Assembly: GCA_963796755.1 (NCBI GenBank)
Contig: CAWCMX010000001.1
Span: forward strand, 1,491,995-1,555,994
Direction of reading: 5' to 3'
Source of the DNA: an uncultured Acidimicrobiia bacterium
GTDB lineage: Bacteria; Actinomycetota; Acidimicrobiia; IMCC26256; JAENVU01
Length of the DNA: 64,000 nt
This document shows positions 1 to 64,000 of this stretch, one piece after another; positions within the stretch are counted from its first letter, which is position 1, and every line of letters begins with the position of its first letter. The notes beneath the pieces are model-generated. The model worked only from the letters and a program-made list of their open reading frames with translations, did not search any database and had not been told where the DNA came from. A program made the translations under genes and the position numbers.

Positions 1-431
1 AGGGCGCGGAGGGTCTCGGGGCCGAGGATGCCGTCGATGGAGAGCCCGGTGTTGCGCTGGAACTCGCGCAGCGCCGCGGCGCTCTGGTGCCCGAGGATCC
101 CGTCCTCGCGGCCGGCGTCGAAGCCGAGCGCGTTGAGCCGGTGCTGGAACTCGGCGACGTCGTCGCCGCGCAGGTTCGGGCTCCGCTCGTAGAGCAGCCG
201 GTCGCCGAGGGCGAAGCCACTCTCGACGAGCGTTGCCCAGGTCTCGGGACCACAGATCCCGTCGACCCGGATTCCCCGGGCCTCCTGGAACGCCCGGACG
301 GCCGCCTCGGTCGCGGATCCAAACCACCCGGCGTCGTCGTCGACCGGCACGTACCCGGCCGCGGCCAGCCGCTGCTGGAGGTCGCGCACGGCTTTGCCCG
401 CGCTGTCGCGCCGAAGGATGTCTGCACTCAT
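1..431 (-). CDS. cwlM: Peptidoglycan-binding-domain protein, N-terminal part of a CwlM-like N-acetylmuramoyl-L-alanine amidase; runs off the window
   Basis: My translation from the minus-strand ATG at 431 gives MSADILRRDSAGKAVRDLQQRLAAAGYVPVDDD..GICGPETWATL, then ..LGHQSAAALREFQRNTGLSIDGILGPET. These are two PG_binding_1-like repeats. The gene lies downstream of trxB-trxA, as cwlM does in mycobacteria. Confidence 0.55.
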   Translation of the reverse strand, partial: MSADILRRDSAGKAVRDLQQRLAAAGYVPVDDDAGWFGSATEAAVRAFQEARGIRVDGICGPETWATLVESGFALGDRLLYERSPNLRGDDVAEFQHRLNALGFDAGREDGILGHQSAAALREFQRNTGLSIDGILGPETLRA

Positions 432-527
432 GGTCGAGGCTGCCACCTCGGTGGTCCTACCCACCCCCGCCCGCGTCGCGCGCGCCGCGTGTTCGCGTGG
501 ACACGCGGAACCCGGGGGCGGGTCGGT

Positions 528-857
528 TCATCCGATGAACTCGGAAAGGTCCTGGAGCAGCTGGCCCTTGCCCTTGGCCCCGACGAGGCGCTTGACCGGC
601 GAACCGTCCTGGAACACCAGCAGCGTCGGGATGCTCATCACATCGAAGCGCCGCGCGGTGTCCGGGTTGTCGTCGACGTTGAGCTTCGCGATCTGGAGCT
701 TGCCCTCGTGCTCGTCGGCGATCTCCGCGAGCGCCGGAGCGATCATCTTGCACGGGCCACACCATTCGGCCCAGAAGTCGATGACGACCGGCGTGCCGGC
801 GGCCTTGACCGTCTCGTCGAAGGTGGCGTCCGAGAGCGTCAGAATCTTGTCAGACAC
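528..857 (-). CDS. trxA: Thioredoxin
   Basis: ORF 528..923 contains the WCGPC active site (VVIDFWAEWCGPCKMIAP). The likely start is GTG at 857 (VSDKILTL), preceded by GGAAAGGA with a 6-nt spacer. Confidence 0.9.
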   Translation of the reverse strand: MSDKILTLSDATFDETVKAAGTPVVIDFWAEWCGPCKMIAPALAEIADEHEGKLQIAKLNVDDNPDTARRFDVMSIPTLLVFQDGSPVKRLVGAKGKGQLLQDLSEFIG

Positions 858-952
858 GTGATGTCCTTTCCGGCGGCCGCCAGAGACGGTCGCGGTGGGT
901 TCGAAGTGTAGCGACGGGTGCAACGCATCTCGGGGTTCAGTTGCTTCCCGAG

Positions 953-1891
<939 letters not shown>

Positions 1892-1899
<8 letters not shown>

Positions 1900-2179
1900 G
1901 TTCGACTTCCTTCTTCGAGCGGCGTGACCAGCAGAACCCACCGGCGATGAGGAAGATTCCCCCGATGATCAGCCAGGCGGCCCAGACCGGGACGACGATC
2001 ACGAGTACCCGGAACGTCAGGATGGTCACGAGCATGAAGGCCGTCAGCGCGAAGAACGCGGTGAGGAAGCCGTAGACGACGACCTTCGCGCCCTGTTGGG
2101 CCGGTACGACGGTCTTGTCGCGGACGAGGATGACGCCCTTCTCGACCGCGTCTGCCGCTTGGGTGGTCCAGTCGCTCAA
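1892..2179 (-). CDS. Small membrane protein with two TM helices, function unknown
   Basis: Intact 95-aa ORF with a hydrophobic core ([44 protein letters not shown]). Its end overlaps the trxB start by 8 nt. Confidence 0.5.
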
Positions 2180-3053
2180 CGCCCGCGTCCTCCTGTAGCC
2201 CGGCGACTCCCCGGGGAGGTCAGGAGCGTACCCGGATGGTCGCCGGAACTCCCGGGCCGGGTGGCGCTATCGGGATATCGACGCCACCACGTCGGTGCAG
2301 TCGGTGTCCGAGACGACGAACACGATCGTGCGACCCCCGGTGGTGATCCCGACGATCGTGACGGGTGCGCCCTGGTAGGTGCCGGTCCCGGTGAACGCGA
2401 CGGTTCGGTGGCCGGCGAGCTGCGCGCGCACGCGGCAGTGCTCGCGGCGCTGGGAGCCGGAGCCACGTTCAGGGCGTCCGGTGCGGAGCCGTTGCCCGCG
2501 AACTGGGACTTCGCCCTGGGCGGCACCGTCGTCGTGGTGTCACCGGCGGCGCGTCGATCGAGCAGCCCGCGCAGCGCCGCCGGGCTCGTCACGTCGCCGA
2601 GGTCACCCACATCTCCGTGCAGCGGCGCGGTGCCGCTCGACGCACTCTCGCTCGAGCTGTTCGAGGAGTCGTTGCTCATGGACGAGACGGCGACACCGAT
2701 GCCGGCGATCACGAGCAACCCGGCGGCCGCGATCGCGGTCACCGTCACCCACCGGCGCGAGCGCGGCGCGCTCGGGACCGGCTTCGGTGCCGCGTCCGTC
2801 GCGGTGCCGATGAGGCGTCGCCGCGTCACGTCGTCGAGGGGCGGCACGGGCGCGCGCGTACCGCGACGCGCGCTGGTCGAGCGCGGCTCGCCGCGCCGCG
2901 AAGTCCGGCATCGCGCCGAGCTGGGCGCGCACGGTCGGCTCGTCGAGGCCCTGCTCCGCCGGCGAACGCGCCGAGCTCGCCGTCGACGAGCGCGTTGAGC
3001 GCCTCGTCGGCGTCGAAGTCGCCGGGCGCGGGAGGGATCGGAGGTCCGTTCAT
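2176..3053 (-). CDS. Putative anti-sigma factor, single-pass membrane protein; several apparent frameshifts
   Basis: The ATG at 3053 overlaps the sigma-factor stop (ATGA). N-terminus is MNGPPIPPAPGDFDADEALNALVDGELGAFA. A later frame carries a TM segment (WVTVTAIAAAGLLVIAGIGVAV) and a Ser/Pro-rich extracytoplasmic tail. Confidence 0.55.
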
Positions 3054-3684
3054 GGCTGGTGCTCCGTTGGACGCTGCGTCGGCGCGGCCGGGTTCCCCGA
3101 GTCGGGCGACGTGGACCCGGTCCACGCGGGGTCGTGGGTGGGCCCCAGCTCGATGGCCAGGGCCGCCCGCCCCCGGGCGATCCGTGAGCGCACGGTCCCC
3201 GGAGGCACGTTCAGCACCTCCGAGATCTGCCGCGTAGTCGAGGTCGCAGAGGTCCCGGAGGACGACCGCGACCCGAAACTCCTCGGGGATCCGGGCGAGC
3301 GCCGCGTCGATGTCGATCCGCTCCCCACCGGCCTCGGGACCGGAGTCCGAGATCGCCGGCGCATCTCGCAACTCGGCCGCGGGACGCGGGCGGCGGCCCC
3401 GGCGCCGGAGCTCGTCGAGGGCTGCGTTCGTCGCGACGCGGTACAGCCACGTGGTGAACGCGGACCGCCCGTCGAAGCGCGGCGATCGCGCGGGTGATCG
3501 CGATGAGCGCCTCTTGTGTCGCGTCGAGCGCGTCGTCGGGATCTCCGAGGATGCGCCGACAGATCGCGTGGACGCGGTCGACGTGACGGTCGAGCAGCGC
3601 ATCGAGCGCGGCGCGATCGCCAGTCGCAGCCAGCTGGGCGAGGGTCGCATCGTCGCGGGCGTGGAGTGGATCAGGCGGTGCCAA
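3050..3684 (-). CDS. ECF (group IV) RNA polymerase sigma factor, SigM-like by position; two apparent frameshifts
   Basis: Region 2 reads DALDATQEALIAITRAI..FDGRSAFTTWLYRVATNAALDELRRR. Region 4 reads IPEEFRVAVVLRDLCDLDY..ISEVLNVPPGTVRSRIARGRAAL. The pieces lie in three frames. Confidence 0.8.
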
Positions 3685-5205
3685 AGACGCGAACCTCGGC
3701 CACCCGCAATCGGTAGGGGCGGCTCGGCGGCAGGTTGGTGATCCAGAGCAGCACGTAGCGCGCGCGGGTCGACGGCTGCAGCGTCAGCTGCGCGTCCGAT
3801 CCCAGGCCCTGGCCGGTGAAGAGCGGTGGGCCCCAGCCGGCCAACGCGGCGGGCACCGAGTCGCTCGCGTAGACCTGCGCGCTCCAGTCCGTGTCGGTCG
3901 CCGGGGTCGAGCACCTCGAGTCGGGTGATCTTCTTCGGGCTGCCGAGGTCGACGACGAGCCCGACGCCCGACTTTCAGCCCCCCGACGTCGCGATCCTGG
4001 TACAGCTCGGTGGACCACACGGTGGCGACGTTGTTGTCCCACGCGAACGGGACCAGCGCATGGCTCTCGTGACCGTCGCCCTCGGGGTCGTAGTCCTGGA
4101 CTCCGACGATCTTGAGCTGGGTCACGACGGGCGCCGGCGGCGCGGCGTTGGAGGCGGGCTCGTCGTCGATCGCCCGGTACCCGAGGTAGCCGGCGAACAG
4201 CCCGATCACGAAGACCGCGGTCCAGAGCGCGATGCGGGCCGGCGTGAAGGCCGAGGTGCGGGCCCGCGCCGCCGGGACCGGGAGCGCACCGACGGCGGTC
4301 GCCGGTTCCGGCGTCGAGCGGGGCGGCAGCCGCACCGGCCGGGTCATGTCCTCGCGGCTCGGCGGCCCTTCGCTGCGGAACGGGGCCAGCGTGTCGCGGA
4401 ACGCGAGCGCGCTCGGCCACCGGTCGGCCGGGTCCTTGGTGAGCGCCCGGTCGATCACGTGCTCCAGCCCCGGTGAGACTGCCGGGCACTCGAGCGAGAT
4501 CGGTCGCGGCGGTGCGGTCAGGCGCGCGACTGCAGTGGCGATGTCCGTGTCGGCCTCGAACGGTGCCTTGCCGCACAGCATCTCGTAGAGCACGAGACCC
4601 AGCGAGTAGATGTCGACGCGCTCGTCGACCACGCGCCCGTCCACCTGCTCGGGTGCGAGGTAGCGGGCGGTGCCCACCACCATCCCGGTGCGGGTCAGCT
4701 CGTCGTCGCCGCTGTCGGCCGCCTTCGCGATGCCGAAGTCCGTGACCTTGACGCGGCCGTCGGGCTGGACGAGCACGTTGCCCGGCTTGACGTCGCGGTG
4801 GACCAGACCGCGCGCGTGCGCGACGGAGAGCGCGTCGGCCACCTGGTACGCGATCGCGGTGGCCTCCGCGACCGGTACCGCGCCGTCGCGGTCGATGAGC
4901 TGGCGCAGGGTGATGCCGTGCACGAGCTCCATCACGATGTACGCGACGCCGTCGTCCTCACCCGTGTCGTAGGTCGCGACGATGTTGGGGTGCGTGACCG
5001 CGGCTGCGGTCACGGCCTCACGCCGGAACCGGGCCCGGATGCTCTCGTCCATGCCGATCGCCGTATCGAGCGTCTTGATCGCGATGTGACGCGCGAGCAG
5101 CGGGTCGTCGGCCTCCCAGACCGTTCCCATCCCGCCACGGGCGATCACACGTTCCAGCCGGTAGCGGCCGCCGAGGACGCGTCCGGCTTCCAGGGGCTCC
5201 GGCAT
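3671..5205 (-). CDS. Transmembrane Ser/Thr protein kinase with an extracytoplasmic beta-rich C-terminal domain; one apparent frameshift near 3960
   Basis: Kinase motifs present: GGMGTVW, IAIKTL, HRDVKPGNVLV, DFGIAK, ARYLAPE. TM segment is IALWTAVFVIGLFAGYLGY. The C-terminal part (..KIVGVQDYDPEGDGHESH..WSAQVYASDS..YVLLWITNL..LRVAEVRVFG) continues in a second frame. Confidence 0.85.
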
Positions 5206-5275
5206 GTGCCTTCACGCTACCCGCGGCATCTCGCCCGCTTGGGCCGCGTTCGTGAGCTTTTTCGCGGTGGTCTCG

Positions 5276-6115
5276 CTACGGCGCGTCGACCCAGCCGACG
5301 CCGATCGTGCGCGGCCCCGCGTGGGTGCCGATCACCGGACCGATGGTGCCGAACTCGATCTGGTCGCGCGCGACGGTTGGTGCGAGCAGCTCGACCATCT
5401 CGTCGATGTCGGGCGCCTGCGCGTCGAAGATGAAGACCTGTTCCGGCGCCGTTGCCTGCGCGACCTTGTCCGCAAGCAGCTTGAGGCTCTTCGAGCGGGT
5501 TCGGACCTTGCCGGCTTCCGCCACCGCGCCGTCGCGCACCTCGATGACCGGCTTGATCGAGAGCATCCCGCCGAGCAGTGCCTGCGCCGAGCCGATGCGC
5601 CCACCGCGCTTGAGGTGCTCGAGCGTGTCGAGCGCGCCGAACAGCCGGGTCCGGCTCGCCTGGTCCTCGGTGGCCCGGGCGATCTGCACGACGTCCGCGC
5701 CCTCCTGGCTCAGGCGCACGGCGTTGATGCACTGGAGCCCGAGGCCCATGGAGACCATCAGCGAGTCCACGACCTCGACGGGACACGTCCCCTTCATGGC
5801 TTTCGCTGCGACTTGGGCGGATTGCATCGTGGCGGAGAGCCGGGAGGAGAGGTTGATGCAGACGATGCCGTCCGCGCCCTCCGCGGCGAGCCGCTGGAAG
5901 GTGGCTTCGAACGCGCCGGCCGACGGGGCCGCGGTCTCGGGGAGCACCTCGGAGGTGGCGACCTTGCGCCAGAACTCCTCGTTGGAGAGCTCGACCCGGT
6001 CGATGTACTCCTCGGTGCCGAACCGGATCGTCAGGGGGACGATCTCGATGCCGAGCTCCGCAGCTCGGGCGACGGGCAGGTCGCACGAGCTGTCGGTGAC
6101 GACGCGTACCCCCAC
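5276..6115 (-). CDS. DegV family fatty-acid-binding protein
   Basis: Intact ORF reading VRVVTDSSCDLP..IVPLTIRFG..NLSSRLSATMQSA..GALDTLEHLKRGGRIG. Likely GTG start at 6115. Confidence 0.85.
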   Translation of the reverse strand: MGVRVVTDSSCDLPVARAAELGIEIVPLTIRFGTEEYIDRVELSNEEFWRKVATSEVLPETAAPSAGAFEATFQRLAAEGADGIVCINLSSRLSATMQSAQVAAKAMKGTCPVEVVDSLMVSMGLGLQCINAVRLSQEGADVVQIARATEDQASRTRLFGALDTLEHLKRGGRIGSAQALLGGMLSIKPVIEVRDGAVAEAGKVRTRSKSLKLLADKVAQATAPEQVFIFDAQAPDIDEMVELLAPTVARDQIEFGTIGPVIGTHAGPRTIGVGWVDAP

Positions 6116-6225
6116 GGGGCCTCCCCGGATCGGTGGCGGACTGGGCCCTTCGACTGCGTGACCATTCCCATGGTTACACGCATGCCACACGTTTTCACGG
6201 CCCATTCGGGCCGGGCCCCGATGGA

Positions 6226-7854
6226 TCAGACGGTGTCGTCGGCGGCGCTCAGTGGCCGGCGGCGGATGGCGTCGCGCAGCAGGCTCAGCTCACGGACGTG
6301 GAGCACCTGCAGCGAGGCGAAGAACCCGACGCCGCCGACCACCAGCGCGGCGGTCACCGCGAGGATCGCCCGTGCCGGAGTCGCGTACCCGATGACGGTC
6401 GCCACGCCCCACGCGAGCGCGGAGAGCACGGCGGTCGCGATGAGCACGCGCCCGAGCGTGTCGGCGATGTGGCGACCCTCGAGCCGGCCGAGCCGCCGAC
6501 GCATCGCCGCGAGGGCCACGATCATCGCGGCGATGTACGCGATCGACCACGAGAGCGCGAGCCCTTCGACCCCGAAGAGCGGGTACAGCGCGAGGGCGAA
6601 GACGATGTTGACGCCGTTCTCGAGGCAGTTCAGCAGGAACGGGGTGCGCGTGTCCTGCATCGAGTAGAAGCCGCGCAGCGTGAAGAGGTACGCGGAGAAC
6701 GAGAACAGGCCGACCGCGAACCAGGCCAGCGTCTCCGCGGTCGCGGCGCCGTTCTTGGCCGAGAAGCTGCCGTAGTCGAGCAGCGCGTTCACGATCGGAC
6801 GCGCGAGCACGAGCAGGATCGCGGCGGCAGGGAGCACGACGAGGCCCATGAGCCGGAAGCCCATCGCGAACTGGGCCCGCAGACCGTCGAAGTCGCCGCG
6901 GCTCGCCCGGCTTGCGAGCTCCGGCGCGAGCGCCGTCATGATCGACACCGCGAACAGACCGTGCGGGAGCTGGAAGAACGTGAACGCGGCGAGGTAGACG
7001 GACGCGTCGCCGATGTGCCCGTACGCGAGGAACAACGCCACCCAGAACGCGAGCTGGTTCGTGGCGACGTAGCCGACGGTCCAGCCGGAGAGCCGGGCGA
7101 GCTTGCGCACGGCCGGGTGCCGCCACTCCCAGACCCAGTGGAGCCGGATCCCGGCGTGCCGGACCGCGGGCCACAGCACGACCGCCATCGCGATGATGCC
7201 GGCCGTGGTCCCGAGCCCGAGGAGCAGCACGAGCGCCGGGTCCTGAAGGACGCTGGTGACCGTGGGCGGCTCGCTCGCGATCCTCGGCAGCGCGAGCAAC
7301 GCTCCGATCACCACGACGTTGTTCAGCACGGGCGCGAAAGCCGCCGCGGCGAACCGCCGGCGCGCGTTGAGCATCGCGGTCGCGAGCGCGGTCACGCCGT
7401 AGAAGAAGATCTGCGGCATGAACCAGCGCAGCAGGTCGGTCGCCAGCGCCTGTTGCGCGGCCTTGCCCGCGCCGTGCAGACGGAGCGTGTAGAGATCGAT
7501 GATCCACGGCGCCGCGAGGAAGCCGATGACGCTGATCGCCGCGAGCGAGACGAGCGCGACGGAGTTGATCGCGTTGGTGGCGCGTTCGTCCTTCCGCTCG
7601 AAGTGCTCGACGTACAGCGGGACGAGCGTCGCGGTGAGGATGCCGCCGAGCAGCAGCTCGTAGACGATGTTCGGCGTCGAGTTGGCGATGTTGTAGACGT
7701 CGGTGAGCCGCGCGAAGCCCAGCGCCGCGAGCGCGGACACCCGCAGGAAGCCGGTGATCCGCGAGAGCGCGGTGCCGAGACCGACGACCGCGCTCGATCG
7801 GACCAGCCGGTGCTCGGCGCCGCCCTCGGCGTCGTCGGTCAAGGGTTCGCTCAC
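6226..7854 (-). CDS. murJ: Lipid II flippase MurJ (MviN)
   Basis: Intact polytopic ORF (..LGTALSRITGFLRVSALAALGF..DVYNIANSTPNIVYELLLGGILTATLVP..). GTG at 7854 forms a GTGA overlap with the upstream stop; the alternative start is 7914. Confidence 0.9.
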   Translation of the reverse strand: MSEPLTDDAEGGAEHRLVRSSAVVGLGTALSRITGFLRVSALAALGFARLTDVYNIANSTPNIVYELLLGGILTATLVPLYVEHFERKDERATNAINSVALVSLAAISVIGFLAAPWIIDLYTLRLHGAGKAAQQALATDLLRWFMPQIFFYGVTALATAMLNARRRFAAAAFAPVLNNVVVIGALLALPRIASEPPTVTSVLQDPALVLLLGLGTTAGIIAMAVVLWPAVRHAGIRLHWVWEWRHPAVRKLARLSGWTVGYVATNQLAFWVALFLAYGHIGDASVYLAAFTFFQLPHGLFAVSIMTALAPELASRASRGDFDGLRAQFAMGFRLMGLVVLPAAAILLVLARPIVNALLDYGSFSAKNGAATAETLAWFAVGLFSFSAYLFTLRGFYSMQDTRTPFLLNCLENGVNIVFALALYPLFGVEGLALSWSIAYIAAMIVALAAMRRRLGRLEGRHIADTLGRVLIATAVLSALAWGVATVIGYATPARAILAVTAALVVGGVGFFASLQVLHVRELSLLRDAIRRRPLSAADDTV

Positions 7855-9899
7855 GTCGCGAGCGTCGCAGGCCGGATGGGCTGGCGCCGGCTTCTCCGCC
7901 AATGGGTGATCCACCAGATCGCCAGGAAGAGCCCGGCGCCGATCGTCAGGAAGATCCCGACCCCACTGAACACCGTCGAGCGCACGGTGTAGCGGGCCGC
8001 GCGCAGAGGGAGCCGGCCGTCAAGGGTGGTGACGGACACGTTCAGCGGGAAGGTTCCCGATGCCCGGGCCTCGACCGCGAAGGTGGTCGTGGTGTTCCGC
8101 GGCGCGAGCAGGAGCACCTGGGTGTTGCCCTTGGCGAACACAAGCTTGTCGCTCTGGAACTTGATCAGGAGCTTGACCGGTCTGCCGGTCTGGTTGTTGA
8201 AGCTCAGGGGCAGGTTGGCCTTGCGCGAGGTCAGGGTGACGGTCAGCCCGGATGGTGGTGTCTCGATCAGCGCGGCGAACTGGGCGATGCCGTGGTTGAT
8301 GGCACCGAGCCGCGCGTTGGACTGCCGGCGCCCGACCGCACCGGGCCAGACGGAGGTGAGCGAGATCAGGAGCCCCCGGTGCCCGGCGGTGATCGCGGGA
8401 TCGTCGGTGCCGACGGTCGTGGAGAACGCGTTCAGGTCGGTCCGGGTCGACCGGTAGCGCGACGGGTTCACGGTCGGCGGCGCGGCGACGAGCGGCGCGA
8501 GCTCGCGGACGACGGGACCGTTGCGTGTCTGCTCCAGCGGCACATGGGCGAAGAGCTGGTCGAGCGTGACCGGCGCGACGAGCGGGTTGTCCGTGAGGCC
8601 CTTCACCAGCGCGTCGATCAGGGCCGGCTCCGGGTCCCAGCGTGCCGGCATCGCGATCGCGACGCCGCGGGTCTCGTTGGGCTGCTCGATCGCGACGATC
8701 GAGAGGCCGGCGAGGAAGTGGGCCGCGCGCAGCGCCGGCGAACCGTCGCCTTCGAGCAGGTGCTCGAGCCCGTCGTCCGTCTGCACGGTGGAGAACTGGC
8801 GGCCCCCGCTCTCGAGCGTGAACGGGCGCGCCGGGGTGAACTGCGGCGCCTGGGCGGGTGCGACGAGCGCGTCGGGCGCGACGACCACCCGGTCGACCTG
8901 GCTCAGCTCCAGTCGCGCCAACGCGGCGGAGTCGAGGGGCGCGACGTCCGTCGTGCGCGGGTCGAGCCGCAGGTCGAGGGCATTGCTGAGCGCCACCGAA
9001 CCCTGCGCGAGCTCGAGCGCCGCGTCGTCGCCCAGGCCGGCTCGCTCGAGGCTCGGGATGTCGATCGGGACGTACGGACCGGTGACCACCTGCTTGGTCC
9101 GGGCCGCGGCGCGCAACGCCGTGAGCCCGGGCGCCGCGGCCGGGTCGGTCTTCGCGTGCTGGGCCCAGGACTCGAGCGTCTCCGGGCCCGGCACCAGGGT
9201 CAGCGGCAGGTTGGCGGCGTGCGCGGCGGCGGTGGCGAGCCGGGTGAGCCGCCCGTTCGGCCCCGTCGTCTGTTCGAAGCCCGGGCGCAGCGCGCCACCG
9301 GGGCTGGTCGCCGGGTCGGCCGCGATCTTCCAGATCCACGCCACGTTCAGCGGCTCGCCCATCGGAGCGCCGTTGACCGCGGGGGCGACCGCGACCAGCT
9401 GCGTGACGAAGCTCGCGACCCGCTCGCCGCTCTCCGGGTCGCGCAGCTCGATCTCCACGGGGTAGACGCCCGTGTTCGACGAGCGGGGCAACGGGAGCCG
9501 GAGCCGGCTGGTGTCGCGCGGCTGGTTCGGGTCCTGGAGCTTCAGGGTGAGGATGCGACCGCCCGTGGGGGCGAACGGCAGGGTCGCGGCCGGTGCGCCG
9601 GTCGTGCCGATCGTGGAGCCGAGTCGGTCACCGTCGAGGCTGCGCTCGAACCCGGTGCGACTGGTCAGCGACGCGTGGACGATCGCGCGTGCCTCGAGCC
9701 CGTCGAGCGACCCGCTCGTCGCGAGCCGCAGCGGCACGTCCTGGCCGAGCGTGACGATGGCCGGTTGCTCGAGCAGCGAGATGCGCGGTGTCGTGGCCGC
9801 GCTCGGCGCGGAGGTGACCGGTGCGGCGGATGCAGCGGCCGGGGCCATGCACAGCGCCACGAGCAGAGCGGAGGTGATCGCCAGGGCGACGCGCTTCAC
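7851..9899 (-). CDS. Large conserved secreted/anchored protein, counterpart by position of mycobacterial Rv3909 (probably DUF6049-type)
   Basis: Intact 682-codon reading from GTG at 9899. It has a signal peptide ([27 protein letters not shown]) and a C-terminal TM ([22 protein letters not shown]). GTGA overlaps occur at both ends. Confidence 0.6.
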
Positions 9900-10588
9900 A
9901 GCGATCGGCCCATGACGCAGAGGCCGGTCGGCAGCTCGCGGAAGCCGCAGGACTGGTAGAGCGCGAGCGCAGGCGCGTTGTCGCACTGCGTGTTGACGAG
10001 CGCCTGCGTCGCGCCGTGACGCCGCAACCAGCGCAGGCCGTCGAGGACGATCGCGCGGCCGTAGCCCTCGCGGCGCGCGCTCGGATCGACGGCCAGTCGC
10101 TGGAGGTACCCGTGATGACCGGCGCGGCCGGTCACCGCGTAGGCGAGCAGACCGTCCTCGCCTTCGGCCACGCGGAACCGACTGGAGGGCGTGGCTTCGA
10201 TCGCGTTGGTCAGGCCCTCGGCGTCGAGGCGCCAGAACCCGTCGAACGAGCGGTGGTCGAGCTCGAGGACCGCGCGCCGGTCGCCCTTCTTCGCGCGCCG
10301 GGTGCCCCGGGTGGGCTGGGGCAGGTCGCCCATCGAGTGCGCCAGGAGGTGCAGTCGCTCCCGGATCGAGAAGCCCGCGTCGAGGAACGGGAGCGCATCG
10401 GCGGCGGCGAGCGCGCTCGTGACGACGGCCGAGTACCCGCGCCCGCGCAGCAGCCGCAGGCAGCGGTCCACGATCTCGGGGGTCGGGGGGTAGTCGGCGC
10501 CAACAGAGAGGTAGGCCACGTCGGCGCGTCCACGCCACGAGCCGAGCCGAGCCCAACCGCCCCGCCAGCGCAGGGTTTCGTCGGTCAT
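9896..10588 (-). CDS. GNAT family N-acetyltransferase
   Basis: Intact 230-aa ORF with an acetyl-CoA-binding-type motif region ([43 protein letters not shown]). Confidence 0.75.
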
Positions 10589-10647
10589 GTCACGAGGAAG
10601 CGTAGGCGGGTGCCCGCAGCAATTCCGGGCTGGGTTACCGTGCGCGG

Positions 10648-11748
10648 GTGCTCTTCGTGGCGACGGACCCGGTGTTCTCGCTGCACACCACGGGTCGCGG
10701 CCATCCTGAGCGTCCGGCTCGGCTGCAGGCCGTGCAGGAGGGCATCGAGCGCGCCGGCCTCGCGGACGCCCTGCTCCCGCTGCCCGCCCGCGCCGCCACC
10801 GCGGCGGAGCTCGAGCGCGTGCATCCGGCCGCGTACCTCGAAGCGCTCGAAGCCCAGAGCCGCGCGGGCGGCGGGATGCTGGACGCCGACACCGTGGTCT
10901 CGGCGGAGTCCTGGCGGGCGGCGATCACCGCCGCGGGAACCGGCATCGCGGCGATCGACGCGGCTCGGCACCGGCGCGGCCGACGCGGCGTTCCTCGCGG
11001 TGCGCCCGCCCGGCCATCACGCCCGCCCGTCCCAGGGCATGGGCTTCTGCCTGCTGAACAACATCGCCGTCGCCGCGGCCGAGCTCGCGGCGCGCGGCGA
11101 GAAGGTGCTGATCGTCGACTACGACGCCCATCACGGCAACGGAACCCAGGAGATCTTCTACGACGACCCGCGCGTCCTGTACGTCTCGTTCCACGAGTGG
11201 CCGCTCTACCCGGGGACCGGATCGCCACGACGAGATCGGTGCCGGCGAGGGTGAAGGGGCGACGGTGAACCTCCCGCTGCCCGCCGGTGCGACGGGCGAC
11301 GTCTACCTGCGCGGCGCTCGACGACGTGGTCGCGCCGCAGGTCGAGCGGTTCGCCCCGACCTGGGTGCTGATCTCGGCCGGCTTCGACGCCCACCGGGCT
11401 GACCCGCTCACCGGGCTGGGGCTCTCGGCCGGGGACTACGCGGCGATCGGCGAGCGGGTCGCGGCGTGGGCCGAGCCCGGCCGGCTGATCTCGTTCCTCG
11501 AGGGCGGCTACAGCCTCGACGCGCTGCGGGACTCCGTGGCGGCGAGCCTGCCGACGCTCATCGGCGCGCCGGGCAACGCGGTCGACGGCGAGCCGGACAC
11601 CTCCGGCGGCCCCGGGACCACGGTCGTCGAAGCCGGTCGCGGACCTCTGGCACCGCCGGCGACGCCGGCTGAGCCCGCACCTCCCAAAACGTCATCTTCA
11701 GGACCCCGGCGTGCCGGTCGATACCAAGGGCGCAGACACCCGGTGTGA
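10648..11748 (+). CDS. Histone deacetylase/acetoin-utilization (AcuC) family deacetylase; two or more apparent frameshifts and an uncertain 3' end
   Basis: Pieces read [11 protein letters not shown].., ..[52 protein letters not shown].., and ..[20 protein letters not shown]. Confidence 0.8.
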
Positions 11749-12897
11749 CGACGAGGTCCTGAAGGGGACGACCGTGCTCGATCTCGACAACCTGTTGCGA
11801 GAGTCCGTCCGACTCGAGGCATCCGACGTCCACATCAAGGTCGGCTCGCCCCCGTTCCTCCGGGTCGACGGTCATCTCCAGCCGTGGGACAGCGAGCCGC
11901 GTCACCCCGGCGGACACCGAGCGCGATCGCGTTCGCACTGCTGCCCAAGGCCCGCGCCGACGAGTTCCTCGATCACCACGAAGCCGACTTCGCGTACACG
12001 CTCGCCGGGCTCGGACGCTTCCGCGTGCAACGTCTTCCGCCAGCGCGGATCCGTCGGCCTCGTGCTGCGGCGCGTGCTGCCCGGGATCCCGTCGATGGAG
12101 GAGCTCGGCCTGCCGCCGATCTGCCGTCGGCTCGCCGAGGAGCAGCGCGGTCTCGTGCTCGTCACGGGCCCGACCGGCTCGGGCAAGACCACCACGCTCG
12201 CCGCGATGATCGATCACATCAACGAACACCAGGCGCGTCACATCGTGACGGTCGAGGACCCGATCGAGGTGCTGCACCCCGACAAGCGCTCGATCGTGAA
12301 CCAGCGCGAGATCGGCACCGACACCGACGACTTCCACAACGCGCTCGAAGCGCGTGCTGCGCCAGGACCCCGACGTGATCCTCATCGGCGAGATGCGCGA
12401 CCCCGAGACCGTGTGGGCCGCGCTCTCCGCCGCGGAGACCGGGCACCTCGTTCTCTCGACGCTGCACACGATGGGCGCGGTCGAGACGATCACGCGGATC
12501 ATCGACTTCTTCCCCCGTTCCAGCAGCAGCAGGTCCGGATGTCGGTCGCGACGTCGCTGAAGGGGATCATCTCGCAGCGTCTGCTCGAGCGGGCCGACCG
12601 CCAGGGCCGGGTCCCGGCGATGGAGGTCCTCGTCAACACCGGCCGGGTGTTCGACAAGATCGCGGACGCCGACGCAGACCCACGAGATCGAGGAGATCAT
12701 CGCCGACGGCGAGTTCTACGGCATGCAGACCTTCGACCAGGGACTGCGCAACCTCTACGAGCAGGGGATCGTGAACCGGCGCGACGCGCTGGCCAGCGCG
12801 TCGAACCGCGCACGACCTCCGGCTGAAGCTCGACCACGCTCGACCTGAGCCGGGCGCAGCAGGACCTCGACGGCGAGCCCACCGCGCCACGGCCTAA
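11711..12897 (+). CDS. pilT: PilT-type twitching-motility/type IV pilus retraction ATPase; several apparent frameshifts and uncertain ends
   Basis: Motifs seen: [16 protein letters not shown], Walker [32 protein letters not shown], ..[32 protein letters not shown]. They are split over at least four frames. Confidence 0.8.
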
Positions 12898-12929
12898 CGA
12901 CTCGCGAGTCGGCGCCGCGTCAGGCCACA

Positions 12930-14356
12930 ATGGTCGCGATGACGGCCATCCCCGCGCGCGCTCGAGCCGCTCCTCGCGCCCGATGCACCCGCGCAGCGAG
13001 TCGCCGCTGCGCTGACGCGCCGCGGGCTACGAGTGCTACCTCGTGGGCGGCTCGGTGCGTGACGCGCTCATCGGTCGGGAGCGGCCCGACGGGCCGGAGA
13101 ACGACTTCGCGACGAACGCGCGGTCCGGAAGAGATCGAGGAGCTGCTGCGCCCGATCGGCCGACAACGTCGTGCTCGTCGGCGCGCGCTTCGGCACGGTC
13201 TGCGCGACGGTCGGACGGCGTCCAGTGCGAGGTCACGACGTTCCGCTCGGACGTGTACCACCCCGAGAGCCGCAAGCCCGAGGTGGTCTTCGGCGACGAC
13301 ATCGAGACCGACCTGTCCCGGCGCGACTTCTCGGTGAACGCGATGGCGCTGCGGCTTCCGCGACCCCGTGCTCGTCGATCCGTTCAACGGGGCCGTCGAC
13401 CTGGTCGAGCGCCGAGCTGCGAACGCCGCAGTCGCCGGACGTGTCGTTCACGCGACGACCCGCTGCGGATGTTGCGAGCGGCGCGGTTCATCGCCGGCTT
13501 CGGGCTCGAGCCGGTGCCGGAGCTCGATCGACGCGGTCGGTGAGCACCGCGGCCGGCTCGAGATCGTGAGCGCCGAGCGGATCCGCGACGAGCTCTCGAA
13601 GCTGCTGGTCGTCGAGGACCCGCGCCGGGTCTGTGGTTCCTCGCCGGGACGAGGCTCGTCCGACGAGTTCCTGCCCGAGCTCAACGCGATGCAGCTCGAG
13701 CAGGACCCGATCCACCACCACAAGGACGTCCTCGCGCACACGATCGCGGTCGTCGCAGAAGGTGAGCCCCGATCTGGTGCTGCGGCTCGCCGCGTTGCTG
13801 CACGACGTCGGCAAGCCGAAGACGCGGTCGTTCGAGCAGGGCCGCGCGTCGTTCCACCACCACGAGGTCGTCGGCGCGCGCATGGCGCGCGAGCGCCTCA
13901 CCGCGCTGCGGTACCCGAAGGACGTCATCGAGGCGCGTCACGCAGCTCGTGTACCTGCACCTGCGCATCCACACGTACGCGATGGGATGGACCGACAGCC
14001 GCGGTGCGGCGGTACGTGCGCGACGCCGGGCCGCTGCTGGACCAGCTCAACGAGCTGCAGCGCTGCGACTGCACGACCCGCAACGAGCGCAAGGCCCGCG
14101 CGCTCGAGCGCCGGATGGACGAGCTCGTCGCGCGGATCGAGACGCTGGCGGCCGAAGAGGAGCTCAAGGCGATCCGGCCGCCGCTCGACGGCCGCCAGGT
14201 CATGGAGTTCCTCGGGGTGCCGCCGGGTCGGGTCATCGGCGAGGCGCTCGACTTCCTGCTCGAGGCCCGGCTCGACGAGGGGCCGATCGACGGAGGCCGA
14301 CGCGTTCGCAGCGCCTCGCGGCCTGGGCGCGCGAGCGCGGCATCGAGCCCGCCTGA
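12930..14356 (+). CDS. cca: CCA-adding tRNA nucleotidyltransferase / poly(A) polymerase family with HD domain; many apparent frameshifts
   Basis: Motifs seen: [21 protein letters not shown], ..[20 protein letters not shown].., [12 protein letters not shown].., and the HD region [25 protein letters not shown]. These span five or more frames. Confidence 0.85.
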
Positions 14357-14377
14357 GCCCGCCCGACCGGCTCGCGC

Positions 14378-14839
14378 TCAGGCGAAGAGGATCGTCGCCT
14401 GCAGGTCCATCTCGCTGCGCAGCGAGCTCGCGATGAAGCACTCCTGGTGCGCAACTGCGACGAGCCGCTGCACATTCTCGGGTTGGTGCCCGCCGCGACG
14501 GTGATCCGCGGGCGGAGCCGGATGACGGTGATCCGCATCGGGGTGTCGTCCTCGGGCATCTCGGCTTCCGCGGCGTCCTCGTAGGCGAGCACGTCGACGG
14601 GCCCGGGCCGCGACGGCGAGGAAGGACAGCAGCTGGCATGACACCGCGGCCGCGAGCAGCAGCTGCTCCGGGTTGAGCCGCTCCGGGTCGCCGAGGAACG
14701 CCGGGTCCCCGCTCAGCGACGAGCGTCGGTCCGAGCGCGGCGCGGACACCGCAGCGTGTGCGCGCGGCTGTACCGGTCGTATCCCACTGCGGTCGAGCCT
14801 GCCCACGAGCACTCGGCCGCGGTAGTGGTGCGTGGTCAC
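14378..14839 (-). CDS. OsmC/Ohr family peroxiredoxin-like protein; one apparent frameshift near 14600
   Basis: Reads [31 protein letters not shown].. and the C-terminus ..[26 protein letters not shown]. The GTG at 14839 overlaps the upstream stop (GTGA). Confidence 0.75.
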
Positions 14840-15478
14840 GAACCTTCTTTGCGGGCGCGCCACACCACCGTGGCCGGGAGCAGTGCTCGCCCGCCGTGCT
14901 CCTGGGCCGGCTCGGGCTCGAGGAGCGTGTCGACCCGGAAGCCGGTGCGGCTGAGGCCGGTGAACACCTCGCCGAGCGGGTGCCGGGTCACCAGGTGCGC
15001 CTCGTCGTCGGTCCCGATGTCGATCGGCGAGGTGTCGAAGTACGAGCGGGCGAGGTACGTGCGCCCGAGCGGCAGCGCACCCTCGGGCGCCGGCTCCGTC
15101 TCGACGCCGAGCGCGAACGGGTGCGGGAGCGAGAAGACGAACGGCGCGCCCTGGCGCAGGACCCGCTGCACCTGGCGGAACAGCCGGCCCAGGTCCGACG
15201 ATCTGGGCCAGTGCGCGCGTCGCTGAACGCGAGGTCCACCGAGTCGGCGCGCAGGAACGCGAGGTCCGCCAGGTCGCCCGCGTGCAGCTCGAGGCGCACC
15301 TCGGCCGCCTCGGCCGTGGCGCGCGCGTCGGCGATCTGGTCGGCGGAGCGTCGACGCCAATGACCGTCGCGCCGGCTAGGGCGAAGCGCACCGCGGCGTC
15401 TCCGCAGCCGCAGCCCAGCTCCAGGACGCGCTTGCCCTTCACCGGACCGAGCAGGCGAGCGATCGCGTCAATCTCCAT
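14836..15478 (-). CDS. Class I SAM-dependent methyltransferase; two apparent frameshifts
   Basis: N-terminal SAM motif is [28 protein letters not shown]. The tail ..[34 protein letters not shown] lies in another frame. Confidence 0.75.
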
Positions 15479-16628
15479 GCCGCGGAGCGTAGGTCGGCGC
15501 GGGCCCGAGGTGTGGAGACCGAGACGACCGGGCCGGCCCGGCTACGACGCCGTTCGCGAACTCCTCGACCATCCGGTACGCCTCGTCGTCGTGGTGCTGC
15601 ACCAGCGGCGACTTCATGAAGTACGCCGACGGACCCTCGAGCGGGCCGCCGATGCCCCGGTCGAGGGCGAGCTTGGCGCAGCGCATCGCGTCGATGATGA
15701 CGCCGGCCGAGTTCGGGGAGTCCCAGACCTCGAGCTTGAGCTCCAGGTTGAGCGGGACGTCACCGAAGTTGCGACCCTCGAGGCGGATGTAGGCCCACTT
15801 GCGGTCCTGCGAGCCACGGCACGTGGTCCGACGGGCCGATGTGCACGTCGTCGGCCTCGATGCCGTGGTCGATCTGGCTCGTGACGGACTGGGTCTTCGA
15901 GATCTTCTTGGACTCGAGGCGCTCGCGCTCCAACATGTTCTTGAAGTCCATGTTGCCGCCGACGTTCAGCTGGTAGGTGCGGTCGAGGCACCATGCCGCG
16001 GTCCTCGAACAGGCGGGCGAGGATGCGGTGGACGATCGTCGCGCCGACCTGGCTCTTGATGTCGTCACCGACGATCGGGACGCTCGCGTCCGTGAACTTC
16101 TTCGCCCACACCGGGTCGCTCGCGATGAACACCGGGATCGCGTTGACGAACGCGACGCCCGTGTCCAGGCAGCACTGCGCGTAGAACTTCTGCGCGTCCT
16201 CGGAGCCGACGGGCAGGTACGAGACGAGCACGTCGGCGTTCGAGTCGCGCAGCACCTGGGCCACGTCGACGGGTTCGGCCGGGCACTCCTCGACGGTCTG
16301 GCGGTAGTACTTGCCGAGGCCGTCGAGCGTCGGCGCCGCGTTGCACCAGCACGCCGGTCTCGGGGACGTCGGCGAACCGGATCGTGTTGTTCTGACCCGC
16401 GAACACGGCCTTGCCGAGGTCGAGGCCGACCTTGGCCGCGTCGACGTCGAACGCGGCGACGAACTCGACGTCACCGACGTGGTAGCCGCCGAGCTCGACG
16501 TGCATGAGCCCGGGAACCGACTCGGCGGGATCCGCCGTGCGGTAGTACTCGACGCCCTGGAGCAGGCTGCTGGAGCAGTTGCCCACTCCGGCGATGGCCA
16601 CACGGATCTTCTGACGGGCACCGCTCAT
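15468..16628 (-). CDS. ino1: myo-Inositol-1-phosphate synthase; about three apparent frameshifts and an uncertain 3' end
   Basis: Pieces read [22 protein letters not shown].., ..[40 protein letters not shown].., ..[30 protein letters not shown].., and ..[27 protein letters not shown]. Confidence 0.85.
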
Positions 16629-17291
16629 GCGGTCGCTCCTTCCTGTTCGGGCGCGTTCGGGCTGGAGGTGGGGCCTCCGCCTTCGGGCGTCTGGTCTTCG
16701 CTTGCGATCAAGTCGTCGAGCCACTCGAGGTCGCGCTCGGTGGATCGGTTGCGATGCTCCAAGAGGGAGCGGGTGTAGCGATCGACGGCCGGTCCGCGCG
16801 TGCGGCGGGCCCGGGCGAGGCGGTCGGCCAGCTCGGTGCGCCGGCGCTCGAGGAAGACCAGGCGCGACGCGGGATCGAGGAAGCGGCAGAACGCGAGCTT
16901 CGAGCGAGAAGAGGCGCTCGTCGTCGCCGACGTCGTCGGCGGTGAGCAGCGTCTGGAACTGCTCCTGGCCGATCGGGGTGATGCGGTAGGCCTTGCGGGT
17001 GCGGCGGCCGGCGGGCGCGGGGACGAGGCGGAGGCGGGCGGCGGCGGCCTCGCCCTTGAGCGAGCCGGTGGCCGGCATCGCCGGCACGCCGCAGGGGACT
17101 CGCCGTCGGGAGCCGTCGACGACCTCGATCGCGCCGCTGCGCTCGAGCCGGCGCAGCGCGGGGTAGAGCGAGCCGAACGAGATCCCCCAGAAGGAGCCGA
17201 GCGTCTCGCTCAGCCGCTTCTTGAGCTCGTAGCCGTGGCGGGGCTGCTCCTGCAGCAGCCCGAGGATCGCCAGCTCCAGCACCTCGTGCAC
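16625..17291 (-). CDS. PadR family transcriptional regulator; one apparent frameshift
   Basis: Winged-helix N-terminus is [39 protein letters not shown]. The stop overlaps the ino1 ATG (ATGA). The padR-ino1 pairing matches mycobacterial Rv0047c-Rv0046c. Confidence 0.8.
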
Positions 17292-17350
17292 TCCCCGGAT
17301 TTCGGTCGGATCGGACGGTGTCCCAGTTGCCCGGGACGCCCGACATTGTA

Positions 17351-17383
17351 CTCCTCGATATATCGAATCGATATATCGAGGAG
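17351..17383. promoter_or_regulatory. Perfect 33-bp palindrome in the padR / DUF5318 divergent intergenic region; candidate PadR operator
   Basis: CTCCTCGATATATCGA-A-TCGATATATCGAGGAG, with 16-bp arms and no mismatch. It is AT-rich in a roughly 70% GC context, about 60 bp upstream of padR and about 87 bp upstream of the 17470 start. Confidence 0.6.
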
Positions 17384-17469
17384 CAGTATCGCACATCGGC
17401 GCCCGCCGGGCAACGCACCCCTCCGGGTCGGCGCGCCGGAATGGGTGCTGCGCTGAATACACTTCCTGC

Positions 17470-17835
17470 GTGCCCAGGGGTACCAACTACGCGCTCGCCC
17501 GTCGGGCAGTGCTGCGCGACCTCCGCCGGGGGGTCCGGAGCCGCAACGACGTCTGCGACGCGCATCCCGAGCTGATGCGGGCGGCCCGCAACGTCGGGGA
17601 GCGGGCCGGCATCAAGTGCCCGGTCTGCGAGGGACGCGACCTCTACTACGTCTCCTACGTGTACGGCGACGCGCTCAAGCACGCGAACGGGCGTTGCCTC
17701 TCGTATCCCGGTGAGCTGGAGAAGCTGCGTGCGAAGCACGACGAGTTCGATCGTTACGTCGTCGAGGTCTGCACCGACTGCCGGTGGAACCACCTCGGGG
17801 CGCGCGAGCTGCACGGCCGCCGCCACACGGCCTGA
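17470..17835 (+). CDS. DUF5318-type conserved actinobacterial protein with four Cys
   Basis: Intact 121-aa ORF with CPVC..CTDC pairs. It is divergent from padR, as in other actinobacteria. Confidence 0.7.
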
Positions 17836-17925
17836 TCACGTTCCCCGGAGCGCGAGTTCCGGACCGCGGTCGAATGGTGCGCTCCGGCGGCTCACCACGG
17901 ATCGGGCCGGCCTACGCTCGGCTCC

Positions 17926-18111
17926 GTGACCCGGGGTGAGTGCGAGAACTGCGCGATGGCGGACCAGGAGCTGGTCCGGGTGCATCGGGTCTACGTCACG
18001 CCCGAGAGCTGGGACACCCCGGCGTCCGCGGTCGAGGTCGAAGCGACCGAGCAGTGGTGCGTCTCCTGCTGCACCCAGTACCCCCACGTCGCGATCGACC
18101 GCCCGCAGTAG
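17926..18111 (+). CDS. Small Cys-rich (zinc-ribbon-like) protein of unknown function
   Basis: Intact 61-codon ORF with very high GC at third codon positions. Contains CENC ... CVSCC. Confidence 0.5.
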   Translation: MTRGECENCAMADQELVRVHRVYVTPESWDTPASAVEVEATEQWCVSCCTQYPHVAIDRPQ

Positions 18112-18186
18112 CCCCGAGCGGCAATGGGCGTTACACTGTCGGGCGCTGCCGGGAGCCGTGTGAGCCCTGGACGGCGGAGGGTCGAC

Positions 18187-19099
18187 ATGACCACGGGTTC
18201 TTCCACTGCTCGGGTGCGTCCGATGAGCGCGCCGGACATCACCGCTCGCAAGCGCGAGCGCGCGATGGCGACGGCACGCCGCTCGTGATGGTGACCGCGT
18301 ACGACGCGCCGTCCGCGCGCGTCGTCGACGCGGCCGGGGCCGACATGATCCTCGTCGGCGACTCCCTCGCGATGGTCGTGCTCGGCTACGACGACACGCT
18401 GCAGGTGACGACCGACGACATGGTCCACCACATCGCCGCAGTGGCGCGGACCCGTCCGCGTCCGTTGATCGTCGGCGACCTGCCGTGGCTGAGCTATCAC
18501 GTCTCTCGCGAGGAGACGGTGCGCAACGCCGCCGCGCTCGTGCGCGCGGGTGCCGGAGCGGTGAAGCTCGAAGGCGGTCGCAAGCGGCTCGACGCGGTCG
18601 GCGCGATCCTCGACGCCGAGATCCCGGTGATGGGTCACCTCGGCCTCACGCCGCAGTCGATCCACTGCGCTCGGCGGGTTCCGGGTGCAGGGCAAGCAGC
18701 TGGACTCGGCCCGAGCGATCGTCGACGACGCCGTCGCGCTGGCCGAGGCCGGGTGCTTCGCGCTGGTGCTCGAGTGCGTGCCCGACGGCGTCGCCCGGAT
18801 GGTCACCGACGCGATCGACATCCCGACGATCGGCATCGGCGCCGGGCCGCCACTGCGACGGCCAGGTGCTCGTGTACCACGACCTGCTCGGGCTCGAGGA
18901 CCGGAAGCTGCCGAAGTTCGTGCGCCGGTACGCCGATCTGCGCAGCCGGCCACGCGCGGGGATCGAGCAGTTCGTCGAGGACGTGCGCTCGGGGACGTTC
19001 CCGTCGAGCGACGAGACGTACCACATGACGGACCAGATGGGTGAGGCCTTCGACCTCTCCTCGGACGCCGACGCCGTAGCTGTCCCACCCGCTCGGTAG
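18187..19099 (+). CDS. panB: 3-Methyl-2-oxobutanoate hydroxymethyltransferase; about three apparent frameshifts
   Basis: Motifs seen: [29 protein letters not shown], ..[21 protein letters not shown].., ..[33 protein letters not shown]. Confidence 0.85.
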
Positions 19100-19251
19100 C
19101 GTCCCCGCCGATAGGTCCGTTCGAAGCCTCTGCTAGCCTCCGAAGTTCGTGCACCCCCGGGTGTGCGTGTCCCACCCCTGCTCCTGGCGTCCGATTCGGG
19201 CGATCCATGGAGCCCGCAGCTCGGGCTGCGGTCCGAAGGAGGTACGTGCCC

Positions 19252-19611
19252 ATGCGGCCGTACGAGGTCATGATCATCTTCGACGCGGACCTGGATGAGG
19301 AGATCATCCGATCTGCAGTCGACCGTTCCGTCAAGCTCATCGAGTCGAGGGGTGCCGAGAAGGGCCAGATCGACTTCTGGGGCAAGCGACGGTTCGCCTA
19401 CGAGGTGAAGCACCGCTGGGAGGGCTACTACGTGGTCCTGCAGGCGAAGGCCGAGCCCGCGGCGATGGACGAGCTGCACCGGACGCTCTCCCTTGCCGAC
19501 GAGGTGGTCCGTCACAAGGTGCTGCGCATCCCCGAGCAGGTCTACGGCAAGCTCGCGGGTACCCCCGCGGCCGAGACCCCGCTCACGCGTGACGCCGACG
19601 ACGAGGACTGA
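19252..19611 (+). CDS. rpsF: 30S ribosomal protein S6
   Basis: Reads MRPYEVMIIFDADLDEE..WGKRRFAYEV...GYYVVL. GAAGGAGG lies 9 nt upstream of the ATG. Confidence 0.9.
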   Translation: MRPYEVMIIFDADLDEEIIRSAVDRSVKLIESRGAEKGQIDFWGKRRFAYEVKHRWEGYYVVLQAKAEPAAMDELHRTLSLADEVVRHKVLRIPEQVYGKLAGTPAAETPLTRDADDED

Positions 19612-19685
19612 CTCGAGTCGAACGGCTCCGAGCCGCCCGTCGCGACGGCAGCTGGGAGTGGAACCGATGAACAGGAGACCAGGGA

Positions 19686-20183
19686 ATGGCTGACAACACG
19701 ATCACGGTGGTCGGGAACCTCACTCGGGACCCGGAGATGCGCTACACCGCGTCGGGCCAGGCGAACGCACGCCTGGGCATCGCGGTGAGCCGACGGTGGC
19801 AGAACCGCCAGACGAGCGAGTGGGAGGAGCGCACGAGCTTCTTCAACATCGTCTGCTGGGGCGACATGGCCGAGAACGTCAGCGACTCGATGTCGAAGGG
19901 CACCCGGGTCATGGTGCAGGGCCGGCTCGAGCAGCGCAGCTGGGAGACCGAGCAGGGTGAGAAGCGCAGCGTCGTCGAGATCGTCGCGGACGAGATCGGC
20001 CCCAGCCTGCGCTGGGCGACGGCCGAGGTGAAGCGCTCCGAGCGTCGGGGTGGCGGCGGCCAGGGCGGCAACCAGGGTGGCGGCGACTTCGGGGGCGGCG
20101 GTGGCGGCGGACGTCCCGCCCCTGCCCGGGTGCCCGACGCAGGTGCACCGGCCGACGAGTTCGGCGACGAAGAGCCTTTCTAA
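19686..20183 (+). CDS. ssb: Single-stranded DNA-binding protein
   Basis: Intact 165-aa ORF with an OB-fold N-terminus (ITVVGNLTRDPEMRYT..), a Gly-rich linker and the acidic tail DEEPF. Confidence 0.95.
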   Translation: MADNTITVVGNLTRDPEMRYTASGQANARLGIAVSRRWQNRQTSEWEERTSFFNIVCWGDMAENVSDSMSKGTRVMVQGRLEQRSWETEQGEKRSVVEIVADEIGPSLRWATAEVKRSERRGGGGQGGNQGGGDFGGGGGGGRPAPARVPDAGAPADEFGDEEPF

Positions 20184-20213
20184 GCACGCAAACCGGAACG
20201 GAGCGGCGAGACC

Positions 20214-20710
20214 ATGGCAAGAGATCGCGAACGGCGCGGCAAAGACTCGAAGGCCGCCGACCGCAGGCGCACGCCCAAGAAGAAGGTGTCGATCCTCAAC
20301 CAGGACAGCATCGAGTGGGTCGACTACAAGGACGTGAACCTGCTGCGGCGGTTCATGTCGGAGCGGGCGAAGATCCGGGCGCGCCGCGTGACCGGGCAAC
20401 AACGCGCAGCAGCAGCGCGAGGTCGCACGCGCGATCCGCGTCGCTCGCGAGATGGCGTTGCTGCCCTACAGCGTGCGCCAGGTGACCCAGCGGAGCCGGA
20501 GTGGTCGTCGCGACCGGGGCGACCGTGCGGACCTGTCCGCGCCGATGCCGACGCCGGACGCACCGCCGCCCGTCGTCGGGCGAGCTCGAGGAGCTTCCCG
20601 AGGGCGTGACGCTCGAGGCGGTCGACGAGACGGGCCTCGAGACCGGTGTGCCCGAGGCGGTTGCCGCGGACGCCGGTGAGTCGGCTGCGGAGTCGGGAGC
20701 CTCGGAATGA
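20214..20710 (+). CDS. rpsR: 30S ribosomal protein S18 with an apparent long C-terminal extension; two apparent frameshifts
   Basis: S18 core is [26 protein letters not shown].. ..REMALLPYS. Reading continues through Arg-rich then acidic sequence to a TGA at 20708-20710, which overlaps the rplI ATG. Confidence 0.75.
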
Positions 20711-21153
20711 AGGTCGTGCTGCGCGAAGACGTCGAGAAGCTGGGCCGCAAGGGCGATCTGCTCGAGGTCGCGGACGGCTACGCCCGCAACTACCTGGTGC
20801 CGCGCGGTCTGGCGATCGTCGCGACGAAGGGCGTGGTGAACCAGGCCACGGCCATGCGGCGCAACCGCCAGCTCCGTGACGACCGGGACAAGGGTGCCGC
20901 CCAGGAGCTCGCGACCCGACTCACGCTGAGCCCGGTGCAGGTCACGGCCCGCGCCGGTGAGGGCGGCAAGCTGTTCGGTTCGGTCACCTCGGCGGACATC
21001 GTCGCCGCGGTCAAGGAGCAGACCAAGGTCGAGCTCGACCGCCGCAAGATCACGCTCGCCGAGCCCCTGAAGGAGCTCGGGCCGGCCGAGGTGCCGGTCC
21101 AGCTCCACGCGGACGTGACGGTCATGCTCGCCGTCGAGGTCGTCGCCGAGTAG
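20707..21153 (+). CDS. rplI: 50S ribosomal protein L9
   Basis: Intact 148-aa ORF reading [36 protein letters not shown]. Confidence 0.95.
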   Translation: MKVVLREDVEKLGRKGDLLEVADGYARNYLVPRGLAIVATKGVVNQATAMRRNRQLRDDRDKGAAQELATRLTLSPVQVTARAGEGGKLFGSVTSADIVAAVKEQTKVELDRRKITLAEPLKELGPAEVPVQLHADVTVMLAVEVVAE

Positions 21154-21466
21154 CTGGCTCCTCTTCGAGGATCTCCGGAGCGCACCTCCGGATCGCGGTC
21201 GACTGGGGCGCTCCGGCGGTTCCGCTCCGGCGGTTCTGCACCCCGGTGGTCTCGCGCGGCGAGTGGGTGGTCCGCGTAGGTGTCCCACCCCCCTGGTTCA
21301 CTGTGTGGGTACGTCGGTTGTCCCCAGGGTTGGGGACAACCGAGGACGTCATCCACAACGAATTCACAGGGAAAACCGGGGTTGCTCCCCTTACTCCCCA
21401 CAGGGGGGAACTGCGAGCATGCGTCGGTCGCTCGAGCTGAGCGCTTCGGGGGGATGAAGGGGTCGC

Positions 21467-22832
21467 GTGGTCCAGTCGATCGATGATCAGCGGGCGAGCC
21501 GGCGCAGCGCCGCGCGCATCCCACCGCACAACCTCGAGGCCGAGGAGTCGCTGCTCGGCTCCATGCTGCTGTCGCGCGACGCCATCACGGCGGCGGTCGA
21601 GGCCCGGGTCGACGCGAGCGACTTCTACAAGCCGGCCTACGGCCACATCTTCGAGGCGGTCTGGTCCCTGTACGAGCAGGGCGAGCCGGTCGACCCGGTC
21701 ACGGTGGCCGAGGAGCTGCGGCGGGCCGGTCTGCTCGAGGCGCTCGGCGGCAAGGGCACGCTGACCCAGATCCAGGCGTCGACCCCCGCGTCGGCGAACG
21801 CCGGGCACTACGCCAAGATCGTCAGCGAGCTCGCGCTGCTCCGCCGGCTCATCACGGTGTCGGGCGAGATCGCCGAGTCCGCGTACAACCAGCCCGACGA
21901 CGTCACCGAGACCGTGGACCGGGCCGAGGCGATGGTCTTCGAGGTCGCCGAGAAGCGGATCTCCGAGTCACTGGTGCGGGTGTTCGAAGCCGTGACCGCG
22001 ACGGTCGACCAGCTCGAGGCGCTCTACGGCGAGAGCGACACCATGACCGGGGTGCCGACCGGCTACACCGAGCTCGACAACATCATGCTGGGGCTCCAGC
22101 CCTCCAACCTCATCGTCGCCGCAGCCCGTCCCGGCATGGGCAAGACCAGCTTCGCGCTCGGTGCCGCGGCGAACGTGGCGATGGTGAGCCGCCGACCGGT
22201 GGTGTTCTTCTCGATGGAGATGGGCGCGGTCGAGCTCACCAAGCGCATGCTCGCCGCGGAAGCGCGCGGTCGATGCGCGCAAGCTGCAGACCGGTGACCT
22301 GAAGGACGCGGACTGGAGCCGGCTGAACGCCGCGATCAGCCACCTCGGCGAAGCGCCGCTGTTCATCGACGACAACCCGCACTGCACCGTGATGGAGATG
22401 CGCGCCAAGGCGCGGCGGATCAAGGCCCGCCACGGTGACCTCGCGCTCGTCGTCGTGGACTACCTGCAGCTGATGAGTTCCCCGCGGCGCTCGGAGAACC
22501 GTCAGGTCGAGGTGTCCGAGCTCTCGCGGGGCCTGAAGATCCTCGCCCGGGAGCTCGACTGCCCGGTGATGGCGCTCTCGCAGCTCAACCGCCAGCTCGA
22601 GTACCGCCAGGACAAGCGTCCGATGCTCGCCGACCTCCGCGAGTCGGGCTCGATCGAGCAGGACGCTGACGTCGTGCTGTTCATCTACCGCGACGAGGCG
22701 TACAACCCGGACTCCGACCAGCGCGGCGTAGTCGAGCTGATCGTCGCCAAGCACCGCAACGGCCCCACCGGCATGGCGCGACTCGCCTTCCTCGACCACT
22801 TCGTCAAGTTCGCCAACATGGCCCGTGAATAG
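21467..22832 (+). CDS. dnaB: Replicative DNA helicase DnaB; one apparent +1 insertion at about 22268; no intein
   Basis: Motifs seen: PPHNLEAEESLLGSMLL, Walker A AARPGMGKTSFAL, ..VVDYLQLM.., SQLNR..E.R.DKRP.LSDLRESGSIEQDAD. Dropping one G at 22268/22269 restores ..EARVDARKLQTGDL... Confidence 0.9.
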
Positions 22833-22912
22833 GGCGTTGCGGGCGGGCGAAGCCCGTCGCCCGGGCTCCGGCGCCGGGGCCGCAGGAGCCGTCGAGCCGG
22901 TAGGGTTCGCCC

Positions 22913-23293
22913 ATGCGGATGGTCCGGCGTGAGCACCGACCGTTGCTCGTCGTGCTCGCCGTCCTGGTGCTGGCCGCCGGCTGGTCGTCGTTCGGGCATA
23001 CCGCCGGGGCTTCGCACCCGAACGTCGCGCACGCCAACGACTCGTCGTCGGGGGACCGAGGGACGGTCGCACCGGCGGACCTGAGCGATTCGGTCGCCGT
23101 CCCCGTGCTGGGCGCGCTCCGCACCGTCGAACCGCGGCTGGCGCCGCTCTGGGTGCTCCCGGGCCTCGCGGCCGGGTTGGCCGCGTTGTGCCTCCTGCGC
23201 CGGCTCCGTCGGAGCCCGGCACTTCCGGCCCGGCGCGCGCTGCTGCGCGGCAGCCTGGCCAACCGCGCACCACCGCTCGTCTCGTTCGCGTGA
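22913..23293 (+). CDS. Hypothetical membrane protein
   Basis: 126-aa ORF with high third-position GC and two hydrophobic segments (LLVVLAVLVLAAGW; LWVLPGLAAGLAALCLL). I do not recognise a family. Confidence 0.4.
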   Translation: MRMVRREHRPLLVVLAVLVLAAGWSSFGHTAGASHPNVAHANDSSSGDRGTVAPADLSDSVAVPVLGALRTVEPRLAPLWVLPGLAAGLAALCLLRRLRRSPALPARRALLRGSLANRAPPLVSFA

Positions 23294-23413
23294 TCGACGC
23301 CGCAGCTGCGGCGAACCATCTCCGCGAGTCGCGGCGCACCAACGCCGCGACCTGAAACGAGCAACGCCGGACCGGCCCGCAGGGGTCGGGTCCGCGGCGT
23401 GGAAAGGCATCTC

Positions 23414-23569
23414 GTGAGCAATCACGATGAGGCGTTGTCGCTGGGCATCAGCGCGGCGGACATCGCCTGGCCGATCGTCCTGGCGATGTGCCTCGCCCTG
23501 ATGATCGTGCCGTTCGTCTTCGTGCTCCTGGCCAAGGGTGGGGCCGATCCCGATGACCCCACCGCCTGA
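23414..23569 (+). CDS. Small single-TM membrane protein (51 aa)
   Basis: GTG start preceded by GGAAAGG. Reads VSNHDEALSLGISAADIAWPIVLAMCLALMIVPFVFVLLAKGG.. with high third-position GC. It lies directly upstream of the antiporter gene. Confidence 0.4.
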   Translation: MSNHDEALSLGISAADIAWPIVLAMCLALMIVPFVFVLLAKGGADPDDPTA

Positions 23570-23596
23570 TCCCGCGACCACGAAGGTGGTCGCCTG

Positions 23597-24788
23597 ATGG
23601 AAGCGTCGCTCGTCGCGCTCGGTGGGGCCCTGCTCGTCGCGGGGCTCCTCGCGCGCCTCGGGCGACGCATCCTGTTGCCGACGATCCCGCTGTTCGTCCT
23701 GGCGGGCATCGCGCTCGGCCCGCACACGCCCGGAGTCGCGCTGGTCGACTCACCGCGCCGCGCTCAGCCTCCTCGCCACGTTCGGGCTGGTGATGCTGCT
23801 GTTCCACCTCGGCCTCGAGTTCTCGGTCCGGGACCTGCTGGCGGGTGGCCGGCGGTTGGCCACGGCCGGCGCGGTGTTCCTCGGCGGCAACGTCGCCGCG
23901 GGACTGGTCTTCGGGTTCGCACTGCGGTGGGGCGATCGCGAAGCGCTCGTCATCGCGGGTGCGGTCGCGATCTCCAGCTCGGCGATCGTGACCAAGCTGC
24001 TCACGGAGCTCGGGCGGCTCAGCAACGCGGAGACGCCACTGATCCTCGGGATCGTCGTGGTCGAAGACGTGTTCCTGGCGATGTACCTCGCGGTGATCCA
24101 GCCGGTCCTGAGGGACGCCGACGGCATGGAGATCCTCGTGTCGATCGCGATGGCGGTCGGGTTCCTCGTCGCGTTCGGCCTGGTCGCGCGCTACGGGTCG
24201 GGCCTCGTGCGCCGGCTGCTCGATGCCGAGAGCGACGAGCTCCTGATCGTGTGCGTGGTCGGCCTGGTCGTCCTCGCCGCCGGCGTCGCGGAGGAGGTCG
24301 GCGTCTCCGAAGCCATCGCCGCGCTCCTGGTCGGGCTGCTCGTGGCAGAGACCGGTCTCGGGCCGCGCGTCGAGCGGCTCGTGCTGCCGCTCCGGGACGT
24401 GTTCGGCGCGATCTTCTTCTTCGTCTTCGGCGTGAGCATCCGGCCCGACCTGGTGGTCGACGTCTGGGCCGCGATCCTCGTCGGCGTCGTCGTGAGCCTC
24501 GTCGTGAACGTCGCGGCCGGGCTCGTCGCGGCCCGCCGGTCCGAGATGTCTCGGTCCGCCGGGCTCCGGGTAGGGCTCACCCTGCTGGCTCGCGGCGAGT
24601 TCTCCCTGATCCTCGCCGCCCTCGCGACGGCCGCCGGCCTCGACGCACGCGTGACCGCGTTCATCGCGGGGTACGTCCTGGTCCTCTCCCTGCTCGCTCC
24701 TGTCCTCTCCACCCATGCCGACCGCATCAACCGTCGGGTCGGGCGTGCACCCGCACCCGACGTGATCCGAACCGGAGGAATCGCATGA
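23597..24788 (+). CDS. Cation:proton antiporter (CPA2/Kef-like membrane domain); one apparent frameshift near 23750
   Basis: Polytopic sequence LPTIPLFVLAGIALGP.. ..LLFHLGLEFS..AISSSAIVTKLL..ETPLILGIVVVEDV..GEFSLILA. Confidence 0.8.
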
Positions 24789-25201
24789 CTACGACAACCA
24801 CCGAGCTCCGCCCGGGGCGATCGCGCCGGGTCTCCCTCTCGTGGATCGCCCCGGCGGTCCTGGCCGTCGCCGCCCTGGTGCTGGTGGTGAACCTCTCACG
24901 GTCGATGCCGACCCGCGAGGACATCACCGTCGTGAATCGCACCGGCGCGCCGGTGACGCTGAACGTCACCGGCAAGACCGGCGGCGGGCTGACGGGCATC
25001 GGCACGATCGACCCGAGGTCCAGCGAGACGGCCCAGTCGGTGATCGATCAGGGCGACGAGTGGGTGTTCGAGCTCACGGTCGGCCCGGACCGGCTCGACC
25101 CGATCCGCCGCACCGCCGACCAGCTGCGCGCGAGTCACTGGAAGGTCACGATCCCGGCGGATGCCGCGGATCGGCTCGACGTCCTGCAGCGCTCCGGCTG
25201 A
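24785..25201 (+). CDS. Hypothetical membrane-anchored protein
   Basis: The ATG overlaps the antiporter stop (ATGA). It has an N-terminal TM (LSWIAPAVLAVAALVLVVNL) followed by a soluble domain. No family recognised. Confidence 0.5.
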   Translation: MTTTTTELRPGRSRRVSLSWIAPAVLAVAALVLVVNLSRSMPTREDITVVNRTGAPVTLNVTGKTGGGLTGIGTIDPRSSETAQSVIDQGDEWVFELTVGPDRLDPIRRTADQLRASHWKVTIPADAADRLDVLQRSG

Positions 25202-25702
25202 GGCCGGGCGTGACTCAGCTCGGGCCGGGAGAAGTCCCGGTTCGGCTCGGCCGGCGGGCTCGCGAACCCGGGGCCGGGTCGCCAGCCGCTCGCCTTGAGG
25301 TCGTCGAGGACGTGGACCATGTTCAGCAGGTCCTCCTGGTACCGGAACTTGCCGTCGCCCGCGTAGACCATCGTCGACGAGCCCGACTGCTGGTAACGCG
25401 AGCCGTCGGCGCGCTGGCCGGGCAGCTGCTGCAGCCACTTCACGACCACGTTGTCACCGTCGATCGCCGCGAACTCGATCGGGAAGTCCCAGTCCTCGAG
25501 GCCGCGCATGCTCTCGATCGAAGAACTCCGAGACCGGACCGATGCCCTCGACGCGACCCCAGGCCGGGTCGATGTAGACGCAGTCGTCGGTGAAGAACTG
25601 CGCGAGCGCATCCCACGGCAGCTCACCGGCGTCGATGCGGCGGCGCACGTCGCAGTAGCGCTCGACGACCGCTTCGACCTCATCGCGTGAGTGTGCAGTC
25701 AC
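25135..25702 (-). CDS. SnoaL/NTF2-like fold protein; one apparent frameshift and an uncertain 3' end
   Basis: GTG at 25702 follows GGGAGGGG. Reads EVEAVVERYCDVRRRIDAGELPWDALAQFFTDDCVYIDPAWGRVEG.., then ..WDFPIEFAAIDGDNVVVKWLQ... Confidence 0.55.
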
Positions 25703-25719
25703 GTGGATCCCCTCCCGGT

Positions 25720-26379
25720 TCAGAACAGCTTCAGATGTGGTGTGTCGTGCTCGCGCAGGTCGTCGAGGGCGACCTCGACGCAGTCGATGCCGCGACTCGC
25801 CGCGTAGACGTGCGCCTGGGGCTTGATGCGGGTGGCGACGAACATCCCGCGCGTCGGAGCGAGCCGTGCGTCGAGGTCCAGGCGCTCCTGGTACCGGATC
25901 AGCTGGTCGACGCCGGCGATCTCGCCGACCCGCTTGATCTCGACGACCACCGCGCGACCGTCGCCGTCGCGACAGAGCAGGTCGACGGGACCGATGTCGG
26001 TCGGGTACTCCCGGCGGATCAGGGTGAAGTCCTCGCGCAGCGCCTGCACCCGCGCCGCGATGAGGAGCTGCAGCTCGGCCTCGACGCCGTCCTTCTCGAG
26101 CCCCGGGTCCTCGCCCAGGTCGTAGGAGTGGTCGTCGAACACCTCGAGGAGCTCGACCCGCAGGGTCTCGCCTTTGGGGTTCTCGGCGATGAGGACGCCA
26201 TCGCGCTCGGTGACCACGCACGGGGGGCTCATCCAGTTCAGCGGCTTGTAGGCCCTGGCGTCCGAGTGGATGGCGATCGAACCGTCGGCCTTGAGCACGA
26301 GCAGCCGGGTCGCCTCGGGGAGCCGAGCTCCGAGACGCCCCTCGTAGGTGACCGAGCAGCGAGCGACGATCACGCGCAC
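25720..26379 (-). CDS. nucS: Endonuclease NucS (EndoMS)
   Basis: Intact ORF reading VRVIVARCSVTYEGRL..LVLKADGSIAIHSD..YKPLNWM.. ..REYPTDIGPVDLLCRD..VVVEIKR. Confidence 0.9.
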   Translation of the reverse strand: MRVIVARCSVTYEGRLGARLPEATRLLVLKADGSIAIHSDARAYKPLNWMSPPCVVTERDGVLIAENPKGETLRVELLEVFDDHSYDLGEDPGLEKDGVEAELQLLIAARVQALREDFTLIRREYPTDIGPVDLLCRDGDGRAVVVEIKRVGEIAGVDQLIRYQERLDLDARLAPTRGMFVATRIKPQAHVYAASRGIDCVEVALDDLREHDTPHLKLF

Positions 26380-26482
26380 CGACGCGTTGTAGCACGGGTG
26401 GGGATCGCACGGGCACGCCCGTGGCGTACCGCGCAAGGGACCCGCTGGGAATTCAGGGGTCGCGGTCGGTACGCTCGCGGCC

Positions 26483-26800
26483 GTGAGCTTCTACGACGAG
26501 GTGATGCGGGAGCTGGTCGCCGCGATCGGCGCCGCGCTGCTGATCGCGAACGTGATCGCGCTCGCCCGGCGGCCGAAGGACGCCGGCGCTCGTGGCGGCC
26601 GTTCGGGGCGCGCAGCGTCAAGGTGAAGGGCAGCTCGCGGGTGGCATCGACCGGCCGGACCCGCGACGGCGAGCTGGTGCAGGCGCCGGTGGGCCGATCG
26701 TCGCCTTCGCGATCCTCGGCTTCGTCATGCTCGTCGCCGGGATCGCCGCGCTCGCAGTCCTGAGCGACGCCACGACGGGGAAGGGTCGAGGACCCTCCCC
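26483..26800 (+). CDS. Possible small two-TM membrane protein; frameshifted, ends uncertain
   Basis: GTG at 26483 gives VSFYDEVMRELVAAIGAALLIANVIALA... A second hydrophobic segment (IVAFAILGFVMLVAGIAALAVL) sits in another frame. Confidence 0.3.
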
Positions 26801-26838
26801 CGTCATGAACGTCAAGACCGCTCGGAGGGCGCTCGGCG

Positions 26839-27899
26839 CTAGCTGCACGTCTGCGCGGCGAGCCGGTCGACGGGGAGCCACTCCGTCGGAGCGCCTGGAT
26901 CGATCTGCGAGGTCGCGAAGGTGTTGACGCCGAACGAGTCGTTCGGGCTCTTGAACCGACCGTTCGTTCGCCTGCGTCGGCCTTCAGCCACTTCACCGGT
27001 GAGGTGTACGGGGGGATCTTCGATGCCGGGACGGTGGAGTCTCGCCAGCACGACGTGACTCGGGTCGTAGCCCGCAGCGGTGATCGCGATGACGGCGAGC
27101 GACGGTCGAGTTCGGGTCGGGCGGAGCCGAACGACTGCCACGATCCGTCCGCCTGATGGTTGTGCGCGAGGAACGTGAGGCCCTGGCGGAGATCGGGATC
27201 CGTGCGCTTGGCGCCGCGGCCGGCGACGAGCGCCTGGATGGCGAGCGCGGTCGTGTCGGTGTCTGCGGGGGCGGCGACACCGGTCGGGTCGCCGGCGAAG
27301 TTCCAGCCGCCGTCGGACTCCTGGGCGGCGCGGATGAACGCCAGCGTGTTCGGCCGGCACGCCACCGAGCTTGCGCTTGGCCATCGCCGCGATACAGCGT
27401 GGCATTGAACGCTGCCGTACGAGCCGTCGGACCTGTGTCGCGGCATCGATGATCGCCCGCAGGTTCACCGAGTGGTCCTTGTCCGGGTTGAACTTGGTGA
27501 CCGAGAGGCCGAGCGGCCGCGCGACGAGCTGGACGATCTTCGCGGCCTGCCCGGCGTCGATACTCGGAGTCCGCGTAGTCGTCGATCGCGTGGAGTGCGG
27601 AGTTCGAGCCCTGCTTCGTCGCCAGGACGGCGGCAGCGCCTCGCTCCGGCTCCAGGTTGGCCGACGTCTGCGCGTTCTCGGCGATCGCGAGCACAGCGTC
27701 CGGAGTCTCGAAGCCGGGGAAGCCGGCGACCTCGAAGCTGCCGTCGGCGAGCTGCTGGGACTTGAGCCACGCTCGTGGCGGTCTGTGACTTCGCCTTGGC
27801 CCCGTTGTCGCCGAAGCCCGTGGAGCGGAACCCGCTGAGCGCGAGCACGAGGACCACGGTCCCGGCCGCGACGGCGAGCCGTCTGATGTTCGTCTGCAC
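26839..27899 (-). CDS. Secreted prenyltransferase/terpene-cyclase-like (alpha/alpha-toroid repeat) protein; four or more apparent frameshifts
   Basis: GTG at 27899 follows GGAGGA with 6 nt spacing. Signal/TM is RRLAVAAGTVVLVLALSG. Repeats of the type QQLADGSFEV.., ESDGGWNFAGDP..DTDTTALAIQAL, and HQADGSWQSFG..NSTALAVIAI occur. It lies directly downstream of a cobalamin riboswitch. Confidence 0.7.
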
Positions 27900-27904
27900 G
27901 TTGG

Positions 27905-28135
27905 TTCCTCCGTTGGCCCCTGTCCTCGAGGGCCGGTCAGCCGCGGTGTGCGGCGTGGGTACGACGCCAGCCACAGGTGTGGGTGGCGGTCCGCGGCCGG
28001 TACTCGGGCTTCCCTCGTCGAGGGACACCGTTGCGGGTCAGCGCCGGACTCTCACCGGACTTCCCCGACCGCGAACATCGGCTGGGCGCTACCGAAAGCG
28101 GCGCGCCCTTCGCTTCCAAAGATCCCGGAGGGCGA
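27905..28135 (-). promoter_or_regulatory. Cobalamin riboswitch, proximal copy B; approximate bounds
   Basis: Minus-strand RNA reads ..GGUCGGGGAAGUCCGGUGAGAGUCCGGCGCUGACCCGCAACGGUGUCCCUCGACGAGGGAAGCCCGAGUACCGGCC... This shows the conserved cobalamin-riboswitch core and a B12-box-like segment. It ends at the SD and GTG of the downstream CDS. Confidence 0.75.
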
Positions 28136-28254
28136 CGGCCGGACGTTCACTGCCGGGCGCCCTCCGGCGGCCTTCCAAAGATCTCAGGTGGCGCGACGAG
28201 GCGCGTGATCGATGACCGGGGCTCAGACGCAAGGTGCTCACCTCCGCGGGCCCT

Positions 28255-28475
28255 GGTTCCTCGAGGGCCTCGCCCCCGCCCGGAGGCGGATCGGCTCGGA
28301 CCCACCGGCGATGCCGGCAGGTGGGCGGTGGGCATCCTGGCTTGCAGCCGGGGTGCGGCTGCTTACAGTTGCGGGTCAGCGCCGGACTTGCACCGGCTTC
28401 CCCTGCTCGCAGCTCCCTGCGAACCACACCGGACATCCGGGCCCGGCGTCACCACTCCGCCGGTGATCATACGCA
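28255..28475 (-). promoter_or_regulatory. Cobalamin riboswitch, distal copy A; approximate bounds
   Basis: Minus-strand RNA reads ..GAGCAGGGGAAGCCGGUGCAAGUCCGGCGCUGACCCGCAACUGUAAGCAGCCGCACCCCGGCUGCAAGCCAGGAUGCCCACC... The 20-nt core GTTGCGGGTCAGCGCCGGAC is shared with copy B, 339 bp away. Confidence 0.75.
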
Positions 28476-28502
28476 CGGGTCCTGCGCGGGCGCACAGGCC
28501 GG

Positions 28503-29608
28503 TCAGGCGAGCAGCTTCCGGACCGACGCGACGATCCGGTCGAGGTCGGTGTCCGCGAGCGTGGGGTGCACGGGAAGCGAGAGCACCTCGCGTCCGGCCC
28601 GGTCGGCGTTCGGGGTGTCGATCAGGTCGAGTGCCGGGTGGTCGCGGTAGCAGTCGTAGTCGTAGACGGGCCGGGGGTAGTAGATCCCGGTGCCGATCCC
28701 GGCTTCGGTCAGGCGTGACGCCAGCTCGTCGCGGCCGATCCGAGCTTCCTCGGTGACCCGCACCGTGTACTGGTGGAAGACGTGCGTCCGCCCGGGCATG
28801 ACCTCCGGTGTGATCAGGCCCGGGATGTCCGCGAGGCCTTCCGACAGCCGGGCCGCGTTCTGTTGACGCGCGCGCTGGTCGTCGTCGCGAGTCTCTCGAG
28901 CTGCGGGATCCCGACCGCAGCCTGCAGATCCGTCAGGCGGTAGTTGTGCCCCGGGACCTCGTACTCGTAGCGGTTCCGCATCCCTTGGTTGCGGAGGAGA
29001 CGGAGACGGTCGGCGAGTGCTTCGTCGTCGGTCGTCACGAGCCCACCTTCGCCCGTCGTGACGTTCTTGGTGGCGTAGAGCGAGAAGCACCCGAGGCCGA
29101 AGCTCCCCACCGCGCGCCCGTCGAGCTCGGCTCCGTGGGCCTGCGCCGCGTCCTCGACGACCGCGATCGAGCGCTCCTGCGCGATCGGCACCAGCCGACC
29201 CATGTCGGCCGGCTGCCCGTAGAGGTGCACGGGCATCAGCACCCGAGTGCGGCTGGTGCACGCGTCGGCCACCCGCTCGGGATCCATGCAGAAGTCCCGG
29301 AGGGAGATGTCCGCGAACCGCGGCGCCGCGCCGACCTCCAGGATCGCGTTGAGCGTCGCGACGAAGGTGAACGGACTGGTCACGACCTCTTGGCCCGGTC
29401 CGACCTCGAGCGCCTGCAGCGCCGCGACCAGCGCCGTGGTCCCGGAGCTGACGGCGACCACGTGCCGGACCCGAGCCACGTCGGCGAAGCCGGCTTCCAG
29501 CCGGGCCACCATCGGCCCTTGCGCCAGGTGTCCCGACCGGAGCACCTCCAGCACGAGCCGTTCCTCGTCGGCCCCGAGCCGGACTGTCGAAATGGGGATG
29601 TCGATCAA
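28503..29608 (-). CDS. DegT/DnrJ/EryC1/StrS family PLP-dependent sugar aminotransferase; one apparent frameshift near 28870
   Basis: Reads LRSGHLAQGPMV..VAVSSGTTALVAAL..VTSPFTFVAT..PVHLYGQPADM..EDAAQAHGA..FSLYATKNVTTGEGG.., then ..HVFHQYTVRV..GIGTGIYYP. Confidence 0.85.
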
Positions 29609-29699
29609 CGCTGCTTCTCCGTTCGTGGGCCCGGGGCCGTGCCGGCAGCGCTCGAGCGTCCGCCCAGGCGGACGACTGTACCGACCGGGAGCCGCTCGC

Positions 29700-32593
29700 T
29701 CAGTCGACGTCGGGCACGAAGATGTCGAACGTGACCTCGTCGGCCGGCATCGGCTTGGCGAAGTAGTAGCCCTGGTAGGTGTCGCAGCCGAGTCCGTGCA
29801 GCGCCTTGAGCTGGTCGATCGTCTCGACGCCCTCCGCGATGACGGAGAGGTGCAGCGACTGGGTCAGGCCCACCACGGCCCGCACGATCGCCTCGCTCTC
29901 GGCGTCACGGCCGAGGCCGTCGACGAAGGAGCGGTCGATCTTCAGCGTGTCGACCGGGAAGCGCTTCAGGTAGGCGAGCGACGAGTAGCCGGTGCCGAAG
30001 TCGTCGATGACGAGGTGCACGCCGAGCTCGCGGATCGCGTTCGAGCGTCCGCGCCGCGCCGGCCGCGTCGTCCATCAGCGTGCTCTCGGTGATCTCGAGC
30101 CACAACGCGTCCGGCTCCAGGCCCGAGCGGGTGAGCGCGGCGGCGATGTTCGCGACGACGTCGGGGTCGCCGAGCTGGCGGCCGGAGAGGTTGACGCTGA
30201 TGTGGAGATCCGCCGCGGCGGGGACCGTGGTCTTCCAGCGCGCGGCCTCGGCGCACGCCTTGTTCAGCACCCAGATGCCGAGCGGCAGGATCAGACCGGA
30301 CTCCTCGGCGATCGGGATGAACTCGTCCGGCGTGATCGGACCGTTCGGGTGCGGCCAGCGGGCGAGCGCCTCGAGCCCGATGATCCCGTCGGTCCCGTAG
30401 CCGACGATCGGCTGGTAGAAGACCGCGAGCTCGTCGTTGTCGAGCGCGAGACGCAGGTCGCGCTCGATCTCGGTACGGCGCTGGGCGCGCTCGCGCAGCG
30501 TGTCGTCGAGCAGCTCGACGCGCGCCCGGCCGCGCTCCTTGGCGGTGTACATCGCGACGTCGGCGTCGCGCAGCATCGCCTCGGGGTCGGCGAGCCCGCT
30601 CTCGACGCACGACACTCCGACGCTGGCGGTGATGACGACGTCGCGCCCGGAGGAGACGGGGATCGGCTGCGCGATGACGTCCGCGATCTCGCAGGCCCGG
30701 CGGCGGGCGGACTCGATGTCGGCGAGGTCGGGGCAGAGGACGACGAACTCGTCGCCGGAGAGCCGGGCCACCGTGTCGATGGAGCGGGTCGTCTGCTGGA
30801 GCCGCCGGGCGACCGCGGTCAGCACCTCGTCGCCGACGAGGTGGCCCTGCGTGTCGTTGACGACCTTGAACCGGTCGAGGTCGATGAAGAGCACACCGAC
30901 CCGCGAACCACCCCGCCGCGCGTGGTCCAGCGTCTGGCGGAGGTTCTCGATGAAGACGGGACGGTTGGCGAGGCCCGTCAGCGCGTCGTGGGTGGCCTGG
31001 TAGTTCAGCTGGCGCTCGGTCCGGCGGCGCTCGGTGACGTCCGAGAACGAGCAGACCATGCCGTACGGGAGGAGGTCGTCGTGGCGCAGCGGTCGTGAGT
31101 TCAGGGAGAGCCAGCGCTGCTCCCGGTCCAGGAGCTCGATGCCGATCAGGACGTTCGTGAACGACTCGCCGGTGCGCAACGTCCGCACGGTCGGGTGCTC
31201 GTCGTCGGTGATGAGGAACCCGTCGGGGTGGCGGGCGTGGAGCTCGTCGCTGAACACGGTGTCGAGGCGCTCGCCGACCATGATCCGCCGGCCCATGATG
31301 CTCTCGGCGGCCCGGTTGGCCGCGGTGATGACGCCCTGGTCGTCGCTGACCACGATGCCCTCCTCGAGGGACGCGACGACCGCGGTGTACCGCTCTTCGA
31401 GGGCCCGCCGCGCGGCTTCGGACCGCCGCCGTTCGGTGATGTCGGCGCAGACGGCGACCGCGCCGGTGACCTGGTGGTCCTGGTCGAGCACGAGTGCCAC
31501 GGAGATCCGCACTTCGAGCAGGGTGCCGTCGGACCGGCGGTGCACCGTCTCGAGGTGCTTCGCCGACTCGAGACCGAGCCGGGAGTCGGCGCCGACGACA
31601 TCGGCGAACTTCTGGCCGATGACCGCGTCCCGGGTCCAGCCGTACATCTCTTCTGCGGCCGGGTTCCAGCTGTCGATCCGGCCGTCGGCGTCGAGTCCGA
31701 TGATCGCGTCGGAGACGTGCTCGACGAGCTTGGCCTGGTAGCGCATCGTCTCTTCGGCCTTGCGGCGCAGCGAGAGGTCGCGCAGGATCACCTGGTACGC
31801 GGGGTCGACCGTCCCACTTGGTGCGCACGCTGAGCGACTCGACGACGATGTTGCTGCCGTCGAGGCGCACGAGGGTCGCTTCGGCCGGCTTGGTCGCCGC
31901 CTCGTTCTCCTTCAGCGACGCGATCCGCTCGAGCGTCTCGAGCAGGGAGTCGGGGTGGATGAACTGGGTCAGCGACTGGCCCAGGTAGTCGTTCATGTCG
32001 TCGACGCCGACGAAGTCGGCCGCGGCCTTGTTCCCCCAGCGGATCAGCCCGTCCTCGTGCACGACGATGCCGTCCGGGCTCAGCTCGAGGAGCAGGCGGT
32101 AGCGGTCGGTCTGCTCCTGGAGCGCCTGCTCGGCCTCGCGGTCGTCCGTGACATCGGCAACGACGCCGACGCAACCGGTGATGGAACCGCCGGCGCCGAA
32201 CACCGGCTGGGCGCGGACGAGCAGCACCCGCTCCTTGCCGTCGCGATCGAGGATGACCCGCTCGAGCTCGTAGTGGTCCCAGGGACCGGCGCCTTCGACG
32301 ACGGTGATCACCGGATCGACGAGCCACGTCGCGAGATCGGTGCACGCCTCGCCACCGGGCAGCTTGAACGTCTCGGGGTCCGCCCCGAGGACCAGCGTCA
32401 GGGAACCCCGCCAGCGGATCGGGTGGACGGCGCGGTTGTGCTCCCACGTCGCCATGCGGGCGGTCGCGAGCGCGAGGTCATGACAGGCGGCCAGCCCACG
32501 AGCCTGCCGCGACGCGATCGACGTGGGCGCGGCACCTTCGCGAGACCGGCGATCCGGTCCTCCGTTGAGTAGATCTTTCGTGAGCCTTCCCAT
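29700..32593 (-). CDS. Multi-PAS diguanylate cyclase/phosphodiesterase (GGDEF + EAL); two apparent frameshifts near 31800 and 30030
   Basis: Several PAS-like repeats are followed by the GGDEF region ([22 protein letters not shown]) and the EAL region ([27 protein letters not shown].. ..[37 protein letters not shown]). Confidence 0.85.
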
Positions 32594-32701
32594 GCTCCCC
32601 CGGCAGGCGTGTGTAGGCCTCCGAGGGAGATATCGACCCGGGAAGGGCCGGGGTTGAGGACGATTCGGGCCCGGAAAACCGCCGAAACCGGACCGATCGG
32701 G

Positions 32702-33878
32702 CTACGCGTCGGCCAGAACGATGGCGGAGTTGTGCCCACCCATGCCGATCGAGGACTTCACGGTGAGCCCGTCCCGGCGCAGCGTGGGCCCGTCGAGCAG
32801 CCGTTCGTGGCCCTTGGCGACCTGCTTCGGCGCGGGGATGATGCCGTTCTCGTAGCCCAGGCAGGATGCCGCCATCTCGACGAGGGATGCGGCGCCCTGG
32901 CAGTGCCCGACGAGCGGCTTCACCGAGAACACCTCGGCGTCGGTCAGGAGGGTGTCGAGCATGTCGGCCTCGGCCGCATCGCACTGCGCGGTCCCCGGGC
33001 CGTGGGCGTTGAGGTACGCGACCTCGCTCGGGAACACCTTCGCGTTGCTCAGGGCCTGCTGGTAGCAGCGCCGGATCTCACGGTGGTCCGGGTTCAGGTG
33101 GGTCGGGTGGTACCCGTCGTGGCTCATCGCGCCGCCGAGCACCCGGGCGTACCCGCCCTCGGCCCGGCCCGAGACCACCATGCCGACCGACGCCTCGCCG
33201 CCGGCGAAGCCCTTCGATCCCTCCTGGAACGGCCGGCAGACCTCGAGCGCCGGGGCTTCGGGGTAGACCACCCCGAGGTTGCGGAAGTGGCGGATGTTCT
33301 CCGGTGTGGCCGAGAGGTCGCTCGCCACCACGATCACGTCGCTGGCCACGCCGGCGTCGATCCACATCTTCGCGGTCAGCATCGCGGCGTTGCCCGAGGC
33401 GCACATCGCGGTGACGTTCATGACCGGCCCGTGGAAGTCGTGGCGCGCCATGAGGAGCGACAGCACGGTCGACGGCATGAGGTGCAGGTACTCGCGGCTC
33501 TTCAAGCGGCGGTTGCGCTCCAGGTAGAAGTCGCTGCCAGAGCTCGACCTCGCCGAGCACGACGGCGTGGACCACACCCACCACCGGACCGGGGCGCCAG
33601 CCGCGATCGAGCGCGTCGTCGATCGCCTCGTCGGCCGCCTCGGAGACCGCCGCGCCGAAGCGGGTCAGCCCGTCGGAACGCTCCACATCGGGGACGATCG
33701 CGCAGTACGCGATGTCGTGGCCCAGCCACTCCTGGTAGCCCGGACGCGGCAGCACCGCGGACTCACTGCTCCGGAGCCCGTCCCAGAGGAGCTTCCTCCC
33801 CCAGCCGTACCCGGTTACCGCGCCGAGACCACAAATCGAGACACCTTGCCTCGTACCGCGGACCGCACCCTCTCCCAA
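32702..33878 (-). CDS. Stand-alone beta-ketoacyl synthase (FabF/KAS-II-like); one apparent frameshift near 33560
   Basis: Active-site Cys context is NVTAMCASGNAAM. His motifs are HDGYHPTH and YLNAHGPGT. The C-terminus reads PLVGHCQGAAS..GMGGHNSAIVL. No ACP or fab genes are adjacent. Confidence 0.8.
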
Positions 33879-34003
33879 CTCTCCGCCCTGGGAATCGTGT
33901 GACCATAGGCGCGTGCACCCACCGAAGGAAAGGGGAGATCCACGGAGCGTGGCGTTGGCAACGGGTTCTTCACGACCGTGTCACGTGGGGTGCCGGGACG
34001 ACC

Positions 34004-34480
34004 TCAGCCGGTGGGGGTGGAGGTGGGTGTCGTAGCGGTCGATCCGAGCGTGACGTTGGTGACGGTCTTCTTCCCGTTGGCGCGCGACACGGTCATCGTG
34101 AGCTGGCCGCCCGGACGGGTGAACACGCACTTCTTGGGGAAGGGCCCCGAAGCCGCCTGGCTGCAGCCGCCGAAGACGAGCCCGGTCCCGTCGCTCGCCT
34201 GGATGGCGAACATCTGGGTGACCGTGGCCGCGTTGGCGTCCTTCGCCGCCGCCGTCCGGTCCCCGGACTGCCAGGCCTTGTACAGGCCCTTCGCGAGCGC
34301 ACCCGGTGGTGGCCCGCTGGGCTTCGTCGAGGAGCTGCTGCCCCGGAGCTTGTAGGCCACGGCGCCGATGATGACGATGAGGATGACGCCCGCCACGATG
34401 ATGATCGGCACGAGGTTCCGCTTCTTGGGCGGTGCAGGTGCTGCTGGAGTTGTCGGAGTTTCGGGAGTCTGAGCTGCCAT
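34004..34480 (-). CDS. Hypothetical membrane-anchored protein
   Basis: Reads MAAQTPETPTTPAAP.., with TM LVPIIIVAGVILIVIIGAVAY and a soluble C-terminal domain. No family recognised. An alternative start is at 34522. Confidence 0.5.
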   Translation of the reverse strand: MAAQTPETPTTPAAPAPPKKRNLVPIIIVAGVILIVIIGAVAYKLRGSSSSTKPSGPPPGALAKGLYKAWQSGDRTAAAKDANAATVTQMFAIQASDGTGLVFGGCSQAASGPFPKKCVFTRPGGQLTMTVSRANGKKTVTNVTLGSTATTPTSTPTG

Positions 34481-34529
34481 GGGTCGAGACACTAGATCCC
34501 GGCCGCGCCCCGGACCAGGCATCCGGTGA

Positions 34530-36601
34530 TCACCCGCTCGATGGGAGGGGCGCCACCGGCACCCCGAAGACCGGAATCGGATCGAGGGCCGGATGCCCGG
34601 GAGGGCCCGAAATCGCGTACATCGTGATGTAGTTCCGGCCCGGGCGGAACAGCTTCGGCGGCACCGAACCGGAGAAGTACCCGACGCCGGCGGAGCCGGC
34701 GAGCGGACTCGCGGTGGCGAGGCCGGCGACGACGCCGTTCACCGCGATGGCCAGCGGCCGGGCTTGATCCAGGTGTTGGACGTACCCGGTCAGGTAGGCC
34801 CAGGGGACGTCAGCCGCGGTCGGGTCGATGGATGAGTACGCGGCGGGGTCTTCGATGTTCACACGCGTCGGCCCGCCCGGTGCGTCCTGGATCAGGCCGG
34901 ACACCTCGGTCCCGACCAACGCGCCGGTACGGGCCGATCCGGTACGGACGCAACGCGGGGTCGCCACCGGAGGGGGCGGCCCGGGCGGCCAGCACCTTGG
35001 CGAAGTTGGGCGCAGCGGGGAAGCTCAGGTAGCCGTTCCCGCGGTGAGTGGGATGCCGCCCGGTCCCCCCCGGTCAGTGTTTCCCACTGGTAGAGGCGAC
35101 GAGTGAACTCCGGGCGGGGCGGACCGAGGGCGGAGACCCCGTCGATCTTCCACGGGATCTTCGCGCCCAGCATCGCCGCGACGGTCGGGACGATGTCGAC
35201 CGACTGCATCGGCCGGTCGTCGACCGCGCCGGTGAGCTGGCCGGGAGCCTTGATGAACAGTGGCGTCCAGAGGATCTGATCCGCGGTCGCGTTCGTTCCC
35301 GCGCGCTTCGGCAGTCCTCCGTCGAAGGCGACACCGTGGTCCGCGGTGACGACGACGAGAGAGTCCTTCCAGACCCCGAGCCGCTTGAGCTTCGCGATGA
35401 CCAGGCCGATGAAGCGGTCCGTTGCCTGGGTCTGCAGGATGTGCCGCTCGTGCGCGTCCACCGTGGACGGTTCATCAGCCCACGTCTCGAGGCTCCGGTA
35501 GTCCGACGGGTTGTTCGGGGTCAGCTCCGTGTCCTGCCACGAGGGGAGGTACCGCCACTGCTCGTGGGGCATCTGGACGTGGAGGAAGTCGAAGGCCGGG
35601 CCCGAGCTCGGCTTCAGCGAGGAGACGAACTTGCGCATGATCGGGAGCTGCGGCGCCGTGAAGGGGTTCTCGAACAGCGGGGTGGTCCGGTGCGGGGACG
35701 CGAAGGTCTCCCAGAGATCCGCGGTCTGGCCGACCAGCCCCCGCGGACCGGCGACAACCGACTCCCCCGCCTCCGGGCTCGGGCACGTCTCGGGGGGGCA
35801 GAGCCGGGTGATGTCCTCGGTGACGTTCATCCGGTAGGTCCCGCCGAGCAGCGTGAAGATGTTGTCCGGGTGGTCCGAGTAGCTCGGAAGGTCGCTCCTG
35901 CCCTTCGGGTACTGACCGGTCATGATCGCCGGCACCGCGTTCACCGTGTACGGGGCCACAGTGGTGTCGTTGCGGTACCACGTCGACGAGCCCGCGAGCG
36001 CGGCGAAGTTCGGGTACAGCCCGGCGTCGACGTGTCCGGTGCCGTCGAGCAGCGTCTCGAGCGGGAACTCGTCCAGCACGATCATCACGACCCGCTTGGG
36101 ATGGTGGATGACGATCTTCCGATCGGACGCCGGCGCGTGGGCGAAGATGACCTTCGTCGCCTGCGACGAGAAGAGGAACAGCACGCCGAAGACCACGGGA
36201 GCGAACGCGAGGTACCGGAGGAACACGCGTGCGTTGGCGACGCGTGCGACCAGCGCCGCGGCCGCGAGGCCGGCGACGACGCCGATGACGATCAGGGCGG
36301 TTCGGCCGAGCTCGGTGCTGTGCTTCGTCACCTCCTCGGCGAGGATGGCCACGAAGAGCCCGACCAGGAGCGTGTGCACCCACCGGCGCGCGCCCGGGAC
36401 GATGAGACCCGCGACGACCTCGATGCACCAGGCCACCGCCGGGGCGGCGAGGAGCACGGTCAGGGTGAGGAGCACCGCCTCGAGCGGCGTGGTGCGGCGG
36501 ACGACGAGCACCTCGCTGTTCTTGGAGAGGACGTCGAGCGCCGGTTGCGCGATGGCCAGCCCGGCGATCGCGAAGAGCTCCAAGAACGCGCGGTACCTCA
36601 C
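34530..36601 (-). CDS. Membrane-bound sulfatase-like hydrolase/transferase (LTA-synthase/phosphoglycerol-transferase-like architecture); two apparent frameshifts near 35040 and 34930
   Basis: Five N-terminal TM segments are followed by an alkaline-phosphatase-superfamily-like domain (VVMIVLDEF..YTVNAVPAIMTG..VVVTADHGV..). Confidence 0.75.
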
Positions 36602-36913
36602 GCGACAGCGGTCCGAACCTTCGAGCTGACGGCGCCGATGGTTCCGATGTCGGCGTTGCGATGCTCATCCGGTCGGCTCGACTCCCCTCACATCCGTGAC
36701 GCGGCGACCGCCCGGGCCCAGCCGGCTCCGGCGACGCGTGCCTCCCAGCTCTTGGGCAGCGATCGAGCGGGCGGGCGAGCGCTCCGCGACGAATTGCTCA
36801 CGCTGCGTGAAGAGAGGATAGGGCGGGCCGCCGTGCCCGAGGGCGCGGCCCGCCGGGAAGGTCGCGCGGCGCTGACGCCCGTGAACCCGAGGAGGTACCG
36901 GCGCGTCGACGAG

Positions 36914-36957
36914 TGGAGCGGGTGACGAGAATCGAACTCGCGTTCTCAGCTTGGGAA
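36914..36957 (-). repeat. att repeat: displaced copy of the tRNA-Gly 3' half, from anticodon loop to CCA
   Basis: TGGAGCGGGTGACGAGAATCGAACTCGCGTTCTCAGCTTGGGAA is identical (44/44) to 42796-42839. The sequences diverge immediately beyond the repeat. Confidence 0.9.
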
Positions 36958-37051
36958 TTTCACCGGACGGGCTCCGGCGAACGCTCGTGAACGGGTTCCG
37001 CAGGTCGATGCCCATCTGCGAATAAGGGCGACCGGTGGCGGCCCTCTGCGG

Positions 37052-37072
37052 CCGCGGGATGTCCGCGGGATG
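37052..37072 (+). repeat. Tandem CCGCGGGATG x2 (11-bp phase); candidate integrase/Xis arm-type sites
   Basis: CCGCGGGATG-T-CCGCGGGATG(GA) lies about 95-115 bp inside the left element end. The 12-mer CCGCGGGATGGA recurs at 42718-42729 near the right end. Confidence 0.55.
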
Positions 37073-37229
37073 GATACGGTCGGGGTGCAGTCCCGACCGC
37101 GTCGCGTCGCCCAGGCCGCGACTCTTCCAGCACCGCGGCCTTTTGGGGTGTCGAACCAGGCCGATGTGGTCGGCGTTCTGTGCGGCCTCGCTCGTGGCGG
37201 CGTGTACCCGTAGCGGGCATTATGCGTGG

Positions 37230-37616
37230 ATGAGTGATCAGCAGAACCGCCTCGTAGCCGTCATCTTGGAGGTCTCGGACCTCGACCGTTCAGTGGACCT
37301 ATACCGGTACGGCTTTGGACTCGACCTTCACGTCAGTGACCATCATGGAGATGACCGCTGGACGAGCGGCCGTCATGGCGCGACCTCTTGGACGGATGGC
37401 GCGTACATCCACTTCGCGCTGTACGCAACGAAGGACGGGACGGCAGCCGAGCGTGCCCAGATCGCATTTTCTGTCCACGATCTGGACGAAGCCCATCGTC
37501 GAGCGACTGAGTCCGGTGCGGAGGTGGTGCACGAACCGAAGGCCCAACCATGGGGAAGGTCCGCTCGGTATCGGGACTTCGACGGCAACATCATCGAGCT
37601 AACACAGCGCACATAG
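37230..37616 (+). CDS. VOC (glyoxalase/bleomycin-resistance/dioxygenase fold) family protein; element cargo
   Basis: Intact 128-aa reading from ATG 37230: LVAVILEVSDLDRSVDLYRYGFGL.. ..IAFSVHDLDEAHRRATESGAEVVHEP..QPWGRSARYRDFDGNIIEL. Confidence 0.75.
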   Translation: MSDQQNRLVAVILEVSDLDRSVDLYRYGFGLDLHVSDHHGDDRWTSGRHGATSWTDGAYIHFALYATKDGTAAERAQIAFSVHDLDEAHRRATESGAEVVHEPKAQPWGRSARYRDFDGNIIELTQRT

Positions 37617-37687
37617 CTTCCGTTCCGTCGCGGCGAACGATCGGACATGCTGTGCGTCCTCGGGACCTGAGCGCGGAGGCTTTCATC

Positions 37688-38251
37688 ATGGACTGGAGCG
37701 CACCGTTCGATTGGCGTGGCTTAACCGGCGACGTAGTGGTTGAGTGCGTCGCCAACGACGACCCAGAGGGGTACGAGACTTGGTCGTCAGCTGCGTACGG
37801 CTTTCCGGTGTGCACTGCGACGGTGAGGTACCCGCGCCGTGGCTACGGCGCGATGTTCGGATGGGTGCAGCTTGTACGTTCGACTGACAACAGTTCACAC
37901 GGAGAGGGGTTCGAACCGGATCCGTTCGCGCTGTTCGGCGACGCGCAGTCGCCGTACTGCTGGTACGGGACAGAGCCGACGCTCTTCGACGCTCCGAGCC
38001 GTCCCACGGCGGAACCGCTGACGTGGCTGGCCTACAGCTTTCTCGCGACGACACCCGTCGATGAGATCCTGAACGGAAGTCCCCGCCGCGTCGTGCCGCT
38101 GCTCGGCTTCGGATGGGGTTTCGAGGTTCGGTCGGATACCGTCGAACTGGGCGCCATCGTGCAATTGGCAGACCGCGATTGGAGGTCGGTTGTTCCGGTT
38201 CTCCGGGCTGCGTATCCCAGTCCCTCCTGGAGCTTCGCCGACTCTCTCTGA
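37688..38251 (+). CDS. Hypothetical protein (187 aa), no family recognised; element cargo
   Basis: Intact ORF from ATG 37688 (MDWSAPFDWRGLTGDVVVECVANDDPEGYETW..), Trp/aromatic-rich, with no TM segment or signal peptide. The local GC drop suggests foreign origin. Confidence 0.6.
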   Translation: MDWSAPFDWRGLTGDVVVECVANDDPEGYETWSSAAYGFPVCTATVRYPRRGYGAMFGWVQLVRSTDNSSHGEGFEPDPFALFGDAQSPYCWYGTEPTLFDAPSRPTAEPLTWLAYSFLATTPVDEILNGSPRRVVPLLGFGWGFEVRSDTVELGAIVQLADRDWRSVVPVLRAAYPSPSWSFADSL

Positions 38252-38319
38252 CCGCCACGTCCCGATCGAGAACGCACAGATCTGCCGATCCGTTTGTTCG
38301 GATCGGGCATCCTGTACTG

Positions 38320-38505
38320 GTGACAGTGGGCCAGCCTGACGAGAAGTCCGACGCGCCGTGCCCAGTATGCGGGCATCCCGAGACCGCGCATACCCATTGG
38401 GCGGCTGACTCGACTTGCGATGGCTGGGCGCACTGCACGGTCGGTACCGAGGCCGCGGGCGACGCCTGTCAATGTTGGCGATCATGGCCGAAGCTGGAGA
38501 GCTGA
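38320..38505 (+). CDS. Possible small Cys/His-rich (zinc-binding-like) protein; element cargo
   Basis: From GTG 38320: VTVGQPDEKSDAPCPVCGHPETAHTHWAADSTCDGWAHCTVGTEAAGDACQCW... The start is uncertain and the call is weakly supported. Confidence 0.3.
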   Translation: MTVGQPDEKSDAPCPVCGHPETAHTHWAADSTCDGWAHCTVGTEAAGDACQCWRSWPKLES

Positions 38506-38623
38506 GCGGAACCGCCGATCGGTTGCAGGACCGCACAGAACTGCCGATAGGGCTGGGTGGTGCAACGCTCGAGGCGCACAAGATGCCGCGCCCATAACTC
38601 GCCCATTGAGCTGCCGGAGCTCG

Positions 38624-41171
38624 TTACCAGCCGAGGTCGATGCCGTCGTCGATCTCGGCGACGTCCTTGCCGGGGACGTCCCGCCGGTCCCGGTCGAGCG
38701 TCGCGGGGAGGGTGATCCGCGTGGGAGCCCTACCGCTGAGCCGGGCGGTCGCGAGTTCTTGGCGTTCGCTACGCCACAGGGCAGCGCGGACGCCGTCGAT
38801 CGGGTCGTCGGGCTCGATCGCACCGTGGTGGTCTACCTCGGGCTCGTCGTCGACGCTGACGTAGAGACGGTTCTCGTAGCGACCGCGCGAGAGCGCGGTG
38901 TAACCGGCTTCGGCGTACAGGTCGTCGGTTCCGAGGACGTACGCGCGGTCGCAGGTCAGGCCTTGGGCCTTGTGCACGGTCATCGCGTACGCGTGGTCGA
39001 TGTGACCGGCCTCGAGATACGCGTCCGGCACCAGTCGCGGCCGGTCTTCGCCGTCGAAACGGACGAGGAACCCGTGCAGCTCGCAGCTGGTGATGGTGCC
39101 GCGCTGCCCGTTGATCAACCCGTGGCGGGAGTCGTTGTGCAGAGTGAGGATCAGATCCCCGACCGCATACGGGCGGTCGAGGACATGGACCGGCCAGTCG
39201 TCCACGACCCCCTCGCTGACGAGGACAGCGCGCGGCGGTGTCGTTGAGTGTGGTGACGTCGCTGCGGTGGAGGGCGAGCATGATTGTGTCTTCCCCCCGG
39301 CGGGTCGCCGTCCTCCAGTCCGCGACGACCTGTTCGACCGCGACCTTCCGGTCGGGGGTCTCGATGATCTGGCCGTGTTCGGCGAGCCGTTCGATCGCCT
39401 CATCAACCTGGCCCGCGCGGAGCTCGGCGAGGGCTTGACGTTCCACCGGATCTTGTTGGCGGCGGTTCTCGACGAGTTCCACCGCGCCTAACCGTTCGGC
39501 GAGGCCGGTGAACAGCCCGCCGGCTTCGATCTCGGGCAACTGGCATGGATCCCCGACCAACACGACTTTGGCGCGTGCTTGGTGGGCGTGGTCGAGGAGC
39601 CGGCCGAGTTTGCGGGTGCCGATCATCGCGGCCTCGTCTGCAACCACGACGGTCCGGCTCGTGAGTCTCGGGATGCCGGGGCTGTCGAGGTCGATCAGGA
39701 GCCGGTCGAGCGTCACCGAGGGGATCTCGGCGTCGTCTTGGAGCTGGCGGGCTGCCCTCGCGGCGAGGGCGCAGCCGATGACGGTGAACCCGGCGTCGTC
39801 CCAGGCTTCTCGTGCGACGCCGAGAGCATGCGTCTTCCCGGAACCCGCAGCGCCGACCACCACGGCGATGGGGGAACCGTCAGCGGTGAGGGTCTCGACC
39901 ATCGCCCGCTGCTCATCGGAGAGCTCCGGATGGGCGAGGAGGGTCGCCTCCGGTTCGGGGACCACACCCCGCTCGTCGTCGCTGTTCTCCTCCGCTTCGG
40001 CCTGGTTGAGGAGCCGGTCTTCGAGCGCCAGCAGATCCGGCGTCGAGTAGCAGACACCGAAGTGACCGACGCCGAGCGGCACGACTCGCTCGCTGGAGAG
40101 CAGCTGATCGGCGTGGGCCTCGAGCTCGGCGACGGTCGCGCCCTGGTGGGCGTGGCCGGCGAGGGTCTGGAGGACGTGCCGCCGATCGAACGTCGAGCGG
40201 TGTTCGGTCAGCTCCGCACAGACCTGGGTGACAGACACCAGGGAAGCCTCGGACAGCTCGCGAGGCACATGCGGTGAACGGGCGAGGTCGGCTTGGAGCA
40301 CGCCGGTCGTGAAGCCGAGCACGTCGGCGCGTTCGACCCAGTCGGCGTGCATCGAGAACGCGTCCACGTCCGGGGTCTTCGCCGGGCGGGTCCGCAACGT
40401 CACCGTGCGCGCCTCCCTCGGTGACGCCTCCGGTCCGAGCTCGGCTTCGATCTGAGCCCGCCGGCGGGAGAACTCGCGCCGCACCTCGAGGGGGACGGCG
40501 GTGAGGTCGCCTGTGCCCTTCACCGTCCGTTCCCATTCGACGGTCAGACGGGCGGTAAGCCCTGCCCGCAGCTCCGCCTGATATTGAAACCCGGCGGTGC
40601 GGGCCTGCCCGTACAGGTGACGGGCATCCAACGCCGACCACCGACCATCCGGACCCTGCGCCGCGTTCGCGACCACCACATGCGTGTGGAGCTGCGGATC
40701 ACCGGCCCGGCTCGTCCGATGCCGGAACGCCGCGCCGACCAGCCCGCCGCCGATGAGGCGTTCCGTGCCGTTGTGCCCACGGCGGACGAACACCGCTTCC
40801 CGCTCGAGATACCCGACCGCGGCGGCGATCGCGTCTTGGTGGGCGGCGACGATCTCCCGCGCCGAGCTCTGGGTCACCCAACGCCCACGCAGACCGACAC
40901 CGACTTCGGCGCCGAGAACGTCAGATCCAACGCAGGCACCCGGCGGTTCGGTCGGCCCAGTGCGCTCCCGTCCAGAGGGTTCACACCGTGGAGCAGCGAG
41001 ACGAACGCGTCGTCGCTCACCAACCCTTAGAGCTCGAGCTCGCGGCACCGGTACCGATCCAGTAGCCGGCGACCTCGCCCGCGCTCGAGGTAGTACTCCT
41101 CGACGCCATGCGCGACCGCATCGAGGTAATACGCCTCCTGGCCTCGCGCGAAGCTTCCCGATCGACAACAC
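38624..41171 (-). CDS. TrwC/MobF-type relaxase fused to a RecD-like helicase; three or more apparent frameshifts
   Basis: The start (GTG 41171) reads VLSIGKL. Then AYYLDAVAHGVEEYYLERG and the relaxase His motif AGDPQLHTHVVVANAAQG. Helicase motifs are Walker A VVVGAAGSGKTHAL, VVVADEAAMIG and VLVGDPCQLPEI, with the C-terminal IDHAYAMTVHKAQGLT. Confidence 0.8.
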
Positions 41172-41299
41172 ACCACGGCTATGCGCGTCGCCACCCACTC
41201 GCGTCGCGACAACCCCGCATTGAAAATGCAAGTGCGTGGATCACATCGGGGTGGGGGCGCTGTCGCGAAACCGAAGGTGCGAAGCGCATAAGAGACGAC

Positions 41300-41536
41300 A
41301 TGAATGAAGACTCGAGCGCAGGGCACGAAGTGGAACGAGGGGCTGGGGTGGGGGCCGACGTCGAGCCTCTGTTGCTGACGATCCCGGAGGCCGCGAGGGC
41401 GTTGGCGATCGGCCGGACGACGCTTTACGAGCTGATCGGCGATCGACGGATCGAGGTCGTGCACATCGGACGCTGCGCCCGCGTTCCCCTCGACGCGATA
41501 CGAACGTTCGTCGAGGATCAGCGAGTCAGCCGATGA
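41300..41536 (+). CDS. xis: Excisionase / helix-turn-helix DNA-binding protein
   Basis: Reads ..LLTIPEAARALAIGRTTLYELIGDRRIEVVHIGRCARVPLDAIRTFV.. and lies directly upstream of int on the same strand. Confidence 0.75.
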   Translation: MNEDSSAGHEVERGAGVGADVEPLLLTIPEAARALAIGRTTLYELIGDRRIEVVHIGRCARVPLDAIRTFVEDQRVSR

Positions 41537-41608
41537 CCAGGTACCGTGGCGATCCTTCCCTCCTCAGATCATGGCTCGTCGACGCCGGCCCGCTCGGGGG
41601 AGATTGAC

Positions 41609-42647
41609 GTGGCGCACATCGCGAAACGATCGACGCGGGGCGGCCCTCGCTACGAGGTCCGGTATCGCGCACCTGACGGGCGCGAACGGTCGAGGACCTT
41701 TCGCACGCGCCGTGACGCGGACCGGTTCGTCGTCACGATCGAAGCCGACATGTTGCGCGGCGCATGGGTGGATCCCCAGGCTGGTCGGATCACCCTCGAG
41801 GAGTACGCGAGGACCTGGCTGGCCACACGACCGGGGCTACTCCTCCGCACCCGCGAGACCTACGAGTCTCAGCTGCGGCGTCACATCCTCCCGGCTCTTG
41901 GTCCCGTCAACCTCAATGCCCTCACGCCCCGTTTCATTCGAGAGTGGTACAGGCAACCTTGTGGCGTCGAAGTCCGTCAGCGCCAACACCGCGGCCAAGT
42001 GCTATCGCCTGCTCCGAACGATTCTCGGAACCGCGGTGCACGACGAGCTCATCGTCTCGAACCCGTGCAAGCTGGCTGGCGCGGGCGTTGAGCGAGCGGC
42101 GGAGCGGCCGACTGCCACAGTGGTGGAGGTGCTCGCAGCCGCAGAGGGGATGCCGCCGCACATGCGCCTCCTCGTCCTCGTTGCGGGCTTCTGTGGGCTC
42201 CGGGTCGGAGAGCTGCTGGGACTCGAGCGGCGCCACGTCAATCTTCTCCACGGCCTCCTCACCGTCGAGCAGCAGGAGCACCAGTTGAGCGACGGTCGGT
42301 TGATCCTCGGCCCGCCGAAGAGCGAGGCGGGTCGACGGACCATCTCCGTTCCGCCCTTCCTCCTCGTCGACGTCGAGGCTCATCTCGACGCGTTCACCGC
42401 GGTTCCTCCCGAGGCGCGCGTGTTCAGAGGTGAGCGCGGCGGAGCGTTGCGACGTCATGTGATCCAGAAGCACTGGGAGCGCGCCCGCAGCGCGGCGGGC
42501 CTGCCGGCGACCTTTCGATTCCACGACCTGCGGCATACCGCCAACACCCTCACGGCAGCGAGCGGCGCGAGCACGAAGGAGCTCATGCACCGCATGGGTC
42601 ACGCGTCCTCGCAGGCCGCGATTCGTTATCAGCACGCGACGACGTGA
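41609..42647 (+). CDS. int: Tyrosine-type site-specific integrase; one apparent frameshift near 41940 and a probable second at the 3' end
   Basis: GTG 41609 follows GGGGGAG. The N-terminal SAM-like domain reads ITLEEYARTWL..YESQLRRHILPALG. The catalytic region reads GLRVGELLGLERRHV.., FRFHDLRHTANTL, MGHASSQAAIRYQH. The tail (RDASLARALGDLVEA) continues in ORF 42644..42844. Confidence 0.85.
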
Positions 42648-42717
42648 AGCGAGACGCGTCGTTGGCTCGTGCCCTCGGCGACCTCGTCGAGGCGTCCCGA
42701 TGGGCCTCGTGGGACAC

Positions 42718-42729
42718 CCGCGGGATGGA
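42718..42729 (+). repeat. Third copy of the CCGCGGGATGGA arm-type motif
   Basis: This is the same 12-mer, in the same orientation, as 37063-37074. It lies about 67-78 bp from the core repeat at the right end. Confidence 0.5.
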
Positions 42730-42795
42730 CGGCGTCGAGAGCCTCGAAGATGGAGCCGCGATTGAAGATTCGTTGCCGGTGACCAGCGACGATGT

Positions 42796-42869
42796 TGGAG
42801 CGGGTGACGAGAATCGAACTCGCGTTCTCAGCTTGGGAAGCTGATGTTCTGCCTCTGAACTACACCCGC
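42796..42869 (-). tRNA. tRNA-Gly (anticodon CCC), CCA encoded
   Basis: Minus strand reads GCGGGTG-TA-GTTC-AGAGGCA-GAAC-A-TCAGC-TTCCCAA-GCTGA-GAAC-GCGAG-TTCGATT-CTCGT-CACCCGC-T-CCA. This folds as a 74-nt cloverleaf whose anticodon loop is TT-CCC-AA. Confidence 0.9.
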
Positions 42870-43026
42870 GGGGGGACGGCGCGATTCGTGGCGCGAGATC
42901 CTCGGATCCCGTCGTCTCCTCGGGGCGGCAGCGTATCCGACGACCGTTCTTCGGCTTCGTGAGCATCGGTGGCCCGTTGGCGTCGGCCTCGGAGCGCCCG
43001 GAGGTGAATCGGTAGGCTCCCGCCCC

Positions 43027-43601
43027 GTGATCCTCTCGGACCGTTCCATCAGGGAAGCCCTCGCCGCCGATCGGATCGTCATCGAGCCGCTCGAGGACCG
43101 CGACGTGCAGCCGTCGTCCGTCGACCTGCACATCGACCGGTACTTCCGGGTGTTCCGGAACGACACGACGCCCTACATCGATCCGAAGCAGCCCCAGGAG
43201 GACCTCACCGAGCTCGTCGAGATCGAGGACGACGCGGCGTTCATCCTGCACCCGGGCGAGTTCGTGCTCGGCTCGACGTTCGAGCGCGTCGCGCTCCCGG
43301 ACGACCTGGTGGCCCGGCTCGAGGGGAAGTCGTCGCTCGGACGCCTCGGGCTCCTGATCCACAGCACCGCCGGGTTCGTCGACGCCGGGTGGGACGGGCA
43401 CCTCACCCTCGAGCTGTCCAACGTCGCCAACCTCCCGATCGCCCTGTACCCGAGGATGAAGATCGGCCAGATCTCGTTCTTCGAGATGTCCACGTCGGCC
43501 GACCACCCGTACGGCAGCAAGGAGAAGGGGTCCAAGTACCAGGGGCAGCGCGGGCCGACGCCCAGCCGGTACTACCTCAACTTCCGCGATCCGCGGAGTG
43601 A
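43027..43601 (+). CDS. dcd: dCTP deaminase; true stop probably the TGA at 43599-43601, hidden by an indel near the 3' end
   Basis: Reads [66 protein letters not shown]. The listed ORF runs on into tag with no homology, while a GTGA overlap with the tag start exists in the +2 frame. Confidence 0.85.
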
Positions 43602-44191
43602 GCCGCCCGCCGGTCCGCTGCTCCTGGGCGGGCACCGACCCGGCGATGATCGCGTACCACGACGACGAGTGGGGCGTCCCGCAGCACGACGACCGGCGGC
43701 TGTTCGAGAAGATCACGCTCGAGGGCGCGCAGGCCGGCCTCTCGTGGTCGACGATCCTGCACCGCCGGGAGGGCTACCGCCACGCGTTCGCCGGCTTCGA
43801 TCCGGTCAAGGTCGCGCGCTTCAGTCCGGCGAAGGTCGAACGGCTGATGCTCGATCCCGGCATCATCCGGAACCGGGCGAAGATCGAGTCCACGATCGCC
43901 AACGTGCGTGCGGTGAAGGTCGTGCAGCGCGAGCTCGGCAGCCTCGACGCGTACCTGTGGTCGTTCGTCGGGGGGACCACCATCGTGAACCACCATCGCG
44001 ACCTGTCGACCCTTGACGCGCAGACCGCGATCTCGAAGGCGATGAGCAAGGACATGAAGCAGCGCGGGTTCCGCTTCGTCGGCCCGACGACCATGTACGC
44101 GCTGATGCAGTCCGTCGGCATGGTCAACGACCACATGACCAGCTGCTTTCGGTGGAGACAGCTGGGCGGGAAGCAGCTGGGCGGGAGGTAG
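43598..44191 (+). CDS. tag: DNA-3-methyladenine glycosylase I
   Basis: Intact 197-aa ORF reading [43 protein letters not shown]... Confidence 0.85.
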
Positions 44192-44258
44192 CCGGCTCCG
44201 GTCACGACGTGTCCGACTTCTTCAAGACCTCGAAATCGGATCTTCGTAGGCTGGCCCC

Positions 44259-44661
44259 ATGACACCCACCTTCTTCTTCATCGGCATCGTGGTCGCAGAC
44301 ATGGAGGCGTCGCTGGCCTTCTACCGGAGGGTCGGCCTCGAGATTCCCGCTGACGCCGACGGCCAGCCCCACGTCGACATCGAGCTCCCCGGAGGGCTGC
44401 ATGTCGCTTGGGACACGGAGACCACCATCCGCTCCTTCGACGAGTCCTGGGTGCGGCCGTCCGGCGGCCATCGCATCGCGCTCGGCGTTCGCGTGCGGCA
44501 CTCCGGCCGACGTCGACGCGACCTATGCCGAGCTGGTCGGATCGGGGGTCACCGGCCACCTCGCGCCCTGGGACGCGTTCTGGGGTCAACGGTACGCGGT
44601 CGTCCTGGACCCGGACGGCAACCACGTCGAGCTGTGCGCCCCGATCGACGTCACGTCATGA
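44259..44661 (+). CDS. VOC/glyoxalase family protein; one apparent frameshift near 44480
   Basis: Reads FFFIGIVVADMEASLAFYRRVGLEIP.., then ..DVDATYAELVGSGVTGHLAPWDAFWGQRYAVVLDPDGNHVEL. Confidence 0.7.
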
Positions 44662-45325
44662 GCTCGGTGAGCGGCACCCCCGCCATGTCCCTGATCTCAC
44701 GCGACAGGTGGGGCTGGTCCGCATAGCCCGCGCGGACCGCAGAGTCGGCGGTGCGCGCACCCCGCCGGATGAGGTCGAGCGCGCGTTGCATGCGCAAGAT
44801 CCGGTGGAGGGTCTTGGTGCCGTAGCCGAACGCGGCGGTGCTCCGGCGTTGCAGCTGACGGGGGCTGTACCCGACCCGGCGGGCGATCGTCGCGCTGTTG
44901 CACCCGGCTCGGGCAAGGGCAACGACGTCGTCGATGAGCACGGCGGCATCATCCCCCGGAGCGCAACGACGCAGCGCGACGTCTTCGAGGGTCACCGCAG
45001 GATCCGAGCTCGCCACGAGGAGATCCGTGATGTGCCGCACCTCGTCGGGAGCCCACACGGCGTCCAACGGAACGCGCTGGTTCGTGAACGCGTCGGCCGG
45101 AGCGCCGAGGACCCGCGGCGCGAACCCTGGTGCGAACCGCAAGCCGACGAGTGACGAGTCACGCCCCGAGCGAAACACGTGCGCACGCGTATCGGGCCCC
45201 GCGATGACGACGGCATGGCCGTCCCAGAGCAGGTCCATGCAGCCGTCCGGAAGGACGCGGACCCCGTCGCCGGTCGAGCGCGACGACCAGATGAAGCCCC
45301 CCTGCACTCGACTCGGTCGCTCCAT
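44651..45325 (-). CDS. AraC family transcriptional regulator
   Basis: The 224-aa reading from ATG 45325 carries a C-terminal AraC HTH (..ATIARRVGYSPRQLQRRSTAAFGYGTKTLHRILRMQRAL..AGYADQPHLSREIRDMAGV). Confidence 0.75.
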   Translation of the reverse strand: MERPSRVQGGFIWSSRSTGDGVRVLPDGCMDLLWDGHAVVIAGPDTRAHVFRSGRDSSLVGLRFAPGFAPRVLGAPADAFTNQRVPLDAVWAPDEVRHITDLLVASSDPAVTLEDVALRRCAPGDDAAVLIDDVVALARAGCNSATIARRVGYSPRQLQRRSTAAFGYGTKTLHRILRMQRALDLIRRGARTADSAVRAGYADQPHLSREIRDMAGVPLTELMT

Positions 45326-45372
45326 GTACACGACACGATCTTGCCATCTGGTCCGGAGTCCGGACGAAGGAG

Positions 45373-47605
45373 CTAGACGCCGGGCTTGCGTTCGATGGTG
45401 ACGGGTGAGACGAGCGTGCTCTCGTTCTCCAGCGCCTCGAGGAGCATCTCCGCGATGTCCTGGACCTTCACGTCCTCGTCCTTGCCCTCGCCCTTCACGC
45501 CGTCGTCCATCATCACGTAGCAGAAGGGGCACGCCACCGCGATCCGCTCCGCACCGGTCGCGATCGCCTCCTGCGCGCGCTCGACGTTCACCTTCTTGCC
45601 GATCGTCTCTTCCATCCACATGCGCGCGCCGCCGGCACCACAGCACATGCCCTTCGTGCCGTTGCGGGGCATCTCGACGATGTCGATCCCCTTGAGGTTG
45701 CCGATCACGTTGCGCGGCGCGAGGTACACGTCGTTGTGGCGGCCGAGGTAGCACGAGTCGTGGTAGGTGACCCGCTCGGCGAGCGACGCGCCGGCCATGG
45801 ACAGCCGACCGTCGGCGATCAGCTCCATCAGCAGCTCGCGAGTGGTGCACGACCTCGTAGTTGCCGCCGAGCTGCGGGTACTCGTTCTTCAACGTGTTGA
45901 AGCAGTGCGGGCACTGCGTGATGATCTTGCGCACCCCGAGCCCGTCGAGCGCCTCGATGTTCTGCATCGCGAGCATCTGGAAGATGTACTCGTTGCCCGA
46001 GCGGCGCGCGGGGTCTCCGGTGCAGAGCTCGCTCGGACCGAGGATCGCGAAGTCGATGTTCGCCCGCTGCAGCAGCTTGCGCGACGGCGCGGCTGGTCTT
46101 CTTGTTGCGATCGTCGAAGGAGCCCGCGCACCCGATCCAATACAGGTACTCGTGGTCGAGGTCTCCGCCGGGGTCGACGATCTCGACGCCCTCGAGGTCG
46201 GCCGACCAGTCGCCCCGCTCGGCCTGGTTCATCCCGTAGACGTTGCCGGAGTTCTCCATCGACCGATAGGTGTTGCCGAGCTCGACGGGGAAGTCGCTCT
46301 CCATCAGGGAGAGGTATCGGCGCATGTCGAGGATCTTGTCGAGGATCTCGATGTTCACCGGGCAGATCTCGTCGCACGCCTTGCACGTCGTGCACGACCA
46401 CAGCTCGGCGGAGGTGATCCGCTCGAAGAGGTTGTCCGCCGTGACCCTGATCTCGATGTCGGTGCCGACCGGAGGTGTCACCGGAGGGGTGCCGGTCGCG
46501 GCCATGACCTCGCCGGTCTTCAGCACGATCTCGCGCGGGTCGAGGGGCTTGCCCGGTCGCGTGCGCCGGGCACACGGACGTGCACCGCCCACAGATCGTG
46601 CAGGCGTCCGTGTCGAACAGCTGCTTCCAGGTGAAGTCCTCGACCGTCGACGCGCCGAACGTCTCGAGCTCGGTCTCCATGAGGTTCGGCATCTCGCGCA
46701 TCGCGCCCTTGGGGCGCGGGCGGTCCTTCAGGTACATGTTCATCGGGCTCGTGATCATGTGGCGCAGCATCGTGGTCGGCAGGATCACGAGGAAGGCGAG
46801 GAACGCGACGACGTGGACGCCCCAGGACCAGCGGTGCGCGTCCCGCAGCCCTCCGAGGGTCCAGCCGTCGACGACGTGCGAGAGCGCCCAGCCGACGAAG
46901 GACCACTTCTCGAAGTTCGCCGCCGGGCCGGTCGCGCTGCGCAGCGCCGCGATGCGGAAGGCCTCGGTGGTGAACCCGGTGACGGCGATGACGAGGAACG
47001 TCACCAGGATCACGAGGTGCTCGGGCTTGGTCTTGATGCGGATCCGGTAGGGGCGCTGGCCGTACCGCCGGGCGAACGCCCACAGGATCCCGATGAGGAA
47101 GATGAGCCCGAACAGGTCGCCGGTGAACGCGTAGCGCCTCGTAGGTCCGGCCGTGCAGGAACTTCAGCGAGCCCGGCAGCTGGTGGTCGATCTCGAGGAC
47201 GACCGTGATGACGAAGAGGACCAGGAAGCCGAAGTAGATGAAGGAGTGCATGATCCCGGCCGCCGGGTCCCGCAGCAACGTGCGCATCCAGACGCCCCTG
47301 CGGAAGTCCCGCATGCGCCGGTGGAGGTTGCCCTTGTTGGTGCGCCGGTTGTCCGGCTTGCCCCGTTCGTAGTTGCGCACCCGCAGCGAGACCAGCCAGG
47401 AGACGAGGAACAGCCCGGTGGCGACCGCGAGGTAGAAGGCCACCTCGAGTGGCCTCGGGATGTTGAAGAACACCTCGCGCTGGATCGGCGAGTCGTGGTG
47501 CCAGCCCGTCAGCTCCGGGGCGATGCCCGATGCGAGGGTCCCGAGCGCGGCGAGGAAGCCGATGAGCAGGACGGTCTGATGCGGCCGAGGCAGGTACCTG
47601 CGCAT
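45373..47605 (-). CDS. Membrane-anchored (Fe-S)-binding oxidoreductase: NarI-like TM domain, 2x[4Fe-4S] and two CCG domains, HdrD/Rv0338c-like; about four apparent frameshifts
   Basis: TM N-terminus, then ferredoxin motifs CTICGRCTSVCP and CTTCKACDEICP. CCG-type motifs are YWIGCAG.., ITQCPHCFNTL, YHDSCYLGR and VACPFCY. Confidence 0.8.
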
Positions 47606-47614
47606 GGCGGGAAC

Positions 47615-48068
47615 CTACCGCGACGGGTTGGCGACGCGGCTCACTGGACGGATTTTGCGTCCGAGCTCCCGCAGCCGGCGGGCCATGCCCGCGAGCAGCT
47701 TGCGCGCGAAGCCGGGGACCTCGTCGATCAACCCGCCGAACTCACGCTGGCCGAGCACGACGACCTCCATCGGGGTCTGCGCGGTCACGGTCGCGTTGCG
47801 GGGCGCCTTGTCGAGCAGCGCGAGCTCGCCGAACGCGCCGCCCGGTCCGAGCGTCGCGACCTTCCGGCCCCGGCGGGTGACGTTCGCGCTCCCGTCGATG
47901 ATCACGAAGAACTCGCTGCCAGTGGAGCCTTCGCTGACCAGGACCCGGCCCGGCTCGACCTTCACGTCCTCGGCACGGCGCGCCACGAGCGGCGAGCTCC
48001 TTGCGGGAGAGGGCCGAGAAGAGCGGCACCTGGGCGAGGTGGTCGAGGAAGGAATCACGGCGCGACAT
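47615..48068 (-). CDS. Cyclic-nucleotide-binding domain protein; one apparent frameshift near 47995
   Basis: Reads LAQVPLFSALSRKELA.. then ..VEPGRVLVSEGSTGSEFFVIIDGSANVTRRGRKVATLGPGGAFGELALL...RNATVTA. No HTH follows. Confidence 0.7.
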
Positions 48069-48157
48069 GGCGGGGAATCTAAACGAGCCGGTCCCACGGG
48101 CGAAAGGATGTCGTGGAGAACTGTCGTTTCGGGGGGAATACGGCCTGGCTGCTACAA

Positions 48158-48178
48158 GTTGCTAGTGATCGACTCAAG
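48158..48178. promoter_or_regulatory. HAIR-like (HspR operator) candidate upstream of dnaK
   Basis: GTTGCTA-GTGATCG-ACTCAAG. The right half equals the HAIR half-site ACTCAAG. The left half keeps only TTG, giving TTG-N13-CAA spacing as in CTTGAGT-N7-ACTCAAG. Confidence 0.35.
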
Positions 48179-48247
48179 GTTTCCCCCAAGGTCACTGGCA
48201 AGAATCCAAACCCGTACTGAACACTCGAATCTCGGAGGCTCACACCC

Positions 48248-50107
<1,860 letters not shown>

Positions 50108-50109
50108 TC

Positions 50110-50659
50110 GTGCCCCGACCCGAGGACAACCTTGACCACGAGGACGCGACGGTCGACGCCGACGCGGAGCACACCAAGACGATCGGTGACTCCGCGGAGG
50201 CCGAGGCCGGCGCGGCCCTCGAAGCCGACCTGGCGCGGCTGACCGGTGAGCGCGACGAGATGCGCGGCGCTGGCCCAGCAGCTCCAGGCGGACTTCGAGA
50301 ACTACAAGAAGCAGATGCTGCGGCGCCAGACCGAGCACCTCGAGCGGGCCACGGAGGGCCTGCTCGAGCAGCTGCTCCCGGTGCTGGACTCGTTCGAGCT
50401 CGCGGTCGGCGCGTTGACCGACGTGGGCGAGAACGTCCGCAAGGGCGTCGAGCTCGTGTACGCGGAGCTGCTCGGTGTGCTGGAGAAGGCGGGCATCGAG
50501 CGGATCGACGCGGAGGGCAAGCCCTTCGACCCGACCGAGCACGAAGCGGTGCTGCAGGAAGACGGTGACGGCGAGCCCGTGGTCGCGGACATCCTCCGCA
50601 CCGGCTACCGGCTCAAGGGTCGCGTGCTGCGACCGGCAATGGTGAAGGTAGCGAGATAG
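50110..50659 (+). CDS. grpE: Nucleotide exchange factor GrpE; one apparent frameshift near 50265
   Basis: GTG lies 3 nt after the dnaK stop. The later frame reads LQADFENYKKQMLRRQ..LLPVLDSFELA..FDPTEHEAV..GYRLKGRVLRPAMV. Confidence 0.85.
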
Positions 50660-50663
50660 CTCG

Positions 50664-51836
50664 ATGGCACCGCAGCGCGAATGGTTCGACAAGGACTACT
50701 ACTCCGTGCTCGGCGTTCCCCAGGGTGCGACCGAGAAGGAGATCACGCGCGCCTATCGCAAGCTCGCGAAGGAGTACCACCCGGACGCGAACCCGGGGAA
50801 CCACGACGCCGAGGAGAAGTTCAAGGAGGTCTCGGCCGCGAACGACGTCCTCGGCGACGCCGCGAAGCGCAAGGAGTACGACGAGGTCCGACGCATGGTC
50901 GCGTCGGGTGCGTACAGCGCGCCGGGGTCGGGCGGCGGCGGGTTCAACCCGGGTGCCGGCGGCTTCACGTTCGAGGAGGGGGTCGACTTCTCGGACCTGC
51001 TCGGCGGTCTGTTCGGCGGCGGTGGTGCGCCGGGCGGTCGCGGCTTCGGGCGGGGCCGGGGCGGGCGCGGTCGCAACGCGCGCCAGGCGCCCCAGCGCGG
51101 CGCGGACCTCGAGACCGAGCTGCACCTCGACTTCACCGATGCCGTCCACGGTGTGACGACGTCCGTGTCGTTCACGGCCGAAGCCGCGTGCTCGGTGTGC
51201 AACGGCAGTGGTGCGGAGCCGGGCACCCTTCCCCAGACCTGCCCGACCTGCAACGGATCAGGGCAGGTCGCGGTCGATCAGGGACCGTTCTCGTTCTCGC
51301 AGGTCTGCCCGACCTGCGGTGGGCGCGGCGCGATCATCGAGACCCCGTGCCACCACTGCCACGGCAGCGGGGTCGAGGTCCGGCCGCGCGAGGTGAAGGT
51401 GAAGATCCCCGTCGGCGTCGACGACGGCCAGCGCATCCGGGTGAAGGGTCGCGGCGGCGCAGGCGCCAACGGCGGACCCTCGGGCGACCTCTACGTCGTG
51501 GTCCACGTGCGGCCGCACCCGATCTTCGGCCGCAAGGGCAAGCTCGACCTCACGGTGCGCGTGCCGCTGACCCTCACCGAGGCTGCGCTCGGGGCGAAGG
51601 TCAAGGTGCCGACGCTGACCGGTCCGGTGACGCTGAAGGTGAAGAGCGGGACCAAGGGCGGCACCACCCAGAAGGTCAAGGGACGCGGGATCGTCCCGGC
51701 GAAGGGCTCGACCGGCGATCTGCTGGTCACGTTCGACGTCGACGTCCCGACCAAGGTCAACGACGAGCAGCGTCACGCGCTCGAAGCGCTCGCCGCGGCG
51801 TTCCCCGAGAACCCCCGCGAGCATCTGGAGGTGTAG
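50664..51836 (+). CDS. dnaJ: Molecular chaperone DnaJ
   Basis: Intact 390-aa ORF with a J-domain (DYYSVLGV..YRKLAKEYHPDAN), a G/F region and four CxxCxGxG zinc motifs. Confidence 0.95.
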   Translation: MAPQREWFDKDYYSVLGVPQGATEKEITRAYRKLAKEYHPDANPGNHDAEEKFKEVSAANDVLGDAAKRKEYDEVRRMVASGAYSAPGSGGGGFNPGAGGFTFEEGVDFSDLLGGLFGGGGAPGGRGFGRGRGGRGRNARQAPQRGADLETELHLDFTDAVHGVTTSVSFTAEAACSVCNGSGAEPGTLPQTCPTCNGSGQVAVDQGPFSFSQVCPTCGGRGAIIETPCHHCHGSGVEVRPREVKVKIPVGVDDGQRIRVKGRGGAGANGGPSGDLYVVVHVRPHPIFGRKGKLDLTVRVPLTLTEAALGAKVKVPTLTGPVTLKVKSGTKGGTTQKVKGRGIVPAKGSTGDLLVTFDVDVPTKVNDEQRHALEALAAAFPENPREHLEV

Positions 51837-51840
51837 GACC

Positions 51841-52210
51841 GTGGCCTACGACGAGCGTGCGCTGTACATCATCTCGGTGGCCGCGGAGCTGGCCGGAGTG
51901 CACCCGCAGACCTTGCGGATCTACGAGCGCAAGGGGCTCATCCAGCCGGCGCGCACCGTCGGCCGGAGCCGCCGCTACTCGGACCGCGACATCGCGCTGC
52001 TGCGACGCATCCAGGAGCTGACCAACGACGGCGTCGGCCTCGCCGGGGTCCGCCGCATCCTCGAGCTCGAGGAAGCGGTCGGGCGCCTGACCGACGAGCT
52101 CGAGGACGCGCCGGCGCGAGGCGCGCGAAGCAGTCGAGCGCGTGCACCGCGCCTACCGGCGCGATCTCGTCCCCGTGGGCCGGGCCGCGGCGGCCACCCG
52201 CCACCGCTGA
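51841..52210 (+). CDS. hspR: Heat-shock repressor HspR (MerR family); one apparent frameshift near 52115
   Basis: Reads YIISVAAELAGVHPQTLRIYERKGLIQPARTVGRSRRYSDRDIALLRRIQELT. It occupies the last position in the dnaK operon. Confidence 0.85.
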
Positions 52211-52234
52211 TCCTCCGGGTTCGGGAATGGTGAG

Positions 52235-52255
52235 GTTGACAATCCCGTTGTCAAC
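52235..52255. promoter_or_regulatory. Perfect inverted repeat upstream of clpB; candidate HspR operator overlapping a TTGACA -35-like hexamer
   Basis: GTTGACA-ATCCCGT-TGTCAAC has a 7-N7-7 architecture identical to HAIR. It lies 39 bp upstream of the clpB ATG. Confidence 0.5.
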
Positions 52256-52293
52256 TTCGACGACCTATCGGCAGAACCCGCGAGGATTGCCCC

Positions 52294-54868
<2,575 letters not shown>

Positions 54869-54910
54869 CCCCGGCGTGCGCTTCGACGAGCCGACTAGCC
54901 TGTACCCAAC

Positions 54911-56234
54911 GTGAGCGCGAACAGATCAAGGAGCGCCGCGTGCCTGGGGCCGGTAATCGTCGGGACCCAGTGGGGCGACGAAGGCAAGGGTCGGTTCACC
55001 GACTATCTGGCCAAGGAAGCTTCGCTGTGCGTCCGGTACCAGGGCGGACACAACGCCGGTCACACCCTCGTGGTGGACGGCGAGGTGTTCAAGCTGCAGC
55101 TCGTGCCGAGCGGTGTCCTCTACCCCTGGGTCGTGCCCGTCATCGGCAACGGCGTGGTCGTGGACCCGGCCGTCCTGCTCGACGAGCTGGACATGCTCGA
55201 GACCAAGGGCATCGACAGCCGCCGCATCCGGCTGTCCGGCAACGCGCACCTGATCATGCCGTACCACCAGGAGCTCGATCGGCTCACCGAGCGCTACCTC
55301 GGCAAGAACAAGCTCGGCACCACCAAGCGCGGGATCGGCCCGACGTACGCGGACAAGGCGATGCGCGTCGGCCTCCGGGTGCAGGACCTGCTGGACCCGA
55401 AGATCTTCCGCGAGAAGCTCGACCTCGTGCTGCGCGAGAAGAACGGTGTGCTCACCAAGGTCTACAACCGACTGCCGATGAGCGCCGACGACATCGCGGC
55501 GCAGTACCTCGGCTACGTGGACCGGCCTCGCGCCGCTGATCGACGACACCGTGCACCTGGTGCACGAAGCACTCGACATCGGTCAGTGGGTCCTGTTCGA
55601 GAGCGCGCAGGCGACCTATCTCGACCTCGACCACGGCACGTATCCGTTCGTGACGTCCAGCAACCCGGTGGCCGGAGGTGTCGGTGCCGGTGCGGGGGTC
55701 GGCCCGCGCGCGATCGAGCGCATCACGGGGATCGTCAAGGCGTACGTGACCCGGGTCGGCAGTGGCCCCTTCCCGACCGAGCTCTTCGAGGGTGACGAAG
55801 TCGGCGACGTGCTGGTCGAGCGGGGCCGCGAGTTCGGTACCAACACCGGCCGCCGGCGCCGGCCGGGCTGGCTCGACCTCGTGATGCTCAAGCACGCGAC
55901 GCGCCTCAACACCTGCACCGAGCTCGCCATCACCAAGCTCGACGTGCTGTCGCCGTTGCCCGAGCTGAAGGTGTGCGTCGCGTACGAAGACGAATCCGGC
56001 ACCCGGTACGACCACGTTCCGTACCACCAATCGGTCCTGCACAAGGTGCGACCGATCTACGAGACGCTGCCCGGTTGGCAGGTCGACGTCGAGCGGGCCG
56101 AGCGGATCGAGGATCTTCCCGCTGCGGCGCGCGACTACGTGCACTTCATCGAGCAGTACACCGGCGTGCACGTGAGCTTCGTGTCGGTCGGTCCCGCGCG
56201 CGACCAGTGCGTCGTGCTGCCCCGCGCCGCCTAG
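54911..56234 (+). CDS. purA: Adenylosuccinate synthase; one apparent frameshift near 55525 and an uncertain start
   Basis: Reads [36 protein letters not shown].., then ..[43 protein letters not shown] plus GTG at 54940 would fit if one G of the GGGG run were an insertion. Confidence 0.9.
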
Positions 56235-57498
56235 TGAACGTCCTCGTCGTCGGATCGGGCGGCCGCGAGCACGCGCTCGCGTGGGGGCTGCACGCGCTCC
56301 GCGGTCGTCGACTCGGTCGTCTGTGCGCCCGGGAACCCCGGCATGGCCGCGCTCGGCGCGTGCCTGGACCTGGACGACGCCCTCGAGAGCCTCGACGAGT
56401 TCGAGCTCGTCGTCATCGGTCCGGAGGCTCCCCTCGTCGAAGGGCTCGCCGACGAGCTGCGCGCGGGTGGCGCCGCGGTCTTCGGCCCGTCGGCTGCTGC
56501 CGCACGCCTGGAGGGCTCGAAGGCCTGGATGAAGGAGCTCCTCGACGACGCCGGCGTGCCGAGCGCCCGTCACCACGCGTTCGACGCGACCCAGGAGGCC
56601 GAGGCGCTCGCGTACCTCGAGACGATGCCCGGGCTCTACGTGGTGAAGACCGACGGGCTCGCGCAGGGCAAGGGGGTCGTCGTCACCGAGTCGCTTGCCG
56701 ACGCACGTGACGCGGTGCGGGCGTATCTCTCCGGCGCGGCGTTCGGTGACGCGGGCCGCACGCTCGTCATCGAAGAGGGGCTGAGCGGGCCGGAGATCTC
56801 GCTGCTCGTGCTGTGTGACGGATCCACCACCGGCGTCCCGCTCGCGCCGGCGCAGGACTTCAAGCGGATCGGTGATGGCGACGCGGGCTTGAACACCGGC
56901 GGGATGGGCGCGTACTCCCCCGTGCCCATCGCCGACCGCGGGCCTGGTCGACGAGGTGATGAGCACCGCGGTCGAACCGACGCTGCAGGCGCTCGCGGCG
57001 CGCGACATCGAGTACCGGGGTGTGCTCTACGCGGGGCTCATGCTGACGCCGGAGGGCACCAAGGTGCTCGAGTACAACGTGCGCTTCGGTGATCCCGAGT
57101 GCCAGGTCGTGATCCCCCGCATGGCCAGCGACCTCGCCGCGCACTGCGCGGAGGCGGCGACCGGCCGCCTGAGCACGCCGGTCCGATTCCGGCACGACGC
57201 CTGCGTGACGGTCGTGCTCGCGTCCGAGAGCTACCCGGGCCCGCCGCGCACCGGTGACGTGATCACCGGCCTCGAGGCGGCGAGTGCGCTCGACGGCGTG
57301 CAGGTCTTCCAGGCCGGGACGAAGCGTGACGGTGACGTGATCCGGACGGCCGGCGGGCGCGTGCTCGCGGTCAGCGCGATCGGACCGACGGTCGCCGCCG
57401 CCCGCACTCGCGCGTACGACGCCGTCGGCCGCATCTCGTGGCCGCGGATGCAGCACCGCACCGACATTGCCGCCGCTGTGACCACGGAGGCCACATGA
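56234..57498 (+). CDS. purD: Phosphoribosylamine-glycine ligase; two apparent frameshifts
   Basis: Pieces read [17 protein letters not shown].., ..VVIGPEAPLVEGLADELR..GSKAWMKE..VVKTDGLAQGKGV.., and ..GVLYAGLMLT..G.KVLEYNVRFGDPE. Confidence 0.85.
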
Positions 57499-58805
57499 TC
57501 CCCCGCTACTCCCTGCCCGAGATGGCCGACCTCTTCACCGACCAGGCCCGCTACCGCGCGTGGCTCGATGTCGAGATCCTCGCGACCGAGGCGTGGGCCG
57601 AGCTCGGCGTCGTCCCGAAGGAGGCCGCGGTCGCGGTGCGCGAGCGGGCCGGCTTCGACGTCGAGGCGATCGAGGCGCGCGAGCTGGTGACCGAGCACGA
57701 CGTCGCCGCGTTCGTGGACGTGGTCCAGGAGCGGGTCGGTCAGCCGGAGGGCACCTGGGTGCACTACGGGCTCACATCGAGCGACGTGGTGGACACCGCG
57801 CTCTCGCTCCAGCTGTCCCGGGCCGCCGATCTCCTCGTCGAAGCCGCGGTCGAGCTCGACGCGGCGATCACGAAGCAGGCCCATGAGTACCGCGACACAC
57901 CGATGGTGGGCCGCACGCACGGCATCCACGCCGAGCCGACGACGTTCGGCGTGAAGCTCGCGCTCTGGGCGCTCCAGGTCCGACGCGACATCGAGCGGTT
58001 GCGGCGGGCGCGCGCGGTGATCTCGGTCGGCAAGCTCTCGGGCGCCGTGGGCACGTACTCGAACGTGGATCCCTTCGTCGAGCAGTACGTGTGCGAGCGC
58101 CTGAACCTGACCGCGGTGCCGGCGACCCAGGTGCTGGCGCGTGATCGCCACGCGGAGCTGCTCTACGCGTGCGCCAGCGTCGGCGCGAGCATCGAGCAGT
58201 TCGCGACGGAGATCCGTCACCTCCAACGGACCGAGGTGCGCGAGGTCGAGGAGCCGTTCCGGGCCGGCAAGCAAAAGGGCTCCTCGGCGATGCCCCACAA
58301 GCGGAACCCGGTCAAGAGCGAGCAGCTCAGCGGGCTCGCCCGCGTGCTGCGCGGCAACCTCGGCGCCGGGCTCGAGAACGTCGCGCTGTGGCACGAGCGC
58401 GACATCTCGCACTCGTCGGTCGAGCGGATCATCCTGCCCGACTCGTGCGCGCTCGCCTACTACGTGCTCGTGAAGTTCCGTTCGATCGTCGAGGGCATGC
58501 ACGTCTACCCCGAGCGGATGATCGAGAACATGGACGCGAGCTACGGACTGGTCTTCAGCCAGCCGGTCCTGCTCGCGCTGGTGGAGTCCGGCCAGTCCCG
58601 GGACGACGCCTACCGCGTCGTGCAGCGCAACGCCCTGCGGACCTGGGAGGAACGCCGGCCGTTCATCGACGTGCTGCGCGAGGACCCGGAGATCACGAAG
58701 ACGCTCACCGATGAGCAGCTGCTCGCGTGCTTCGACCTGAAGCGGGCGATCGCCAACGTCGGGCGCACGTTCGAGGCGCTCGACCACCCGACGGGAAACG
58801 TTTGA
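57495..58805 (+). CDS. purB: Adenylosuccinate lyase
   Basis: Intact reading from the ATG that overlaps the purD stop (ATGA): MIPRYSLPEM..GLTSSDVVDTA..GSSAMPHKRNP. Confidence 0.95.
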   Translation: MIPRYSLPEMADLFTDQARYRAWLDVEILATEAWAELGVVPKEAAVAVRERAGFDVEAIEARELVTEHDVAAFVDVVQERVGQPEGTWVHYGLTSSDVVDTALSLQLSRAADLLVEAAVELDAAITKQAHEYRDTPMVGRTHGIHAEPTTFGVKLALWALQVRRDIERLRRARAVISVGKLSGAVGTYSNVDPFVEQYVCERLNLTAVPATQVLARDRHAELLYACASVGASIEQFATEIRHLQRTEVREVEEPFRAGKQKGSSAMPHKRNPVKSEQLSGLARVLRGNLGAGLENVALWHERDISHSSVERIILPDSCALAYYVLVKFRSIVEGMHVYPERMIENMDASYGLVFSQPVLLALVESGQSRDDAYRVVQRNALRTWEERRPFIDVLREDPEITKTLTDEQLLACFDLKRAIANVGRTFEALDHPTGNV

Positions 58806-58809
58806 GACG

Positions 58810-59689
58810 ATGACGATCACGCTTCCGCACGAGTACCGAGGCAAGGTCCGGGACCTCTACGACGTCGGCGACGGTCGCCTGCTCTTGGTCGCATCGGACC
58901 GGGTGTCCGTGTTCGACGTGGTGCTGCCGGACGCGATCCCGGACAAGGGGAGGGTCCTGACTGCGATCTCGTCGTTCTGGTTCGACCAGGTCGCGGACCT
59001 GCTCCCCAACCACGTGATCTCGGTCGACCCGGCCGACTTCCCGGCTGCGGCCCGGCCCGATGCCGACGGCCGGGCGATGCTCGTGCGGCGCACGGCTCCG
59101 GTGCAGATGGAGTGCATCGCCCGCGGCTACCTCTTCGGGGGCGCCTGGGCCGAGTACCGGGAGCACGGCACGGTGCAGGGCCGGGTCATGCCCACCGGGA
59201 TGCAGGAAGCCGAGCGGCTTCCCGAGACGCTCTTCACGCCGACGACGAAGGCGGAGGAAGGTCACGACCTGCCGATGTCCGACGCCGAGGCGATCGACGC
59301 GGTCGGCGCGGACACCTTCAACCGGCTGCGGGATGCCTCGCTCGCGATCTACGACGCGGGGTGTGGCCATCGCGGAGCCCCGCGGCATCATCCTCGCGGA
59401 CACCAAGTTCGAGTTCGGGCTCGCGCCGGACGGGGAGCTGCTCCTCATCGACGAGGTGCTCACCCCCGACTCGTCGCGGTACTGGCCGGCCGAGGAGTAC
59501 GCGGTCGGAGGGTCGCCGCCCTCGTTCGACAAGCAGTACGTCCGCGACTACTACCTGACCCTCGACTGGGACCGGACCGCGCCCGCGCCGGCGCTGCCCG
59601 ACGCGGTGATCGCGGGCACCCGACAGCGCTACGTCGAGGCCTACGAACGGCTCACCGGCCAGTCCTTCGCGGACTGGTACGGCGGATAG
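58810..59689 (+). CDS. purC: Phosphoribosylaminoimidazole-succinocarboxamide synthase; one apparent frameshift near 59355
   Basis: Reads [27 protein letters not shown].., then ..[12 protein letters not shown]......[15 protein letters not shown]. Confidence 0.9.
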
Positions 59690-59699
59690 TCTCGAAGTC

Positions 59700-59960
59700 A
59701 TGGCGGCGTTTGAGGCTCGGATCGATGTCAGTCACCTGCCGGGCATCCTCGACCCGCAGGGCGCGACCGTCGAGAAGGCGCTCCCGGCGCTCGGCTACAC
59801 GAACGTGACGCAGGTCTCGGTCGGCAAGAGCATCCGGCTCGTGGTCGACGCCGAGAGCGAAAGCGCGGCGCGCGCGCAGGTCGACGAGATGTGCCATCGC
59901 CTCCTCGCCAACCCGGTCATCGAAGCGTTCACCATCTCGATCTCGGAGCTGGTGCCATGA
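59700..59960 (+). CDS. purS: FGAM synthase subunit PurS
   Basis: Intact 86-aa ORF reading ..LPGILDPQG.TVEKAL..LGY..V..V.VGK... Confidence 0.9.
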   Translation: MAAFEARIDVSHLPGILDPQGATVEKALPALGYTNVTQVSVGKSIRLVVDAESESAARAQVDEMCHRLLANPVIEAFTISISELVP

Positions 59961-60652
59961 GCGCAGCGGTCCGGATCGGTGTCGTCCAGTTCCCCGGCAC
60001 GAATTGCGAGCTCGACGTGCTGCACGCAGTCGAGCAGCTGGGCGGATCGGCAGAGATCCTCTTCCACGCCGAGCGCAGCCTGCGCGGGGTCGACGCCGTC
60101 GTCGTTCCCGGCGGCTTCGCGCACGGTGACTACCTCCGGACCGGGGCGATCGCCCGGTTCTCCCCGGTCATGGAGTCGGTCGCCGAGCTCGCGGCGTCGG
60201 GCGGCCCGGTGGTCGGCATCTGCAACGGCTTCCAGGTGCTCTGCGAGGCCGGCCTGCTCCCGGGCGCGCTGCAGAAGAACGCGAGCCTGAAGTTCCTGTG
60301 CGAGACCGTCGAGCTGCGGGTCGAGAGCACCGCGTCCGTCCTGACCGGCGCCGCGGCCATCGGCGACGTGCTGCGCATCCCGATCAACCACTTCGAGGGC
60401 AACTACGTCTGCTCGCCCGAGACGCTCGCCGAGCTGCAGTCCGAACAGCGGATCGTCCTGCGCTACGTGACGAACCCGAACGGCAGCCTCGACGACATCG
60501 CGGGGATCCGAAACGCCGAGGGCAACGTCGTCGGCCTCATGCCCCACCCCGAGCGGGCGAGCGACCTGTTGCTCGGATCCGATGACGGTGTGGTGCTCCT
60601 GCGCTCACTGCTCGACGCGGCGGCGAAGCGCTCGGCGCTCATCGCTTCATGA
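59957..60652 (+). CDS. purQ: FGAM synthase glutaminase subunit PurQ
   Basis: The ATG overlaps the purS stop. Reads RIGVVQFPGTNCE..VVVPGGFAHGDYLR..GICNGFQVL.EAGLLPG..HFEGNY..MPHPER. Confidence 0.9.
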   Translation: MSAAVRIGVVQFPGTNCELDVLHAVEQLGGSAEILFHAERSLRGVDAVVVPGGFAHGDYLRTGAIARFSPVMESVAELAASGGPVVGICNGFQVLCEAGLLPGALQKNASLKFLCETVELRVESTASVLTGAAAIGDVLRIPINHFEGNYVCSPETLAELQSEQRIVLRYVTNPNGSLDDIAGIRNAEGNVVGLMPHPERASDLLLGSDDGVVLLRSLLDAAAKRSALIAS

Positions 60653-61215
60653 CGAGCGACGACGCCACGACCACCATGCGCCCGGCCCAGGCCGCGCTCG
60701 CGGCGGCGTTGCGCGAGCACGCGATCCGCGAAGGCGAGTTCACGCTGGCGTCCGGGCGCACGTCGAGCTGGTACCTGGACGGCCGGCAGGTCACGTTCCG
60801 AGGTGACTGCATCCAGATCGTCGGCGAAGCGATCGTCGAAGCCGTCGGGTCGATCGAGTTCGACGCCGTCGGTGGCCTCGCGGTCGGCGCGGTGCCCGTC
60901 GGGCTCGCAGTTGCGCTCGTAACCGGGGCGCGCAGCTTCGCGGTCCGCAAGGAAGCCAAGGGCCACGGGGTCGGCGGGCGGATGGCCGGTCCGATCGAGC
61001 CGGGCGACCGGGTGCTCGTCGTCGAGGACACCGCCACCTCCGGCGGGTCGCTGCTGGACTCGGTCGACGCGATCGCCGAGTTCGGCTGCGACATCGTGGC
61101 CGCGTCGCTCCTGCTCGACCGGGGCGGCGAGGTCGGCGCCGCGCTCGAGGCCCGCGGCATCCCGTACCGCCCGGTGCTGGTCGGCCCGGACCTCGGGTAC
61201 CCGTTCGGCTCGTGA
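60649..61215 (+). CDS. pyrE: Orotate phosphoribosyltransferase-like type I PRTase embedded in the pur operon
   Basis: Intact 188-aa ORF reading [19 protein letters not shown].. with PRPP motif [14 protein letters not shown]. Start and stop overlap purQ (ATGA) and purL (GTGA). Confidence 0.75.
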
Positions 61216-63524
61216 CGCGCCTCGACCCGACCCCCGCCGAGCTGCCCCTCCACATCCAGCTCGGCATGACCGACGACGAGCTCGCGGCGGTCGTCGACGA
61301 GCTCGGCCGCCAGCCGACCGGCCTCGAGCTCGCCATGTACTCGGTGATGTGGTCCGAGCACTGCTCCTACAAGTCCTCGCGAGCGCACCTCGGCCGGCTG
61401 CCGACGGAAGCGCCCTGGGTGCTCGTCGGCCCGGGCGAAGGTGCCGGCGTCATCGATGTGGGCGAGGGGATCGCCGTCGCGATCCGGATCGAGAGCCACA
61501 ACCACCCGTCCGCCGTCGAGCCGTACCAGGGCGCGGCCACCGGAGTCGGTGGGATCATCCGCGACATCTTCTCGATGGGCGCGCGGCCGATCGCGGTGAT
61601 GGACCCGTTGCGCTTCGGGCCACTGGACGATCCCCGCACCCGCTACCTGTTCGAAGGCGTGGTCAGTGGCATCAGCGGCTACGGCAACGCGGTCGGCGTG
61701 CCCACGGTCGGCGGTGAGGTCGTGTTCGACGAGTGCTACTCGGGCAACCCGCTCGTGAACGTCCTCTGCCTCGGCGTGCTGCCGAAGGAGCGGCTGATCC
61801 TCGCCCGCGCCGAAGGCGCCGGGAACCTCGCGGTGCTGATGGGCTCGTCCACCGGGCGCGACGGGATCGGCGGCGCGAGCGTGCTCGCGTCCGCCGGGTT
61901 CGTCGAGGGCTCCGAGGCCAAGCGGCCGTCGGTGCAGGTCGGCGACCCCTTCGAGGAGAAGAAGCTCATCGAGGCGTGCCTCGAGCTGCTCGACGCAGGG
62001 CTCGCGATCGGCGTGCAGGACCTCGGGGCGGCCGGGCTCTCGTGCGCCGCCTCGGAGACCGCGGCCAAGACCGGCGCGGGGATGGACGTCGACGTCGCTC
62101 GCGTGTCTCGAAGCGGGAGCCGGGGATGAATCCCGTCGAGGCGCTCACCTCCGAGAGCCAGGAGCGCATGCTCGCGATCGTGACGCCGGAGAACCTCGAC
62201 GCGGTGCTCGCCCTCTGCGCGCGCTGGGAGATCCGGGCCACGGTGGTCGGACGGGTGACGGACTCCGGGCGCTTCCGCGTCTACGACGGCTACTTCGACG
62301 CGGTCGGAGTGCCGGGGACGAACCCGGCGCCGCCGCCGGGCGACGATCCGCCCGTCGTCTCCTCGGACAACCAGCCGGTGGCGGACGTCCCGATCGGCAG
62401 CCTGGGCGACGGTCCGCTCTACCACCGCCCGCTCGCGCCGCCCGCCGACCTGGCCGAGCGGCAGGCCGCGGATCCCCGCGCCGAGCTGCTGCGCCGCTTC
62501 CCGCCGGGCCAGGACCTGGCCGCCGAGCTGCTCGACCTGCTCGCGTCCCCCAACATCGCGGACAAGAGCTGGGTCTGGCGCCAGTACGACCACCAGCTGT
62601 TCCTCAACACGGTCGCGGGTCCGGGCGGCGACGCGACCGTCCTGCGCCTGAAGGAGACGACTGCGAGCGCGCTCGCGCTGTCGGTCGACGGCAAGGGCCG
62701 CTTCTCCGCGCTGGACCCGCGCGTCGGGGCCCAGCTCGCGGTGCTCGAGGCGGCGCGCAACGTCGCCTGCAGCGGGGCCCGCCCGCTCGCGCTCGTCAAC
62801 TGCCTGAACTTCGGGAACCCGGAGCACGCCGAGGTGATGTGGCAGTTCTCCGAGACCATCGACGGGATGGGTGAGGCGTGTCGGGCGCTCGGCGTGCCGG
62901 TCGTCGGCGGCAACGTCAGCTTCTACAACGAGTCGCACGGCGTGGACATCGACCCCACCCCCGTCGTCGGGGTGATCGGGTCTGATCGACCGGCTGCTGA
63001 CCCCGCCACCGGGCATCGGGCTGCGCGACGGCGACCGCATCGTCATGCTCGGTGAGACCCGGCCCGAGCTCGGCGGCTCCGAGTGGGCCAACCGCCACGA
63101 CCTGCCCGGCGGTCGTCCGCCCGCGGCGGACCTCGAGGCCGGCCGGCTGCTCCACGAGCTGGTCGCGGGGCTGGTCACCGACCGGATGGTCAACGGGCTC
63201 CACGACTGCTCGGACGGCGGGGTCGCGATCGCGCTGGCCGAGATGGCGATCGCCTCCGGCGTGGGCTTCCGCGTGTCCGTCGGCGACGCGGCGATGTGCT
63301 TCTCCGAGTCGGCATCGCGCGTCGTGCTCTCCGTCGCTCCCGACCGGCTGAACGAGGTGCTGGGGCGCGCCGGTTCCGGACGGGTCCCGGCGATGATCCT
63401 GGGTGACGCCGGTGGTGCCGACCTCCACGCGGTCGGGGTGTTCTCGGTCACGCTGGCCGCCGCCGACCACGCGTGGCGCGACGCGATCCCTTCGATCATG
63501 CGTGCCACGCCGGTCGTGGGATAA
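61212..63524 (+). CDS. purL: FGAM synthase subunit PurL; two apparent frameshifts near 62115 and 62985
   Basis: Reads [51 protein letters not shown].., then ..ESQERML.., DHQ..NTV.., NCLNFGNPE. Confidence 0.9.
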
Positions 63525-64000
63525 TGGCGCCTGTGCTTCCCGCGCGAAGGCACGACCCCGCCCCTCCCCTCGACGAGACCCCGGGCCATGCCTGTGGTGT
63601 CTTCGGCGTGTACGGGCCCGGTCAGAACGTCTCGCAGCTGACCTACCTCGGGCTGTTCGCGCTGCAGCACCGGGGCCAGGAGTCCGCCGGGATCGCGGTG
63701 AGCGACGGCGAGACCATCACCGTCGCGAAGGACATGGGCCTCGTCACCCAGGTGTTCGACGAGCGCCGGCTCGCTCCGCTCCAGGGCCACCTCGCGATCG
63801 GTCACAACCGCTACTCGACGACGGGGTCGTCGTCCTGGCAGAACGCGCAGCCGGTGTACCGGTCCGTCGGGGACGCCGGCTTCGCGCTCGGTCACAACGG
63901 CAACCTGACCAACACCGCGGATCTCGCCTCCGGTCTCGGGATGCTCCCCGGCATGACGCCCGACGAGACCAACTTCGACTCCACGACGGACTCCGCGCTC
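63524..64000 (+). CDS. purF: Amidophosphoribosyltransferase, 5' part; runs off the window
   Basis: The ATG overlaps the purL TAA. Reads MAPVLP..ETPGHACGVFGVYG..LQHRGQESAGIAVSDG..GHLAIGHNRYSTTG. The Ntn Cys follows a propeptide. Confidence 0.9.
   Translation, partial: MAPVLPARRHDPAPPLDETPGHACGVFGVYGPGQNVSQLTYLGLFALQHRGQESAGIAVSDGETITVAKDMGLVTQVFDERRLAPLQGHLAIGHNRYSTTGSSSWQNAQPVYRSVGDAGFALGHNGNLTNTADLASGLGMLPGMTPDETNFDSTTDSAL

Follow-up and report, generated by a model that had tools for sequence, protein, structure and literature searches.

Gene Y, which encodes a secreted alpha/alpha-toroid protein on the minus strand of the window (the whole 64,000-nt stretch of DNA analyzed here), is preceded by two complete cobalamin riboswitches in series on one leader, A and B, each consisting of an aptamer, a platform hairpin, an SD and a start codon. 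Taken as a whole, the explanation that is moderately favored is that two B12 OFF riboswitches on one mRNA control Y, that the arrangement is a by-product of the loss of a second gene (X), and that a short upstream open reading frame (uORF) left behind by X acts as a relay. This explanation draws on the two aptamers, on their conservation and covariation, on the missing -10 element of B, and on the positional correspondence between the uORF and X; binding of the ligand, the OFF polarity and the relay step would be its expected properties. If it is true, the locus illustrates a route to tandem riboswitches through the loss of a cistron in an operon that contains an intercistronic riboswitch. The features of the locus are as follows:

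28466 to 28471, minus strand: putative -10 hexamer (TATGAT) of the whole leader, at a conserved alignment position.
28310 to 28441, minus strand: cobalamin aptamer A (RF00174, 55.3 bits, E 5e-11), with a P2 hairpin and without the P7-P11 extension.
28241 to 28309, minus strand: expression platform A, with a C-rich anti-SD (CACC..CC), two hairpins, a P13-like hairpin (28269-28249) and the SD GGAGG (28245-28241).
28089 to 28232, minus strand: uORF, the presumed vestige of gene X, 47 codons from TTG to TAG (TAG at 28091-28089).
28125 to 28167, minus strand: hairpin within the uORF, read from the sequence and flanked by the direct repeats GATCTTTGGAAG (28183-28172 and 28124-28113).
27978 to 28088, minus strand: cobalamin aptamer B (RF00174, 32.5 bits with a gathering score of 31.5, E 1.7e-4 for the 64-kb window), minimal.
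27897 to 27977, minus strand: expression platform B, with linker hairpins, a P13-like hairpin (27934-27915), the SD GGAGG (27911-27907) and the GTG start codon of Y (27899-27897).
26842 to 27899, minus strand: regulated gene Y, a secreted alpha/alpha-toroid ("prenyltransferase/squalene oxidase repeat") protein, frameshifted in the assembly.

The initial annotation had read two cobalamin-riboswitch cores in tandem, 339 nt apart and each followed by a B12-box-like segment. The sequences that it quoted all lie on the minus strand of 27897-28476, and its reading is borne out by a whole-window Rfam scan at gathering thresholds, which returned exactly two independent, full-length matches to RF00174 of clan CL00101 (55.3 and 32.5 bits), both on the minus strand. 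The cores start at 28401 (A) and 28064 (B), giving a spacing of 337 nt, and both B12-box segments align with the B12 box of the RF00174 model. Although the RF00174 score of B is marginal (32.5 versus a gathering score of 31.5 bits), it is not a product of chance, because B-type orthologues in other genomes score 29.5-52 bits and the helices of B covary. Both aptamers lie on the same strand, and no gene is found between them except the vestigial uORF.

The conserved core of the aptamer, comprising GGGAA at J3/4, the P4/L4 element GGUG..CC, L5 (GCUGACCCGC) and the B12 box (AGCC..ACC), is present in A and B, and these elements are invariant across orthologues, with the B12 box of B taking the form of a conserved variant (GCCCGAGWACC). 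The P7-P11/P8-P12 peripheral extension that is the hallmark of class I is missing from both aptamers, and the position of the P6 extension holds only 11 nt in A and 8 nt in B, versus 62-64 in the model. GGAA is found at J3/4 in both aptamers, and neither carries a UCU at J6/3, the motif cited for class IIb. By these sequence features, A and B appear to be class-II-like aptamers of minimal architecture despite scoring as RF00174, an assignment that stops short of a IIa/IIb call. The B-type copies are intermediate between the RF00174 and RF01689 models; those of loci L002 and L006 fall just under threshold (29.5 bits on RF00174, 34.2 bits on RF01689), and the L006 copy scores best on the class-II model RF01689 rather than on RF00174. 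The two aptamers of the window also differ from one another: A has a 5' hairpin and a P2 hairpin and B has neither, and the P6 and B12 boxes are unlike (B12 box/J6-3: AAGCCAGGAUGCCC in A versus AAGCCCGAGUACCGG in B).

Conservation of the leader was examined in two metagenome contigs and in 80 loci from GTDB species representatives that encode homologues of Y. The A-then-B leader is found upstream of Y in the window and in nine Acidimicrobiia loci (L001-L007, L014 and L019), eight GTDB species representatives included, with A orthologues scoring 55-65 bits on RF00174. A further locus, L008, has kept aptamer A (60.7 bits) and lost aptamer B, with the second hairpin and its SD retained. Two apparent tandems elsewhere (L045 and L081) were rejected as regex false positives within coding sequence. 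In the helices of both units, 94.5% of the cells are paired, versus 30-48% when partners are slid, and double-sided pair changes are observed at 17 of 64 pairs in A and 19 of 46 in B, with none of 500 column shuffles reaching as high. The closest relatives, L001 and L003, match the window aptamers at all but a few positions, and aptamer B is identical to that of L003.

Identity within the clade is 77-91% for aptamer A, 71-89% for platform A and 82-95% for aptamer B, and the segment of B from P13 to the SD is 96-100% identical. Over the same divergence, the four-fold sites of Y show an identity of 0.44-0.67 versus the 0.41 expected from composition, and are therefore essentially saturated; aptamer A and platform A are conserved like the non-synonymous positions of Y. 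Since both units are 77-95% identical while the synonymous sites of Y are saturated, and since both carry compensatory changes, both must be under selection. The strong conservation of A at saturated neutral divergence further indicates that A is not a decaying relic.

Each aptamer has its own expression platform, with none shared, and the similarity of the 3' ends of the two units that had been pointed out in the initial annotation is real. Each aptamer is followed by the same P13-like hairpin (GGCCC-UCGAGGA..-GGGCC), a GGAGG and a start codon, and a 12-nt stretch, GGCCCTCGAGGA, is identical in both platforms ahead of the GGAGG. The hairpin of A reads GGCCC-UCGAGGAAC(C)A-GGGCC and is followed by the TTG start of the uORF at 28232, and B, placed as single riboswitches of this family generally are, has a P13 hairpin that ends 3-4 nt 5' of the SD of Y. 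In the consensus fold of platform A, an invariant CACC..CC directly 3' of the aptamer pairs with the GG-AGGUG of the uORF SD, and the resulting helix encloses three hairpins, the last of which is P13. The inner hairpins covary; the anti-SD:SD helix is invariant and therefore beyond a test by covariation, and the modeled fold makes it a plausible SD-sequestering domain. In platform B the P13 stem covaries and the P13 loop (CUCGAGGAAC) is invariant. A partner for this loop was sought by eye in the aptamers, and since only 2-3 bp are possible between L5 and L13, a kissing loop is not claimed. The platform motif is not particular to the tandem loci: CYCTCGNGGW is found 90-230 nt 3' of 77 of the 103 aptamer cores in the examined loci (0.019 expected per 140 nt), and the hairpin that carries it is a lineage-wide platform element.

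Riboswitch A now appears to gate only the uORF, the SD and start codon of which are conserved. A start codon lies 5-11 nt after the GGAGG of A in 11 loci representing seven lineages with differing local sequence, an outcome with a chance probability of 0.22 for each and approximately 0.22^7 overall. The peptide is not conserved, and the length of the uORF ranges from 6 to 47 codons across loci. A stop codon at the same position is nonetheless shared by several loci, where the uORF ends at the same TAG after 17 (L004 and L005), 6 (L006) or 24 (L007) codons; this TAG is 24 nt from core B in the window and 22-23 nt in these four loci. The frame misses the conserved TAG in L001, L002, L003 and L019, and runs in frame into Y in L008, L014 and L019. 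Most of these frame differences occur in long-read MAGs prone to indels, although they may also be genuine. The uORF extends at least to the 5' edge of aptamer B in all loci. The length of the spacer between the units is highly variable, and in L014 core B lies only ~75 nt from the start of the uORF. The hairpin within the uORF (28167-28125), considered as an attenuator, was rejected; it folds no better than shuffled sequences (z -0.99) and is restricted to the subclade of the window, L001 and L003. A rut-like C>G skew was not found in the spacer, a weak result because the spacer limits set by the script are unreliable (71 nt given for the 144-nt uORF of the window).

Both aptamers are most likely carried, judging from sequence signals, by a transcript that starts upstream of A. 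All 24 of the related loci with a single, Y-proximal riboswitch have a TANNNT hexamer (TAGGTT, TAGAGT, TATGGT and others) ~27 nt 5' of the core, which is where the -10 element of an actinobacterial transcript starting at P1 is expected. The same element precedes unit A in 10 of the 11 loci of the tandem clade, as TATGAT in seven loci, TAAGAT in L002, TAGGAT in L006 and TAGGGT in L014, with CATGAT at this position in L008. The B units of all tandem loci and of L012, in contrast, have TAGCGC, TAGCCC, TAGTCG or nothing there, and the T in the sixth position is absent. No intrinsic terminator or promoter was found by scanning 27400-28700, although the promoter scan is uninformative for actinobacteria, and no terminator-like site was found between A and B. 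A single transcript is thus suggested, indirectly, by the lack of the -10 of the single-riboswitch loci before B, the retention of TATGAT before A, and the lack of an intervening terminator.

How such a leader probably arose can be read from the arrangements found in living genomes. A riboswitch leads Y in the layout RS-Y..X at ~39 mostly more distant loci; one riboswitch leads an X-Y operon (RS-X-Y) at L009, L015, L026, L035 and L036; and X stands between two riboswitches (RS-X-RS-Y) at L012 and L063. In L012, a near outgroup, a 333-codon X lies between the same two riboswitch types that are found in the window. Its start context is GCGGAGGTGAGCACGATG, versus GCGGAGGTGAGCACCTTG for the uORF of the window, and its TAG falls 21 nt before core B, near the position of the uORF TAG (22-24 nt). 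The termini of the uORF are also faintly like those of X (..SPGHRSR.. versus MPGRRSR..; ..RRAPSG* or ..RRARRFR* versus ..RRGRARVAPD*). When all riboswitch units are placed in a distance tree, those of type A, together with the lone riboswitch of L008, cluster with operon-leading riboswitches from elsewhere, and those of type B cluster with the intercistronic riboswitch of L012 and with single Y-proximal riboswitches; in no genome do A and B come out as sisters. The Y tree unites the tandem loci in a monophyletic clade, the sister group of which holds L012 and some single-riboswitch loci, and this clade falls within a background of RS-X-Y lineages. On these comparisons, the tandem is most likely the remnant of an operon of the order riboswitch A, X, riboswitch B, Y from which the interior of X was deleted, a scenario that depends chiefly on a single outgroup, L012, and on crude neighbor-joining trees. 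The SD, the start codon and, at most loci, the stop position of X would then persist as a short uORF free of constraint on its sequence, while in sister lineages A and X would have been lost entirely and B would have gained a -10 element at the position of the old stop codon. The origin of the tandem would accordingly be traceable through stages that still exist, from RS-Y..X through RS-X-Y and RS-X-RS-Y to one of two outcomes, the uORF-bearing tandem or a lone riboswitch under a new promoter.

The initial annotation had proposed a different origin, namely that the complete leader, with aptamer, SD and start, was duplicated and selected for a sharper response to B12. Tandem riboswitches for the same ligand are usually presented as sharper-response devices, with their origin left unexplained. 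The two units do have in common the core and the 12-nt platform stretch followed by GGAGG and a start codon. However, the platform motif is found throughout the class, so the shared 3' hairpin is silent on a recent duplication, and aligning the two units locally brings out nothing beyond the universal aptamer core and is therefore equally uninformative. Against a recent event stand the 5' hairpin and P2 found in A only, the unlike P6 and B12 boxes, the closer relatives that both A and B have in other genomes, and the 333-codon gene that separates the same two riboswitch types in L012. A recent duplication is contradicted by these data and is highly improbable; an ancient duplication behind the A and B lineages is possible. 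Loss of X is thus preferred as the proximate origin of the tandem.

In the preferred reading, riboswitch B would mask or unmask the SD of Y directly, and riboswitch A would do the same for the SD of the vestigial uORF. Ribosomes translating the uORF would run up to or into aptamer B, which would either keep B unfolded or shield the ~340-nt leader from premature termination or decay, and Y would be fully expressed only when both switches are free of B12. Selection for B12-gated initiation at a meaningless open reading frame makes sense only if the ribosome traffic affects the downstream leader or Y; since A, its SD and the uORF start are under purifying selection, translation of the uORF most likely feeds forward to Y, and a relay from the uORF to B or Y is the function that we infer and favor. 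A more specific form of this relay can be offered only tentatively, as something rather less probable than the overall explanation: a two-stage, translation-coupled device in which A admits ribosomes to the uORF, the sole remaining function of which would be to bring them to the 5' edge or into the interior of aptamer B, unfolding B or protecting the leader from Rho or RNases, and the two coupled sensors yield an ultrasensitive response. If this is true, the two B12 sensors would be mechanistically coupled rather than independent locks. The locus would offer a natural test case of a translational riboswitch that acts on a distal gene through a vestigial uORF.

Three other readings leave the two aptamers in place. 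One holds that only B matters for Y, with A a leftover that has not yet decayed and regulates nothing but a meaningless uORF. Its direct target X is indeed gone, neither the peptide nor the length of the uORF (6-47 aa) is constrained, and a single B-type riboswitch is enough in 24 related loci; but the conservation of aptamer A and its platform, which equals that of non-synonymous positions in Y despite saturation at neutral sites, the compensatory changes within the clade, the SD and start codon retained in seven lineages, and the locus (L008) that retained A and lost aptamer B make this reading quite improbable. A separation into two transcription units, in which A and the uORF would make up a small B12-responsive gene of their own, for an RNA or a peptide, and B and Y would be transcribed from a promoter in the spacer, is given a similarly small probability. 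The TAG that precedes B coincides in position with the "TAG" of the -10 in single-riboswitch loci; actinobacterial promoters are hard to predict, and a sigma-70 scan found none anywhere in the region. Nevertheless, the T in the sixth position of that hexamer is missing in every tandem locus and in L012 while TANNNT is present in 24 of 24 single loci, no terminator follows A, and the uORF peptide is not conserved. The remaining reading, that A and B sense different corrinoid forms or differ in affinity and thereby respond at two thresholds or in an OR-type manner instead of being simply redundant, is unlikely, if less so than the other two. It can point to the differences between A and B in P2, P6 and the B12 box/J6-3, to the intermediate position of B-type copies between RF00174 and RF01689, and to the two B12 switches of Mycobacterium tuberculosis, which have different isoform preferences (PMC11260477); on the other side, no selectivity determinant can be assigned from the sequence, with GGAA at J3/4 in both aptamers and the UCU J6/3 motif in neither. 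Different sensing by A and B is compatible with the preferred explanation and does not exclude it.

The arrangement of cobalamin riboswitches in tandem is, as such, already known. Sudarsan et al. (2006) gave a list of AdoCbl-AdoCbl doublets. Sherlock et al. (2022; PMC9481103) counted 26, classed them as "pseudo-cooperative", with multiple expression platforms, and recorded no tandem of the AqCbl (class II) type. The novelty suggested in the initial annotation was therefore overstated. No report of a tandem cobalamin riboswitch in Acidimicrobiia or Actinomycetota was found in a literature search that did not extend to the lineages of the 26 doublets. Like the AdoCbl doublets (PMC9481103), the leader described here places two complete cobalamin riboswitches with their own platforms on one 5' leader, and the two are presumed to act as OFF switches that respond to one ligand class. 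Unlike those doublets, its platforms are both translational (SD-proximal hairpins and no terminators), its first switch gates a vestigial uORF rather than the main open reading frame, both of its aptamers are without the P7-P11 extension, its host belongs to the Acidimicrobiia, and its tandem is traceable to the loss of an intervening cistron. What appears to be new is thus a conserved, purely translational doublet, the first switch of which acts on a vestigial uORF, and the origin of which by cistron loss can be reconstructed.

Individual parts of the system resemble other known regulators. The M. tuberculosis ppe2 switch is a compact translational B12 OFF switch, the first target of which is a poorly conserved uORF (uPPE2) needed for expression of PPE2 (Kipkorir et al. 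2024; PMC11260477). The riboswitches of the window are likewise actinobacterial and compact, with a truncated P6 extension, GGAA at J3/4 and no UCU at J6/3, and their first regulatory target would again be the SD of a short, poorly conserved uORF before the real gene. In ppe2 the coupling occurs by termination-reinitiation at an AUGA overlap of the uORF stop and the ppe2 start (PMC11260477), whereas ~190 nt separate the TAG that ends the uORF of the window from the downstream Y GTG at 27899, with a second complete riboswitch in between; this distance excludes termination-reinitiation of the ppe2 type. In the M. tuberculosis Mbox uORF system (PMC12810186) and in translational riboswitches coupled to Rho, a translational platform also acts on a small uORF, and the untranslated leader is thought to be open to premature termination. 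The window differs from these systems in showing no rut-like C>G skew or terminator, and involvement of Rho at this locus is purely inferred. Intercistronic riboswitches such as those of L012 and L063 represent the presumed ancestral state, in which a B-type aptamer between two cistrons gates only the distal one; in the window, by contrast, the proximal cistron has shrunk to 47 codons. Cooperative dual aptamers of the glycine type have one shared platform and dock with one another, unlike the units of the window, which have separate platforms and a spacer of variable length between them.

Assembly errors are evident in genes of the window, even though its aptamers agree closely with those of L001 and L003. 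The window is 70% GC, and dnaB, degT (a DegT-family aminotransferase) and Y are all frameshifted; frameshifts in obviously essential genes mark the assembly as error-prone and indel-ridden. Upstream of the leader on the same strand lies the DegT/DnrJ/EryC1 aminotransferase, ending at 28503, and NucS follows Y. About ten frame corrections are needed to restore Y, and the stitched product matches intact 347-aa homologues from Acidimicrobiia MAGs over 100% of its length at up to 82% identity. Y has a signal peptide and an alpha/alpha-toroid prediction by AF2 (pLDDT 88.9), and type II terpene cyclases came out on top of the fold search (TM about 0.6). That Y is a transcobalamin-like corrinoid binder is no more than speculation, as transcobalamin is a weak, generic toroid match (E about 1e-2) that ranks behind these cyclases.

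Across the class, X is linked to Y. It has a signal peptide, a conserved domain containing Cys and a linker of low complexity, and its C-terminal TM helix carries an Arg-rich tail. X was not found elsewhere in the 64-kb window, had no Pfam match at E 0.01 and no PDB sequence match, and shows only a weak match to SCO2322_fam. The X/Y pair (SCO2322/SCO2321-like) may represent a widespread B12-regulated surface system in the Acidimicrobiia.

Gene X, which in the near outgroup L012 lies between two riboswitches upstream of Y (the secreted alpha/alpha-toroid protein gene), was located as follows:
L012, 1795-2796, gene X
L036, 1871-2917, gene X
L063, 1624-2799, gene X
about 45 further loci, gene X
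Its product has a signal peptide, a conserved cysteine-containing domain, a P/S/T/G linker, and a transmembrane helix with an arginine-rich tail, and comparison with Pfam and PDB returned no match in either database. X and Y are linked in three distinct gene orders, nearly always with a cobalamin riboswitch in front. Weak NCBIfam matches relate X to SCO2322_fam and Y to SCO2321_fam; judging by the locus-tag numbers, we take SCO2322 and SCO2321 to be neighbours in Streptomyces coelicolor. Together, X and Y may form an uncharacterised cell-surface system related to B12.

Loci with a single, Y-proximal riboswitch carry a TANNNT hexamer at fixed spacing, ~27 nt 5' of the aptamer core, in 24 of 24 cases (L010, L011, L013, L016-L018, L020-L034, L037, L046, L061, and L078), and this fixed distance predicts a transcription start site right at P1. 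The 'TAG' of these hexamers coincides in position with the stop codon of X in L012 and of the uORF (the short reading frame between riboswitches A and B) in the tandem loci. In the species representative L008 (2607-3003), aptamer B has been lost, while riboswitch A, its SD, and a start codon are retained. Despite this loss, the second P13-like hairpin and SD remain, and the 402-codon reading frame starting after A continues in frame into Y. The uORFs of the tandem loci L014 and L019 are likewise in frame with Y, with no intervening stop.

The B-type aptamers (e.g., window 27978-28088; L006, 2428-2512) are borderline between Rfam families RF00174 and RF01689 (AdoCbl-II). The B copy of L006 scores 34.2 bits on RF01689 (GA 36.5), and that of L002 scores 29.5 on RF00174, so that some tandems are missed by standard gathering-threshold scans.

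A segment of ~100 nt inside the uORF (window 28113-28183; equivalents in L001 and L003) is restricted to the window/L001/L003 subclade. It contains a perfect 10-bp stem, CCGGAGGGCG..CGCCCTCCGG, between two or three direct repeats, CCGGAGATCTTYGGAAG; the window and L003 carry different numbers of these repeats. Compared with shuffled sequences, the stem was not more stable.

Reading frames are broken in many genes of the window, including the essential dnaB:
21467-22832, dnaB, split across frames
26842-27899, Y, ~ten frame corrections needed within 1 kb
28503-29608, DegT-like gene, split across frames
29700-32593, PAS/GGDEF/EAL gene, split across frames
The window is therefore probably an indel-rich long-read metagenome assembly, which calls for caution in its ORF-based inferences, including the frame of the uORF.

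Two further elements were recorded:
28481-28498, GC-rich hairpin CCTGTGCG-CC-CGCGCAGG, directly following the stop codon of the DegT-like gene and shortly before the leader's putative -10
42799-42869, minus strand, tRNA gene with no connection to the tandem riboswitches (RF00005, 68.3 bits)
One possibility is that the hairpin serves as a terminator lacking a U-tract. Its region appears to be conserved in L001 and L003.

Follow-up and report, generated by a model that had tools for sequence, protein, structure and literature searches.

An integrated element at tRNA-Gly(CCC)

The 64-kb window (the whole stretch of DNA analysed) contains a single tRNA gene, an intact tRNA-Gly(CCC) identified by ARAGORN at 42796-42869 on the minus strand. 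Its 3' 44 nt (42796-42839), starting in the anticodon loop and ending with the encoded CCA, recur in direct orientation and with 100% identity at 36914-36957 (minus strand, outside any tRNA gene), as the repeat finder confirmed. None of the shuffles of a related 21.6-kb locus, L087, yielded a 44-mer match, so a chance origin of this repeat is negligible. The two copies bracket a 5.9-kb element, the intact tRNA gene with its att repeat lying at the integrase-proximal end and the displaced att repeat at the integrase-distal end. The arrangement points to a past integration event in which a tyrosine integrase recombined an element-borne 3' half of tRNA-Gly(CCC) with the chromosomal gene, the displaced half now being found 5.9 kb away. 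Enclosed by the repeats are the tyrosine integrase, an excisionase, an 849-residue MobF relaxase-helicase and three cargo ORFs, in agreement with the original prediction of an integrative mobilisable element (IME) at this site.

The integrase gene int (41609-42844, plus strand, ca. 410 residues) encodes the Pfam domains Phage_int_SAM_3 and Phage_integrase with the R, HxxR and Y residues present. It is interrupted by two frame breaks, at ca. 41955 and 42644, and over the three frames its product is 72-74% identical to the integrases of two related loci, L004 and L005. The att repeat itself supplies the last 15 codons, and the stop codon (42842-42844) falls inside the tRNA gene 3 nt past the repeat. 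The neighbouring gene xis (41300-41536, plus strand) specifies a 78-residue HTH protein, an excisionase or recombination directionality factor (Pfam HTH_17, E = 3e-9; TIGR01764, 39.1 bits against a cut-off of 28.8), 64% identical to its L004 counterpart. A recurring 11-mer is found near both ends of the element, as tandem copies of CGCGGGATG(TC/GA) in non-coding DNA of the int-distal arm (37053-37074, plus strand; 139 and 150 nt from the element end), and as a copy of CGCGGGATGGA, with a degenerate copy before it, inside the int coding sequence (42708-42729, plus strand, repeat-finder family D3; 110 nt from the element end). Across the 64 kb there are just two exact copies of CGCGGGATGGA, each within the element and near one end, and the spacing of this 11-mer is shared with relatives, the int-proximal distance being the same in L004 and L005 and the L005 int-distal copy also lying 139 nt from its end. 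This pattern fits candidate arm-type integrase-binding sites.

The cargo region (37000-38500) has the lower GC content originally noted, 63-65% compared to 70% for the window. Its first ORF (37230-37616, plus strand) encodes a 128-residue VOC/glyoxalase-fold protein (Pfam Glyoxalase, E = 2.5e-15) that scores below the cut-off of every specific NCBIfam model, and the second (37688-38251, plus strand) is an open frame for a 187-residue protein with no match in Pfam, NCBIfam or PADLOC. A possible small Cys-rich ORF of uncertain start (38113-38505, plus strand), taken from the ORF list, overlaps the 187-residue ORF and has only a sub-threshold zinc-ribbon hit in Pfam. The small ORF that follows the relaxase gene shows no homology to the ORF at the same position in the related locus L001, and a defence function for the window's cargo was rejected as PADLOC gave no hit.

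What the element lacks is equally characteristic. The ORF list, Pfam and NCBIfam reveal no coupling protein, type IV secretion system (T4SS), FtsK/SpoIIIE-like TraB translocase or replication gene between the repeats, and in particular no RepSA, RepAM or prim-pol initiator, just as predicted. Each ORF of at least 100 residues here is accounted for or has no family match, and the space is too small for another protein of at least 450 residues beside the relaxase. VirB4 ATPase, VirD4 coupling protein and pore genes are absent from the element and from the entire window, which outside the repeats is occupied by housekeeping genes (sulfatase-like, KAS, GGDEF-EAL, NucS, dcd, tag, DnaK/GrpE/DnaJ, ClpB, PurA/B, rpsF-ssb-rplI-dnaB and MurJ). 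An adjoining conjugation module and a T4SS-type ICE were thus rejected, as was a prophage or satellite, phage genes being absent and every ORF accounted for.

Relaxase-helicase, candidate oriT and integrity of the copy

The largest gene (38624-41171, minus strand) encodes, after frame correction, a TrwC-type MobF relaxase of ca. 849 residues fused to a RecD-like SF1B helicase, with start and stop verified. The relaxase passes the MobF model NF041492 with 237.6 bits (cut-off 100) and TIGR02686 with 150.9 (cut-off 145.5), and matches Pfam TrwC at E = 2e-48. The C-terminal RecD/TraI-like helicase is evident from AAA_30 (E = 1e-54), UvrD_C_2 and a partial RecD2 match. The three-histidine motif FRHRTSRAGDPQLHTHVVVAN is present, including the HTHVVVAN noted earlier, as are the N-terminal tyrosine pairs (YY...YY) in GQEAYYLDAVAHGVEEYY, and the columns of both are invariant across 30 relatives. 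The protein is 84% identical to the intact relaxase P0001.

A distance of 42 nt separates the relaxase gene from a candidate oriT nic region (41213-41242, plus strand), which lies upstream and on the antisense strand. This region comprises a hairpin, GCATT-GAA-AATGC (41217-41229), followed by the conserved 9-mer AAGTGCGTG (41230-41238), directly after which the nick is predicted. Because a plain MAFFT alignment and a regular expression coped poorly with the variable hairpin loop, a covariance model was used instead. It gives 21 hits with E < 0.01 in 1.42 Mb, one at each locus; every hit lies on the strand antisense to the relaxase gene and shortly upstream of that gene, and the window's motif is among the best at 37.8 bits. 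The two arms of the hairpin pair in 96.9% of cells, and covariation is evident from 13 double changes at one pair and 8 at another. In the nic site of R388, the MOBF prototype, a hairpin of 5 bp with a short loop likewise precedes 9 single-stranded nt that lead up to the cut, on the strand antisense to the relaxase gene (PMC4176350). The site is a likely oriT with a predicted nick position; alternatively, the hairpin could be a palindromic operator.

As assembled, the relaxase gene carries six frame breaks and one in-frame TAA. Five single-base indels and the TAA fall within the first ca. 110 codons, the remaining break being at ca. 39233. These lesions, with the two in int, raise the view that the IME is a relic that no longer moves, in which att repeats and motifs persist but int and the relaxase gene are truly pseudogenised, and real decay of the relaxase is possible because the TAA arose by substitutions and not by an indel. 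Turnover at the same tRNA locus in L087, which holds the relic of an earlier element, is compatible with this. However, housekeeping genes of the window (CCG, cNMP-binding, EAL, purA, clpB and dnaB) are split in the same way, yet dnaB, purA, clpB and CCG cannot all be dead. Alignment with L087 shows 16 single-base, non-homopolymer gap events in 4.6 kb, eight of them extra bases in the window. Such indels relative to the relative occur at ca. 1.7-3.5 per kb, compared to ca. 2.1 per kb in int and the relaxase gene. The frame breaks of the element therefore match those of housekeeping genes in type and rate, as the original prediction held, and the N-terminal frameshift cluster, considered as a sign of decay, is not significant at a true indel rate of ca. 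2-3 per kb. The perfect identity of the 44-nt repeats and the high score of the oriT motif also argue for a recent or active copy. We thus regard a decayed relic as unlikely, although in so noisy an assembly this copy may be either active or dead.

Relatives in uncultured Actinomycetota

L087, reached by protein search, provides a comparison with a relative lacking the insertion (a left-flank protein searched against metagenome contigs gave one weak, irrelevant hit). Both L087 flanks are 92-96% identical to those in the window, and the locus contains one tRNA-Gly(CCC) and one copy of the 44-mer but no int, xis or relaxase gene. It is not a pristine attB, as it holds a different 3.8-kb segment and a stretch of ca. 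24 nt matching the int 3' end. The comparison indicates a presence/absence polymorphism at the tRNA-Gly(CCC) locus and lends indirect support to the predicted excision and mobilisation.

The same integrase and relaxase core is bracketed by tRNA 3'-half repeats at 20 other loci, which supports the view of a minimal relaxase-dependent IME. The repeats are 41-54 nt long (22 nt in L054), the elements span 5.5-19 kb, and their tRNA hosts are Gly, Phe, Met, Leu, Glu, Cys and Lys. No genes other than int and the relaxase gene occur in all of them. The closest relaxase relative (84% identical) belongs to a 5.46-kb element in tRNA-Phe in which int and the relaxase gene, the two core genes called, have open frames, and two elements in tRNA-Gly(CCC) have a common backbone with different cargo. 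Cargo varies and is often defence-like, with TIR and HEPN proteins, restriction enzymes and a SMODS (CBASS-type cyclase) domain among the products encoded in relatives. The large cargo proteins of the 20 elements are defence-like or transposases, and no coupling-protein, VirB4 or FtsK family is listed among them. The family is very widespread in its lineages, and our comparisons indicate that the element belongs to a family common in uncultured Actinomycetota and new to description in this group.

A coupling protein was found in none of these 20 repeat-delimited relatives. The test has power, since in the survey of 85 related loci with 10-kb flanks VirD4-like proteins adjoin the relaxase in eight, none of them repeat-delimited, and T4SS-type coupling proteins therefore exist in these lineages. 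Surroundings of the coupling-protein loci are housekeeping or defence genes. VirB4 was seen neither among the neighbours of four of these loci nor among the 25 strongest families listed for 44 large proteins of the related loci.

Proposed mobilisation and relation to known systems

The gene content is most readily explained by a canonical IME that uses the transfer machinery of a helper, and we consider this highly probable. Int and Xis would cut the element out as a circle, and the relaxase, covalently bound to the 5' end, would unwind the DNA with its helicase domain. The relaxase-DNA complex would then be passed to the coupling protein and T4SS of a co-resident conjugative element, so that the relaxase gene would be the last to enter the recipient, where Int would put the element back into tRNA-Gly(CCC). 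The excised circle would probably also undergo rolling-circle replication driven by the relaxase.

This last step raises the question of whether the relaxase-helicase is mainly a replication initiator, making the element an integrated rolling-circle replicon with the hairpin as its replication origin and transfer incidental, if it occurs at all. MobF relaxases and rolling-circle Rep proteins are both HUH endonucleases, the present relaxase brings its own helicase, and the element has no other replication gene. In addition, the closest relaxases among 72,556 plasmid records (ca. 32% identical residues across >90% of the length) are encoded by small Corynebacterium plasmids (10-45 kb) with a mobF gene. 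Relaxase-driven replication of excised ICEs is established, but replication after excision is compatible with mobilisation and not an alternative to it. The protein also scores above the cut-off of the MobF equivalog model and shows features of conjugative relaxases, namely two pairs of tyrosines and a three-histidine motif; relatives of it adjoin VirD4-type coupling proteins in the eight loci above, and the hairpin lies 5' of a conserved single-stranded stretch in nic-site geometry. A replicon of this kind is therefore improbable. The Corynebacterium plasmids, e.g. the 15.1-kb C. diphtheriae plasmid NC_005001.1, resemble the element as small actinobacterial replicons with an annotated mobF/traA relaxase gene, but they are autonomous, presumably with their own replication genes and no integrase, and the similarity is distant. 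Another such small Corynebacterium plasmid with a mobF/traA relaxase is pNG2.

Equally, it may be asked whether a helper is needed at all, i.e. whether the relaxase-helicase and a host channel (chromosomal FtsK/SpoIIIE or a type VII-like system) would suffice to make the minimal element self-transmissible. A non-classical route is conceivable because no VirB4 was seen among the matches listed for the 85 loci, coupling-protein loci included; the lack of a coupling protein in the 20 relatives and the wide distribution of the family where T4SS elements are poorly documented are in keeping with this. Against it, we know of no precedent for transfer by a relaxase-helicase through a host-encoded channel, the family has no conserved membrane protein, and with a survey of 10-kb flanks and the 25 strongest families listed, large helper elements may lie elsewhere in the genomes. 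Self-transmission is in our view very improbable. Improbable, if less remote, is the broader proposal that these int-xis-oriT-MobF elements are a phylum-wide undescribed family and a main vehicle of defence genes in uncultured Actinomycetota (Acidimicrobiia, Thermoleophilia and Nitriliruptoria), perhaps transferring without a classical helper T4SS, since no VirB4 was seen among the matches listed for the 85 loci and the coupling-protein loci sit amid housekeeping or defence genes.

With its candidate oriT, the favoured helper-dependent IME would conform to the published definition, in which an element has its own integrase, canonical relaxase and oriT but no coupling protein or mating-pore genes, e.g. 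NBU1, Tn4451/Tn4555 and ATE-1 (Guedon et al. 2017, PMC5704250). It shares with these canonical IMEs the same modules, counting the candidate oriT, small size, tRNA 3'-end integration by a tyrosine integrase and the same predicted lifestyle, in which the element would excise, be nicked at an oriT of its own, depend on a helper for T4SS and coupling protein, and re-integrate. The canonical IMEs of that survey have MobP, MobQ, MobV or MobC relaxases, none MobF, and only one is actinobacterial (ATE-1, MobV), whereas the present element has a MobF relaxase-helicase and an Acidimicrobiia-like host. While its IME class stands, the element is not as exceptional as the original prediction suggests, as relaxase-only IMEs are a known class and Mesorhizobium has known MOBF IMEs of 5.8 kb and more at tRNA genes (PMC8627217). 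These IMEMl-R88B-like elements are chromosomal, lie beside tRNA genes and measure 5,814 bp at the smallest; their oriT lies between divergent genes, and the genes for RDF and relaxase are linked (Colombi et al. 2021, PMC8627217). The present element shares the MOBF-typed relaxase, tRNA site, small size, RDF-relaxase linkage and, for its candidate oriT, the position. It differs in its TrwC/TraI-type relaxase, actinobacterial host and lack of TraC and TraD counterparts, the Mesorhizobium elements residing in Alphaproteobacteria and carrying accessory relaxosome proteins in a Ti-like traACD locus (PMC8627217).

The relaxase resembles R388 TrwC in its N-terminal HUH relaxase, two tyrosine pairs, three-histidine motif and SF1B helicase fusion, but sequence identity is low and the match is through the family HMM only. 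R388, moreover, is a plasmid with a full T4SS, and it has genes for TrwA and the coupling protein TrwB. Actinomycete AICEs such as pSAM2 and SLP1 share the actinobacterial host, tyrosine integrase and Xis, tRNA 3'-end insertion and small size. However, they transfer double-stranded DNA by an FtsK-like TraB and have a Rep protein and no relaxase, while this element has a relaxase and neither TraB nor Rep. An AICE was thus rejected, and the distinction drawn in the original prediction is upheld.

On its own, the window is of modest practical value; the genomic island in it was recognised correctly, and the assembly is noisy. The predicted nic site offers a search handle for relaxase-less passengers and helper elements and a simple biochemical test, and element boundaries can be read straight from the tRNA repeats. 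Acidimicrobiia and Thermoleophilia are abundant in soil and water but known almost only from metagenomes, and their gene flow is barely charted. For these lineages, the element and its relatives may serve as a compact model of gene flow, with att site, int-xis, predicted oriT and relaxase in less than 4 kb.

Boundaries and gene content of the tRNA-Gly(CCC) element

The tRNA-Gly(CCC) gene at 42796-42869 on the minus strand is the sole tRNA that ARAGORN identifies in the window, and its stretch from the anticodon loop to the encoded CCA (42796-42839) recurs as a direct repeat, 100% identical over 44 nt, at 36914-36957 in a repeat-finder search of the window. This repeat is real and far exceeds chance. 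Between its two copies GC content is 63-69% vs 70% for the window, with the minimum at 37000-38500, consistent with the predicted cargo of lower GC. The cargo comprises a VOC/glyoxalase-fold protein (37230-37616, plus strand; Pfam Glyoxalase), a 187-aa protein without a family match (37688-38251, plus strand) and a doubtful Cys-rich ORF with a sub-threshold match only (38113-38505, plus strand); a defence-model search of these ORFs gave no match.

The mobility genes are likewise those predicted. The tyrosine integrase (41609-42844, plus strand) has a SAM-like N domain and a catalytic domain with the R, HxxR and Y residues, and shares 72-74% identity with those encoded at L004 and L005, related loci from other genomes whose elements likewise occupy tRNA-Gly(CCC). 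The excisionase (41300-41536, plus strand) is an HTH_17 protein that exceeds the TIGR01764 cut-off, while the relaxase-helicase (38624-41171, minus strand), 849 aa once frame-corrected, combines TrwC, AAA_30 and UvrD_C_2 domains, scores 237.6 bits on NF041492 "MobF family relaxase" (cut-off 100) and carries two tyrosine pairs and the HRTSRAGDPQLHTH motif; its best database relative is 84% identical. No coupling protein, VirB4, FtsK/TraB or Rep gene is present between the repeats, where the space is insufficient for any, confirming that the element itself lacks a translocase, T4SS, coupling protein and replication gene.

The att repeat encodes the last 15 integrase codons, and the gene ends with a TGA beyond the repeat, in the chromosomal portion that encodes the anticodon stem of the tRNA (42796-42844), a layout of integrase running through att that is also seen in L004. 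Excision is predicted to join 42839 to 36958 in attP (…CTTGGGAA followed directly by TTTCACCGG…) and 36913 to 42796 in a repaired attB. In the circle the int ORF would run into the other element end (36958-37025), its final residue giving way to a 23-residue tail (net +22), and the integrated and excised element would yield integrases with different C-termini. The 11-mer CGCGGGATGGA has two exact copies in the window, both within the element, one 110 nt from the int-proximal end and the other at the distal end (139/150 nt), where it is preceded by a near-copy; it is found at 110/121 and 139 nt in L005 and at 110/121 nt in L004. As the distal copies are non-coding, the distribution of this 11-mer points to candidate arm-type integrase sites.

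Variation at the insertion locus and assembly noise

The element is flanked on the left by genes for a sulfatase-like membrane protein, a ketoacyl synthase, a GGDEF-EAL protein and NucS, and on the right by dcd, tag, and genes for a VOC protein, an AraC regulator, a CCG protein, DnaK-GrpE-DnaJ, ClpB, PurA and PurB, with MurJ, thioredoxin/reductase-type, rpsF-ssb-rplI-dnaB and purL-type genes in the outer window. Conjugation genes, and with them any neighbouring conjugation module of the kind that would have spoken against a dependent element, are absent from the entire 64 kb.

A protein search with a left-flank gene led to a close relative (L087, on a 1.06-Mb contig) in which both flanks are 92-96% identical at the DNA level. 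This locus has one tRNA-Gly(CCC), one 44-mer and no int, xis or relaxase, and the comparison indicates that the element is polymorphic, present or absent, among close relatives. L087 is not a simple empty site: its tRNA is separated from the sulfatase gene by a different 3.8-kb segment (SAICAR-synthase-like gene, hydrolase, LysR regulator), with no second att copy. Directly after the tRNA (L087 6019-6047) about 24 nt match the int 3' end (window 42772-42795) at all but one position, apparently the remnant of a previous insertion by a member of the element's own family. The relic-like int end together with the different segment indicates that, judged by these sequences, the locus is a turnover hotspot and not a simple occupied/empty pair. 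A second small indel polymorphism adjoins the tRNA-dcd-tag cluster, where 1.17 kb of the window (44193-45365), encoding an AraC-family regulator and, in a frameshifted gene, a VOC/glyoxalase protein, is missing from L087.

As assembled, int requires two frame corrections and the relaxase six, five of them within the first ~110 codons, and the relaxase also contains one TAA. Nucleotide alignment with four relatives shows each frame break to come from one inserted or deleted base outside homopolymers, and the TAA to stand in place of GAC via two substitutions. Chromosomal genes are similarly affected: the CCG iron-sulfur protein gene has four breaks, the cNMP-binding protein gene one, and the EAL domain, purA, clpB and dnaB genes are each split. 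Alignment to a relative with 96% identity contains 16 single-base gap events in 4.6 kb, eight of which are extra bases in the window, and the background indel rate is ~1.7-3.5 per kb vs ~2.1 per kb for int and relaxase. Given this similarity the earlier view of window-wide indel noise holds, and the frame breaks in this sequence are therefore no guide to whether the copy is active or a relic. Such non-homopolymer single-base indels occur at ~2-3 per kb across the window (e.g. 45376-47593, 29703-31911 and 54899-56231) and L087 contains errors of the same kind; in both cases the source is probably a long-read metagenome assembly that had not been polished.

Related elements and a candidate transfer origin

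Relatives of the relaxase, ~820-1080 aa long, number in the thousands, and the contigs of the closest ones reveal an int-(xis)-relaxase arrangement that is divergent as in the window. The nearest (L001) belongs to an element of 5.46 kb inserted in tRNA-Phe; the two core genes called there, int and relaxase, are open. L004 and L005 are inserted in tRNA-Gly(CCC), with the second identical 44-mer 9.6 and 19.1 kb away, respectively, and the host gene order DnaJ-GrpE-DnaK … CCG … dcd of the window recurs at a further related locus, L003. L005 also contains a defence-like block (12801-20453) of SMODS cyclase, M78 peptidase, HNH/ResIII helicase and DUF4238.

Scanning one genome per species gave 80 further loci, all in metagenome-assembled genomes, mostly of Acidimicrobiia, Solirubrobacterales/Thermoleophilia and Nitriliruptoria. 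A tRNA 3'-half repeat (41-54 nt; 22 nt in L054) brackets the relaxase at 20 loci and in the window, and all elements so delimited have only int and relaxase in common; an integrase homologue lies within 5 kb of the relaxase at 48 of 85 loci. The large cargo of the delimited elements is defence-like (MmeI, GmrSD, SMODS, TIR, HEPN, DUF4238) or consists of transposases, with no coupling-protein, VirB4 or FtsK family among the large cargo proteins listed. A VirD4-type coupling protein stands beside the relaxase at eight of the 85 loci, none of them delimited, so the test is able to detect coupling proteins and those of T4SS type do occur in these lineages. These eight (L020, L021, L025, L027, L072, L074, L078 and L085) may be IMEs with their own coupling protein; within 10 kb of the relaxase L021, L025, L027 and L074 have housekeeping or defence genes (methylases, glutamine synthetase; a pAgo/Piwi protein in L025) and no VirB4 was seen. 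A non-exhaustive check saw no VirB4 near any related locus.

A candidate oriT, CCCC-GCATT-GAA-AATGC-AAGTGCGTG-GATC, lies at 41213-41242 on the plus strand, antisense to the relaxase, within the 128 nt that separate the relaxase gene from the divergent xis. A covariance model seeded with 12 ungapped examples and run over both strands of 1.42 Mb gave 21 matches with E < 0.01, nine of them non-seed, one per locus, each on the antisense strand and 30-170 nt ahead of the relaxase start. Pairing is kept in 96.9% of hairpin cells; two positions alternate between T-A and C-G, showing 13 and 8 double changes, and the observed score was not reached by any shuffle. A palindromic operator is a possible alternative reading of this hairpin. 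As a candidate oriT it resembles the R388 nic site (PMC4176350), in which a 5-bp hairpin and short loop precede nine conserved nucleotides, after which conservation ends. The predicted nick falls directly after the 9-mer in the candidate site GCATCGCTGATGCAAATGCGTGGATC, and the relaxase would be joined to the 3'-side fragment at its new 5' phosphate. With the site in this orientation, the relaxase gene would be the final part to reach the recipient, as happens with F and R388. A different conserved sequence (…CAACAGCCAACAGCAACCACCCTCACGCCnnATCAC…) lies ~60-110 nt before the start of the longer (~1040-aa) Solirubrobacterales-type relaxases (L029, L037-L039, L043, L051, L056, L058, L063, L067, L080, L082 and others) and is probably a second oriT type of that branch.

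Proposed mobilisation and relation to known elements

The best-supported view is that of a canonical IME, its parts read from sequence and its dynamics inferred. Int and Xis would excise the element as a circle, the relaxase would nick the element's own candidate oriT and remain on the 5' end while its own helicase domain unwinds the DNA, a co-resident conjugative element would supply coupling protein and pore, and Int would insert the element into tRNA-Gly(CCC) of the recipient. Rolling-circle replication of the excised circle, driven by the relaxase, is a likely addition. The original interpretation, a relaxase-dependent IME in need of a helper, is supported by int, xis and MobF genes between the repeats and the lack of transfer genes in the element or the 64 kb.

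A 2017 review lists canonical IMEs with MobP, MobQ, MobV or MobC relaxases, none with MobF, and one known actinobacterial IME (PMC5704250); later work describes MOBF-carrying IMEs of 5.8 kb upward at tRNA genes in Mesorhizobium (PMC8627217), and ICEfinder surveys list many unexamined IMEs for Actinobacteriota (PMC10201445). The nearest plasmid relaxases, from mobF genes of small Corynebacterium plasmids, have ~32% identity to that of the element, and our literature search found no paper joining relaxase, integrase, tRNA and Acidimicrobiia. Beyond the original prediction, the analysis adds the family, the presence/absence polymorphism, a predicted nic site and candidate arm sites. The element apparently represents an undescribed family of a well-known kind, the IME.
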